Origin: Phoronis australis
Taxonomy: Eukaryota > Animalia > Phoronida
Reading direction: 5' to 3'
NCBI GenBank assembly: GCA_002633005.1
Contig: NMRA01000639.1
Span: 77,609-141,608 of the forward strand
Length of the DNA: 64,000 nucleotides
Position 1 is the stretch's first letter; the number at the start of each line of letters is the position of its first letter. A program made the translations under genes and the position numbers. Under the pieces are notes generated by a model. It searched no databases, was not told the origin of the DNA, and saw nothing but the letters and a program-made list of their open reading frames with translations. This document shows, in pieces, positions 1 to 64,000 of the stretch.

Positions 1-3000
1 GACCCATTGTACAAAAACAACATCTAGAGATTTGAGTGCATAATGGGTTACTGAAAAGTTGTAAAACTGAGGAAATGTGTTTACAAAGGTTAACCAGTTG
101 TTCTCTATCGTTTGTTGATATCAGTTTAATTGATTTAAATTTTAGTATTTTAACTGAAACAGCACCACAATTTGCAGCTGTTTGATTAGGAAAGCATTTT
201 CTTTTTGTCAAACGTCTTATCTGGTGTTCAATAAGAAAAGTGTATGGCATTTTTTTATGTAAAACTACATTTGGTATTTCATTGTCAAACTGATAGTCTA
301 TAGCTTGTGTTACATGCAAATACCATTCAACCTTAGTTGGGAGTAGTGGGCTTATTATCAGAACAACCAGACTTCCTTTCCTTTCCACAGTTTAAGCTTT
401 GATCTAAGTACTGATGTCTTTGACTAAAGACATTCTGTGTGGGTTACTTGTTGAAATTTTGAGGATGTGGCTCACATCCCTGGCAGAATTTTTTCTAAAT
501 TTTTTATGAAATTTTGTCTTCTTTCTTGTGATTGGTTCTTGGAGCTTTAACTTAAGGATGCGGGCATAAATGATTTTTATGAGTTCATTCACGTGCTCTC
601 GGCATATTTTTAATGAAGGCATTTTTTCCTGTTGAATGCCTTATCAATATGAATGGGTTGGTTTAGTTTATTGAAATGATGTCTACAAAAGGGATGTTAT
701 CAAAATAGGATAATGCTTGAAGCGACATAATTTATTGTTTAGTTTTTTTGCACACCTGACAATTTACAGTCTCGTATTACCGGTAGTTGTGCTTTGGGCC
801 AATGAAGGAAGAACTTTTTGTTAGACAGCTTTCTGTAAATTGGTTCCCTTTTGTGTCCTCTTTCATAAATGGTAGGTGTACAGTTTATAATTTCTCAAGC
901 ACATGCTCGTATTAAATATAACTGCACCAGCACTCTCTGAAATCTCAACAGTTGAGAAAATTTCAATATTACACAGGAGTGCTATCCTGTCCTAAATTAT
1001 GGGATGTTTTTACTCGTTGAGCATAGAACAAAGTGTAAAATTCTCAATATTTAATTGTACTTTATGGTGTATTTATAAGTTTCATAGCTGCCAACTGTGC
1101 CAATTTTTGAAGCTCAGTGCCACCTCCAGCAACTTCATAAGAATATCCTACTTTTGACGTTCGGTATTCACGTACACGCGTTGTTGTGCCAAAGCTGCTT
1201 GGCTGTTTGTTTTTGCCCTTTCTATGCCATTTTAGAGGCACGACCAAAAATGCACTGCCACAGGCTTAGATTCGCTGGTGCAGATGCTTCATGTTTTCAA
1301 TGTCGGCAATTATTGCTATTAAATGTATAATTATGAGTGTTACTGTTTGCTATCACTATCATCATCATAATTAGCACGTGTGTGTCCACGTGTGACTCCA
1401 TTTCACCATATCTTGTGCTTCATTACAGAGACTGTGGTCTGTTTTGTGAAATGTGATTCTGGGCTTGCGTCAGACATTTCATGTATGACGTTGCACCCGT
1501 CAACTATTTCAGAAATGTAATTTAGTTTCACTTCTTCAGCAATGTACACACAGGGTAACAGCGGTACAAAAGACATTAATGTTATGCTAATGTATCTTTT
1601 AAGAATAAACGAGGAAATAAAATTTCATTGGTCGACCATGTTCTGTCCTAAATTGATGAGATTTTACCTACTGTCAAACTGAATCCATGCATAGGTGGAT
1701 TTAGGGAGGAGCGACCAAAAAGTCGTCTGCTGACCATTTTTACTGGGCTTACATGGACATTTTGTGTAAACATTTTCCTTTGAAAATTGTAGTTGCCCCC
1801 CCCCCAATACAACATCTTAGTGACTGCCAATGCCAGATGTTTGTAATGTTCGTGATCTGGCATAAAATCGGTTACTGGTAACCTGACCCTGTGCATTCAC
1901 GCGGGTCATCCTATGTCACGAATATTGAAGAACAATGTAAATTTTAGATCATCATGATTTGGGCATTTTTTATATGATCCTCAGTGCTCAATGAACAAAA
2001 GCAGTGACTTGGTAATGGTGTTTCATCATTCTTTATGTTGTGAAATGTGATCTCTTGTTGTTATTCTTTACGTGCCAAGATTTATCATAAAATCTTATCT
2101 GAATTTAGGACGCAATATGGTCGACAATGGTGAATTGATATTTTCACATTTTCCATGAAAGATTACTGTAGTACTCAATGCTTCTCGAGTTCTTTACCAT
2201 AGCAACCAGTAAATTGTGTCTTAAAAATTGTCGGCTTTTTCAACAATGTTTGAAGACGGTGCAAAATGAAAAAATGTCAATTTTGATTTCGTCCGAAATG
2301 AGAAAGATTTTTCCGTATATTGTATTATAGTTATCTGTTGGCTTGTCTCTCGAGATATCAAATAATAACTCGATATATGACTGCTAACCATATCATCTTG
2401 AAGGGATAGGGCTGGATTACAAAGCTCACAACCAACTGACATGATTGTGCAGGGGTAGTAATTTATTTCAGGAAATAACACAGCAAAGTTCCCTTTGAAA
2501 GAATTTTTTGTCATTATTTGGCATATTTTACTTATTGTATTTTGTCAACTTGTATACATCTGTAAAAATGAAATTAATAAAAATTATTGAATACCACTTC
2601 CTCAACCCTGAAGCGTGATGCAGTTCTGACTAGATCAACCAGTCCAAGCAAAATGCGTTCTATTGCTTTTCTGTCCTGATGTCTGCACCCATTCAATCCC
2701 AGACCTATTGGGCAAATAGTGGCTGTTGACTGCAACAATGATGGTTGAAACGTGTAATAAAACAAGTACAGCTGCAGTTCAGCTAGTCAGACACGCAATG
2801 TTTGTATCGTGGAATTTGCTGACTGTTTGCAGTTCCCGTTGGAAGATTTTTTGAATTGCTTTATTAAAATTTTCGCCAAGTTGGCCAAAATGCCTTAAAG
2901 AGATGGTGTTGCCTCCTCCTGAAGTACAATGTATATTATTCATGGGAGGATATATGTACCTTCCTTTGACCTTTTTGCGGATAGCGAAAATCCATGCGTG

Positions 3001-3862
3001 TGCATCCCAGAGCTCAGATTTCTGAGACACGCATCTGCCTGATCCAGAATACAGAAAAAGTTTACCAGGCGATTGTTTGCTTGGTAAGCCGACAGTTGAT
3101 TTTCGATAAATATTGCTTGTTAACTCCTACCTATCATAAAATGAACATCTGGCCACTTGAAATACTAAGAAAATGAAGTGATGTTTTGACATATCGTACC
3201 TACCCTCTCTGGTGGCCTTGCGCAGGATGACCGCTATCCCACAATCCTTTGTGAATATGATGTCTTTCCCTGTTCATAAAATAGACAATTGTATTATTTT
3301 TCATATTTATGGTGCGCTTTTGATTTTGTGAACAATATTTGTGAAAACACAAAGAACCAAATTAGTTTACATTTACTTCCTTCTATAACTGTTAAAAATT
3401 TGTGTGCATGGTGTAAAGAATATTTAAAGGGGCGTCTCGGCGTTTTTTGACCTGCCACCTTCAGAATGACAATGGTGTTATTTGTGAAGGATTAGAAATT
3501 AGAGCTTAATTGAAGCATTGTTTTTCTAAATGACTTTTGATTGTTTGCCATGAAAGTTCTTCAACTTGGGAGAAAAATAATTGCCCAAACATTCGTTTTT
3601 CCCTATGTCGCATAACACGGACTTTATCCGGTTTCTCTGAACACTGATGGAGCATCATGAAAGCTCCATCGTAGCTGCAGACAGAGTAGGCAGCTGAAGT
3701 CTGCGTGATGCGGAAATTTCACTAAACACAAGTTTATTTCAAGAAACTAATTTATTTCTGTATCTATTCACAAGAATGATTAATGAAGATATCCAGCTAT
3801 GGCGAGAGTATCTTTAATTCGGCTTCTGCCGCATTCCACATGGTTGTTCTATTGTGTTGCAG

Positions 3863-3993
3863 AACACCGTTCCAAGTCTCATGGTCGTAGCGAGAGACAG
3901 CTGTGGGCGGTCGTTGCTGTCTGTCTCTTAATCATCATCGCTCTCGTCATCGTCATCATTGTGACGCACATCAGGGTGGACAGAGTCTACAAG
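3863..3993 (+). CDS. M13 peptidase exon: cytoplasmic tail and signal anchor
   Basis: ttgcag| [43 protein letters not shown] |gtaatt; phase-0 end fits the next exon. Confidence 0.85.
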
Positions 3994-6900
3994 GTAATTC
4001 CGTTGATAACTGTGACACAGGAACATGTTTAAAATTTTTTTAAATTTTCTTCTGCCCTCAGTCATGTTTTTAAGGTGCTATGAAATGATGTTCTTCCGAA
4101 AGTTGCTCGATTTAGTTAACCTACCATTATGAAACATGTTACGATAAAATTTCATAAATTTTGGCCAAAAAGATTGTCAAAACTGCTTCTTTCATCATTT
4201 TTTCAAGGGATTCTAACATTATTATGAATGTCCACTATTTTTCAGAATATTGTCTGGTGGTAACTGTAGTGCAGAACTAGTTGAACACGGAAAAGCTAAA
4301 TATGGTGGTACATCTTTTATGGAAAAATTGAGAAATAAAATCTCATTTGTTTGCCATATTTTGTCCTAAATTGGTCAGATTTTACCGTACACGTGATTTC
4401 TGGGCTTAAGGAGAAATAACATTTTATTAATCTTTCAGACCAGGCTGAAAAATTTGGCTTGTCCCATTAGTTTATTAATCTTTCGGACCAGGCTAAAAAA
4501 ATTGGCTTGTACCAAATTGTTCATTCCTTGCACTGTGACTGGTCTCTAGCAATTATGATCTGCCAGTCAGAAATTCTATCCCTACTAACAAACAAGCCGA
4601 GAAAAATTTTAAATTCTAGTAAATTGCCTAGATCAAAACCAACTTTTTTACAGAAGCCGGGTTCATAGCCATTGGAGATATTTCTTAAAAGGCGTGTGCT
4701 GATAATGTGTTACCAGTGAAACTCTGATAAAGGAGTGTAAGCCCCCTGGGCTTGATTGACATGTGAGGCAGAATGAATTGAAGGCAGGCTTGCATGCTGG
4801 CTATTCACTTAGTATTTTACATAACCTTCAAAAGTTGCATGAATGAAAAACAATTTAGACAACTGTGACAGGCAATCTGAATGCTTTAAACTAAATGCCG
4901 AAGCTCACTATGTTGTATACAATACTAGTTAGACGTCGGGATTTGTGCATACTTTCTGGGGCCCAAAATTAGAACTCCAAAATTCAGGTTAAAACAATTA
5001 AGTAGCCATGGTTTCACATGTCAAAATACCACCTCCTTCATCCTGGTACAAAAAAAACCCGCTTAAGTGTTGATATTACTGGTACTTTCGTTACTTGTCA
5101 GAATTCAAATATTGTCGTAGGATGAGAGCTACATTCAAACAATTCCTACATCTTGGATTAAACTGTCCTCTTTTGTGGAAGTAGGAAAACACTTTGAATG
5201 GTTGACCTACTTTTCTAAAGGTAGGGCTGCCGACAATTTATATACAGAACAGTGCGTTGCATCAGGGTTTCAATTTTTTTGTTGTCTGTCTTGCAGACAT
5301 GGTCAAACTTTATTCGCATCAGAATGGGGAAAACTAATCTAAATACGAAATAATGACTAACTTGGCACCAGTGGACAAAAGTGTGGCAATTGCTCTGCTG
5401 ATGCGTTGTATTGTGGCGCAACCACAGAGGGTGCTGCGGTCTCCCAGGATATGACTATTGAAATACATTGGGTGTTCCAAGATAAAAGTCACACCAATTG
5501 TGAACCTGGGACGTACATGGATATTTTTGTTTTTAAGTAAGGCATCTGCTTTCAGCAATGTCAAACTCCGACTTGCATCAAGGCAGCAGGGGAGATACTA
5601 GCGAGGATGGATCTGTCTGCTCCTCCATGTGATGACTTCTATACTTACGCGTGTGGGGGTTGGGAGAAGAATGCGCTACCGCCACCAGACAAACCTAAAT
5701 GGAATGCCTTCTCAGAGGTTTACCAGGAAAACATTGCAGTGCTTAACAAGGTAACAAAACTGCCATTGTTGTGCATTTTGTGTGCATTTATTTGGTTAAG
5801 GCGTTCTCTGAAAAAGCCAGCAGTTTATGGTAGTATGTATAAAGTGTATGTGTGTGTAATGTACAAGTTTTTTTTTGAGTGACATTTCTTTCCTGTACTG
5901 AGACATTGGTTGCGTATAAGTGAAACTGCTGTTAGTAACAATCACACTCAACTGTTGCATGACAATTAGACCTTACGTAAGGAATTTAATCCAAAAAGTA
6001 GGTTTTGGTTGCTATGAAAATACTTCCAATGTAGCAGCCATTATCTGGTCAATCTACCACCATCAGTAGTGTATAAAATTTTCTCTAGTTATGTAACACA
6101 GCCCTGACATTCAGAACTCATCCTCTTATTCACATCTATTGAAATTAAATAAATTGCTAGACATATTTATTTGACCTAGTCGCATTTGATTAGGCTCTAG
6201 CGATATTTGTCTTACCATTCATTGGTCAATTATACCACGGTTCCTCCATTGAAGTTTGAGCAGCTGTTACATTCCTGTAAGTTGAATAATTATCTTTGTG
6301 AATAAAATCCATTGTTTCATATTCTTAATTGCTTATCTGTCCTGTGCATCACCAGCTGATCAACAGGTTGTCACCTCCGTGTCCGTACAAGGGGAAGAAG
6401 TCGACGGCCATTTGTAAGGCCAGGGACTACTACTTGGCGTGTCAGAATGTTTCAGCCATTGAGCACCGCGGCAACGCTCCTGTACTGAAGGTATTGTCAG
6501 CAAATGAAGCTCAGAATTCACAACAGCAACATGGTGGTCGACTTGGTTGTATTTTGGGACAGTTGTTTCAGTCCAATGTATTTCAAAATTGCAGTAATTT
6601 TGCGAGATATTTTTAAGTGGAATTAATTTCATTAATATCAATGTCTCCATACAACTCAAAATAATATTGTCCTCCCTGTCGGCAGGCCTTGAAATTGTCC
6701 TTGTCGTACTACACACACAAACAACATTGAAAGCAACCAAAATGCACCGGCCTACGGTAGTGCTCCACTTATGACACACAAAAATAATTGCCAAAACTGT
6801 CATATGTCCAAGCTTCAAAGGCCAGTTACTTTTGCTACAAATAATGGAAACTGTACCAAATGTAACACAAAAAATACAGGCTTTTCAAACATATTTCAAG

Positions 6901-9900
6901 ATTTCAAACATGGCTCAGAGCTTTTCAGACTTGACGCAATGTTTCCAAACATGGTGAAAATATTTCAAATGCAGTGGAGGACCATCTTTGAATCCATGTA
7001 GGGAGAACAGTGAAATTATCACAACTAAAAATAACAGTGGAATAAGTTCTGGGATTATTTTGTCTACATTGCACTCTAACTGCCACCAAGACACTGTTGT
7101 ACTTCTCAATTGGATCCTGAATTTTCACTTTTCAAAAGAAAATTATACATCGTCATAGCTCAATTTTTTTCACAATAAACTTTTGATTTTTTTTCAGATC
7201 TTGAATTTCTTTTAACAAAGTATAAATGAAAACAAAGCAAATCTTGTCATTGAAGTATATAGGTGTCAACATAACGGTCAAAGTAGCTTTCAGCTTGCGG
7301 TTGTGCTCAGGCAAGCTCACTTTTATCAAATAATCATATGTAATTTTGTTCCGTATTGACTCTGCAATTGTTGATAGTCATATGTAATATTAATATATTG
7401 AACAGCTGTCGAAGGATTGTCAATAAGTGCTCGGCCAGTTATTCACAGAGGTTTAGTTACATTTAACAAGCTTTCATAAGCAGTTTTTTTGGGTTATTTA
7501 ACAGGGCAGCCGATGTTTTGGAGATTATCTTAAACAACACAATGGTTTGACATATTTCAAGTGTGTGCTAGCTGGTGTTTCTGGGTACCTAATTAATTGT
7601 GCATGCATAATTCCCGGCATCGCATACTTGTACTTGATTCTCATCTATCGTGTCTGCTTATTGGCCGACTGCTGTCACATGGTATGAACTACCAACCAGC
7701 TGCATGAAAATGATGCGCGCCATTTGGTAGTTACATGCATAATTAGTCAAAGTCAGCGTAATGACAATTTTCAATGAATCATCTGTATAACGGGCTGATA
7801 ATGTAAAGTTAAGACCAAAGCTTCAATTTTCCCAATTGAAATTTAATGTAAAATGTCAGTAGAAAATGTGAAGTGATCAAACTTCGTGTGGTTTTCTATT
7901 ATGTGTGCATTCGTGTTACATATATTTCATTTGCATAGTTCTCACTCTGTTGACTGTCTATTGAATCTGCAAGTTTTCCTTCCTATGAGTGTCAGTAAAT
8001 GTGACATTCGTATTTGAAAACTGCTCAATTTTCTAATTAGTGTTTTCATAACACTTGATATTATCTGCAACATTAAGACTTGATTTTCTGAATTAATTAA
8101 ACAGTTGATCATTCAGTGCCCTGTGTAATACAATGCCGTATTCAGCACTACCTTAAAAAAACTCAACTTTGGCCATTAAGGAAGCTTCCTATATTAATAC
8201 AGGGTCCCCAGCCGAAAACAACCATGGGATGGAGCCCCTTTGTTACATAGAGTTTATATAGGGGCGCCCGCCCGAATATGACCCAAGAACGGGGCTTATC
8301 TTTATTGATATAGATAGTCGCACTCTTTATCCACCAAACCAGAAATCCATCTTATTTGAATGTAAGCAGATTTTGAGTCCTTGTTTATTTGCAGGTTCAT
8401 AGCAACCTTAACTGGTCTTTTTTGTTTCAGTTCATCAAAGATCTCTACTCATGGACCTTGACGGATAACCCAGATTCTGGCCATTGGAATGAGAAAACGT
8501 GGAACTTTATTGATGTGTTGGTGAAGATGAACAGTTATGGTGTTTATCCACTATTCCAAGTTGCAATTACCACTGATGACAAAAACAGCTCTCAGAGCAT
8601 TTTGTTTGTAAGTCCTCTTCCCAGTGTCATTGCATTGTAACCATTTAAAGCCTAACTTCAACAGAATTTATTATTTTAGATGTATTGGGCTAAGCAGGTA
8701 GTCCTAGAAAAGCCTTAGTAAAATAAGAAAACGCAAATGTAAGCCCGGCAAATGATTGGTGAAGCTGCCTTTTCATGCCATGTTGTGTCACCGCGAGATC
8801 TTGGCACAAAAACAAAAGGGCAATAACAGTTGTATTGAATAGGGGTCTGAGTAGAACACCATTGTGTGATAGACTTTAAAGCAGCCATAAACCAATTTTC
8901 CATAAAAATGGCTTTTAGTTTAAGCTATGCGACATCATGAAATTGGTTTCCAATAGATCACTTGTGGGTTTCCAAAGTGATCAGAAAAGTGGGACCAAAA
9001 TGGTCGTGTTGTTTCAAAGCATCGCTCAAGGTCTATAGCTCTGTATGCGGAAAACCAACATGGTGTCTTTCGAGCCTGTGATAAATTCCCAGTGCGCAGG
9101 TTAGCACCATGGTGAAGTGGGTCAAAAATCCACCTCCTTGCTAAAGATCTCTTGTTATTTAGTCAAAAGAAGTGTGATTCCTGGGCATGAAAGACCTAAC
9201 AGTTCGTTACTGCTCGAGACCAGGCTCTTCAAGTTCACTGGTCACGGCGCGTTGTTGTATATGCCAGGTATGGTCTCAAAGAATTAAGAAATGTCACTTC
9301 TTGGTTATAAAACCAATTAAATCGCAGTAATCTGAGTAAGGAACAAGTTGATGCCAATTTCATCGATCAAAAGTTGATTTCTTTGAAATAATGCATGTTT
9401 ATGGCCGCTTTAATTAAACACGGATCCGTATTACATAACGGAAGTCAAGAATCGTGATCAGTAAGTTGTCACTGTTGAGACTTGCTGCCAGAAAACTTGA
9501 CCAATGCTGTGAAATGAGTAAGTATTGTGGCTGTTTATGCACTGTCGTCCAATCAGATCAGTGGTGACCATTTTGCTAGTTATGCCAATAAGGTCACAAG
9601 CTTAAGGTAGTTCTCTTATGTAGCAAGCATTATGGCTGACAAGTGAAATTCTATTTTGAAGATGAAGGAAGTTATAGTCTATTGCTAAGCATGGTTTGTA
9701 TTGTGTACGATGTCATGCAAATAATTTTTGGTAAATTTTCAAATTATTTGTTATAATCAGCCTTTTAAAAATGGATGTATTGCAATTTTGACTTTTATTT
9801 TTTTGTGTGAAATAAGAGGTTAGGAGAAGTACCATACTACAGCAAACTCCTTATGAGGTCTGTCATAGTACTTGCTCAGTTTTAGATGATCTGGTCAAAC

Positions 9901-12900
9901 TCAAAAGATACTAGCGTTATTAGATGCACCCTCAGTAATCTGTAGTTATTCAAGGTCAACTGGTTACCTTCGTTTTAAATAGTTTTGCATAATGTGATCA
10001 AAGTTTTTCAACCTACGACATATGCCAGGAAAGTGGAATTTTTGCCAAATTTCTCAACAAGTTTTCGTGTGATTAGCGTTATAACTATTGCACGTCTGCC
10101 ACTAAACAACACAGGACAAGCTTGTCAGAATTTGTTGCGATGTTGTTAACTTTGGAAAAGCTTGAAGATTTTTTGCCGTAACAAATCTTGATGAAATAAC
10201 CGCTGGTACCTATGTGTGCGTTATTTAGTGACGTTATTTCCTTTCCAGATGGAACAGAATGGTCTGACCTTGGGTGATACGCGGGAGTACAATAATTCAA
10301 ACTCTGAGAAGTACCACACAGCTTTCGTTGGCTTTCTCACCAGGCTGGCCACGTTGCTAGGGGCAACAAATGTCACAGATGTCATTCAGAAGGCCGAGCA
10401 GATTTGGGACTTTGAGAAGAAACTGGCGTCTGTACGCACGTTTGATTTTTTCATATTGGAGTTTACTGCAGACAGGCTCATTTTTGGATATGCTCAGCGA
10501 GCGGGTTTAAGAAAAGATTTACTGCATTTATGCCCAGCGTGTACATTTGGGAAAAGTGTGGTTGAATCCTAAAACTTTACACAATTTCATAAGAAATGGA
10601 CATTAAAACTGAAACTAAAGTACATTTTCAGCCATGAACTCCTACCTATGAGGGTATTAACTATCTTGGTCTCTAATTACATGCTGCTTACAGTATAAAT
10701 ATACCTGAGCTGATAATTTCCGAATGCATGTCTGGGTTTTCCTACACAATAGCAATCTACCAGCATATAACAATTACGTAATGTTTTTATCTGATATGGA
10801 GCCTCACAATTCATTTGCCACTGGTGGAATACACAGTTATGGTGAGAAATTTCAAAACCAATAGAAGAAAACGTGGTTACTTAAAGTAGCTATGTACTCG
10901 CATTCTGTCCAGAAAGCAAACTTTTGATTTATTTTGCTATAAAATTGGTTTCAATTTGTCCCTTTCTCGGATGAGAAATGATTTTTTTAGTTTGGAAAGA
11001 ACTGCCAGATTAGTATTGCTGGAAATCATGCATGGTGCAAAGAATGACATGCGGTGACAGGCCTACTTGCAGAGACTTGTCTATCAAAGCCCTGATATGA
11101 CCTCAAATTTAATTAAAGAAGCGGTAGAGATGGAAATTTAAATGAAAAGTTAGCTTTTGTCATGGAAGTTGGGTTTACAGCTGCGTTGAATGTGAAATTT
11201 CTTAAAATTAGTTTAGCTGAACGCAAACGACAACCTGAACAATGGAATTAAGAGGAGTGACTTTACACTAATAATTCATTCATACTGTTTTGTGTTCTTT
11301 AAACCACTTTAAATTTTGATACCCTGAGTGTAGAAGTTCCAAAATCTGTATTATCTTATTTGAATTAATGTTTATGACATTATGTTTTGTCTTCATTCAG
11401 CGAGTTCTTGTTTCCTTCAGATATTTGTTCCCAAAGCTAAACTTCAAGACGCTGTGGCCACATATCATAAAATGACTGTCGCTGATGTGACGAAGTTGAT
11501 GAACAGCACAGTAAGTTTAGTACACATGGCACCCATCGGTCGCATCATGTGATCCACAATCATTTCAATTTGGATGAGTGCTATCCCAACTGGGGTGCGA
11601 TCCTGGGACTTTCTGCATTCCGTATGGATGCTGTATGTCTACTGACCGCGTGTTGATCACAGAAATCCAAATAGACTCCTGGCCAAAAGCGTGGACCTCA
11701 CATATTTTCAGACTTGAAATGATTAAAGGTCTTGTGATCTGACCAACATATGGCATTTAACAAGATTAATAGTGTTTTATGCTCCAATATTGATGTGATG
11801 ATTTAGTACAGCGTATTATGAATGTTGTAAAATTTCTTTTATTCGTTTATGAATAGGGGTTTCCAGAGGGAGGGAATATGGGCTTCCAGTTTGCTTTGCA
11901 TTGCTGTATTGAAAGAATCTAAAATGCCTCCTATGTTTGCTCTTGTGATGATGCGCGCTGGGACTCTTCTAGGATTTTAAGATAAGTGTGGGTCCAAATA
12001 TGCAACGGGTAATCTCTTACGGCCAGGGTGTAAATGGGAAATGGAGTTCAACTTCGGATACAGTTTAGACTGGAAGAAAATAATTATGTTCATTACAAAG
12101 GACCCCAACATCAGGTGGTTCCAGTTTAGACTTATGCACAGGATTGCTGCGTCAAATACCTCATTAGTCAAAATCTAGTTTGTGACTCCAATTTATGTTC
12201 CTTTTGTGATAAAGTTTCAGAAAAATGTACCTTTTCTGGGAATGCAGTTACATACTAGGGAATTTTTGGAAGGAGATCAAAAGACTACTTCAAAATTGCC
12301 ACATCCAAAATTCCGTATTATTTTTTCTCACAATTTACTAGTTGTTATCCGTGGACTTTACGAGACTCAAGATTTTCTATTTAATATTTTATTATGGTGT
12401 TACCAGCAAAGTTATATACAGGGAGAGATGTTACAAAAAGGTACTTTATTCACAACTTCATGGTGTTCACTAATACTATGCTGCAAAAATGTAACAACTT
12501 TGAGTTGGACAACTTTTCTGGAAAATGGGAAAATTTTAGAAAACATATAAATTCAATGTAACACAGGTCCTTCTCATAACACGTGGATGTGGGTGTTTTT
12601 TTTGGAATTGTCTGTTTATAGTATAATAAAATTTTGAAAAGTGTTGATTAAGCTTGGTACATTCTAACACTGAGTTGTCAAGTGACAATGGTATGATTGT
12701 CTGAACTATACGCTGCGAAACACAAAATTCTTTTGATTGAGGTCTTTCTTAAAAACAAAACACTATGAAGAGTTGTATTCTGTTTCTTTAAATGTTGACC
12801 CGTAGCTTTTAAAATCGACTTTGATTTCAGATAAACATAAAGAAGTATTTTGATAAAGTATTCCACACCAGCATTCCACCAACAGAGGACTTGTTAGTGC

Positions 12901-15900
12901 CCACGCCAACATATTTCACAGCATTAGCTGAGGTGCTCCGTACTGTAGATAAAAGGTTTGTACGGCACTCAACTTTCAGACAATGTCACGGAAACACATC
13001 CTAAGCTCACAGCTAGTGCAACTTCTAATGTTATGGTAGGACTCAGGTGTGAGCTAATAGTGAATCTTTTCTTGAGTTTGTATTTGTGGGAAGAAGTAAC
13101 ACTACAATAACTACTTACCTAGTACCTACCTAACCTCTCCAAGCCCAGGGTGGGTATGAGGGTATGTCAAAACTTGCACCAGTCTGCTCTATGTCTCCTA
13201 ATGATCATGCTAGTGGAGGTCACATTCTGAATCGCAGCTTTCACATTCAGCCGTTTTTCTCTAAGGCCCTTTTACTCGAAATCGAATTCGATTTTTTTGT
13301 CATTTTCTGTTCTACTTTTGTGTGAACAAAAGATAAGTCCTCTGTTTAGACTCGGTGTGAAAAGATGGCTGTAAAGCTCCGATATCTTAGTGAAACAGGC
13401 TTCAAACATTTGCTTGTAATTTGAGGTAATTTATGCCAGTTTGGTATAGTTAGGCATCTTGAAGCGTATTCATGCTGAGCGACACGTAGAATGTGGTTTG
13501 CAGGGTGCTTGCCAACTATATGATGACACACGCTGTGTTCAGTGTATTGCCATATCTACCCGAGGCTTTCATGGAGGCAGTGTTAATATTAAAGAAGGCC
13601 ACCATGGGCGTCTCTAGTCTTCCGCCACGCTGGGAGATATGTGTGAAAAGGATTGACGATGTCTTTGGATTCGCTACTGGTGCTCTTTACGTTCAGGAGA
13701 AATTCAGTCAAGAAAGCAAAAATCGGGTAAGAATTATAGTCTGATCATGGTTTTAAAAATTGTAGTGCTTCCTCTGCTTTTAAAGCTACTAAACACAAAG
13801 TACACACACACACACATGCACACACACATGCACACACACATGCACATGCGCGCACACACATGCACATGTGCGCGGACACACACACACACACATGCACACA
13901 CACACAAGCACACCCAGAGGAAAAATCCATTTGGTGTTTGGACTTTTACACATCTGATTGACAGCCTCGTTACTTTTAAATCGTTACCAATTCTGACCAA
14001 AATTATTTACGTCAATCTTTGGTATTAAGATATTGGCAGTTCTTCAAAGGTTTGGAATTCACTTATTAACTTGGTAAGAAACCGTGTGAGATGATTTTAG
14101 ACTTAGATCTGTTGAACGTCTCGGTGCAAAAGTGTCTTGTTTGGAGACCCAGCCTGTAGACTAGAAGTTGTTATTTATTATTTAACTCTCTGCTTGGCAG
14201 CATATCATAAGCTATGATTACAAAATGCTAAACCCAATTTTCAGTATTATTCATGAAGTTAAGTTTGTGAGTATCACAGCCTGGAAAATCTTTTACTACA
14301 AGTTGACACCCGGATGTTTTCAGACACGTTGTTGCATGTAAACAAGTCATGTATTTTACATGTGTTCCACTAATACTTAATACATTTACTTGAATAAGTA
14401 CTGCATCACAGTTTGTGTACTTTTCAAAAAAAATTGTTGCTTTCAATTCAATGTTGATAACTTTGATATTGAAAATTGTCGAGAGTTTGCAAGCGAACAA
14501 CAGTGAGAATTTCTCTTGCGACTCCAAGGCAGTGTTCAAATGTGAACGATGGTGTTTTTGCTACAGTGACGCACTTTTGTGGCAGTCTGCTTCACATTGC
14601 AACAGTGATCATGGCTTACATGAAGTGCTGAATGTTCGTCTTGCCCTCGTACTCGTGTGACCAGAAAAACGAGTCTTTATTTTATTCTCCATTTTTGCTG
14701 TTGTTTATCCTGCATTTTACTTGAAAGACAAACATGTTCCCGTCCTGTGAGGTATGTATGTGACTTTCTCAAGAAAAGTAAAAATGTATGCTTCTACCTG
14801 TGAAATAATTTTCTTTCAGGCTGCTGAAATTATAGAAAATGTGAGACAAGCTTTCATTCAGGATCTGCCTGGCGTCAAGTGGATGGATGACAAAACACGC
14901 AAAGTGGCAGCTGAGAAAGCAAGGGCCGTCATGAAGATGATAGGATACCCTGATTGGATACTTGATCCAGCTGCACTGGACAAGTATTATGACAAGGTTG
15001 TTGTGTTGTTCCTGTAGCTTAATGACTGATATGGGTGCTTGTTTATACACCAACGTATGTGGTCGCATATTGCCGTCATCTTTTCCAAGCCTCTGGCACC
15101 TGCTGCTCATCTCTATAAAACCTGCGAGGATCTTCGTTAAAGTTGGAGATAACAATGGCTTTTGGATGGAGAGGATTATTGTTGTGCCCCTAGTGGCAAT
15201 TTTATTTTACGTTTCGGAGTTCCTTGACAGAATTTCATGAAATTAAGTTCCTAGTAATGGGATGACAATGCCTTCTCATTTTTGAATGCTACCCGTTTCA
15301 TGAATGGATAGTTTCCGACTAATGTCATTGATGACAGGTACATTTATGTAGCGCGCGCTTCCTGGCCACGTGCTTTTAACACTAGCTATAAAGCTTTTTT
15401 ATTAGTCTTTGATTCGCGGTTTTCACGTGTACAAAGAAATTTGGATTCCAATTGAAAGCGGGAAATATCTACAATACAATCCTGTTGACAAGTACACTCC
15501 TTCTGTTCTGAAAGGCCAGACCATAGTGGGACACTCGCAAGATCAGCAAAACTTTTGTGTTCGTTTTGGGGCACGGTGAAATACCAACATAGTGGCGAGG
15601 CTCGTGGTCTACAAATTCTGCGCACAATGATTTTTTTCAGGATTGATATTATTGATAAATTGAAGATGTTACTGTAGAATTTTAGGACTGTAGGTAAGGC
15701 ATTTTTCGCACGTACACTTTCATGGGCTTGGCGCTTTTTTTAGCAAAGTCTGAAAACGCGTGGGGGGCGCTTATAGGAGCATGGGCAGTTATTAGGGCGA
15801 ATACGTTACCTATTTTAAGTCTGCTTAGAATTTCAGTAATTTTCATGGATGCATGCTTATGTTCTACTGTAGATTTCGCGTATATTTAATGTGTTTTGAT

Positions 15901-18900
15901 GAAGCTAGGTACTGTTACTGCTGCCGTTGCTGTCTTGTCTTTGTCTAACAACCAAAATTACTCCGTTTCCAGATCTCAGTGACAAGTGACCAGCAGTTTG
16001 AGAATGCTATTCAGGCAAAGATTTTCTTCCACAACAAAATGTTAATGAAAAGAGGCAAGGTACCAGACAGGAAAGAGTAAGTTGCTGAAAACGATCGATA
16101 ACTTAAGCAATTCACCGGCGGTAACGTCAATCTCATTTTGGTAATTCTGCTTTCGGCACACAAAATGTTAAAGATTTTCAATAAAAGTATAAAATTAAGA
16201 TAATTTTAATTCCTGGCAGTGTACTTGTGACCAAAGGGTAATTGATGAAATTGAGATTACCGTATTTATGACATACTTTGCAGTTGAAAACTCAAAAATG
16301 ACAATTTTAGCATTTACGTTCCTGGTGTGATATCAAAGATGTCATCATAACTTCAAACCACAAAACTTTCATGCGGTAGTTCCTCCTCCATGTAATTGCA
16401 TATCCTGCTTATTACAAAATTTTAGTTGAACTTCTCTACTTTTTCCTGTTCAAATTGATGTTTTGAGATGACAGTTGTACAGCTACAAGATTGCTGTTGC
16501 ATTCTTAAGTTATTCAAGAAACTTTATGGATTAGAAATTTAGGCATAGTGAATCATTTGAATGCTCGAGGTTTTTATTAAATTTTGTTTCATTCTATGAT
16601 TTGTCATCACAATTGTCACCATCCCTGTCATCATCGTCTTCGTTGTCATCATCATCTAAGCCTGCTTCGTCATCATTGCCATTGTCCTGCTGTTTCTAAT
16701 TTCCTCTAGTTCCGTCATGCCCAGAATTGTACGATGACGTTTTGCTTTCCTCAATTTCCAACTGCTGGTTTATGACCCTTGGCAATTTCCTCATTATGTT
16801 ACGTGACTAGCAGAATTAATTAACTACTTTCTAGTTTTAAGTTGTGAAAGTCACATTTCTTGTCCAATTTTCAAAATCCAAAAACCTATTAACCATATGT
16901 ACTTTTCTCAAGGTATTCAAATATGGTGTTTACAAATTTACAAAATCAGTATAGTTCAGTAGGAGCCCTTAGTTAACACAAACTTCCTTGAAAACACGAC
17001 TAAACTTTTTGCTTGAAAGCTTGATTAGCGAATCGGTATCAAGCTTTCAAACAAAAAGTTTAGTCGTGTTTTCAACAAAATTTTCAAAGTGAAGATTTAA
17101 AAATTTCAAAATTGTTGCCCAAGCGTGTTTATGTTAGGCAATTTGATAACTGAATACCCAAGTTAATATCCGAAGAATGATGACATCACCTGATGGTTTA
17201 TTTGAAGATAGCAGCCGTTGTTAAGGTTAGGGAACTGGTCGAGTTGCTCAAACTCGATCAGTGAGGTCTTTTGATGTACAAATAACTATTTTTATGATCG
17301 TGATCACCAGGCGTCCCATTTAAACATTTCACCAGCATGTTCTTTGTCTCACCAGGTGGCACATGATGCCGTCCACAGTGAACGCGTACTACAACGCAGA
17401 ATATAACGAGATCGTCTTCCCAGCGGGCATCCTGCAGAAGCCGTTCTACAGCCCAGACTTCCCCACGTAATGATTTTACTAAGCATTCAATTAATACATT
17501 ATGAATTTAAGTTTTACTGCTTGTAATATGTGAAAAGAGGATAAACTGACTCGTCATTATTGGGTATTGTCAATCCTGCTATGTCGATTATTGTCGCACC
17601 AATATGACTGTATTGTTGATTCTAGGGCCCACATATATGGCGCTATGGGGTCCATCGCTGGCCATGAGCTGACCCATGGGTTTGATAATCGAGGTTAGAT
17701 TGATGGGCACCGTCACCTTCCTAACCGTGCACCATACAATAACACGATGTGGAATGCTTCACGCTTGATCCGTACAACTAAATACTAGCTAACTAATTTC
17801 ATTATAACTAATCAAACTGTGGTCTTGCTCCAGCAAGTGAATTTGGTAGACAGTGATTTTTGGACTTTGTGTGAAACAGGAAAATACATGTCTGAAGTTT
17901 TTCCATCACCAGGTCTAATCTCCGAACTCAAACTCGAAAATATTTTCAACATTTTCGGTTCTGCAATATTTCAGTATGAACTCAAGGTAATTGTTATTCT
18001 TTGCTTAAGTATGTCGTGATTTACAGATGTGAGTTTCCAGTCTGAAGTTTGCACTTCGTGACCCATAGGTTCGAGTTACAAACTTGAGTTGTAACTCAGG
18101 TGTTCAGACTTGTGTCATCAAGTGTGAGTTAGGATTACACATTCGTACACGAACTCTGTCACAGACTTATCAGCAATTAAAAAAGTGGAAAGGAAACCGA
18201 CAAAAATTAACTTCAGGTTAGATTGATTTTGAGTTCAGAAATTATACCTTGTGCCCGAAAATTCAAATTGAAAACATTTTATAGAACAGAGCACATTGAT
18301 TTCCTCGAGATTTTTATGCTCTTGAATTAGTCGATTTTTACTTCCCGTGCTCACCTCTTCTTGCAAACAAAATAGATGTTGTCTCGGATACTGGCATTTA
18401 TGAATGTGAGTGTTGTCAGAATGCTTGCTGTTGACCGTTCATAGAACATGCCGTGCGTTTAGAAAAGTCATTTTTCTGAAGATCTTCCTTATTCACACTA
18501 CATAATATCCTCCTAGTTTGGGGCCAGTTGGCAGACTGTGTTAGTGTAGACTTGCAAAATGGCCGCTATTTAATGGGATGGTCACACAGAGTGTTCCCGT
18601 TGGTAGTACCTACCCGCACAATGCTGGTTATTTGTGTTACTTAAGCCAATATTGCTTGCTGATAATTCGTTGTCACCACCACTCTTACTAAATACACTTT
18701 GTAATAATGCTTCTTTTATATGTTAACCTGCCTTCTTTCACTAAAATAACTGATGGTGTTACCTACCGTTACAAATTTGTTCCTTTCTCTGATTAGAAGG
18801 GATTTCTGGGTTTGGGAAGAGTCGACTGGTTGGGTATTGCTTGAGACTCAAAGCTCAATGAGTTGACTTAACTCTTCTGGTTGTTATATGAGTGAACATA

Positions 18901-21900
18901 GTCTCCAGCACTGTTCAGTTTTTCCCAATCCCAGAAATCATTTGCATTGAGTAAGGAACGATTTGAGACCATTTTTTTGAAGGAAGGCGACATCATTGCA
19001 CCTTTGTTCTCATGACCTTGACCTTGTTATTCTCACTTTCACTGTTTTCTGTCCAATACAATGCAGCAATTTTTAGTAAAGCCTAACAAACAGATGTTCC
19101 AGTCTCCGGCCATCAATTGTACATGGTACCTCAAAAATCATGGAAAATTCTGTTTCCCTGCTGTGAGGGGTCATGACCTCCGTCATGAGTCATCACGTTG
19201 GTGAATTACGCTTGCACTTGGTCATTGTGACGTAATTTGCTTGCGTTCAGTTGTCATGACATTAAAGTTCTAACAATTTCTCTAATAAATTCTGGGGTGT
19301 CCTGTATTTATCTTGCATCCAGCCTCTGTTGGCATTATAGTCTTGTGAATAACTCTGACTTCTGGTTTATTATTAGTCAATTGAGGACAAGGTCAACTTT
19401 TTTTAGATCAGCTGAAAATAAAAAAGTTTGCTTTTACAATCATGATCCCAACTGGCTTAACTTGAGTCATGATTCAGAAGATGAAGGTGGATTGTGGTTT
19501 GCTAAGCCCTGCTGCTCACTATGTGACTCAAACATTGGTTGGGTTTACAGTACAGCTGTGCTTCGAATCAATTTTGGCATTCCATAAAGGTTATAACCGA
19601 AAAGGAATAGTGTGCAATTGACATCATTGAGCAAGAATTGATTAAATATTTGTCCCAAAAGTAGTACAGGCGATGAGAGAAATAACAGACAGCGTGAAAT
19701 GATGAAATACTCATACGAATCATAGCTTAGTATCAATGGTGAAAAATCTGACCAGATTGCCTCATTTTTGAGGAGTTCATGATACTCTATTGCTAATGGA
19801 GACTGAATGTGAAACAAGTTCTGTTCACAAAATGACTTAGCTTCAGGCTGCATTACTGTCAGAAATCAGTCACTGACAAGAAAGCTCAATTTCTGCTTAG
19901 ATGGAATGAGTAGAGTCACGAGGTCAAGAGAATAACAATGCAGTGCTATGAACTTTAACCCTGAGGTTGACCCCAATTTAACCTATTCTGCTTACAGTGC
20001 ACATAACTTTGGAGCTATGGGCTCGGTTTCGGGACACGAGTTCACACATGGCTTTGACACACGCGGTAAACACACTATCAGCTCACAGCCAAGATTTGGC
20101 CTAAGATGAATCAACTCACACACCCAATATTCTCTGTTCACTCATATGCTAGAGTGGAGACAGACCACCAAGCCCCAAAACTGTACTCATTCTATGGGAA
20201 ATTTCACCGGGGGTGTTATGTAGACCCAAGAATCTCACCAAGAAGCCAGATCGCTCGAGACCGTGCATAATAACAAAAGTCGGAAAGACGAGTGTTACGC
20301 TAGTATGTTCACAGCCATACTAGCAAAAGCTAGCAAAATGTCGGCTATTGAAAAGAGTGGTGGGTGAGGTTGAAATTTTAATTAGCACACATTGCTCTTG
20401 TTTCAAAAGTAATGAACTGTTGAACCAAATAGGTTCTTGTGTGGTCTTTTATAGACCAATATCTCTCGGGGCAGATCTTGGCTTGTGTTGTATTTTCGCA
20501 AGATGATCAAGTCTGAAACACAAATGACACAATGTGCGTTATTTTCTAAACTCTTATAATAATCCAGCATGTAGTGTGTTGCAGTCTAATGTTCTAGGTG
20601 GCATGTTTGTGTGTGAGCACCCCAGCACTTTTGTGTGATCCTGTAATGAGAAGTAACATGACTTGTGACGAGTATTGTGTCTAGTGTATTGTTACAACTA
20701 TAATTGTTTTAATCAGTGCAGTAGTAAAAGTTAAAGTTTGTAATTGGCATTTATTAAAAAGTAAGTTACTATAATTGTTTCCTTTTCCCTGTGTGAGAAA
20801 AGCCTGAAAAGGTGTTGAATACTTGGCTAAATGTAACATACTGTTCCTGTGCTAAATGTAATAATTGTAAGTTAAAAAAATTGATTTAAATTTTCCTGTT
20901 ACATTCAGTGTGTGCATAATTTGTAGTGTTTTGCTAATAAGTCATTTAAAACATCTTTAAGGTAGCAAATATGACAAATTTGGCAATATGAGGAATTGGT
21001 GGACAGAAAAATCGGAAAAAGAATTCAAAAAGAAGACATCCTGCATGGAGAAACAATACGACCAGTATACCTTTGGTGGCCACAAGGTTAGGACACTCTC
21101 TGGATTTTGTTAACATTGTCTTCTTTAAAGTCTCCTTTGGAACTGTGGTAGTTTTAAAATGAAAATTGTGAACATCTGCTTGACTAAAAATTTAGAAGGA
21201 TTTCACAGCACTATAGTCTGATATGATTTTTCATGCATGATTTTCAACATAATTATGTTCAAATTGGGTAAGATGATTATCGTACCTTTTGACAAAATTG
21301 AGATATTTGGTTATCTTGGAAAGACACTTTTCAAATATTAATTATTCTTGCCCTGGCGTTTATTTGCTATTCATGAAAAGAATAGATAAATGTAAATGAC
21401 ATGGCAAAAAGAACGCACCTTGTTTCTGCATTAACTACCATTGAGCAAACACAATATGCGACTCGTTATTGCTTGTAGTCAGAGTCATTTATTCGTGCTT
21501 GTTGTATGGACGTAAATGCAGTACCAAGGTAGAGGCCTTGGTGCATGTTCGTACACCCCTGCAGGTCAACACTAAATAACGTGGAAAAAATGTCTCCGAG
21601 ATAACCAAGGAACTGTAATTTGATTCCCCTTTTGAGTTTTTTTAGATTACTCGATAAAGATGATTATCTTTGAACATGTCAGACAACCTCCTTGTCAGTT
21701 TTTATACAGTGTTGCTTGCATACTGAATACTAGGCGTTTGACTTCTGCTATAGGTCAATGGCCTAACCACCCTTGGTGAAAATATTGCTGACAATGGGGG
21801 CTTGAAGTCCGCTTACAAAGCCTTCAGCAGCTGGAACACCAAACATGGAATGCATAAGCAAGTGTCTCTACCAGGACTGAACATGACTGACAGTCAGCTC

Positions 21901-23806
21901 TTCTTTCTTGGATTTGGGCAGGTAAGAAAGAATAGACCCTTGCGCATTGCGACAAACTTTGATGTTGTCCAACTGGGATAAAGGGCGATGTAACTGCATT
22001 TCAAAGTACTGAATTTTGACTGCCATCTTGTGATAAGCTTATTGTCTAGCTGTCAACTTTGTGTACACTTATCTTGAGATTTTCTGAATCTGACCGCATA
22101 ATTTGCCATAAAGTATCACACACTGTCATACATTCTAGGTGAAATTAAGGATCTGAAAAACTTTTCTTCGTTGTTCATTGGGAGGCAGTGTGCCCTAGTG
22201 TGATGGGTGCAAGCTTCTGTACTCGAGATCGTGGGTTCAAGTCCCATTGGGTCACACTGCTAAACCCTTGAGTCAGGTTTCTAGCTTTTCAGCTCGGTTT
22301 TAACTACATATTATTAAAGCATAAAAATGGTTCCCGGTGATCAGTGCATTGGGCCCACTTGCATGACCTGCGCATGTCTGGTACAACATTTATCAGACCC
22401 CCTGCAATATTTTTTTTTCATTTGGACGAAATCCGAAAGAAACTGATTGGAGGTAATCTACAGGGAGCATCCAATTGTTAGAATTTAAAGAAACTAGAAA
22501 ACTGTTGTGCAAATACATCAAACTACTGACTCCAACAATATGTTTCCCTGGTTCCCATGTATTGTATACATTTGTTCAAGAAGACCTCAGAGGAGTCTCT
22601 GAGCTAAAATGTTGATACTTTGTCAAAAGTAGTCATAAAAGTTGTTATGACTCTTACAGTCACCATCGTCCTAAGTGTTAACTACAGAATACAAGGAAAC
22701 TTTAAATCTGTGCAGATTGACAACATCTTGAGGGCCCTCTTGGAAAGCAGTGCTGTCACTGAAGAGGCCACCCTCATTTTAAATATCACAATAATAAATC
22801 CTGTCTGCGAAGACCGAAATCTTGTAGAATTAAGTTGAAGGCTACCTTGGATTTTTGATCTTTTAGATGTAGTATTGGGCTAAACCAGATAGTCCCAGCA
22901 AACCCTTAGCAAAGTAAGAAAGTGCAAGTTTATTCACTCAAATGTTGGCCCGTCAAATGATAGGTGAAGTTGTTTTGTTGTGTCATATTGTGTCACCATG
23001 AGAACCCAGCACAAACAATCCAAGTCAACATGAGGTCAAGATACAGTTTAGAGAACTTGACTGGATTCCTCCGACACTAAAATAACAAGTCTACGTTGTA
23101 ACTTCGATGAGTGTAAATGAACGTCAGTGTAAATGTCTAAGGAACACATTAAGTAATTGAGTGTTATAATATTGTAGATCTGGTGTGCATACTACACCCC
23201 TGACTATGCCCGGACGTCTCTACTCACCGATGAACATGCTCCCCCTCATGTCAGGTAACGTGTCTTGTATCTACACCATACCAATAACGCGTATATCCAG
23301 TTACACTGAGCATGCACGACTACTATGGCTGTTACCATGTTGGTTCTAACATTTGGGGGACCCTAAATCTGGTATTGACTTGGAGGCTCTCCTTCGCCAC
23401 AGACTACATTCATCTCTTGGTGTTTGGGTTCTCATGTCCTTAATATTCCAGTTTAAAGATTGTTAGATCTCCCGAAGGTGTACAAAAAGTTTGGTGACTT
23501 AACTAGTATGAACCTGATGAAGTCCTCGCAACGTAGCCATCTCCACGTACCGTAAGTCCAGTAATAGATTTATTGATTCTTATACTATGAACCAAAATTC
23601 TTTCACTTGCTCTAGTTAAAGGTAAGAATTAGAAAAAGCCCTTGTTCCACTTGTGTCTGGTAACTGTACTATAATCAATTAATAAACTGTGAACTCTTTT
23701 TTACAGAGTTGTAGGTGCTCTCTCAAACAACCCGGATTTCGCTGTAGCATTTGGCTGTAAAACTGGCAGCAAGATGAACCCAGAGAAGAAGTGTCAAGTG
23801 TGGTGA
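3863..23806 (+). CDS. M13 family (neprilysin / endothelin-converting enzyme-like) type II membrane zinc metallopeptidase; multi-exon gene whose 5' exon(s) were not located
   Basis: Hand-spliced GT-AG exons 3863-3993, 5556-5750, 6356-6490, 8431-8607, 10249-10431, 11421-11510, 12831-12955, 13504-13726, 14820-14996, 15973-16076, 17356-17466, [17626-17693 OR 19998-20065], 20962-21086, 21754-21921, 23178-23254, 23707-23806. All phases are compatible and give ~728 aa. Motifs: N-terminal TM anchor, [30 protein letters not shown](L/F)[22 protein letters not shown]-terminal CQVW*. Confidence 0.96.
4422..4511. repeat. Short direct duplication (~41 bp, two copies)
   Basis: ttttattaatctttc(a/g)gaccaggct(g/a)aaaaa..tggcttgt occurs twice. 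Confidence 0.8.
5556..5750 (+). CDS. M13 peptidase exon (N-terminal Cys cluster)
   Basis: ttcag| [39 protein letters not shown]...VLNK |gtaac. Confidence 0.95.
6356..6490 (+). CDS. M13 peptidase exon
   Basis: accag| LINRL...[25 protein letters not shown] |gtatt; matches the M13 KA..YY.SC.N...IE..G..PL pattern. Confidence 0.92.
8431..8607 (+). CDS. M13 peptidase exon
   Basis: tttcag| FIKDLYSW...[20 protein letters not shown] |gtaagt. Confidence 0.92.
8675..8812 (+). repeat. Dispersed repeat; second copy at ~22861-23015
   Basis: Shared ttttagatgt..attgggctaa..g.tagtcc.ag.aaa.ccttag.aaa.taagaaa and tgtgtcacc segments. Confidence 0.7.
8880..9409. mobile_element. Non-autonomous DNA transposon (Kolobok-like MITE)
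   Basis: TTAA|AGCAGCCATAAAC ... GTTTATGGCCGCT|TTAA: short terminal inverted repeats, AG...CT termini, TTAA on both sides. Confidence 0.7.
10249..10431 (+). CDS. M13 peptidase exon
   Basis: ttccag| [14 protein letters not shown]...[10 protein letters not shown] |gtacgc. Confidence 0.9.
11421..11510 (+). CDS. M13 peptidase exon
   Basis: ccttcag| [30 protein letters not shown] |gtaagt. Confidence 0.9.
11980..12640 (+). mobile_element. Decayed 3' end of an L1/Tx1-clade LINE (ORF2 C-terminal zf-RVT/CCHC region)
   Basis: Translation across stops and frameshifts: KWEMEF...[41 protein letters not shown]...LFWECS...FW; AATAAA near 12625. Confidence 0.8.
12831..12955 (+). CDS. M13 peptidase exon
   Basis: tttcag| [11 protein letters not shown]...[19 protein letters not shown](R) |gtttgt. 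Confidence 0.88.
13504..13726 (+). CDS. M13 peptidase exon
   Basis: ttgcag| VLANYMM...PRWEICV...[21 protein letters not shown] |gtaaga. Confidence 0.95.
13796..13915. repeat. Compound (CA)n/(CATG) microsatellite
   Basis: cacacacacacatgcacacacac...; explains the spurious HT/CV-rich ORFs here. Confidence 0.95.
14820..14996 (+). CDS. M13 peptidase exon
   Basis: tttcag| [12 protein letters not shown]...WMDDKTR..AAEKA...IGYPDWI..YYDK |gttgtt. Confidence 0.95.
15973..16076 (+). CDS. M13 peptidase exon
   Basis: ttccag| [34 protein letters not shown](E) |gtaagt. Confidence 0.9.
16988..17075. repeat. Near-perfect 38-bp inverted repeat with a 12-nt loop (intronic hairpin)
   Basis: ttgaaaacacgactaaactttttgcttgaaagcttgat / atcaagctttcaaacaaaaagtttagtcgtgttttcaa, one mismatch. 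Confidence 0.9.
17356..17466 (+). CDS. M13 peptidase exon (NAYY motif)
   Basis: accag| [36 protein letters not shown](T) |gtaatg. Confidence 0.97.
17626..17693 (+). CDS. M13 peptidase catalytic HExxH exon, alternative copy A
   Basis: ttctag| (T)[22 protein letters not shown](G) |gttaga; 68 nt, phase 2 in, phase 1 out. Confidence 0.9.
18730..18988. repeat. Long imperfect inverted repeat (fold-back) between the two alternative HExxH exons
   Basis: Nested complementary blocks: gccttctttca/tgaaggaaggc, caaatttgttcctt/aaggaacgatttg, gatttctgggtttgggaa/ttcccaatcccagaaatc, tgcttgagact/agtctccagca. Confidence 0.8.
19998..20065 (+). CDS. M13 peptidase catalytic HExxH exon, alternative copy B
   Basis: ttacag| (T)[22 protein letters not shown](G) |gtaaac; 68 nt, same phases as copy A. 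Confidence 0.92.
20962..21086 (+). CDS. M13 peptidase exon
   Basis: tttaag| [41 protein letters not shown] |gttagg. Confidence 0.95.
21754..21921 (+). CDS. M13 peptidase exon (third zinc ligand, GENIAD)
   Basis: ctatag| [24 protein letters not shown]...[18 protein letters not shown] |gtaaga. Confidence 0.97.
22183..22290 (+). mobile_element. tRNA-derived SINE head (degenerate)
   Basis: A-box-like tgccctagtgtg and B-box gggttcaagtccc at tRNA-like spacing, followed by a SINE-like body. No proper cloverleaf. Confidence 0.6.
23178..23254 (+). CDS. M13 peptidase exon
   Basis: ttgtag| [25 protein letters not shown](R) |gtaacg. Confidence 0.95.
23707..23806 (+). CDS. M13 peptidase terminal exon
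   Basis: ttacag| [35 protein letters not shown]; canonical M13 C-terminus. Confidence 0.97.
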
Positions 23807-26800
23807 GGCGGAGAAACGTGATCATCCTTCTTGTTATAATTATGGTGGGAAATGTTAAGTTACTTAACAACTAAATATTCCAAGGAATTAGATCTGAAGA
23901 TGTCACTTTTACAGTTAGAGGCAAAGTTAGTCTGCGTATGTTCGCTGACCTTTTTATGCGTAGCAGAAAACCCATTATGCTCAAGGGATCGTGAGAAATT
24001 GCATGCTTCACAGCAGACGAAATTTCCAGTCACCAAATGGTGTCATTCCAGGCAGGTGACCACGTAAAGCAGTTTTCTGACTCATCGTCTGCTCATCACT
24101 GTGCCCAGATGTAGCGCCTTCTGGTGATTGTATTTTGAGGTTATTACCAAGAAAGAAAACTTGTCAGTCCTTTGTCTGCTCATGCTTGCGTCAAATGATT
24201 GATAACCGATCCCTATTCATAACGCAGACTTATAGACTCACTACATTTAATTTGTCAATCTAGCTTTTAACGTTGCTGTAATCTGTTACATTCCATAAAA
24301 TTCGCTGTTGCAATGTAAACTGAAATGTCACACAATTCATTACACACCTGCCATCTCAGTCTATTTGTGAAAAGGTTAGTGGACAGTTTCTTTCCTGTGG
24401 CATAGATCACCATTTTGTAGGTTTCATGTAAAAGTGACTCTGAGCGCTGAAAAAGCATGAAAGCTAGGGAAAATTTGTAAACATATTCGAAGACTAAAGT
24501 CTTAAAGAAGACTGTATGCCGTTGTGAATCTATTTTGTTATGAAATAGTAATTTTGTTAATGGTGACAGTTCTAAACCAGATTGTTGTCTTGCATCCTGT
24601 TTTTCAACTTTGGCAATTATCTCCCATGCTGCATGAGTATTAGCCAATTTGTAAATGTTTGGTTTGGTAATACTAGCACAGTACTAAAAGTGAATAAATT
24701 TTAGATAAAATGGCGTAGGTTGTAGTGGCGGCGACTAATTCTCTTTAACTATTAATATCTAATACTGCTTGCTTGCTTCAAAACCCTCCGGCGCAGACAA
24801 GAAGGGGCGCTGACAAAGTATTCTGTCTGTTTCATTGTTTACCTTTTGACCTACATTTGCATTGTTCTCCATTCTTATGAGTATTGTGAATGCTTATTAC
24901 TGTAAACATAAACCTATGTGATGAATGACTCATCCTAACTTTTGGATGGACACTAATGCGCATTTCTCACAATGTGTACTGTGTTATTTAATGGCTTGAC
25001 TGAATTTACTGTTGTGTGATTGGAATAATTAAGTGTATATTTTGGTGGTTTATGGTTCATTTATTATGTTTATTTTGAATGCTGTATTCAAGGGATTCAA
25101 CTTCTTCCATTCCCATTATTTTAGATATATTTTATGTAGTGTGAAACTGGGAGGTACGTTTTATTTTTATTCATTTTGGTTTTTGGTGCTTTGTTTAGAA
25201 CTGACATTATGTTGGCCTTTTACTTTAAAGTCATGTAATGGGAATGTTTTTCTTGATTGACCTGAAAATGGTCCTGGAGTGTTATGTTAACTTGAATCTT
25301 GACAAGAGATGGAGGACTGTGGTAAAAGTTTGCTTTCATGCATAGTTTTACTAGTTAACGTTTAGATTGTGATACGAGCTTAACTCAGTGTAAAATGGCA
25401 TTGCTTGAGTAAGCTAAAAGCAATGAATGACTAATAGTGAGTACCAGTAGCTATACTCCTCATGGGCTGCACGAGTGTTTCATTAAGAACATTCTTATCT
25501 TGTGAATACTTTTTTTCTCAAAACCTATGTTTCCATTCTTGTGTACTGTAGTTCGTTTTTTACGCATTCTTTTTCTCGTGAACCCGGTTCTTTCAAAACT
25601 CTAGCGTGAGGTACAAGACAGCACATGGCCGGTATTGTTTCACAACTATTTGCATGCCTACATTGAATACAATTGTGATTCACTAGCACGTTTGTGCAAT
25701 CCATGAGGAAACCGTCTGTAGATTGCTAAGAATTTGTTAAGTATGTGCTGTTAGTTCTGAGTGAAGAATTCTCTGTGCCAGGACTGGGTTGCATAAACTT
25801 CGAATTTATCCTTTGGTTAACATGTAGCTTTTCCTACTGGCCTTCAGTTGGGGACAGCTGCAAGGATGCATTTTTGTGCATCTTTTGTAAGATAAAGAGT
25901 TGCAAAGCAACTCCAAATTACTTAACAATTAATTGGAATAGATTCTGGGACTGAGTTGCTCAAAATTGAAATTTTATTGTGTTGTAAAATTTCATTGCTT
26001 AGGTGATGTCAAGCAACTGGTCCTGATTGGTTAATTGTTGACGAGTTTTGACGTCTGTGGTGTGTTCAACAAGGTACTGTGTTGTGAGTTTGACAAAACA
26101 CAAGCTGCAGTGTAATGCAGATCTTGTTTAATTTTGAAAGTTATGTAACTTTATTAGTGCGCAGTTTCAGTAGCATGGTGGACACTGCTCAATATGACGT
26201 CTGCTCCGGAATGTTGACTTACGGAACAAAATGATACGTTCCATCACATAAGTCAAAATTTCTCGCTACATAGGTCTCAAAAGACACTTGCCTTTAAGTG
26301 AGTGCAGTCCAGATGTATTTGTGAACACACCACTTTATCAAAGTGTGCAGTATTGTGTTTAGTTAGTGCTGCTACAGTGCTGGGCACACGCAACACTACG
26401 TCATGTAGCTTTTAACATGTGAATTGAAATTTACCTCAACTCTTAGTTATTACCAAAAAAATTGGTAAATTTTTGAGTATTTAAACTGTAACATTGTGTT
26501 AAGCCTCTGAAATTAAAAATGTGGCAATTGTAGCAATAATATTATTTTTGTCCAAAATTGAAGAATTTTTACCGTAATAATACTTATAACAAAATATGGC
26601 GATTCTTACAATGTTTCGACCATCATTCTGATCACACAAACACCATGTATTGCCAAATATAATAAACGGTGAGGCTTATCGACTTATTAAGTGTTATCTA
26701 CATCACTGCGAGAATCCTTATATGACGTTATATTCAGACCCCTATTCAATACCACAGCTTTCGCTCTTACATTGTTTGCTATGTGTTCTCGCAGTGATGA

Positions 26801-27475
26801 CATATGCCACAAAAAAGCTACGTCATGTCTCATTCGATGTGTCTACATATGATGAATTTTATTTTGCTGCTGAAGTATTGCAGGGAGTGGATAGCCCAGT
26901 ACAAATAAACCAACAAAAATTCTGTTGAAGGGAGACTTAGGTTGGTGGTGGCGTTAGTGTATTCAAATATACCAGTGAGAGCAAAACAGAGGTCACTACT
27001 TTGACCAAATTCAATTTTGTTCGGGATACAAGATTTTAAGTTGTCCACTGCGTCTAAATCAAGTATTGGATTATAAATTGTATTTAATAAATTAGGATAA
27101 CGAAACAGGAGTTATTCTGATGCACCAGAAACTGAATTTGTTGAACTACGTACTGTTAATGTTAAAATAAATTCTTGGCAAATTCTGTGCGCCTTGTATC
27201 AAAACATCAGATATCTTGCACACCGATTTGTTCTCTTAGAGTAACACCGTACAAATGCAACAGTTAGGGACCCATGGAAAGCAGTGTGAACTGATGGGGC
27301 TACCCTCATTGTAAATATTGCATTTATTTTATAAATAAATAAATAAAGTTGCCAGATTAAGACAATGCATTTACAAGACACTATGAATCTCATACCATAA
27401 GGAACTGTCAGTTGTTAAAAAGCCTCGTACTAGTCTCTAATCTGACAGTAAGGAACAAGAAAGACCAGATTCCTA

Positions 27476-27907
27476 CTGGGATTTTCCAAAGATAAGCCCA
27501 CCCGATGAAATGCCCATGGGCGTTTATTCAGAAAATTATGCCGAAAAAACGCCCGTGGAGATTTATTTGGTGTTAAAACTTCTGGTGTCAAGTGTCCAGA
27601 TAGTGGGGCGTTCATTCAAAAAAATTTCCTCTTAAAAGCCCAGTCAGTATCAACATTTGTCACAGATTCATTTTTTGGAGATTTTACAATTATAAAAATG
27701 AACAAGATGTTGGCTAACTGTGCACTTATTAGCATAAACTTTAAAAAGTTTTAAGTAAAAAATGTCAGTCAGCAAAACTGTGACTTTCCATTTACACGCC
27801 TCCCTTTTTCAAATACATATCTGGGCCTTCATTTTGTGTCACTAAAATGCCTGAAATTTTTCATTCTCCGAATACACACCCACGGGCTTATCTATGGAAA
27901 ATCCCGG
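27476..27907. mobile_element. Tc1/mariner (pogo/Tigger-like) MITE
   Basis: TA|CTGGGATTTTCCAAAGATAAGCCC ... GGGCTTATCTATGGAAAATCCCGG|TA; ~24-bp TIRs with TA flanks. Confidence 0.75.
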
Positions 27908-30143
27908 TAGCAGTAAGTGCCCCAAATCGTAACTTTTTTATATGAGGCTGGTTTAATAGATACTTTGGATTCCCTTAAAGTGAATAAGAGGCTAAACTTT
28001 TCAGAACTGAATGTCCAGGCTTTGAGAATATGAGTGTTAGTACTTGTAATCTTTCAATAGAATTGATAGGGGATAATGCTTAGCAAGACACCAACTCGCC
28101 ACATGCAACTTGACAGAAATCCCAGGTCACCAAATGAAAATGGAGGTCGACAAAAACACCTTCGTGCTGCCCTGGTGGATCTTGGCTCGTGTTGAGCAAA
28201 AACAAGATGTCCACTTGACGCTGATTTTACACTCATATTTCGCATAATATGTTGATCCTTTTTTGTGCGTTTACTCGCATGTGCCAAGATGTGTGGTTAC
28301 TACTTGCAAAGCTGTGGCGAATTGGGATTTTTGTCAAGTCATCAAACGCAATCTGAAGTCACTAGTTCTCTTCCATTTGAAATTAATTGTTATTAAAGAA
28401 CTATTTGGTATAACATCAACCTAGATATTTGTAGTTGAAACTTGTACACAAATAACAGCAGATACATTGTGCCCTTAGTATAATAAATACTTGGACTAAA
28501 TGTCATTTCATACAGTAATAACAACAAAAACAAAAAAATTCAGTTCTTGTAGCTAAGCAAACACAATGATTGCCGTGACACATGACTATCATCAGACATT
28601 ATCCTAATACACAGCTCCGCACAGAACTCTGAACAGACTGATAAGTCATGGAATAGCCAGAAGAGAGAAATTAAAATATTTTGGCACATTAAATCATTCC
28701 TGTAAAAAAAAGAAACGTTCACTTCATGTCCCATTCCATGCTACCTGACAAGAAACAAAACCTGCTAATTCCAAACTAAGGCACTACTACGAAGACTGAT
28801 CCAGGTTCACTTGCGTGTGAACCAGAACAATTGCCAGATTAGCCATGACTTCAATCAGCAACTCGATGACATGAGGTAGATAATTAGCTGGTGTATTGGT
28901 GTTTGTAATGCTGAACAAAAACTTGTAGCAGTATTTTGTAATACTGGACAAAAATGAGCACCAACGATTGAGATGCTTGCCAAAAGACTGCTGGGAATAG
29001 CTAACAATAGTTAACAATCGATATCTGCATTCAAAAAGCTCTTTCCGTCTGTAGTTGAAACTGAACATGAGATTTTTGTAATGTAGCCTACCATACACAA
29101 AGATATGCCCATTTAAACATAAGTATCATTACATTTCCTTACACAACTCTGTATAAAACTATAGATATCTGACAGTAGTATTGGAGTTGTCATGAGAATC
29201 AGAAAAAAAATGTTTTGGCATGTACATTGTGCCAACTCTTTTAAGTCAAAAACAATACTAAATAAAAACGACATTTCACGACAGCCTGCTGTGTTACAAC
29301 ACACCAATTAAAAACTCACTAGTAAATGATCTCATCCAATTGGCGAGTCAAATATTACAGGCGAATTTCACGAGACACAGTTACCGCCTTGGGGCGCATA
29401 GTACAAAATCATAAATACCAGAGAGTATTGACCTAAGTCACATGACGCTTATGACATATGACCTAACCATCATTCTGAAGATGTCCGCAGTCAGACGGTC
29501 AAAAACGTTCAATCTATTGCCAGTACCCAATTGTGTCTCGTGAAACTTTCCCCGACAAAAACTAATCTCTTTTTCCAATTGTTGCATAAATCGACACCTG
29601 ATACCAAGATGCGACTGTCGCCACTAGTAAGACCTTACCATAGTCGGACAAAAAGCGAGATTGATTTTGTCTCACTTCTCTTAGTGTCCCTGGTTTTGAA
29701 AGGCTGCATGCAGGTGTTCCACAGCAGTGATATATACTTAGCCTAAGTTAATATGTGAGGTTATCCAACAAGGTGGAGATTTTATCCTACTTCGCTGTTC
29801 AGTTTAGAAACCTACAAATGGTCTATTGGAGAGTCTCTCAATTAACTTAATAAGATGTTAATTGTAAACGAAACATTGTTTTCAACTGAACATGTCTTAA
29901 ACAGAGAGGACAGATAACAAATTAAAGGGATATATCCCTGTCAATATAACTTAAACAATCTTTAATAAAAAACTAAGCAGTCATGTAGTAAAATTCAATA
30001 CCAGAACTGGTAAACTGAAATACGATTTCTTTGACGAGTGGTAAGGACATCCATGACTCGGCTCGAGGATTTTCCTTAATGAGAGAGAACTCCAAAATCC
30101 ACCACTTCCAGGACCTGTCAATGAATACAAATGTGAAGAATGA

Positions 30144-31990
30144 TTAACTGGCTGACTTCACATCCAGTGTGCCGCAAGACGATGACTCGTGATGTTGAAC
30201 TAACATCCCTTTCGTATTGAATTCCTTCTTACATACTTTGCACTGGAACTTATGTGCCAGTTTACTGTGCTGAATAAAGGAGTTGATGTTCACAAACTCT
30301 TGGTTGCACACAGAGCATTGGAAGGGCTTCTCTCCGGGATGGTCCTCCAGCCAGTGTTGAGAGATGCTTTGTGTCACCTGTTTCCCACACCGATCACACT
30401 TGTTTGCGTACTCCCCGTGACTTGCCTGGTGATACACGAGATGGCCCTTGGTATCAAACACTCGCTCGCAAATGCCACACTTGTACGGCTTCTCTTCCAT
30501 ATGGGTTTTGTAGTGAGTTAACAACTGGGAGTGTTCAGTGAATCTCTCACCACACTCAGTGCACATGTACTCATTACTACTGCCGTGAAGCTGTTTGTGA
30601 AGCGACAGGATGCGTTGGTCCGTGAATGTTTTCGCACACACGTCGCACGCAAAAAGCCTCTCACGTGTGTCCCCATGCATCTTATGGTGGCTGATGAAAC
30701 TGGAGATGTTGTCGAACTCCATGCTGCAAGTGTTGCACTGATAGGGACGCTGTCCCTTGTGCTCCTTCTCCCAGTGTGTTGCCAAGCCGCTGCCATCAGC
30801 GCTGGGAAATAACTTATTGCACACTGTACACAGCTGTGGCTTCTTTTCAGAGTGAGTGACACGGTGCCGATTTAACGTGCCTTTTGTCGCAAAACTTTTC
30901 CCGCACTTTGAACATGAGAATGGTCTCTCTCCAGTGTGAGTTCTGATGTGCACCTGTAAGCGGCTATGACTGGCAAAGTCTTTAGGACAAAGCTTACATT
31001 TGTACGGCCGCGCTGCTGTGTGAGAACGTAAATGCCTGGAATATTGTGAGCGTTTTCTGAAAGATTTGCCACAATTGAAGTCACAAACATATAAGAGAGT
31101 ACTATTATGTAAACCTTGACCATCACTGGCCTCAGAACACTGGCTATTTGTTTTCGTTTTTTCTAACGATTCTCCATATAAGTAATTTTCAGAGTTTTCC
31201 AGCTTGGGCTCTAAATTAATCTCCATTAAACCCTCTCCAACACACGTATCTGGGCTAACATGTTGTTCTGATGTATCCAAACTTAATTTACATCTTTTAG
31301 GAGTATCAGTAAAATGAATTCCCTCCTCACTCTGAAGGTCATTAAAACCACATAACGTTTGGTCAGAATCTGAAAATACTTGATCATATCCTTCTTTTTT
31401 AACAATAAAATTCAAATGAGCACCTGAACATGATATGTTCCCACCACTTTCGCTCGATCTCAATGTTGCTTCATGAAAATCCAAATTGCTCGATTCTTGC
31501 TTGACATCTATAACTATGCCTGGGTTGCAGCCACCAAAATGACCATTGCTTTCATTTGAGTTCTCCGCTGCCTGTTCATAGATGGAATATGTAGTGTCAA
31601 AAGGTTCCTGCTTTATAAGAACAGTGTTCATACATCCGCAACCGTTCTCTTCAGTCTCATCTCTAGCACTTTCTTCTGACTGTGCGAAGCACAGACCTTC
31701 AGGGTTAACATCTTGATTTGAAAACTGATCACCATTGAAGTTGTGTGTCTCTGTCACACCTTGTTCAACCACGCTGATGTCACACACAGTGACCTGGTAC
31801 ACGGGCTGAACATCACAGTCACCTAATGCATGATTTTCATTCGAAACACTCCAAAGGAACTTAGGATGAGGCGGGGCTTCCCAATCCGTATCTCCACCAT
31901 CTGCAGGAGTATCAGAATCATCATCTCCATCAGAGTCGAGCTGCTTTGTTATTGAGTAGGACACATCCTCACAAACATCCATCTCTTTGA
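30144..31990 (-). CDS. C2H2 zinc-finger protein, main exon (acidic N-terminal region plus 11 fingers)
   Basis: Long ORF with C-x2-C-x12-H-x3-H fingers and a TGERPF linker; acceptor tttacag at 31991-31997 on the - strand; alternative start ATG at 31982. Confidence 0.95.
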
Positions 31991-32385
31991 CTGTAAAATT
32001 CAAAGCATCATGATTTAAGACATAAATCCATTTTTCATGCACAGAGAGATTGCTTAGGAGGTATTAATAATAATCAATAACATATAAAAGTTAGTTCTGG
32101 GGCAACAAATGACAGATTAGATTGTGACAATTCTGCACAAAAATAATTATTACTCTTTTTCACTTTTCTATGCCCAGTTTTCAAAATATTGTTCCATGGT
32201 AACCATGAAAACGGAAAAGCATTACTTACTTTAGTGTAACATATCTCTCAAGAAAATAATGAAAAAATATAATATCACCTTTCGGTCAAATTACGTCATA
32301 AGCTGGTGAGACTTTGATGCACAATAGACGACAAGGTAAACAAATGCATGTTTGACAAATATGTACAACAACATATGTCCTCAAG

Positions 32386-33351
32386 TGTAACACTGCACAA
32401 AATGTTGTGACGCTGCACACAATGTTGTAACGCTGCACACAATGTTGTAACGCTGCACACAATTTGTAAGGCTTCACACAATGTTGTAACACTGCACACA
32501 ATGTTGTAAGACTGCACACAATGTTGTAACACTGCACACAATGTTGTAAGACTGCACACAATGTTGTAACGCTGCACACATTGTTGTAACGCTGCACACA
32601 ATGCTGTAACGCTGCACACAATGCTGTAACGCTGCACACAATGTTGTAAAACTTCCAACAATGTTGTAACACTTCCCACAATGTTGAAACACTGTACACA
32701 ATGTTGTAGCACTGTACACAATGTTGTAACACTGCACACAATGTTGTAACACCGTACACAATGTTGTAACGCTAAACACAATGTTGTAACGATGGACACA
32801 ATGTTGTAACGCTGCAAACAATGTTGTAACGCTGTACACAATGTTGTAACGCTGCACACAATGTTGTAACGCTGCACACAATGTTGTAAAACTTTCCACA
32901 ATTTTGTAACACTTCCCACAATGTTGTAGCACTGTACACAATGTTGTAGCACTGCACACAATGTTGTAACGCTGCACAGTGTTGTAACGCTGCACACAAT
33001 GTTGAAACATTGCACACAGTGTTGTAACGCTGCACACAGTGTTGTAACGCTGCACACAATGTTGAAACGTTTAACACAGTGTTGTAACGCTGCACACAAT
33101 GTTGTAACGCTGCACACAGTGTTGTAACGCTGCACACAATGTTGTAACGCTGCACACAGTGTTGTAACGCTGCACACAATGCTGTAACACTTCCCACAAT
33201 GTTGTAACACTTCCCACAATGCTGTAACACTGCACACAATGCAGTAACACTGCACACATTGCTGTAACACTGCACACAATGCAGTAACACTGCACAAAAT
33301 GCTGTAACACTGCACACAATGCTGTAACACTGCACACAATGTTGTAACACA
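32386..33351. repeat. 20-bp minisatellite (CACAATGTTGTAACGCTGCA, ~48 units) in the zinc-finger gene intron
   Basis: Visible tandem array with point variants and occasional 18-19 bp units; generates the spurious CAVLQHCVQ ORFs. Confidence 0.97.
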
Positions 33352-34664
33352 TTACACATTATTGCAGGTGATCTGGTATTTTTTCTTTTACCATGACCAC
33401 AAAACAAAACTTTCACTATTGTCATCCATGCCATATAAAATCTGAATGTGATAATATGGGGATTTTATTTCATAAGAACAAAAGCACTTTTGATAGTGAT
33501 AATACATTCTTCCTGTCTACACATAAAGTAATGGTGAGATTGTTTAATTCACACAATAATGCAGATATGCAGAAATGCAGAAACAACAATAAGAATTTCC
33601 TGCAATATCGTGATCAGAAAATTTAGTGACAAAAATAAATAAATTACATATGTGTGAAAGCCAGGAGTTGGCAGTCAACATAAAACACAAAACATTAAGC
33701 TGAAAATTTCTGGCAAGGAGAATTCATTTGAGTTCTAATGCCCAGTTGGCTAAGAGCACTAAAATCACTTTGCCTAAAATTTCAACTCTGGTTTTAATAG
33801 ATTTCATAACACAGTGTGATTTTATACAAAACAAGCACGCTAGAACTTTTGGTCGTGGCTATACACAATGGAATTACACATAGGAAAAACACAGAATAGG
33901 ATCCCACTAAACTGGTCGGTGGAAAATATCATTCATTATTTTACTTTTAAAATGTGTGCATTTTCAACAGGGATGAGAAAAGATAGTAGAATGAGATACA
34001 TCCACACTGACTGTTGTTGAAAAATTTACTTGATGCGCCCACAGACAAAGTTGCTAGTGCAGCAACTCACGGTCTCAATTCTCAAAAAAATTGTTCATGC
34101 ATGTATACAATCTCATCAGGTAAAACAATTTTAACTTCCTGGTTCCAATGACCCTCTCAGAATGAGAATACAGGGTGTCCAAAAATGTTCACAAAAACAT
34201 ATCAAGAGTGCTCAGAAATCATGGTTTTACTGGGAACTAGTGGCCATTTTCTTTATCCTTGAAGCAATTAAATTGTGTTACACATGCAGGAGTTGCCACA
34301 ATTGACTAATTAATGAGGAAAAAATCTTTAATTTTATTGCCACCAAACGCAGCCAGCTCTGGTTGTTTCAGTCCAGATATCAAAGGATTTTTCAACACGA
34401 TGCGCCAAAGCAAAAGAAATGTTTCTATGAAACTTGTGCTTGATTTGATCATAGGACGCAGTACTCGAGAGAGAAGTGTTCATTATAGATGCTGCGACTC
34501 GTATTGGAATCTGGCCCGTATTGGAATGACATCATCATTCCAATACGGGAAGTAGTGACATTATGGCAGGCCTACGTGTAACATGCGAAAGTTGTAAGAG
34601 TGCGCTGTGCAGAGCTTGCATCTCAACTGGAGAAAATGTCTGTGCCTTGAAAGCTGACGCATAC

Positions 34665-34748
34665 CACAGGCACCTTTAAGTAGCCCTCTACAATTATAAT
34701 ATAATATTATAATATTGTAGAGGGCTACTTGAACTAAAGGTGCCTGTG
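34665..34748. repeat. Palindrome with an AT-only centre
   Basis: cacaggcacctttaagtagccctctacaat ... attgtagagggctactt(gaac)taaaggtgcctgtg. Confidence 0.9.
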
Positions 34749-35440
34749 CGCATACGATAGCTTCACAACTTAAGCACTGTAGAATGCCCATTTCTCTCTA
34801 AAACCGGTAAATAATTTAGTTTACTCAAGGAAGAGTGTAGTTTTTAGGAAGAGTGTAGTTTTTAATGACACTAATCTAAATGATTCTGTGACTTTTTGTG
34901 TCAGATTTTATTTGGTCATTTTTTTTACCCATGCACCCACATCGGCGCAAAGCTAAGGTCAGGAGTTCTGTATAAAACAAAAATCTCAATATCTTCAAAA
35001 CTGCAACTTACAAGGATGATGTATTCCAATCAGTCGGTTAGTTGTAAAAACTGCGACACGGGTTTTATTTCTTGATGTAGTCTGCGAACAATGCTCGTTC
35101 TTCACTTATCTCTCTTGTCGTTGTCGAACAGTTTTCTGATCTCCATCACCGAAGAACATTGCTGCGCCACCTCCCGGCACTGCAATACAATTTTTAATTT
35201 CGCCGCTTTGGAAGTCAATATTGAATTCCCATCTGAAATGACTTGGGGTCCAAAACATTACCGGTACCATACTAATCCAAACTTGAATTTTTACCAAATG
35301 AGCCGGCAACTCAGACACTGCTGAATGCGCCATTAGCCGGGCGGGATCACGGCGTGTCGGGCCCGACCATGACGGCGGCCCATGCAGTCACATGCGGGGC
35401 TTCTCAAAAGTTCAGTTTTGCTGGTTTTGATGTTGTTTTT

Positions 35441-35984
35441 CAGTGGCGGATCTAGGATATCACAAGGGGGGAGCCAACATTTTGTCCGGCTGCAAGCATT
35501 TGCGCAAAGTGAACCATGATTGTAGATGCGCATAGCACCGAATGGGGAGAGTTTCTGAGTGATTCACTAAGGCTTCGATTAAAATTCACATCTTACCAGC
35601 AGCTTCTGTTTTTTCATCGTCAGTCAGGTTCCATTTTCTTTAAAAAATGAAGTAAATTTTCTTCATTGCACAGTGGAGCAGACGACGGAAAAGTTGTAGT
35701 AGTGCGCAGCGCCACTGCCGGTCGCCTGGGATATCGCGGGAGAGCCTATACTTAGCCATAGTTCCGTTACGAATGCGCCGTGTTCTGAATTTGACACTTG
35801 AAATTGGATTTGAGCCCCCCCGCAACACTAAAACTGCACACATTTAAATCTTTTTTCATACGTATAATTTTAATTACCGGGGTTAATTAATAAACTCAAC
35901 ATTTCCCTACGCTCTTACTGTTGTTTTATTTTTTGCGGCAGCCAAGGGGGGGGGGGCCGGGCCCCCTCCCTAAATCCGCCTATG
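35441..35984. mobile_element. MITE with CAGTGGCGGATCTAGG...CCTAAATCCGCCTATG ends (hAT-like)
   Basis: Imperfect TIRs next to G/C runs; same end family at 53198-53486 and 55577-55914. Confidence 0.65.
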
Positions 35985-36972
35985 TTGTTGGTAACATAAA
36001 TATAATCATATCCCAATGCTATTAGACCGACTTCATGAGAGTAAGAGACCTAATTGGCGATTCGTTTTTTCGCACGATAAAATGGCAAGGAGAACTGCGC
36101 AGTTTTAAAAAAGAACGGGCCTGTGACCTGACAGACGGAAGACCCCGGCGGCCCCACTAATTGAGGTAACAAGAATACACGTGCTGTAAACATCCCCCGA
36201 GGATAAGGACCGATTTGGAAAAAGCTTTTAAATTTCACCAACGTCACGTACAAAGCCAGCTGGGCCAGTTTTAGCCATATTCCAGTGACTAGGGCGGAGC
36301 TTCAAGTTGTCTTCACTTTTTAGTGATAATAGAGCCGTGACCCCGACCCCCGGCCTGCCGGTGTCAAGGTCACAATACTGTGAACCGGGTAATTATTGTT
36401 TCTCAGTTATCAGATCATATCTGAAAGGAAGGCTTAGTGAAAGCATTCAAGCTCTAGTTTTCCATTTTCTTTTTGGGACATGGTGACCGAATACCATAAA
36501 TTATGAATAGAGGACTGAATAAAAATAAGACTGTGTGGGTTATTTTCAAAACTGGTCGGCGGAGTCATGAATAGCGGGATTTTGTCAACAAAAAGCCCAA
36601 GACTTGAGATATTCATTGGAGAGTAGTATCTCACGATTAAAGGCGGGGAAATGTTCACAACATATACAACAGAATTAGGAAAAACGACACATGAACAAAA
36701 AAAATCACACCCACAATTTGTAATTGAACATGAATGATGTTGGAACTGTTAAAAGTATTTTTTGTTTTTTTTTTAAACCGGCACTACAATGATCATCCGA
36801 GTCAGCAGATCGAAAAGTACCTCGTAATAATTTGACATAATATATTCTGCCCACACTACAGCGACACACGTCGGACAATTATATTTTCTCGTGCACTGAG
36901 CTTGGTGTGAACAGAAATATATGTCCCACACGTAGAATATACCCCAGTCTGTGGGTAGACCTAAACACTCAC

Positions 36973-37051
36973 CTACAGTTACAGCACGATACACCAAAGC
37001 TTTCTGAAAATCCCGCCGACGCGTTTCAACTGCTTGTTGAATCTGTCTCAT
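36973..37051 (-). CDS. Probable first coding exon of the zinc-finger gene
   Basis: MRQIQQAVETRRRDFQKALVYRAVTV then g|GTGAGT donor. Phase 1 matches the acceptor at 31990 and gives a 641-aa product. Could instead be 5' UTR. Confidence 0.55.
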
Positions 37052-37116
37052 GTATGCAAATGTCTAAACTAATGGTGTGGTAACGTATTCAGCAGTCGGA
37101 TGCCATTTCTTTTTGT

Positions 37117-37466
37117 ACTTCCGGTTAAAGTGGCAAAGAACGCGAAAAACAGACTAAATTACATTATTCAAAGTGGTTGCCTGCCACTGAAGCAGAAGTC
37201 AAACTGTTTGCCAGGTATTTTCACTATTTATTCGTAAACATTTTGAACTTCTGTTGATGTCAAAGCATTTTCAAATTTCTATAAAAGTGATCTGACAACT
37301 GCTCGTTACTTCGACGATTTAAGCCTTTAGTCGCCTTATTTGATATGACAAGACATAGACGTACCACGTTTCCCATGGAAAATGTGGCCTTTGACTTTTG
37401 AAGTAAACTAAACAATGGCGATTTCAAGCAACAGCCAGTCCAATTTCTTTGAGCGCATGTGCGCAT
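37117..37466 (-). promoter_or_regulatory. Putative housekeeping-type promoter of the zinc-finger gene
   Basis: ETS motif ACCGGAAGT (37117-37125, - strand) and NRF1-like GCGCATGTGCGC (~37453-37464) upstream of the putative first exon. Confidence 0.4.
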
Positions 37467-38732
37467 ATTAGAGAATTTGAAAACTGTATTGGGATGAAAT
37501 GAGGTTATATTTCGTCTGTGTTTCAAAAATAATTAGTCTGATGATCTTTCTAGAAGTTCTCGCAATATTCAATGTGAATGCTGTCACCCTCACGTTAGCA
37601 GATTCGCCACAATTAAGGTGTCTTTACGAGTTTTCGTGTTCCATGCCTCTTTAATAGTTCGGTATCCATCTCTTACATAATTCGCTGTCGATGAAGTTGC
37701 TGCCTTGTTTTTCCATTAGACGGTGCGTTGTCTGAAAATGTTCTTGTTATGGCAGAATTTTCCAGTGCTCGAGTCAAAGGGAGGGGATAACTCTGCCCCG
37801 ACAATGCCTATGGCAAAGCCAATTTCTTAACAAAAGGAGCTTTTCGATTAAATTATCTACAAAAAATATCCACTTTAAGGTGCAGGAACGCGACAAACTG
37901 CGGTCAGAGTCTTCCCAATTTATGCGACCTTCCGCTCGAAACACTTGAAGCAGTGCGGACGCTTCTCTCAGGCCCAGCCCCAAATGACATTCAACTTTTC
38001 AATGGAAATCCGATAAGCTTTCAATAGGGTCACGGCAGAATAAAGTACATGAGAGGCCGCTAGTTGCATGAAATAGTCCAAATCAGCCGACACAATTTGT
38101 TCGACGGGTTTGTGTCTTTGTTATCTTAAAAATGTTATGTTCTCTATTGTTTTATCTTTGTATTGAGCTCCTCTTTCAGCAATGACACTTTCTTATGTTA
38201 CATCTGAAAACTCAGCACTTATTTCGACGAAAACAAACAGGGCGTTGTGTGAAAATCATCTCTCTATTTATTTCAATAATATTGTGTACCAAAGCTAAAA
38301 ACTAACTTCGTTACGAAGATAACAGCATTATAAATCAGTGCTTGCGCTTGTCCGGCACAAAAGTTAAGGCAACATTGAGTCGCTCACATTTGGGAAAGTG
38401 AAGTAACCTGGCAGAGGTCTCTTGCTACTATGACGAGACAACTATTTTGTTCTATCGAAATAGACATCTTTATTCATTGAATTCATTACCGTCTCACTTC
38501 TTACTCAGGTCTACTTGTACTTATTTACTTAGCCTTCTTGTGGTGCCCACCTAAGGCCTCCACAAGAAAATGTCAGTTTTGCCGTCAGTTCTGTTTGTGT
38601 GAGCTTGTTTGTATGCATAATGCCAGATGAGGCCATGGGGACGCATTTAGTCAAGCCCCTCTTAGTCTTGCTCTGCTTTTAAGCCCTCTGTTGTCCATTT
38701 CATTGCCACAAGATGTGTAACCAGAGTATTAA

Positions 38733-39919
38733 AGGCGAAGGCAACCTTTTTTCATGTCATTTTTAGCAAAAATAAGGTTCGTTGATTATCCCAGACATAT
38801 TTTTCACTTATTTACTGCTTTTCGTAATTTAATTAATTACTCGTCGTCTACTCCGGAAGTGACGTTTTGGGAGGCAAGAATTTCGCGCCAATTTCTTTTC
38901 ATATAGTCTGACTGTGAGAGCAGTTGATTCAGTCATTGTTCTACCTCGGTTGTGATAAGTTCGGTCGTCGTTTGCTTTTGCTTACGAGTCAGTCATTATC
39001 GTCTCCCGTAAAGAGGCAGAACTGTCCACTTGCCCGAGTGTCCCGCGACACACTCCCACTGGAGGGTGATCTGAGCACCCAAACTGCTTGCATCCCGCCG
39101 TGTGACTCCCTCGCCACACACCTGACACCTTCTAAATAGCTCCAATACAAGTCCACAATAAACTTATCAAACTTAGGCTCACTGATCTGTTCATTGGATG
39201 ACGAAATGTCCTCTTCACTGGGTGTCGAACTGGGCCTGTATTCATTCCCACTACTCAACATCGCTGCAGGGCTGCTTACAGGCTCTGGGCTAGAGACAAC
39301 GGCACAGGGCGAATCACTGCTAGTTCCCGTAATTGCACGCAATGGGGTACGTTCGGAGGCCAGGGTGACAGTATATGAAGTGCCTCCAGTCACTGTATAG
39401 TGGCCACAGCTCGCGAGGCTTCTCGCTTCAAAAACGCACTTCTCGGGGTTGGCGACGGGGCACTGCCGGGAATCAACAGCGACGGTATGGTACCCTTCTT
39501 TAGGCGTTGTTTCGCAGGGACCTTCATCAGCGTTGCGTTCTTCACATGAACGAGCTAGCCAAGTACGCTACGGCGAAGTGTGTCATCCTTCGGAAAGCGA
39601 CGCAAGGTACCCAAAGCGCGTACGAGACGATAATGAGTACATCCCGGCACGCAGCAACAGCGTGGCATGTTGGCTGACAAACGACGACCGAATTTATCAC
39701 AACCGAGGTTGAGCAGTGACTGACTCGACAGCTCTCATAGCCAGACTATAATGAAAAGAAATTGGCGCAAAACTATTGCCTCCCAAAACGTCACTTCCGG
39801 AGTAGAGGACGAGAAATTAATCAAATTACGAAAAGCTGTAATTAAGTGAAAAATGCGTCTGGGATAATCAACGAACCTTATTTTTGCTAAAAGTGACATG
39901 AAAAAGGTTGCCTTCGCCT
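38733..39919 (-). mobile_element. Internally deleted Kolobok-type DNA transposon with a THAP/transposase pseudogene remnant
   Basis: ~240-bp inverted ends, AG...CT termini, TTAA duplication (38729-38732 and 39920-39923). The - strand from ATG 39668 reads MPRCCCVPGC...LRRFPKDDTLRR; KQRLKKGTIPSLL at 39512-39474 is THAP AVPTIF-like; frameshifted KFIVD/VLELFRRCQVCG...ITLQWECVAGHSGKW follows. Confidence 0.85.
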
Positions 39920-40288
39920 TTAAGAGGTCTATGTGTGTAACCTATAGACCCGCCATCACAATTAACGGTGAGACACATCCTTGATTTTACTGAAACAAGT
40001 CGCTTACATGATACATCGATAGAAACATGCAGAGACTGGTTATTCAACTATCTGTTTCAGCTTTATAGTGAGGGACACACACAACTAATAAGCCCCACTC
40101 CGTCATAGCCACAGGGGCCCATCGCGGTGTAATTTAGGTCGGAAGTTCGGATTGGGAGCGGGTGAAAATTGTTATCGGTAGTACCACCAGGTGTCAGTGA
40201 CAGAATCATGACAACTGGGGGAGCGGGGAAGTAAGACTACCAGGGACTTCAGAATTCTTATAACCGTATAAGGGCCACAAGAAGCCTC

Positions 40289-40525
40289 CAGTAGCGTGCA
40301 GAAGGGGGTGGGGGCGACGTCGCGACGGCCCCGGGCCATCCACATTAGGGGGCATCCCGGCGATCAAACTTTTAGAAATTGTGACTGATTCAGTTGCAGC
40401 TAAATAAAGGTTTCTATTTCATGCTTCGTATTTTTTAGTTTTCTTACTGGGAGCCATGGATTTGAATAGAGAGAGGTATATCCATTAAAAAAATCGTCCC
40501 GCCGGGCATCACTGAGCGGCTACTG
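40289..40525. mobile_element. Short MITE-like element
   Basis: CAGTAGC...GCTACTG ends with internal ccgggc(c)atc repeats; no clear target-site duplication. Confidence 0.45.
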
Positions 40526-41866
40526 GCTTGGGACAAATGTGCCCCTCAGTGTTGGTCTACATGCGCACACATCTGCTGTTCCAAAGTGCATACAGTTGAA
40601 AGATAAAAGGAATGTTTAAGTTGTTAAAAGATAAAACATTTTCGATGTATTTTAGTCTCGAAGCGATAGTAACTTACGCAACCAACAGTATACAGGTGCA
40701 AAGCCAAGTGATATAGCTTGGTTGTTCTTTCCAATTTGCATCAGGTTTCGAAAGATTAGGTCCATGCGTATGAATATGTGCGAAACACAAAAACAAAAAA
40801 TGCATTATTTTGTCTACAAATGCGTATGCCCACTAAGTGCGGGAGTGGATACCTTACATTTCTGACTCAAACCGCAAACCACCCTTTGGAAAGACGTATT
40901 CATAGGAGCTGAAACCTGGATGAATAGTAAATGCATTTTGTACCTAATCATAACCCAAAATGCGTAAATAGAATACTAACTAATCAATGGGGGTGCCCTG
41001 TACCGCAGGCCTACTGATAACGACATGATGACTGTTGTGGTACTATAAGTGAGTCATTTCAAAATTATTACCTTATCAAATTTCTGTCAGGTAGAGTACA
41101 TGCAACTAGCTGAGACCATTTTGGTAGCGGTAAGTGTCACCGGACGTAAAACTGCCAAAGATCGCGGTTGTATTGGAACTTTTTAAAGTGCTTAAAACCA
41201 CCAATTTCATATCACAAGCACGAAAATCAACCCCACCAGTAGACCAGTTGCCACATTAGAACACCAGCAAACACTATCTGGCGATATTCGAGGTACCGCC
41301 GGGATTGACTGAAAACCAACAATCGTGCCGCAGTGAACACCCGGCGGATGACCCATGACAGACAAATCGTCTTCTGGAAAAGGTTCACCGGTGACGGTAA
41401 ATTTCTGTCAGTACACATCTCTTACTACAGTAAGGTCGTACTTGAATTAGTTGGCCTCACTGAAAAGCGTCTGCAACTGCTCAGCGCAACTATACAACGC
41501 GTGTCGAAAGCATATGTAGATGTACTTTTGTGAAAACAACGAAGTCCTTGTCGTTTACCAGGAAACAGCTAGTTTGACCTACCTGTTGTCAACAGCGGAT
41601 GTCAAAATTTTTAATCGTTTATTCGGGATGTTGTCTATCAAGTAGAGGCCGAGCCTGGAGAGATTGATTACTTGGGTTATTTTTGGATTATAGACATATC
41701 AGGAGTTGAAGGCACCTTAAGCTTGACACCGTGTAGGAGCACGGACCAATCGTTTTCCCTGAACGTGTCTAAGTAGTCCATCCCGTCCGAGCATAAAGTA
41801 TTACCGGCAGGGTAAGAATATCAGTTTCTCCATTAAACTTCGTAGTATGAACGCTAAGCTCCGAAA

Positions 41867-44612
41867 ATGGTCGATAGAGTAGAAAGATGGATTGAAAATG
41901 GAACGTATGTCGACGACCACGAACGTGGATCGGGAAGAGGATTTTTCGCGCGTCTCGTGTCGAGAATTATCGAACACGATGGGCGAGAGACCAGTTTGTT
42001 GCTGTCCTTGAGCATTGTTTGCTTTGCTCTAGCGCTGATGATTAGCGAACAAATAACAATCGACTCCAAGTTTTTTGTTAGCCCAGCATGCGCCTTGTTA
42101 ATGCTGGTAGTTTTGCAAATCATCTGCATCGTCTTCATGTGCTACGCCATTCGAATGAAGACCATAGACTCCACTTTTGTGACTTTTAACAACCAATACG
42201 GCAGTGAAACGAAACTAACAAAAATCAAGTCGTTCGGAGGCTTGTGGGTTTTTGGCGCTGGTGGAATTATTTTAGACATGTTGTCGTTTACAAACGCAGT
42301 GGCTTCATACGGCGACAAAGACGACTGGGGTGCTTGCAGAGTGCATTTGATCTCTCAAATGCTATTCCATATCGTGAAATTAGCCTTCTTTGCTGTTCAA
42401 ATTCATTTTCTGCAACTTTTCTATCACGCCACGTTCACTAACCTTCGCTCTACGAGGTATATGGTGTATATAATAATGAGTGTCAACGCCTTGGTCTGGA
42501 TGTCCTGCTTTCAGCAACAAGTGCAGCAAATAAAAAGTCACTATCCATCTAGTTTGGACTTCGTAGAAAATGACCATCATCAGGATGACAGTCAAGTGTA
42601 CAACTGTAGTCTTGCCGATAGCAACTGGACGCAGATCATCGGTTCACCCGGCATCTACCTCTATCCGTTTACGATGGAATATTCATTCATTGCTATTGGC
42701 CTATTGTTTCACATACTAGAGAATCTTATGGGGATTGACAAAAAGAGAGAACAAGAAGATTTGGAATGCACGAGAGAGCTTGCTTCGATACCTCCACCTT
42801 TGTATGATTCTGTCAAAAGCGTAGTGTCGGAAACCAGTAACGTAAGTACATTATACATTTATGGTTGCTGTGACCATAGCGGCACTACAGGGCATCGTTT
42901 TATCAAAGGTCGTGCGACCTGTTATAGCTAAATCATCCCTTTACGTATGACCACCGCCCACTGAGTAGCTGCGAGCTGACCTAGGTGTCCTTTGCTTGCA
43001 CGTCCCCATCAGATGAGATGACAGCTCACTTCAAAGTGTCAAAATACGACAAAAATCGAATGTATCTTTTTAACAGCAAACTCCAAACACGATTTTACTA
43101 ATTATTCAAACCTAAAACGAAACAGCGAGCTTTAAAATGACTCCAGCTAACTTCACGGCGCGCTGTCCAGTGAGGTTGCTACGAAACTACCCGGTTCCAC
43201 AAAGAAAGCCTGAATTGCATTTACTGTTATGCTTTTGTCTAACTATTCCGTGCTCAACTACAAACAATTCCTAAGCTCTTTTGTTATTGTTTGAAATCAT
43301 TAATAAAGCCGTCAATCGTTGAAGCAATAAAAAGAGCAATTAAAAACGCAAACTAGCCTTTTTTAAAAGAAATCAAAATAAAATGCTCCAACACCTCAAA
43401 ACATGCACCCTCGAACTGCTAGTTTGTTAGTTCGTCATACACCAAACACTGATTTTCAAAGATGATGGTGCACGGGGTTTTTTTTTTGCAAATGAGACTT
43501 TACCTGTGTCAGAAAAAATAAAAAATACAGTTTTTGACGAAATCTGAATTGTATTCTATTCTAGGGTGGAGCTCGTAGGAAATTTCAAAATGGCGTCGTT
43601 GGAATGAGTTGCAGATTTTTGAGCCAAAAACAACAACCGTAGCATTAATTGAATTTAGGAACTTGTACATTATTTCTTGTCTCGGTAGCTTAATACCTGA
43701 CACAAATTCAAGTCATTTCTTAACACTATACTTCTGTTGTTATTGTAGGCGGATAATTCAGATGAACGCACACCACTTCTGCGTGCAGATAATATGAACG
43801 AAAGCGCCACTCAAACTAGTTCACGTGCGGGCGACCACCTTTCAAGTCTCGAACGTAGCGTATCACATGCAAGCGTACAAACGAAGTACTATATCCCACC
43901 AAACGATCCTAACGAGTCCAATAAATTTACATGGTGGTTTATTGGACTAACTGTTTTGCTTATAGTACATGCCACGCTCGAAATACTAGCAGTTGTTCGT
44001 TCTAACGATGATCCCAAAACAGTCACCACCAGCGACGATTGGATTTTGTATTTGAACTACAGTTTTCAATTACTGTTCTTTGTCGTCACGAGCGTTTTAG
44101 GCTATTTTGGAATAACGTTTTGCGAGAAAAATCCGAAGGGGTTTTCAGGCGAGGACTTTTCTTTGAGCATTTCCGGTGCCGGTGCGTGGCTTGTACATAT
44201 CTTTGGCATTATTCCAGCAGTCACCCTACTGGCAAATGAACGCAAACTTGATCAAGATAAATTTCAACACCCGACGTCATTGAGCGTGGTGTTGATCGTC
44301 ATGTACCTTTTCAACATGCTTCAGGTTTTCTATCAAAACTGGTTCGCAATGAAAGCCTCCGGTCGAAATTTTCGAAAGAACCTTAACGAAACTCAGAAAC
44401 GGAAGCTATACAACTGCGTGGCCTTCCTGTCTGTGTTTAATTTTGTCAAATGGGCCCTAGACAGTTTCTGCGAATTTGAATCGGCGGCCCTATTTCCAAT
44501 TCAGTTGACCGTGTTTGGCATAAATTGGATCCATATCAACCTGGTTGTCTACCCCATGGCTATATTCTATCGATTTTACATTGCTACTTTGTACTTTAAA
44601 CTGATATGCTAA
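41867..44612 (+). CDS. Otopetrin-family proton channel, two coding exons (41867-42841, 43749-44612), 612 aa
   Basis: Two multi-TM halves joined by a phase-0 intron (aac|gtaagt ... tgtag|gcg). Otopetrin motifs FFAVQIHFL, VNALVWM, YLYPFTMEYS, LQVFYQNWF, FNFVKW, YPMAIFYRF. Confidence 0.9.
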
Positions 44613-46774
44613 TGGGTTGGTTACTCAAAAAATTGTACGGCATTCTGGGAGATATCACAGAGAGCGTTTAACAGCGCTACATGCGGCTGTGTTTCACAAC
44701 GGACTGATGATCCAACCAGTAATCATGTATTACTATGTTGTATTTTAAACTAACATACTGGTTGAAATTACACTTTCAATTTCACACTGCACTGACACTA
44801 CAAGTTTAATCTGAATAGAGGCAATGCTGCAAAAAATAATTTAGAGCCTCTGAAACCAGCAATAAACAAAGCCTATTATTGCCAAAAGCATGAATTTGAA
44901 TCTGTTATTACGTAGTTACATTTTGGTAATCCGTACATGTAATAATGGATTGCTGAATCCGTCATTACAGATTGTCAATCCGTATTTACAAATTCGAACT
45001 ATATTTCTCTGACACTATTGGCCTTAGTGACAGTATGATAATTGATTTAGTAAAATCTTATTTTTTGTCAGAAATATGTCAAAGTTTACAGTTTTCTATC
45101 GAATCTGTAAAACCGATATATAGACTAGATTGGCTCTGAACACCGAGTCTGCATGACATTGTTTCTGGAGGAAGTTTTCACTTCCTCGTGGACTATTGAT
45201 AGCAGGTTTAAATATCCGACACTTTGACGGAAATTATCTTCGTTGATAAGCTAGCAAGCTACCAAAACAGCATTCATCAATGCTTCAGCCCATGCAGTGT
45301 AGAACTACCTGCGGACGTTATGTCTTGACAGCGTGATAACTGGGTTTGAGCCGAGCTGCGTTCTTTGGCATAGTATACAATGATATTTTGTGCCACGCAA
45401 AGGAAATAAAAAGTATAGACGTTTCTTTGTACTTAACGTTCAAGTAATCCGTTTCAGAAACCCATATATGAAATTGGTGAGAAATCGTGTTTTTATATTT
45501 TACCAGTTATATTGAGGTTTTGCTAGTTAGCAAGATTTCACCACGAAACTATATTGTAGATGTGACATACAGTAATTTCTTGCGCGCACCCAGGGGGGGG
45601 GGAGCTCGGGGGGCTCGAATGAGCCCCCCATTTGGCGAATTGGGCGAAAAGGTCCGCCCCACAGAGACAAAAAGTCCGTGAAAATGGGACAAAAGTCCAC
45701 CAAATAAGCGCAAACACGCACTTCACTGTGGTGCTCCCGTTTTTTTTTTGTTTTAGTCCGACCGTTCTTTTGTTAGCAAAATATCATATCCACAATGTGA
45801 GGAATTCGAACCCCCATATTAAAGGCTGGGTGTGCGCGGGTGCGCGCATGAATTTTTCATAGGGTAACTCGTACTGTAGATTAATTATTAATCTTAACTG
45901 TACGTTTTCAGGTATATATACATGTACTAAACTTACCGATTCACATGAACATTTCCACAGGAAGAGGAAATACTTTGTAAAAAAGTTTTACATCCTTGTA
46001 ATGCCAATACCAATTTGTGTGTATGACGTCACTGTGCTTACTATCAAATTTCTGTTAAACTAGGCGTATCTCTCAGTGATGAGTAATAAGCTTCTTTGCA
46101 AAGAATGAGACAAGGCGAAACTTGAACCGAACCATGTGAATGTACGTTTCCAGAATCTTTGAAGGAAAGTTGTATGCCTGAACAGATGCACAATGTAGTG
46201 CTATCCAATGAAACGTCTTAAATATGCCGTCTGTTTTTATTGACCGTGAGTTTCATGATAGAAGTGTGCAAATGCCGGTGGTTTGTGAAATAATTGTATA
46301 TATATATATTCCTACAACATGTCAATTGTAACATTCATTTGTATATATTAATAAATTGAACTCTTCTTGTAATGGACCTCTTTTGCATATACACAACTAC
46401 GTCACATTGCAGTGGATTGTGGGGAACCAGTCATCCAATGCAGAATGAAACCAATCACTGAAAACGAGATCGCAAATATCTATATTTTCAGAAAACAGGT
46501 GACCTGGATGTCGAAAATTTATCACTCAAGCCGCAAATCGTAAGATGGCAGGTTAACCCGTGAAAATAAAACACATCCAGACCAATGTTATACCCAAGTG
46601 ACCAGGAAAAGTGGATACTCAAGCCCATAGCAAGTGATAGCATTTTTCATTTCACACTGGATCCACGGAAATAAAAATGGGGTTGAAATTTTAAAAGCTG
46701 TGGGTATCTAGATATATCATATTTTGTTCCGTTGGGGTTTTGCTCAGAATTTTCACGAGCCTACAAAGTTGAGC

Positions 46775-48725
46775 TTCACGTGCTTGCGCTGACAATGAGT
46801 GGAAGTGGTAAACAAAAACGGAACATAAATAATGTAAATACTTAATGATTTATGTCAACTTTGGCCTGTGGTGAATTAGGGTGCACCAATGCAGATAGTA
46901 CTGGGTCGTTCAGATATTTATTTTAAAAACTTTATTAAACCTGGAACATGGCTAAGTTTCTGAGCAAGAGTGGCGAGAGTTATGTGAGAGTTCCCAATAT
47001 AAGTTGTCGACATCGACAAAAATTGTCGCCGGGGCATTTGCTCTCATAACCTCATAACATTCACTTCATATTTTTTCTCACCATTGGAGTCTATTTCCAT
47101 TACTAACTAAAGTCACAGGCAATATGTCAAGTGCGCTATTTTGGAATCTGCAATTTCAGTACTGGCCATCCTCAATAAACTCTGAAGCATTAAATAACAT
47201 GGTTCCGATGTTCTTGTTGATAACATAAAATCGAATCCTATCGTGGTAAGGAATATTACGTAAGGTAGAGAGGGGTTCACTTTCCCCTGTGAAGAAATTC
47301 CTGGGAAATAACAAATTTCACGAATTTTAAAATAAGAGCGAAGGAAAAACTCTGGTTACCACAGAGTTTCTAATCTCCCTCCCACTTATGATAAATGCGC
47401 GCATGCGCTCACATTCAGTTGCTTTAAGTCGCTCGCGGTCAAAGGTCACACTTTCTATATAAGGAAAATGTGCTACGTCTATGTCNTTCACGTGCTTGCG
47501 CTGACAATGAGTGGAAGTGGTAAACAAAAACGGAACATAAATAATGTAAATACTTAATGATTTATGTCAACTTTGGCCTGTGGTGAATTAGGGTGCACCA
47601 ATGCAGATAGTACTGGGTCGTTCAGATATTTATTTTAAAGACTTTATTAAACCTGGAACATGGCTAAGTTTCTGAGCAAGAGTGGCGACAAAGTTGCGAT
47701 AAATTATTTTTTGTTTATTATAAGCAGTCTTCACGTAACAAATTTTCCTTTTTTTGGAGTTAGGCCAACCCAAGAGAAAGTAATACGACACCAACTTCAT
47801 GTACCAGCTTGACGCCGTTTGACTGATTGATACGATATTCAAGTTTCGACTGGTAACTTGTAACGTATGAAATTACTCCTTTAAAGCAAAGAAGAGAGAG
47901 AGAGGGAAAGGGAGAGGGAGAGGGAGAGGGAGAGGGAAAGAGAGAGTGAAAGAGAGAGAGACTTTTTTTCAGTTGATGCACGACAGAAATTTTTCCTGAA
48001 ACTTTATAATATACACGACTGCACAACAGCTATTCACCGATAATTTAAAAGCATAATATATTGTCACGTCAACGGTAGAAAAACAACTGACTCAAGGGCA
48101 TCCCAGTTCAAACCCGCCAGCTCTGAATTACGGAAAGCGGATACATACAGGGGGGCGACAACTCATATCGTTACATTGTAGCGACATAAAAGATGTACCC
48201 CCTGGAGTGACAAGTTATGTGAGAGTTCCCAATATAAGTTGTCGACATCGACAAAAATTGTCGCCGGGGCATTTGCTCTCATAACCTCATAACATTCACT
48301 TCATATTTTTCCTCACCATTGGAGTCTATTTCCATTACTAACTCAAGTCACAGGCAATATGTCAAGTGCGCTATTTTGGAATCTGCAATTTCAGTACTGG
48401 CCAACCTCAATAAACTCTGAAGCATTTTCGTCAATAACATGGTTCCGATGTTCTTGTTGATAACATAAAATCGAATCCTATCGTGGTAAGGAATATTACG
48501 TAAGGTAGAGAAGGGTTCACTTTCCCCTGTGAAGAAATTCCTGGGAAATAACAAATTTCACGAATTTTAAAATACGAGCGAAGGAAAAACTCTGGTTACC
48601 ACAGAGTTTCTAATCTCCCTCCCACTTATGATAAATGCGCGCATGCGCTCACATTCAGTTGCTTTAAGTCGCTCGCGGTCAAAGGTCACACTTTCTATAT
48701 AAGGAAAATGTGCTACGTCTATGTC
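46775..48725. other. Near-identical tandem duplication around a single N (probable haplotype overlap)
   Basis: 46775-47485 is repeated at 47487-48725; the second copy carries an extra ~524 bp (47689-48212); N at 47486. Confidence 0.85.
47891..47961. repeat. Purine-rich (GA/GGGAGA)n microsatellite
   Basis: gagagagagagggaaagggagagggagagggagaggg... Confidence 0.9.
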
Positions 48726-48868
48726 TTGCCATACCACATAAGGACAGTCGTTCTTTGTCTCGACGAAGCAGCAACCAGTTGACAGATCGTTTTCTTTGAA
48801 ACTAAAAATGTATTGACACCAACAAAAATAAAAATCTTTACTAAAAAACCCTAAAAATACCTGGTGAG
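48639..48868 (+). promoter_or_regulatory. Putative TATA promoter with a first-exon donor
   Basis: GCGCATGCGC (48639-48648), CGGTCA-A-AGGTCA DR1 (48676-48688), TATATAAG (48696-48703), donor ctg|gtgag at 48864. Confidence 0.4.
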
Positions 48869-51800
48869 CAGGTTGAATTCTGTTTCAGTGGCAGAGAACC
48901 ACTCTCAATACTGCAGATTTAGTCTGTAGGTTCTATGGCTCCTTAAAGAGGGCGAACAACAGCTTTACGTGCCCTCAGGAGTGAGGCTGGAGGGCACTTC
49001 GCATCCGCATTCGGCCAGACAGTCTGTCCTTCTCAGTCCCCAGGCATTTCAATTTTCTCGTAATCACCCTGTATCGACCTCACTGTTTCTACAGGCACTT
49101 GATACATATTGAGTCCTTCCCTGTACTTCAGTAATTCCTAATCCGCCGTCCTTATTTTTCCCGCCCGACCCTCCCTTTTGTAGTCTTTTATCATTCGCTC
49201 ATGGTCTTTCTGTGGTTTCAATTGCCTCTATACTCACTTGTAAAACAAGTGAATATACGCTCGGAATTATAATGATTTTCCTTATTTTTATTGGAGAAAT
49301 ACATTTGAGAGGTCGATACACTGGTACAGATTCGGAAATTGTGTTTTGATGTGGGAGAGCGTGCGCATGGGTGACGGGGCCTTTATCTCCGTGTTGTTGC
49401 TAGAGTAATTCAGACGGTGTGATTCCCGGGACGTGTCAGTTAACAGTCGTCTCTGAACTAACGCTTATCGATGAGTGCACTTTCCGCGAATTTGATTGAC
49501 CAGCCTAAGTACATGAGCACGCGCAAAGATCTCAGTATAGGTGGGAACTAGGATGATAATACGTCAAGTGACAACTAAATAACAGATACCAGTTGTTGAT
49601 AATTCAAGGACTGTTCTCTATTAGACAGTTGTTTTGCGCAAGCCCACTTGAGAATTAAAGGCAAACACGGGTATTGCTCTGCATTGTTGTTTGTCCATGC
49701 AGGCCCTACGACAGAAACCCGAAAAGCTAACGATTGGACACTTATTGTGCTTTTCGATCTTCCTTCAGAACTTCATTCAAGTTTTCAGTGGCACGTGGTT
49801 TAATTCACAGGAGAGTTCTTCGCGCACCAAGACAAGCTATAACTAATATCTAGGTTTCTCCAGGTCAATGTTATCTTTCGTAATGTCTTCAAAATTACCC
49901 CAGTGACGGCATATTCAGGTTATCTAAAAACTTACATGCCACGGAGCGCTCTCCGTCCTGAAATTGAAAATGAAAGCAAGTCCTGTGCCCGACCACGACT
50001 GAGTTCAGTGCTCGTGCACTAGAATCGTGGTTACATTGCTAACAACATCCATTACTTACTCACTAAGCACAAAGGAAAACCTAGACATTATTTGCATATA
50101 ACCAGTTCTCTCCACAAATGAAGAAATTAGTTAACCTAGTAGTTAACGGAACGCCACATTTAGAGAAAGAAGTACTAAGGAGCGAACGGAAGGTAACAAG
50201 ATGACCACCATCAACCAGCATCTGTTCGAGTAGGCCTATATGCGTTATTCAGTGGACGTTTCATTCTGACAACAAAAGCAAAAATCCTTCCCAATGCCAA
50301 GTCAATTATACCAAATCCAATTTTGTCAAGTATAAGCAATTCACATGCACCGGCGGAATACAACTGATAACTCGCGCTTTCAGTCAAAAACCAACTTTTG
50401 ACTTTGGCCACTTACTGTTGCAAAATCCTTGTCGCCTAATTGTTTCTTACACAATTTAGAATTGAGAAGAATTCGCAGGTCCAGACGAAGGCTACGTACG
50501 ATCCATAGACCTATAACACAAGGCCGCGAGATAAGCTAATAAGATGAATTGGTTAAGTTGTACACTTTAAAGCTATGTGTTCTACTTAAGAACACAAAAT
50601 AGAACACAAAAATGTTACTCTTTGTGAACACAGTCAGAGTGTTCTAAAAGCGCAGCACACCACGTGTTCCAATTTTTTGCAACTGTTACTGTTCAAGTTG
50701 GAACGCATTGCAGAACGCAAAATAGTGTTCAAAACAGAACACATATTTAACACAGTGTTCAAAATATAACACGTGCGCCACACAGTGTTCACAGCAGAAC
50801 GCGTGTGACACGTGCGACGCATGCTACACTTAAAGAACACTATTTTGGTATTCAACCAGATTTTCTGAACATTAGGTGTTCTAATGGTGGTGAATTTTGC
50901 CCATGCTCATAAGCAATTACTTTTTCACAACAAACCAGTTAAACACGCATGTCAGAGTCATTAGGGTGCCAGGCAACTACAGTGTGAACTAAACATAAAA
51001 GAAGTCTGTCTATTAAGAGCAAGCTCTTTATTTTTGTTCATCCTAGTAGGCATGAACTAATTAAAGATGGATCTCAAATTCCCACTTATTCAACACTTAT
51101 TGATTAACCTATCAATTGCTGAGAAGTGTGCATCATTATCACCTCATGACACATGAAGACACACCCAAGAGATACTTCTGTTTTAACAACCAGTAAGTTC
51201 TTTCATCAGATCGCGGCACACAACTTTAAAACCCTTACTTGATTTCTCTTTATAGGGCTCCTCCATTATAAACTTCTGGAAGAGTCCCAGAATGCTGGAA
51301 AACACTCTAGGGTATGCCAAGTCAAATATGTAGCAGCCTATAGGCAAAAAAAAAAACAGCAGCAAGAAGACCACCCTTGTCAACCTTTGTGTGCACTCTG
51401 TCGCACACAATGAATAAGTCTGTGACGTCATCTGCTTGCACAAACAAATTATCTTTGGAGCATCGTTTGCCATTGTTGTTAGCTGTTTGCTGATCTCATC
51501 ATCAGGGATGTCCTGAAACAATATAGTGTATTTTTTCTTTGATTTTTGCTCAAGCTTTTGCTTATAGGTGCAGGTGCTTTAATTTGGGTATGGGCATGCA
51601 TGCCTTATCCCAGGAATATAGTCACATACCTTGCCCTCGACAATAGCTCACAACAGTTTCTAGAAAATTAAGCGACCAGTATTGGGCAAATGACCACTCA
51701 ATATTCAATGCTTTATTAAGTCATTCTTCATCATTGGGAAACATGTACAAAAAGATTTTTCAAAACATAATGTTTGTTCACAAGTTCACACATTCAAATA

Positions 51801-53197
51801 AAGGCCCACTTCATATTTAGGAGGAAGCAACATATACAGTAGGAGTAAACAATGACATCTATGAGCACAGCCAACCACAATACATTCGTGATTCGGGGAT
51901 AATTCAGAAGTAAAAGATTCTTTGAAGCTCTTAGCAATCACTTACTGTCTGCACAACCACTATGGATTTCGATGATGGGTGTTTCCCACCTTGGTGAATT
52001 TCTCCAGGTACTGAATTGATGTCAGCATCCGAAGTGGGTCATCCTGAAAGTCAATGACATCTTTGATCACCAATGAAAAATATAATACTTTTTGAGATCA
52101 ACCTAAGTTTGAATTGACTTGTCTTGTTAGTGTGAACACCTTTCCGCAATAAAACACACAAATAGCAGATAAACAAACAACATCTTAAAAATCAATTTAA
52201 ATGCCACATAATATTGTCTCAAAGAAGGCAGTAAACGAAGTGTATTATGACACATTAAGAAATTCGTTTGAACAAAACTGCAACATAACAAAAAAACGTT
52301 AAATTCCGATGACTCACACTACCAAACGTCATCATGTGTCTTTATCCTTTTAGCAGGAAAAATCAAAGTTTTTGCTGGCACGACTCCAAATCTGAGTTCG
52401 CAAATGTTGAACTCGGTAACCTATCGTTTAAACCCCTTGGTATCCGGCTTACTACGTTAAATCAGTGTACGACAAAAATGTGTTTGGTACCACATACTAG
52501 GTCATCAGTGGTCAAGGAATCAAGGAAAAGTATAGAAATAGAAAATTAACGCCTTATAAAAGCGAGGTGTTTTCTAGACAAAACTTCACGAAAAGACGAC
52601 TTTTTCATAAAACCTCTCCACAAACAGGTCCCTTTTTTCATAGCCATTCTCCAAAAACGGGTGGTATTTAAATTTTCTCTGAGCTGCATTCTGGAACTCG
52701 TAGTCACTCCAGTGAACGGAGGGACGCCTTTCACGATCATCGCAGCACTCGCCCTGGAACAAAGATTTATAATGTCACCGCCACCCAAGCGATCGGTAAT
52801 TCCTGTCGTCACCGATCGAATTCAAGACCAATTAGAAACAATATAAAAGACTGCACTGCAGAATAAACCGACCAAGTTGCCATTACCTTTGGGATTGTTT
52901 TTTTTAATTGCGTATTTGTTTTTCATTTCTGCTTCCTGCATTTATGTCTACAAATAGTCATAAGTGCTTGAGCAAACTTTACCTACATCGAAAGGTTTAT
53001 CGTTCGTTCTCAGGCTTTGGTATTCGATGTTAATTCTTTCCGGCTTTTGAATATTGGCTAATTCCTTCTTAGCCTAGGTAACGGATTAGCACGAGCAGCA
53101 CTCTCTCTCTCTCTCAAACAGCGGAGAAATAAAATATTTTTAAAAATATTATTTTGCTATAAGCATTACGTGAAAGTGATGAAAATATATTTCATTA

Positions 53198-53486
53198 CAA
53201 TGGAGGATCTAGGATACCATAAGGGAGGGGCAAGATGTTGCCTCGGAGACTTGGGCAAAGCCCGATTGTATGCACAGGCGGCCCAAAAGTTGCGGGGGCT
53301 GGCGATTTGGACCTGGTGTTGCCAAATTATATCGGAAGACTAAAAAATACAATTCAGCTGTGCCCTGCCCCCCTCCCCCGCTGCCATTCCAAATTGGTGC
53401 TCTCGTTTGTTTACGCAATTGCTGCTGTTTATTTTTCCTTACACCAGCCAAGGGGCGGGGACGGCCCCCCTATAAATCCGCCTATG
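53198..53486 (+). mobile_element. MITE; a related copy in inverted orientation lies at 55577-55914
   Basis: Ends caatggaggatctaggatacc ... aaatccgcctatg; shared internal gcacaggcggccc..aagttgc block. Confidence 0.7.
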
Positions 53487-53699
53487 TATTCACGAAATTC
53501 CTGCAACTAGAAATTTGGGTTCAAAACAAAAATAAGAATTCTCAAAAGTGGCACTCGATTACACGTGTTTTTATATTTTGAGGATCATGGGATTTTCACG
53601 ATCGACAAGGATTCAAAACACGTATTATGGGTCGATGACGAAACGCTTGCGAGTGAATTAGCTTCACGGTGCATTATCCTCAACTGTCCTCGCGCGTGC

Positions 53700-53900
53700 A
53701 GTGTAAAATTGCGTGTTGCCGATTTGGGCAACTGAACGAAGGGACTTCTCGGCGAAAAAAATCGATTACCGGAGAATTTGTTCGAGTTGGAAGGAATTGA
53801 AGAATCGACGGCCTCTTACGATGTCCCTCTTTGCGCAAAAGGTACTTATTAGAAACGTGAAACACGATTCGCCGAAAAGCTTCCGACGTATGAAGGGTCT
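53700..53900 (+). repeat. Dispersed repeat family; other copies at ~61262-61390 (+), ~62800-63015 (-) and ~63240-63375 (-)
   Basis: Shared strings gttgccgatttgggcaactgaacgaag, ttgtt.gagttggaaggaatt, aaaaggtacttat, attcgccgaaaagcttccg. Confidence 0.75.
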
Positions 53901-55576
53901 ATGGGAGTATCACCGTCTCTGCTGCTGAGTGGAGGCAGCAGCACTCATCATGAAAACAAGTTGAATGCAAGAACGTGTTATTAAGAATGAGCCGGGGGAT
54001 ATCGTGCCGTACTTGGCGATTATTTTGCGACAGGGTAGTGTCACTGGAAAATAAGAACACTACATGCACATTGTCAGTAGACGGTAGAACTAAATAAACG
54101 TGGCCTTTTTGCCTGCTCGACTAAAAGGGGACCTATTTGTGAGAAGCTTTCATGGTTAGTCAAAAGTTACTCTTACGTAAGGCTTTGTTCCAATAACAAT
54201 CCTTTTATAGCAGATTTAAACCGTTCAAAAGATAATGCATGTTCAGTTTTCAGGCGGTTCCTGGCAAAGAGTGTGTGACGGGACGTTCGTAACTTTACGC
54301 TTGTTATTCTTATTTAGTTGCAAATGTTCAGTTATTCTTATGCTAATGTCTTTGTTGCGTCTCAGTGCGCCTTTGTTACGTGGGCATGTGGGCGCGACTG
54401 TATGTGTCGGCACTTCGCTAGCGACGGGCTTAGGAGAAGGGTGTTTCCTTCCTTTGCCTTCATGAAAATTGATCGTTATCATGTGCAATTGAACTGAAAC
54501 GTATGCCTGATGAGAGGAAATACACATTTTTGATGTTCAGTGGAGACTTGCTCTGTTACAAGTAGAAAAGAAGTAGAGTAACTTTTTGCCAAACAGTAGT
54601 AAGTGTGGCTGAGGCAAAAAGTGGGGGACTGTTGCAGACGACCTGAGTATTTACCCACGCACCTGAGAGCGCACCAAAATAGTGACACACCAAAAAGCTA
54701 TCTCGAGTTTTTTGATGATCCTGGTTCAATAATTACAACTATCATTCTAGTGTAACTAAGCCTAAGCTACCGACGGGTGACCCCTTGACGTCATATCATG
54801 AGTTGACGTGAGAACCTGACCCCAACCAATCTCATGGGATTTTGGGACAGCGCACTGCGTCAATAAATTGACGCACCACCATTCTTCATCTCGGGTCAAC
54901 GTAAAAATTGAGTCGCAACCACGCCATATTTTTGCCAGATTCTAACACAAGAACACAGAGCAGACGCGCGCCTATCAAATTACTGTCATTGACAAAAACA
55001 ACGTTAGCGCCAGGATCAAATATATTGTTAACCAAAACAAACAAATGCCAAGTGTCTGTGAATACTTTTTTAAAGCTAAAACAATGTTTTGGGTGACCCA
55101 CTCAGTTCAGAAACACCCACCCTGGATAATACGACGTGACAGGCTGAAGAGGAAGCCGAGAACCTGCGAAAATTGCTGGGCAACAAATGGGAATTTGCCT
55201 GTGTTTTACATTGCTAACAGAGGTTTTATACAAAATGTTGTAGCCAAGTATAAATGAAATTTGGTAAAGAGCTATAACACCAATGTTTTCTACAGACGTT
55301 CTACGTGTCCTCGTCTTCATCAATAACCATATACAGTCTGATCTTCCATTTCAACACTGATGAATTTCTTCCAGTCATTGTCTCCAAAGTGAACAAAACG
55401 TCTATTGATGATCAGATCTCAATCCTAACCCTCAATATACTTTACATAACTCCTTAATCAGGTAAAATAATGTTCCCATCCGTTGAGGAAAACGATCAAA
55501 TTTCTGCACCCTGTTTTTTTCTAAAATCTCTGCCATTCCACCGGACTTCTATAAACGCAAAACGTGGTAACCTTTC

Positions 55577-55914
55577 CATAGGCGGATTTAGGGGGGGCGA
55601 GGGTAGGGGGCCCGCCCTTCCCCCCCGTTGGCTGTCGTTAGCAAAATGAAACAGCAACAGCGTGACGCGTGTGGAAATATTGAGTTCAGCAACTAGGACC
55701 GGCAGTGGAGAAGGGGGGGGGCTCATTCCCCAGATCGCAACGGGATCGCGTTCCCGTTTTTTTTTTTAATCGATAGATTTTCCGAACAGAAGGTTCGCAC
55801 TCTCGTCACCTGCAACTTACGGGCCGCCTGTGCAAAACATACAATCGCGCTTTGCCCAATTCCCCGAGGCACTGTTGGGCCCCCCCCCCTTATGGTATCC
55901 TAGATCCGCCACTG
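55577..55914 (-). mobile_element. MITE, same family as 53198-53486
   Basis: cataggcggatttaggg ... ggtatcctagatccgccactg. Confidence 0.7.
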
Positions 55915-56814
55915 CTTTAGTAAGTTTTACTTCCAGTATTAGATTCAAATTTTATCTGTGTTCTACAAACAGATTTAATTTATTTTTTCAATTGCACGAG
56001 ATGTTCTGACACCTAAACCCTATCAAAAGTAGAAGGTAGTTGAAATCCCAAGTGTACTGCTAAGTAAAACAGTTTCGCAGCCGCAAATTTGAAATGATAC
56101 CACTGGCATCTGGCTATCTATAAATCACTAACTTTTTGCACCAGGAAAAATGAACTAATCCCCACTAGGCTTCATGAAAATCAGTTTCTAAATGGTTGAC
56201 ATACACGTCAAAAAGCAATTTAGGCAGATACATATATGTGTGCATGTGTCTTGTAAATAATATTTCAATGATACCTCTTGAAAAACTATCAAACCTCATA
56301 GTTACATAACATCCTATAACAGCATTTTAAATATGATTTTTCAAATTACGATATAACTTCTTCAGTTTGGGACAATGAAAAATTAATTATTTTGCTCAAG
56401 GTCTGAGGTTGTACCAAATTTTAGAAATAACAAATATTGACCCTCCAAAACTGAAGAATTTCGATCAACGACAAAACATCATTCATTATGCATGAAAATG
56501 TTGTTTTCGAGGAATTTATGATCTGCTAAGACTTCAGCTTTTGTTGAAACAAAACACAGAGTCCAATATTTGAAAAATGTGAACGGATGAATGCCAAAAT
56601 TACTCATCCCCCAATTTTCAGAATCAAGGAAATTCTATTTCAGATACTGAATTATGGAGTTCAAAATTTTAATCTTCCCAAACTGTAGAACATTTGCCGT
56701 AGTAACAGTGTCTTCGACAAGCTATAACAAAAAAGATGTAGCGAAATTAACACACTTTTATTGACAAAATTAACAGTATATTCAGCTTTGGTCACCCTTC
56801 AATGGTTTCTACTC

Positions 56815-59800
56815 TCAAGCAGTCATACTGTCCTGTTCTTCAATGTAAGCCTCGGTCTCAACTATGCCCAGGTAGAGCGAGATAGCAATAAGCCAGAACA
56901 ACATGTGAACAATTGCAAATGCGGTGTGCAATAGCGCAGTCAGTCGACTCATGTTGACGAGCTTACGAGTTGTCTGTAAACACAAAATATAGTTCGAGGT
57001 GCCCCATATCAAGTTTCCAGCACCTAGCACCAGCAGAACTGCAATGGAAATCAATTCAACATTTCAAAATATGAAGTTAATTGAATAAATGTGTATACAA
57101 AATGCAAAAAAGGAAATTCCTTCTCACACGCCTATGTACTCAAAAACACAGTGTGTTTGTCAGAGAAAATATGAGAAATTTCCAAAGTTTATTATATTCC
57201 TACATATTACCATTTTTCCTTCTAAACTCATATCTCAACACTTCGATAAAATCAAAAATAGTCACAGTTATATCTTTCTTTGATTTTTGGTTAATACATG
57301 ATTTTTTGGATATTATCAACATCGTGATGAGCAAAAACCAACTGGAGACTTTCAAATAGTAAATGACAACAGGTCACTTAGGTCCAGATACCAGTGGCCT
57401 CTAGAGGATGAGGACCAATACCGGAGGCCTCTAGAGGATGGGGACCAGATCCCAGTGGCCTCTAGAGGATGAGGACCAGATATCCAGAGTGGCCTCTAGA
57501 GGATGAGGACCGGATACCAGTGGCCTCTAGAGGATGAGGTCCGGATATCAGTGGCCTCCAGAGGATGAGGACCAGATACCGGTGGCCTCTAGAGGATGAG
57601 GACAAGATGCCAGTGGCCTCTAGAGGATGAGGACCAGATACCAGTGGCCTCTAGAGGATGAGGACCAGATACCAGTGGCCTCTAGAAGATGAGGTCCAGA
57701 TACCATTGGCCTCTAGAGGATGAGGACCAGATACCAGTGGCCTCTAGAGGATAAAGACCAGATACCAGTGGCCTCTAGAGGATGAGGACCAGATACCAGT
57801 GGCCTCTAGAGGATGAGGACCAGATACCAGTGGCCTCTAGAGGATGAGGACCAGATANNNNNNNNNNNNNNNNNNNNNNNNNNNNNNNNNNNNNNNNNNN
57901 NNNNNNNNNNNNNNNNNNNNNNNNNNNNNNNNNNNNNNNNNNNNNNNNNNNNNNNNNNNNNNNNNNNNNNNNNNNNNNNNNNNNNNNNNNNNNNNNNNNN
58001 NNNNNNNNNNNNNNNNNNNNNNNNNNNNNNNNNNNNNNNNNNNNNNNNNNNNNNNNNNNNNNNNNNNNNNNNNNNNNNNNNNNNNNNNNNNNNNNNNNNN
58101 NNNNNNNNNNNNNNNNNNNNNNNNNNNNNNNNNNNNNNNNNNNNNNNNNNNNNNNNNNNNNNNNNNNNNNNNNNNNNNNNNNNNNNNNNNNNNNNNNNNN
58201 NAGGATGGGGACCAGATAACAGTGGCCTTTAGAGGATGAGGACCAGATACCAGTGGCCTCAAGATGATGAGGACCAGATACCAGTGGCCTCTAGAGGATG
58301 AGGACCAGATACCAGCTGGCCCTTAGAGGATGAGGACCAGATACCAGTGGCCTCTAGAGGATGAGGACCAGATACCAGTAGCCTCTAGAGAAAGAGAACC
58401 AGATACCAGTGGGCTCTAAAGGACGAGGAGGTTCATTTTGTTAAAAAAACATCAAGTCTAATCACATACATTTTGACAGGGTCTTTTCACCAAGTCAAAC
58501 TGTTCCCCTATGCCACCCGGTTTGAAAACAAAGTAAATTCTAGTACAACTAAGTGGCGACATGAGTCACTGGTCCCGTGTGATCAGCCCCCATTGCTTCC
58601 TGAAAGTCTCTAAATGGAAAGGAACAACACGTTGAATGACCCCCAAAATATTATTCAGAAGCATTTTTATAAATAGTAAACATTTTACCAACCTTCTGCT
58701 GCTCGTGTGAAGTAATGAAGTGTTTCCAGGTGATGTGTTTGTACCAAGGTTCCTATGGCAACTACTGTACACAGGTAACTATTACGACACCATGAAAGGT
58801 AGCCTAGAAAGTACAGCATACTGTAACAACACAATTGTCTGCATTCAGGCACAGACATTTTAAATCTCAATAAACTTTCAAGACTTATACAGTAAAAATG
58901 AAAAACAGGAGAATACTTTTACTCAAAGGGTTCAATATGCTGCTGCATTGTTTTGAAATTTGTATAGTTGTTGAACCTTCTTAGCACTGATGATCATACT
59001 CAAATTTCTTGACTGCACTGTTCATCAGTTCAAGCTTCAGGTTACTACCTAAACAACAGATCACAGACCTGTAAACTCAACTCACTGACTCACAAACACG
59101 ACCCTGTACTCACAAAACACGGCTCACATACCCAAAAACATGACTCTCGCAACAAAAGTCATGTGCATGACTTGGTGAAGAATCCGTAAGTCATATTTAC
59201 AGACGAGGAAGCCATGTTTGCAGTTCAGAAGTTGTGGCTTTTTGGTGCGTAAGATAAGTTTTATGAGTACAGGGAAGTGTTTGTGAGTCAGAAAATTGAG
59301 TGTACAGATTTGTAATCCCTGTTCATGCGAGTGTGAGCTGTGTTGTTCTGGTAGTCCTTACCTATTCTGAGAATTCCACAAAAATTTGCTGCACGGAACT
59401 TTCACATTAAAAAGTACACAGCAAAGAAACAAAGACAAAACACAGCCTCCATTTTTTTACCTGATAGAAGTAATTGAAACAAATATGAATTTGACCAGTC
59501 ATATGCAATTCGCTAATGGGATCTCAGATTTTGTTTGGAGACCTGGTACAAAACCCAGGTCACCACGAAGTTGCCACACCACATCTAAAATACTACAGGA
59601 AGTAAACAGACAGAAGTCGGAATCATTCGCCAAGGAAAGGGCCAGATTACTTCGTCTGCCTCTAGAGTTGAGCCTTTGCNNNGGGGGGGGGGGGGGGGGG
59701 TGTTAGGGGCACTCCAATAAATCCTGTTCAAGCAAAGAAACTGCTGTCAGGGTGATCTCGGGTGGCACTGCAAAACATGTGCCAAATTTGACGACTTCAC

Positions 59801-62295
59801 TTCAGGAATCTTTTTTATTTCATTTTCGGCTCATATCAACAAATGCGATAGCGTCACTCCCTGGGAGGAGTCCTCGTTTGGCGATATGAGAATTATGCCA
59901 GGTCAAATTTAGCAAGTCGACATGCTAAGCATCAAGCCCTGTTATGTCTAAAATTCATGTACTGCACCTAGCACATAAACATTTCATATCACACCATTTT
60001 AATTATCATTTAATGTCTTTTTTAAAAGACAAATATTAATATCATTAAAATATCATTAAAATATAATTAGAACAGTTCCAACTAATTACTAAACACTTTG
60101 TCTCCGGATGCTAATACTAACAAGATATAAATACTCCCTCTTTATCTAGAAAATAGTCGACTGTCTACATCAAAAGTGCTGGAATCATTGTCTTCTTTGC
60201 AGAATCTTCTTTTTATTTTATAGAATCCATTTATGTTATAAGCCTTTGACAAATTACTGATGGCCAATGACGTCCCATTCGACAAGCCCCCAACTTACCA
60301 TTCTCATTGGCAAGTCTCACTGTCTGCAATATAAGAATACAAGCAGTTAGTTGATACATAACAGGTTTCACGTAACAGACATGTACTCCGTAAATACAAA
60401 CTTTTGATTTAGACCACTAGTTGCTATAAAATTGGTGTCAACTTGTTTCCTACTCAGATCAAAAGTGATTTCTGGGCTTGCAAAGAAGTTTGTTACTCAT
60501 TGAGACCACACTCAGCATAATGAATGACACGCCCAGATGATGCCAACCAATAGAGCCTGGTCTCAAGCAGCAACGAATGTCTCTTCTTTCCAAACCTAAT
60601 GAAGACACAACGAATTTGACTACAAAACAATTTGAGACCAACTTCATAACATTAATTGGCTGAAATCAAAAATTGTTATTTACCAAACCGGGTAAATTTA
60701 GTCACAGGGTCTGAAAGACTTGAGCTTAGGAAGCAGATACTCATGCAATGTTTCACAATCATTGTGTTTAATGCCTCAATAGTGCAAAGCACGCTCCAAA
60801 AATGAGCCTAGGTGACAGCACACCCTAATGTAGCCTGCACATCAGAAAATTTTCTGAAAGTTATGCGTAACCCTGGCTTAACTACCAAAGTTAAATTACT
60901 ATACCGTATGCATCTTTCAAGAGCAGATGGACACATTTAGCAGCAGTTGCAGGCTTTGAATTCTTTAAACTCAAACATATTCTCCCGCAATCAACATTTC
61001 TTTCCAATTAGTCCTTCAATCATTTTCTGAAATCAGGAACTGATCCATTTTCTGTTTTGATTGCATATAAAATTTTAAGTCACATCGAGGTTGACCTCTC
61101 TTATGTTGGGAGTAAGTCAATCATTAATGCAATGCCCTGGTGATCCACCAGAGCTGATTGGTGCTTGAAATTTGGCTGCTAGGGTCGCACCACTCATACC
61201 TAGACAAAATGGCATCATTGACAAATGAAGAGACGTATGAAACAGAACTCTTAATTACCAAAGTATTTGTTTGAGTTGGAAGGAATTAAATACATCAACC
61301 GCCTTCTAAGATGTCCATCTATGTTTATAGCAATGAGATTTTGATGGTTTAGGCAGTGTGAAGCATAATTTTCTGGAAAGCTTACGACGCTGGCTCAGTT
61401 TAGATGTTGGAACTGTTTAAAATGTACCCTGCACTACATACTCCTCAAAATTGCAATAGATGATGCTCAAACCTTCTAGTTATAACTTACTTTTGACAGC
61501 CAGATATCATTTACCATAACTAAACCATAAAATGCCAAGCTTATGACTTTGGACATGTTTTTAAATGTGAATGATATCATCAACTGCATACAATTTGCCG
61601 TGAAGCCAACGCACTTGGAAAGAATGTAGACTACTGCATTCAAGAGTGTTCAAGGCTAGACTGTACCACTGTCTCTACTAGCGCTACTTGAAAGGGCGGT
61701 ACTGTCCAGTTCAACACAAACTTGTCAAGAGGATAAGCTTGTATTTAGAAACATGTATTTAACCATACAAATTAAAATTTTCCATTACGCAATTTAGTGG
61801 TTCTGGTTCTACTAAACATACCCATCCAGAATATCTTTGCTGAAGATCCTCATTCTTCCTATAACCATCTTCCTCTCGTTTTGCACCCAAAGACGAAAAT
61901 GTAGAAAAAAGCTTCTGGTCTTGACTTAAGAATTTGGACAACCTACTGTACATCATCGAATGTTTAAGACTGAATGGATGCAGTACATCAGTCTTAAAAC
62001 TTCCCCTCCCCAGCAATGCTGACCTTCCAGTTACAAAACGAAAGCTTTCATGCTCAGTTTGACTGGCTCGCTTGTGCACTTTTAGTTCTTTGAGCAGTTT
62101 GGTTTGGATTTTAGGGCATGTTTCATTTTCAAACAAGTTCCACAGCTCATTTGAGCAAGCTGTTGAAGGTCCATGCGAAGACAAGAACGCATTTGGAGAT
62201 ACAAGTAACCTCACTTTCCCGCCACTGTAAAAAGGAGTGACGTTATTCCAGAAAATGTGACAGATTGTACCAACTTTTCTCCCCACGGCGGCCAT
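56815..62295 (-). CDS. Tentative gene for a mitochondrial-type single-pass membrane protein (exons 62295-61822 and 56973-56815; internal exons possible)
   Basis: ATG GCC GCC start of a 158-codon S/R/K/L-rich exon ending tgg|GTATGT; phase-0 terminal exon after ttacag| encoding TTRKLVNMSRLTALLHTAFAIVHMLFWLIAISLYLGIV...*; AATAAA ~55 nt after the stop. No family recognised. Confidence 0.45.
57383..58428. repeat. 31-bp minisatellite (CCAGATACCAGTGGCCTCTAGAGGATGAGGA)n interrupted by an assembly gap (N 57858-58201)
   Basis: Tandem units visible on both sides of the gap; each contains the palindrome CCTCTAGAGG. Confidence 0.97.
59059..59316. repeat. Imperfect inverted repeat or MITE
   Basis: ctgactcacaaacac..ccctgtactca.aaaac pairs with gtttt.tgagtacaggg..gtgtttgtgagtcag. 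Confidence 0.7.
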
Positions 62296-64000
62296 GATAT
62301 TTGTTTTGATGAAAAGAGACCTCTGTTGAATAAAAAATGAACCAAGTTGTGTCAGTGATCTACTTATTTTTATCATTCTCCGATCGTTTTCAATGTTATT
62401 TTCTAAGAATTTCACATAAGAAGAGAAACTTCGATGGCACGAAAGAATTAAATAGAGGAAAAGAGAAGACAAATATTGAAAACCCAGTTATAAAAATACT
62501 CTGCCACCAGAGGGCATTGTATTCATTCACCAATTAGACTTGAGACTTCTATGTTTCAGTGTTGGCTGTTTTCTCGTTTTCTGACTCACAGAACGTCGAA
62601 TCTCTCAACTGTTCCGTCTACTTATAGGTTAGCTCTATTTCACGTTTTGGAGTCGCCAAATGTTTGAGTATTTATACAGAATGTTGTTATGAAACTGTAT
62701 GTTACACGTCTGTGACCGCAGGCTGCAGCAGACTATGACCAACGTCTAGTTGGCCAGGCAGTAGTACAGACGGTGAGGCTCTGGCTATAGAGCTTCAAAC
62801 GCCGGAAGCTTTTCGGCGAATTATGCCACACACTGGTTAAATCATCAAAGTCACGTTATTATAAGTACCTTTTGCTCATAGAGGGACACCTTAGGAATCT
62901 CTCCATATCTTTAATTCCTTCCAACTCAAACAAATACTCCCATCCCATGATCAGACTTTTTCTTCGAGCAGTTCTTCGTTCAGTTGCCCAAATCGGCAAC
63001 TGGCCATTTTTACCCTGTGCGTATGAACCTCGGCTATAGGAGCGTCATCATCTTTACCATCACTTGAGATGGCGGCACTGTCTACAGGCTTGCCAACCAG
63101 CTAGCTGTATGAAGACCATATCGTCAATTTATATTTAGTATACAATTTTGAACCAAGGCTAATTATAGACTCGTTAGCCACTCGTCTAGACAGTTTCACC
63201 ATCTTAACTGGCCCCAGTAGAGATGGTGGTCATCCCACAGGCCCTCCATATGCTGGTAGCTTTTCGGTGAATTATGCCTCACACTGACTAATCCACCAAA
63301 GTCATGTTGCTTTAAGTAGCTTTTGCACATAGAGGAACACCTTAGAAGTTAGAAGGCCGTTTATGTCTTTAATTAGTCAGTTGCAAAAGCACTAATAATA
63401 ATGTCAATGGTTGCAATGGTCAACTTTGCTGCCACTTTATGGGTTTTTCCATGAGCATATTTTGTAACCAGGCTTTTTGCTTCAAATAATACGCTTGGGT
63501 AGACGCCATTGTAATGCAATCAGTCTTTGCAGTGTTTACATGACAGTGTGCTTTGACAAACATGTATGTTTTGGTATAAAAACAATTCCAATGATGTAGA
63601 AACCGCAAATAATTGCAGACAAAAATTACCCCAATGTGGAGATGCTAATTGCGTTTTTTCACTGCTCTTCAAACCCATGTAGCATTATGAAATTGGATTT
63701 AAATAGCTACTTATTCAAATTAGAGGTAACTTCAGGTCTTTGAAGGAACTGCCAGTTGTGTACTATTAAGACCATGTGCTCTGCAAGTTGATTTGCGTAC
63801 GACGTGTTATTTTGTTCACTGAGCACGGTCTTAAGGAACAACAAAATGCCAGTCCTTTGCAAACCCATAATTCTTTTCTCATCTGAGTAAGAAGCAAGTT
63901 GAGATCAATTTTAAGGCAGTAAATAGTCTTTTTCAAAATGATGAAACTACAGCTGTTCTGTTCATCCATAGGGCAAGAGCACAACGAGTTGCATTCACCA

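Follow-up and report, generated by a model that had tools for sequence, protein, structure and literature searches.

Introduction

In KHK, PKM, ACOX1 and ACSL6, as at the locus described here, homologous exons of the same length alternate so that each transcript carries one of them, and the ligand-binding residues are kept while their neighbours change; in KHK, the catalytic Arg is retained in both forms (PMC9741552; PMC8373072). More broadly, alternative exon regions that arose by tandem duplication tend to avoid ligand-binding residues (PMC9741552; PMC8373072), and nine events affecting catalytic sites have been found (PMC7954323). The length of the exons is not divisible by three in 60% of human homologous exon clusters of this type (PMC5740500). 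M13 peptidases, by comparison, typically diversify through gene duplication (PMC2259306).

Here we analyse a 64,000-nt stretch of the Phoronis australis genome (the window; contig NMRA01000639.1) that holds an M13 peptidase gene in which the exon encoding the HExxH motif is present twice, as exons A and B. We think it fairly probable that this single gene, with its two old HExxH copies, uses A in about three quarters and B in about one quarter of cases to make two full-length, predicted-active proteins whose kinetics or specificity probably differ to a modest degree.

Results

Gene structure and family membership

The modelled exons span positions 3863-23806 on the + strand. The exon at 3863..3993 was placed by homology only and encodes a hydrophobic segment, a likely type II membrane anchor, that aligns with the membrane anchors of relatives; the start codon lies in a further exon upstream, for which a strict filter returned no candidate. 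Eight exons for the M13 N-terminal domain follow between 5556 and 14996 (5556-5750, 6356-6490, 8431-8607, 10249-10431, 11421-11510, 12831-12955, 13504-13726 and 14820-14996), again by homology only except for the last donor, which is matched by loose RNA read ends. A constitutive exon (15973..16076) is joined in RNA to the shared upstream exon (joint 16076>17356; exon 17356..17466), which carries the VNAYY motif and the equivalents of Ile558 and Phe563. Exon A (17626..17693), with a HELTH zinc-binding helix, and exon B (19998..20065), with a HEFTH helix, precede the shared downstream exon (20962..21086). Two constitutive exons come next: 21754..21921, found in both RNA and the Pfam scan, encodes GENIAD with the third zinc ligand (Glu646 equivalent), and 23178..23254, found in RNA, encodes a 25-residue piece with the equivalents of Trp693, His711 and Arg717. 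The last exon (23707..24200) is coding up to the stop at 23804-23806 and then forms the 3' untranslated region, with read cover extending at least to 24200, where the examined stretch ends. A look-up of a neighbouring gene returned 'otopetrin'.

By its domains and motifs, the predicted protein belongs to the M13 (neprilysin) family. Matches to PF05649 or PF01431 were obtained for 11 of 12 exons scanned individually, including all five N-terminal-domain exons scanned (PF05649) and both A (PF01431, E 4.9e-5) and B (E 1.6e-5), and seven exons pass the curated cut-off alone; the 25-residue piece of 23178-23254 had no Pfam match by itself. The M13 zinc site is complete in both isoforms, comprising HExxH and the GENIAD ligand (His583, Glu584, His587 and Glu646, the residues named in PMC11700742), and the equivalents of VNAFY/VNAYY, His711 and Arg717 are present, the first as VNAYY, the ECE-type form of the motif (PMC2259306). 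In a quick, midpoint-rooted tree of 40 chosen rows, the gene did not group with vertebrate ECE-1 or ECE-2 and their invertebrate orthologues; next to Lingula (83), it falls in a separate invertebrate clade of 16 rows (SH-aLRT 99) that lies apart from the ECE and neprilysin orthologues. The closest named protein is a Lingula anatina 'endothelin-converting enzyme homolog' (XP_013417582.1; P0223), with 49% identity over 721 residues.

Two old copies of the catalytic exon

Exons A and B are each 68 nt long, share AG..GT edges and phase, and encode 22-residue peptides that carry the same residue at 16 of 22 codons, with synonymous differences at 11 of those 16. These features, including the coordinates, had been given in the original prediction, and all were confirmed when the sequence was rechecked and the codons recounted. 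Nucleotide identity is 45/68, with 6/22 third, 19/22 first and 19/22 second codon positions identical. No duplicate of a neighbouring exon was seen among the 14 tested, as had been claimed: A against B scores 96, the best second matches of these 14 exons within the window score 36-47, and a third or decayed copy is absent from 17467-20961. HExxH strings occur seven times in the six frames of the window, in an M13 context only in A and B. The flanking introns were said to lack similarity, and in 3/3 comparisons they were no more alike than shuffles.

Synonymous divergence between the copies is saturated (pS 0.95) while pN is 0.14 (Fisher p 9e-9), which argues that both copies are old and constrained and bears out the earlier proposal of an ancient duplication under purifying selection. 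Some of the residues that distinguish the copies are rare in the family. Among 82 distinct relatives, Ile3 of A occurs in 3, Phe15 of B in 2 and Thr21 of B in 1. Rare residues that the copies share suggest that the duplication is lineage-specific.

We searched for relatives carrying both exons, as the original prediction had proposed together with an estimate of dN/dS. None of 80 metagenome loci has two copies (44 have one HExxH block and 36 have none). A second block is likewise absent from 4/4 Lingula isoforms and from 8/8 intron-bearing loci in which both flanking exons are present, and each gene in the multi-member clusters examined has a single block. Of the 44 metagenome loci that have such a block, 11 carry the 68-nt exon with the same AG/GT edges. 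Searches for close relatives gave 0/87 candidates at E 1e-10 with exon 13502-13726, a best full-length match of 51% with that exon in the representative library, 35 matches in a profile search, all of them distant, 90 matches at 55-68% with exon 21754-21921, and 80 loci at up to 68% in metagenome contigs. From these comparisons, the duplication looks lineage-specific, old by synonymous saturation and absent from the relatives examined.

RNA reads join A or B to the same flanking exons

We examined three stranded raw-read RNA-seq runs from one study (X2, X3 and X4), reading 18-19% of each run and considering joints with at least three reads per run. Donor 17466 is spliced to A or B, and acceptor 20962 receives A or B. 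All four expected joints were found in 3/3 runs. The joint 17466>17626 had 53 reads (16, 13 and 24 in X2, X3 and X4), 17466>19998 had 19 (6, 4 and 9), 17693>20962 had 70 (16, 9 and 45) and 20065>20962 had 22 (3, 2 and 10, plus 2, 5 and 0 with a one-letter variant). A sequence variant lies at 20963, in the shared downstream exon. Among 15 of the 16 joint rows from the three runs, none is the A-to-B joint (17693>19998) or the skip joint (17466>20962); about 53 A-to-B joints would be expected if the exons were included independently and all products were stable. Exon A, the major form, accounts for 123 of 164 joint reads and B for 41. The share of B was 0.26, 0.33 and 0.22 in X2, X3 and X4, with no difference between runs (chi-square p 0.41), so nothing in these samples pointed to regulation.

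A published definition of homologous mutually exclusive exons (PMC5740500) asks for homologous sequence with equal length and phase, which A and B have, and for joint reads that bridge the other exon, which we observed in 3/3 runs (A to downstream 70, upstream to B 19). It further asks that no reads join the two exons, a point waived for pairs that shift the frame together. A and B do so, and in 15/16 rows no such read was present. Retention of both copies in related species counts as a supporting feature; here the nearest relative stood at 49%, and the distant relatives have one copy. The proposal that A and B are mutually exclusive thus holds in steady-state RNA.

Could B be a collapsed paralogue, or the other haplotype, set in tandem by the assembly? 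The assembly is imperfect elsewhere in the window, with near-identical blocks around an N at 46775-48725. This origin is nevertheless very improbable, because in RNA the exons flanking A are also those to which B is spliced, by reads whose short side reaches 71 and 69 nt for B. The two copies are also saturated at synonymous sites, and sense-strand reads cover 9/9 bins of the cassette introns in X2 and X3. In X4, exon A shows two alleles (a variant at 17674 in 33/54 reads, synonymous by frame reading) with B also expressed, which would not be decisive if the sample was pooled.

How the choice between A and B could be made

Recomputed reading frames agree with those first proposed. A product with both exons stops at TGA 20989-20991 and a product with neither at TAG 20963-20965, both in the shared downstream exon and 340 and 366 nt, respectively, upstream of the last junction. 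With A alone or B alone, a 728-codon frame is open to the normal stop, and both isoforms retain every M13 motif.

Three introns frame the choice: 17467..17625 before A (159 nt, with an RNA joint), 17694..19997 between A and B (2304 nt, not seen spliced by itself) and 20066..20961 after B (896 nt). The latter two have low sense-strand cover, with a mean depth of 2.3, 2.1 and 1.4 over the nine cassette-intron bins and about 0 in bins 16081-16642 and 21139-21700. Steric hindrance is not supported, as the intron from the A donor measures 2304 nt and only 30 nt before the B acceptor are free of AG, nor is a U2/U12 mismatch, as 0/16 donors fit the U12 pattern. The best intron duplexes of the Dscam docking/selector type were no better than shuffles in 3/3 intron pairs. 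A candidate docking site at 20720-20735 could pair with 17506-17521 or the B acceptor region (-16.9 and -10.4 kcal/mol), but it was rejected; the best duplex of these introns, at -20.6 kcal/mol, was matched or beaten by 15/20 shuffles.

Competition between A and B is the likely basis of the choice; A lies near the upstream donor, and its own donor site is the stronger of the two, that of B being weak. The choice is also likely to be slow, given the low sense-strand cover that the cassette introns keep. Double-inclusion and skip products, carrying premature stops, would probably be removed by nonsense-mediated decay. Decay might even act alone, with A and B as two cassette exons whose splicing is not exclusive, possibly as a means of setting the enzyme level. 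The positions of the two stops fit this idea, as do the lack of a steric block, of a U12 donor in 16 introns and of an intron duplex that beats shuffles. Decay is usually incomplete, however, and the roughly 53 expected A-to-B joints would have to fall below the three-read floor in all three runs, and many transcripts would be wasted if the two exons were included independently. We regard decay alone as unlikely. It concerns the splicing step only and is compatible with either view of the proteins given below; steady-state RNA cannot tell true exclusion from decay.

Predicted consequences for the active site

We mapped the residues of A and B onto human neprilysin numbering. The zinc ligands, the catalytic Glu, Asp590 and the Met579 position are identical in the two exons. 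The six substitutions (A/B: I/N, Y/F, I/V, A/S, L/F and N/T, at 573, 574, 580, 581, 585 and 591) include a single change among the S1' residues listed in PMC11997989, at Val580, which is Ile in A and Val in B. Three of the six lie on the back face of the helix, assuming ideal helix geometry. S2' residues, judged by those named in PMC11700742, are not encoded by the HExxH exon. In M13 enzymes, S1' is relatively invariant and specificity resides mainly in S2' (PMC2259306). Ile/Val580, with Ile/Asn573 on the same helix face, would slightly alter the shape of the S1' pocket floor, and Tyr/Phe574, Ala/Ser581 and Leu/Phe585 would change the packing behind the zinc-binding helix, so that the six changes would tune rather than switch the predicted enzyme. 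Of the original claim that the substitutions give different substrate or inhibitor preferences, the six substitutions stand, whereas the difference in preference appears weaker than was stated, with identical ligands and one conservative S1' change.

Alternatively, A and B may be functionally equivalent and the six differences tolerated drift. Both copies would then be kept because each is in a sizeable share of transcripts and damage to either costs enzyme. Every catalytic residue is identical, the exchanges Tyr/Phe (32/46 of 82 relatives) and Ile/Val (12/65 of 82) are both common in the family, the share of B is constant in 3/3 runs, and the relative invariance of S1' points the same way. 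Other exchanges are atypical, namely Ile where 64/82 relatives have Asn, Phe15 and Thr21, and a single splice-site mutation would be enough to remove a redundant copy at no cost, whereas A and B have both persisted long enough for synonymous sites to saturate. On balance, we find equivalence rather unlikely and favour two modestly different enzymes. A more far-reaching reading is that one gene for a neuropeptide-degrading peptidase swaps its entire zinc-binding catalytic helix by cell type, giving two enzymes with different peptide substrates or inhibitor sensitivity and the first M13 active site chosen by splicing instead of gene duplication; we hold this to be possible but doubtful.

Discussion

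How long peptide signals last is set by M13 peptidases. In this gene, diversification is confined to 22 residues, among them two of the zinc ligands and the catalytic Glu. With six residues changed in an enzyme that is otherwise the same, A and B offer a natural experiment on two questions: how a metallopeptidase is tuned by the residues behind and beside its HExxH helix, and why both catalytic exons are kept by selection. Should the isoforms turn out to be equivalent, the gene would be a neat but minor example of a familiar type of splicing.

An M13 case of alternative HExxH exons was absent from the literature searched, in line with the original statement that none was known, and the human and fly catalogues of duplicated exons that we searched contain no M13 gene. 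We discarded PMC8791509 as a precedent, as 'neprilysin' and 'mutually exclusive exons' occur there in unrelated passages.

Other peptidases and hydrolases offer partial parallels. Drosophila svr (carboxypeptidase D) is a zinc carboxypeptidase. It figures in a fly list of genes with tandem-duplicated exons (PMC9741552 supplement). Drosophila CG42249 (nucleotidase-like) is, like this gene, a hydrolase with duplicated alternative exons, but its catalytic residues switch (PMC7954323), whereas those of the M13 gene are unchanged. Both fly genes belong to families and folds other than M13. Human tandem-exon events are mostly ancient and shared, in contrast to the apparently lineage-specific duplication here. 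Human neprilysin, ECE-1 and the Lingula ECE homolog resemble this gene in their domains and motifs and in having the 68-nt HExxH exon; the Lingula protein has a single HExxH block and this gene has two. Compared with KHK, PKM, ACOX1 and ACSL6, the exon swapped here encodes the core of the active site, namely two of the metal ligands together with the general base. This is a known type of splicing at an unusual place, the catalytic exon of an M13 peptidase.

An alternative pair of zinc-site exons

Exons A (17626–17693) and B (19998–20065) lie on the forward strand of one M13 (neprilysin/ECE-like) peptidase gene. Each is 68 nt long with AG/GT edges and equal phase, and they encode the two 22-residue peptides of the original prediction; as it had counted, 16 of 22 codons specify the same residue, 11 of these 16 by different codons. 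Seven HExxH strings occur in the window and only those in A and B have an M13 context; a search of 17467–20961 for a third copy of the exon found none. The similarity score of A against B was 96, whereas the best second matches of 14 other exons within the window reached just 36–47, so the claim that no neighbouring exon is duplicated stands. The introns flanking A and B, said to be dissimilar, resembled each other no more than shuffled sequence did.

Using homology and splice signals, we modelled the gene as 17 exons from 3863 to a stop codon at 23804–23806, with no start codon found in this model. Record 1 of a transcript contig set (X1) extends ~165 nt past the modelled 5′ end, and the X1 contig carries form A. 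Matches to PF05649 or PF01431 were present in 11 of the 12 exons scanned. Either A or B alone gives an open frame of 728 codons; as had been read from the sequence, including both leads to a stop at 20989–20991 and skipping both to one at 20963–20965. The last junction lies 340 and 366 nt downstream of these respective stops. Of the proteins with a name, an 'ECE homolog' of Lingula anatina is nearest (49% across 721 residues). In a quick tree built from 40 selected rows, the gene grouped with invertebrates in a clade of 16 rows (SH-aLRT 99) whose named members are molluscan, brachiopod and hemichordate; ECE and neprilysin orthologues fell outside it. Databases label members of this clade (P0223, P0216, P0012 and P0007) ECE-like, though they lie apart from both the ECE and the neprilysin orthologues in the quick tree.

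Both exons are used in RNA

Three stranded RNA-seq runs (X2, X3 and X4), which come from one study and are therefore counted as one source, were mapped to 15800–24200 using 18–19% of each run, and all constitutive joints within this interval were found. The four predicted alternative joints were also recovered. The upstream exon was joined to A (17466>17626) by 16, 13 and 24 reads in X2, X3 and X4, respectively, and to B (17466>19998) by 6, 4 and 9. Joints to the downstream exon had 16, 9 and 45 reads from A (17693>20962) and 3, 2 and 10 from B (20065>20962), plus 2, 5 and 0 from B with a one-letter variant at 20963. This variant, synonymous and just past the downstream acceptor, was in 7 of the 12 B-to-downstream reads of X2 and X3.

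The A-to-B joint (17693>19998), predicted not to form, and the skipping joint (17466>20962) were both absent among the best 15 of 16 joints listed, at a floor of at least 3 reads in at least one run; independent inclusion of A and B would give ~53 A-to-B joints were every product stable. B contributed 41 of 164 joint reads (0.26, 0.33 and 0.22 per run; chi-square p = 0.41). We regard the pair as real and expressed with near certainty, and its being an artefact as highly improbable given reads joining each exon on both sides.

The introns around B (17694–20961) had low sense-strand cover in all three runs, unlike repeat-free bins of adjacent introns. Because mean sense depth was 2.3, 2.1 and 1.4 in nine bins fully within the cassette introns, compared with almost none at 16081–16642 and 21139–21700, these introns are possibly removed late, or splicing of the cassette is detained. 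Intronic repeats at ~22190–22400, 22730–22800 and 16834–17083 attracted many reads from both strands that fitted only in part; the first resembles a tRNA-derived short interspersed element and the last has a 46-nt inverted repeat at its end.

Candidate routes to exclusion

Steric hindrance (the A–B intron is 2304 nt, and only 30 AG-free nt precede the B acceptor) and U2/U12 incompatibility (0 of 16 donors were U12) are not supported. As to intron RNA pairing, in three of three intron pairs no duplex bettered 20, 20 and 6 dinucleotide shuffles. Branch-like sites lie at −20 to −43 from the B acceptor, and the B donor scored 0.3 versus 5.0 for A on a small matrix built from 14 donors of this gene. 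Exclusion probably rests on the remaining mechanisms, competition guided by proteins and the decay of products with a shifted frame, which steady-state reads do not tell apart. According to PMC5740500, lengths are not multiples of three in 60% of human clusters.

Residues that differ

Exon positions 4–21 align with neprilysin chain positions 521–538, that is, residues 574–591; this offset of 53 agrees with the naming of His583, Glu584 and His587 in PMC11700742. These three, Asp590 and the Met579 position are identical in A and B. Among the S1′ residues listed in PMC11997989 (Phe106, Ile558, Phe563, Met579, Val580 and Trp693), A and B differ at 580 alone, where A has Ile and B has Val. An ideal helix would turn 573, 580 and 591 toward the catalytic-residue side and 574, 581 and 585 away from it, with 591 probably outside the helix, past its end. 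According to PMC2259306, S1′ is fairly invariant and specificity is set by S2′. Because of this argument and the single S1′ difference, the substitutions more likely tune the enzyme than switch it, and equivalent enzymes are possible. Altering Val580 is reported to change neprilysin specificity, and PHEX has Phe at 585. Overall, we lean towards two predicted active, modestly different enzymes; equivalence of the copies seems rather unlikely.

Age and distribution

By the Nei–Gojobori method, A and B differ at 15 of 15.8 synonymous sites and at 7 of 50.2 replacement sites (pS 0.95, pN 0.14; Fisher p = 9e-9), in keeping with the purifying selection proposed. Judged from these sequences, the duplication would be old enough for synonymous saturation. 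In a comparison with 82 distinct HExxH blocks from relatives, residues common to A and B are rare or absent there (His2 in 0, Arg22 in 2, Ser9 in 7), as is their small residue at position 11 (Ala in 1, Ser in 2); because of this sharing, the copy likely arose inside this lineage. Changes specific to A are Ile3 (Asn in 64 of 82), and to B Phe15 (2 of 82) and Thr21 (1 of 82).

No second HExxH block per gene was found in the listed Lingula, oyster, Biomphalaria, Sinanodonta, Gigantopelta, Haliotis, Mytilus, cephalopod, Amphiura, starfish and Apostichopus members, mostly ECE orthologues outside this gene's clade and none of them close relatives. None of 80 metagenome loci, which may include repeats of one species, had two blocks (one in 44, none in 36). 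The corresponding 68-nt exon, bounded by AG and GT, was present in 11 of the 44; 8 of these 11 contained both flanking exons, always with a single HExxH exon, and 4 of the 8 best matched this gene's clade.

Other features of the window

An otopetrin proton-channel-like gene (PF03189) has two long open frames at 41858–42928 and 43749–44609 (+), and a 639-codon frame with a C2H2 zinc-finger array lies at 30147–32063 (−). The element at 38748–39905, between ~228-nt inverted repeats, is likely a non-autonomous DNA transposon; within it, 39558–39734 (−) gives a weak THAP match (E 0.047, short of the cut-off). At 46775–48725, a single N (47486) is surrounded by blocks of 200–290 nt that repeat at 99–100% identity, likely an assembly overlap artefact. 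Tandem arrays occupy 32357–33300 (20-nt unit) and 57380–58500 (31-nt unit, flanking a 344-N gap).

Comparison with known cases

In supplement copies that may be incomplete, the human catalogue of PMC8373072 lists PKM, ACSL6 and KHK and no ECE1, ECE2, MME, PHEX, MMEL1, ECEL1 or KEL; ten files of PMC5740500 contain ACSL6 and lack five of these seven M13 names; the fly list of PMC9741552 includes cac, Mhc and svr and no Nep gene; and M13 genes were not found in the supplement of PMC7954323, searched without a positive control. The full-text literature within reach, which excludes most subscription papers and bioRxiv supplements, yielded no M13 case of duplicated alternative exons. Homologous mutually exclusive exons are well known as a type. 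The location of this swap, at the catalytic site, is unusual, because duplicated exon regions tend away from ligand-binding residues (PMC9741552, section 10) and PMC7954323 reports nine events touching catalytic sites.
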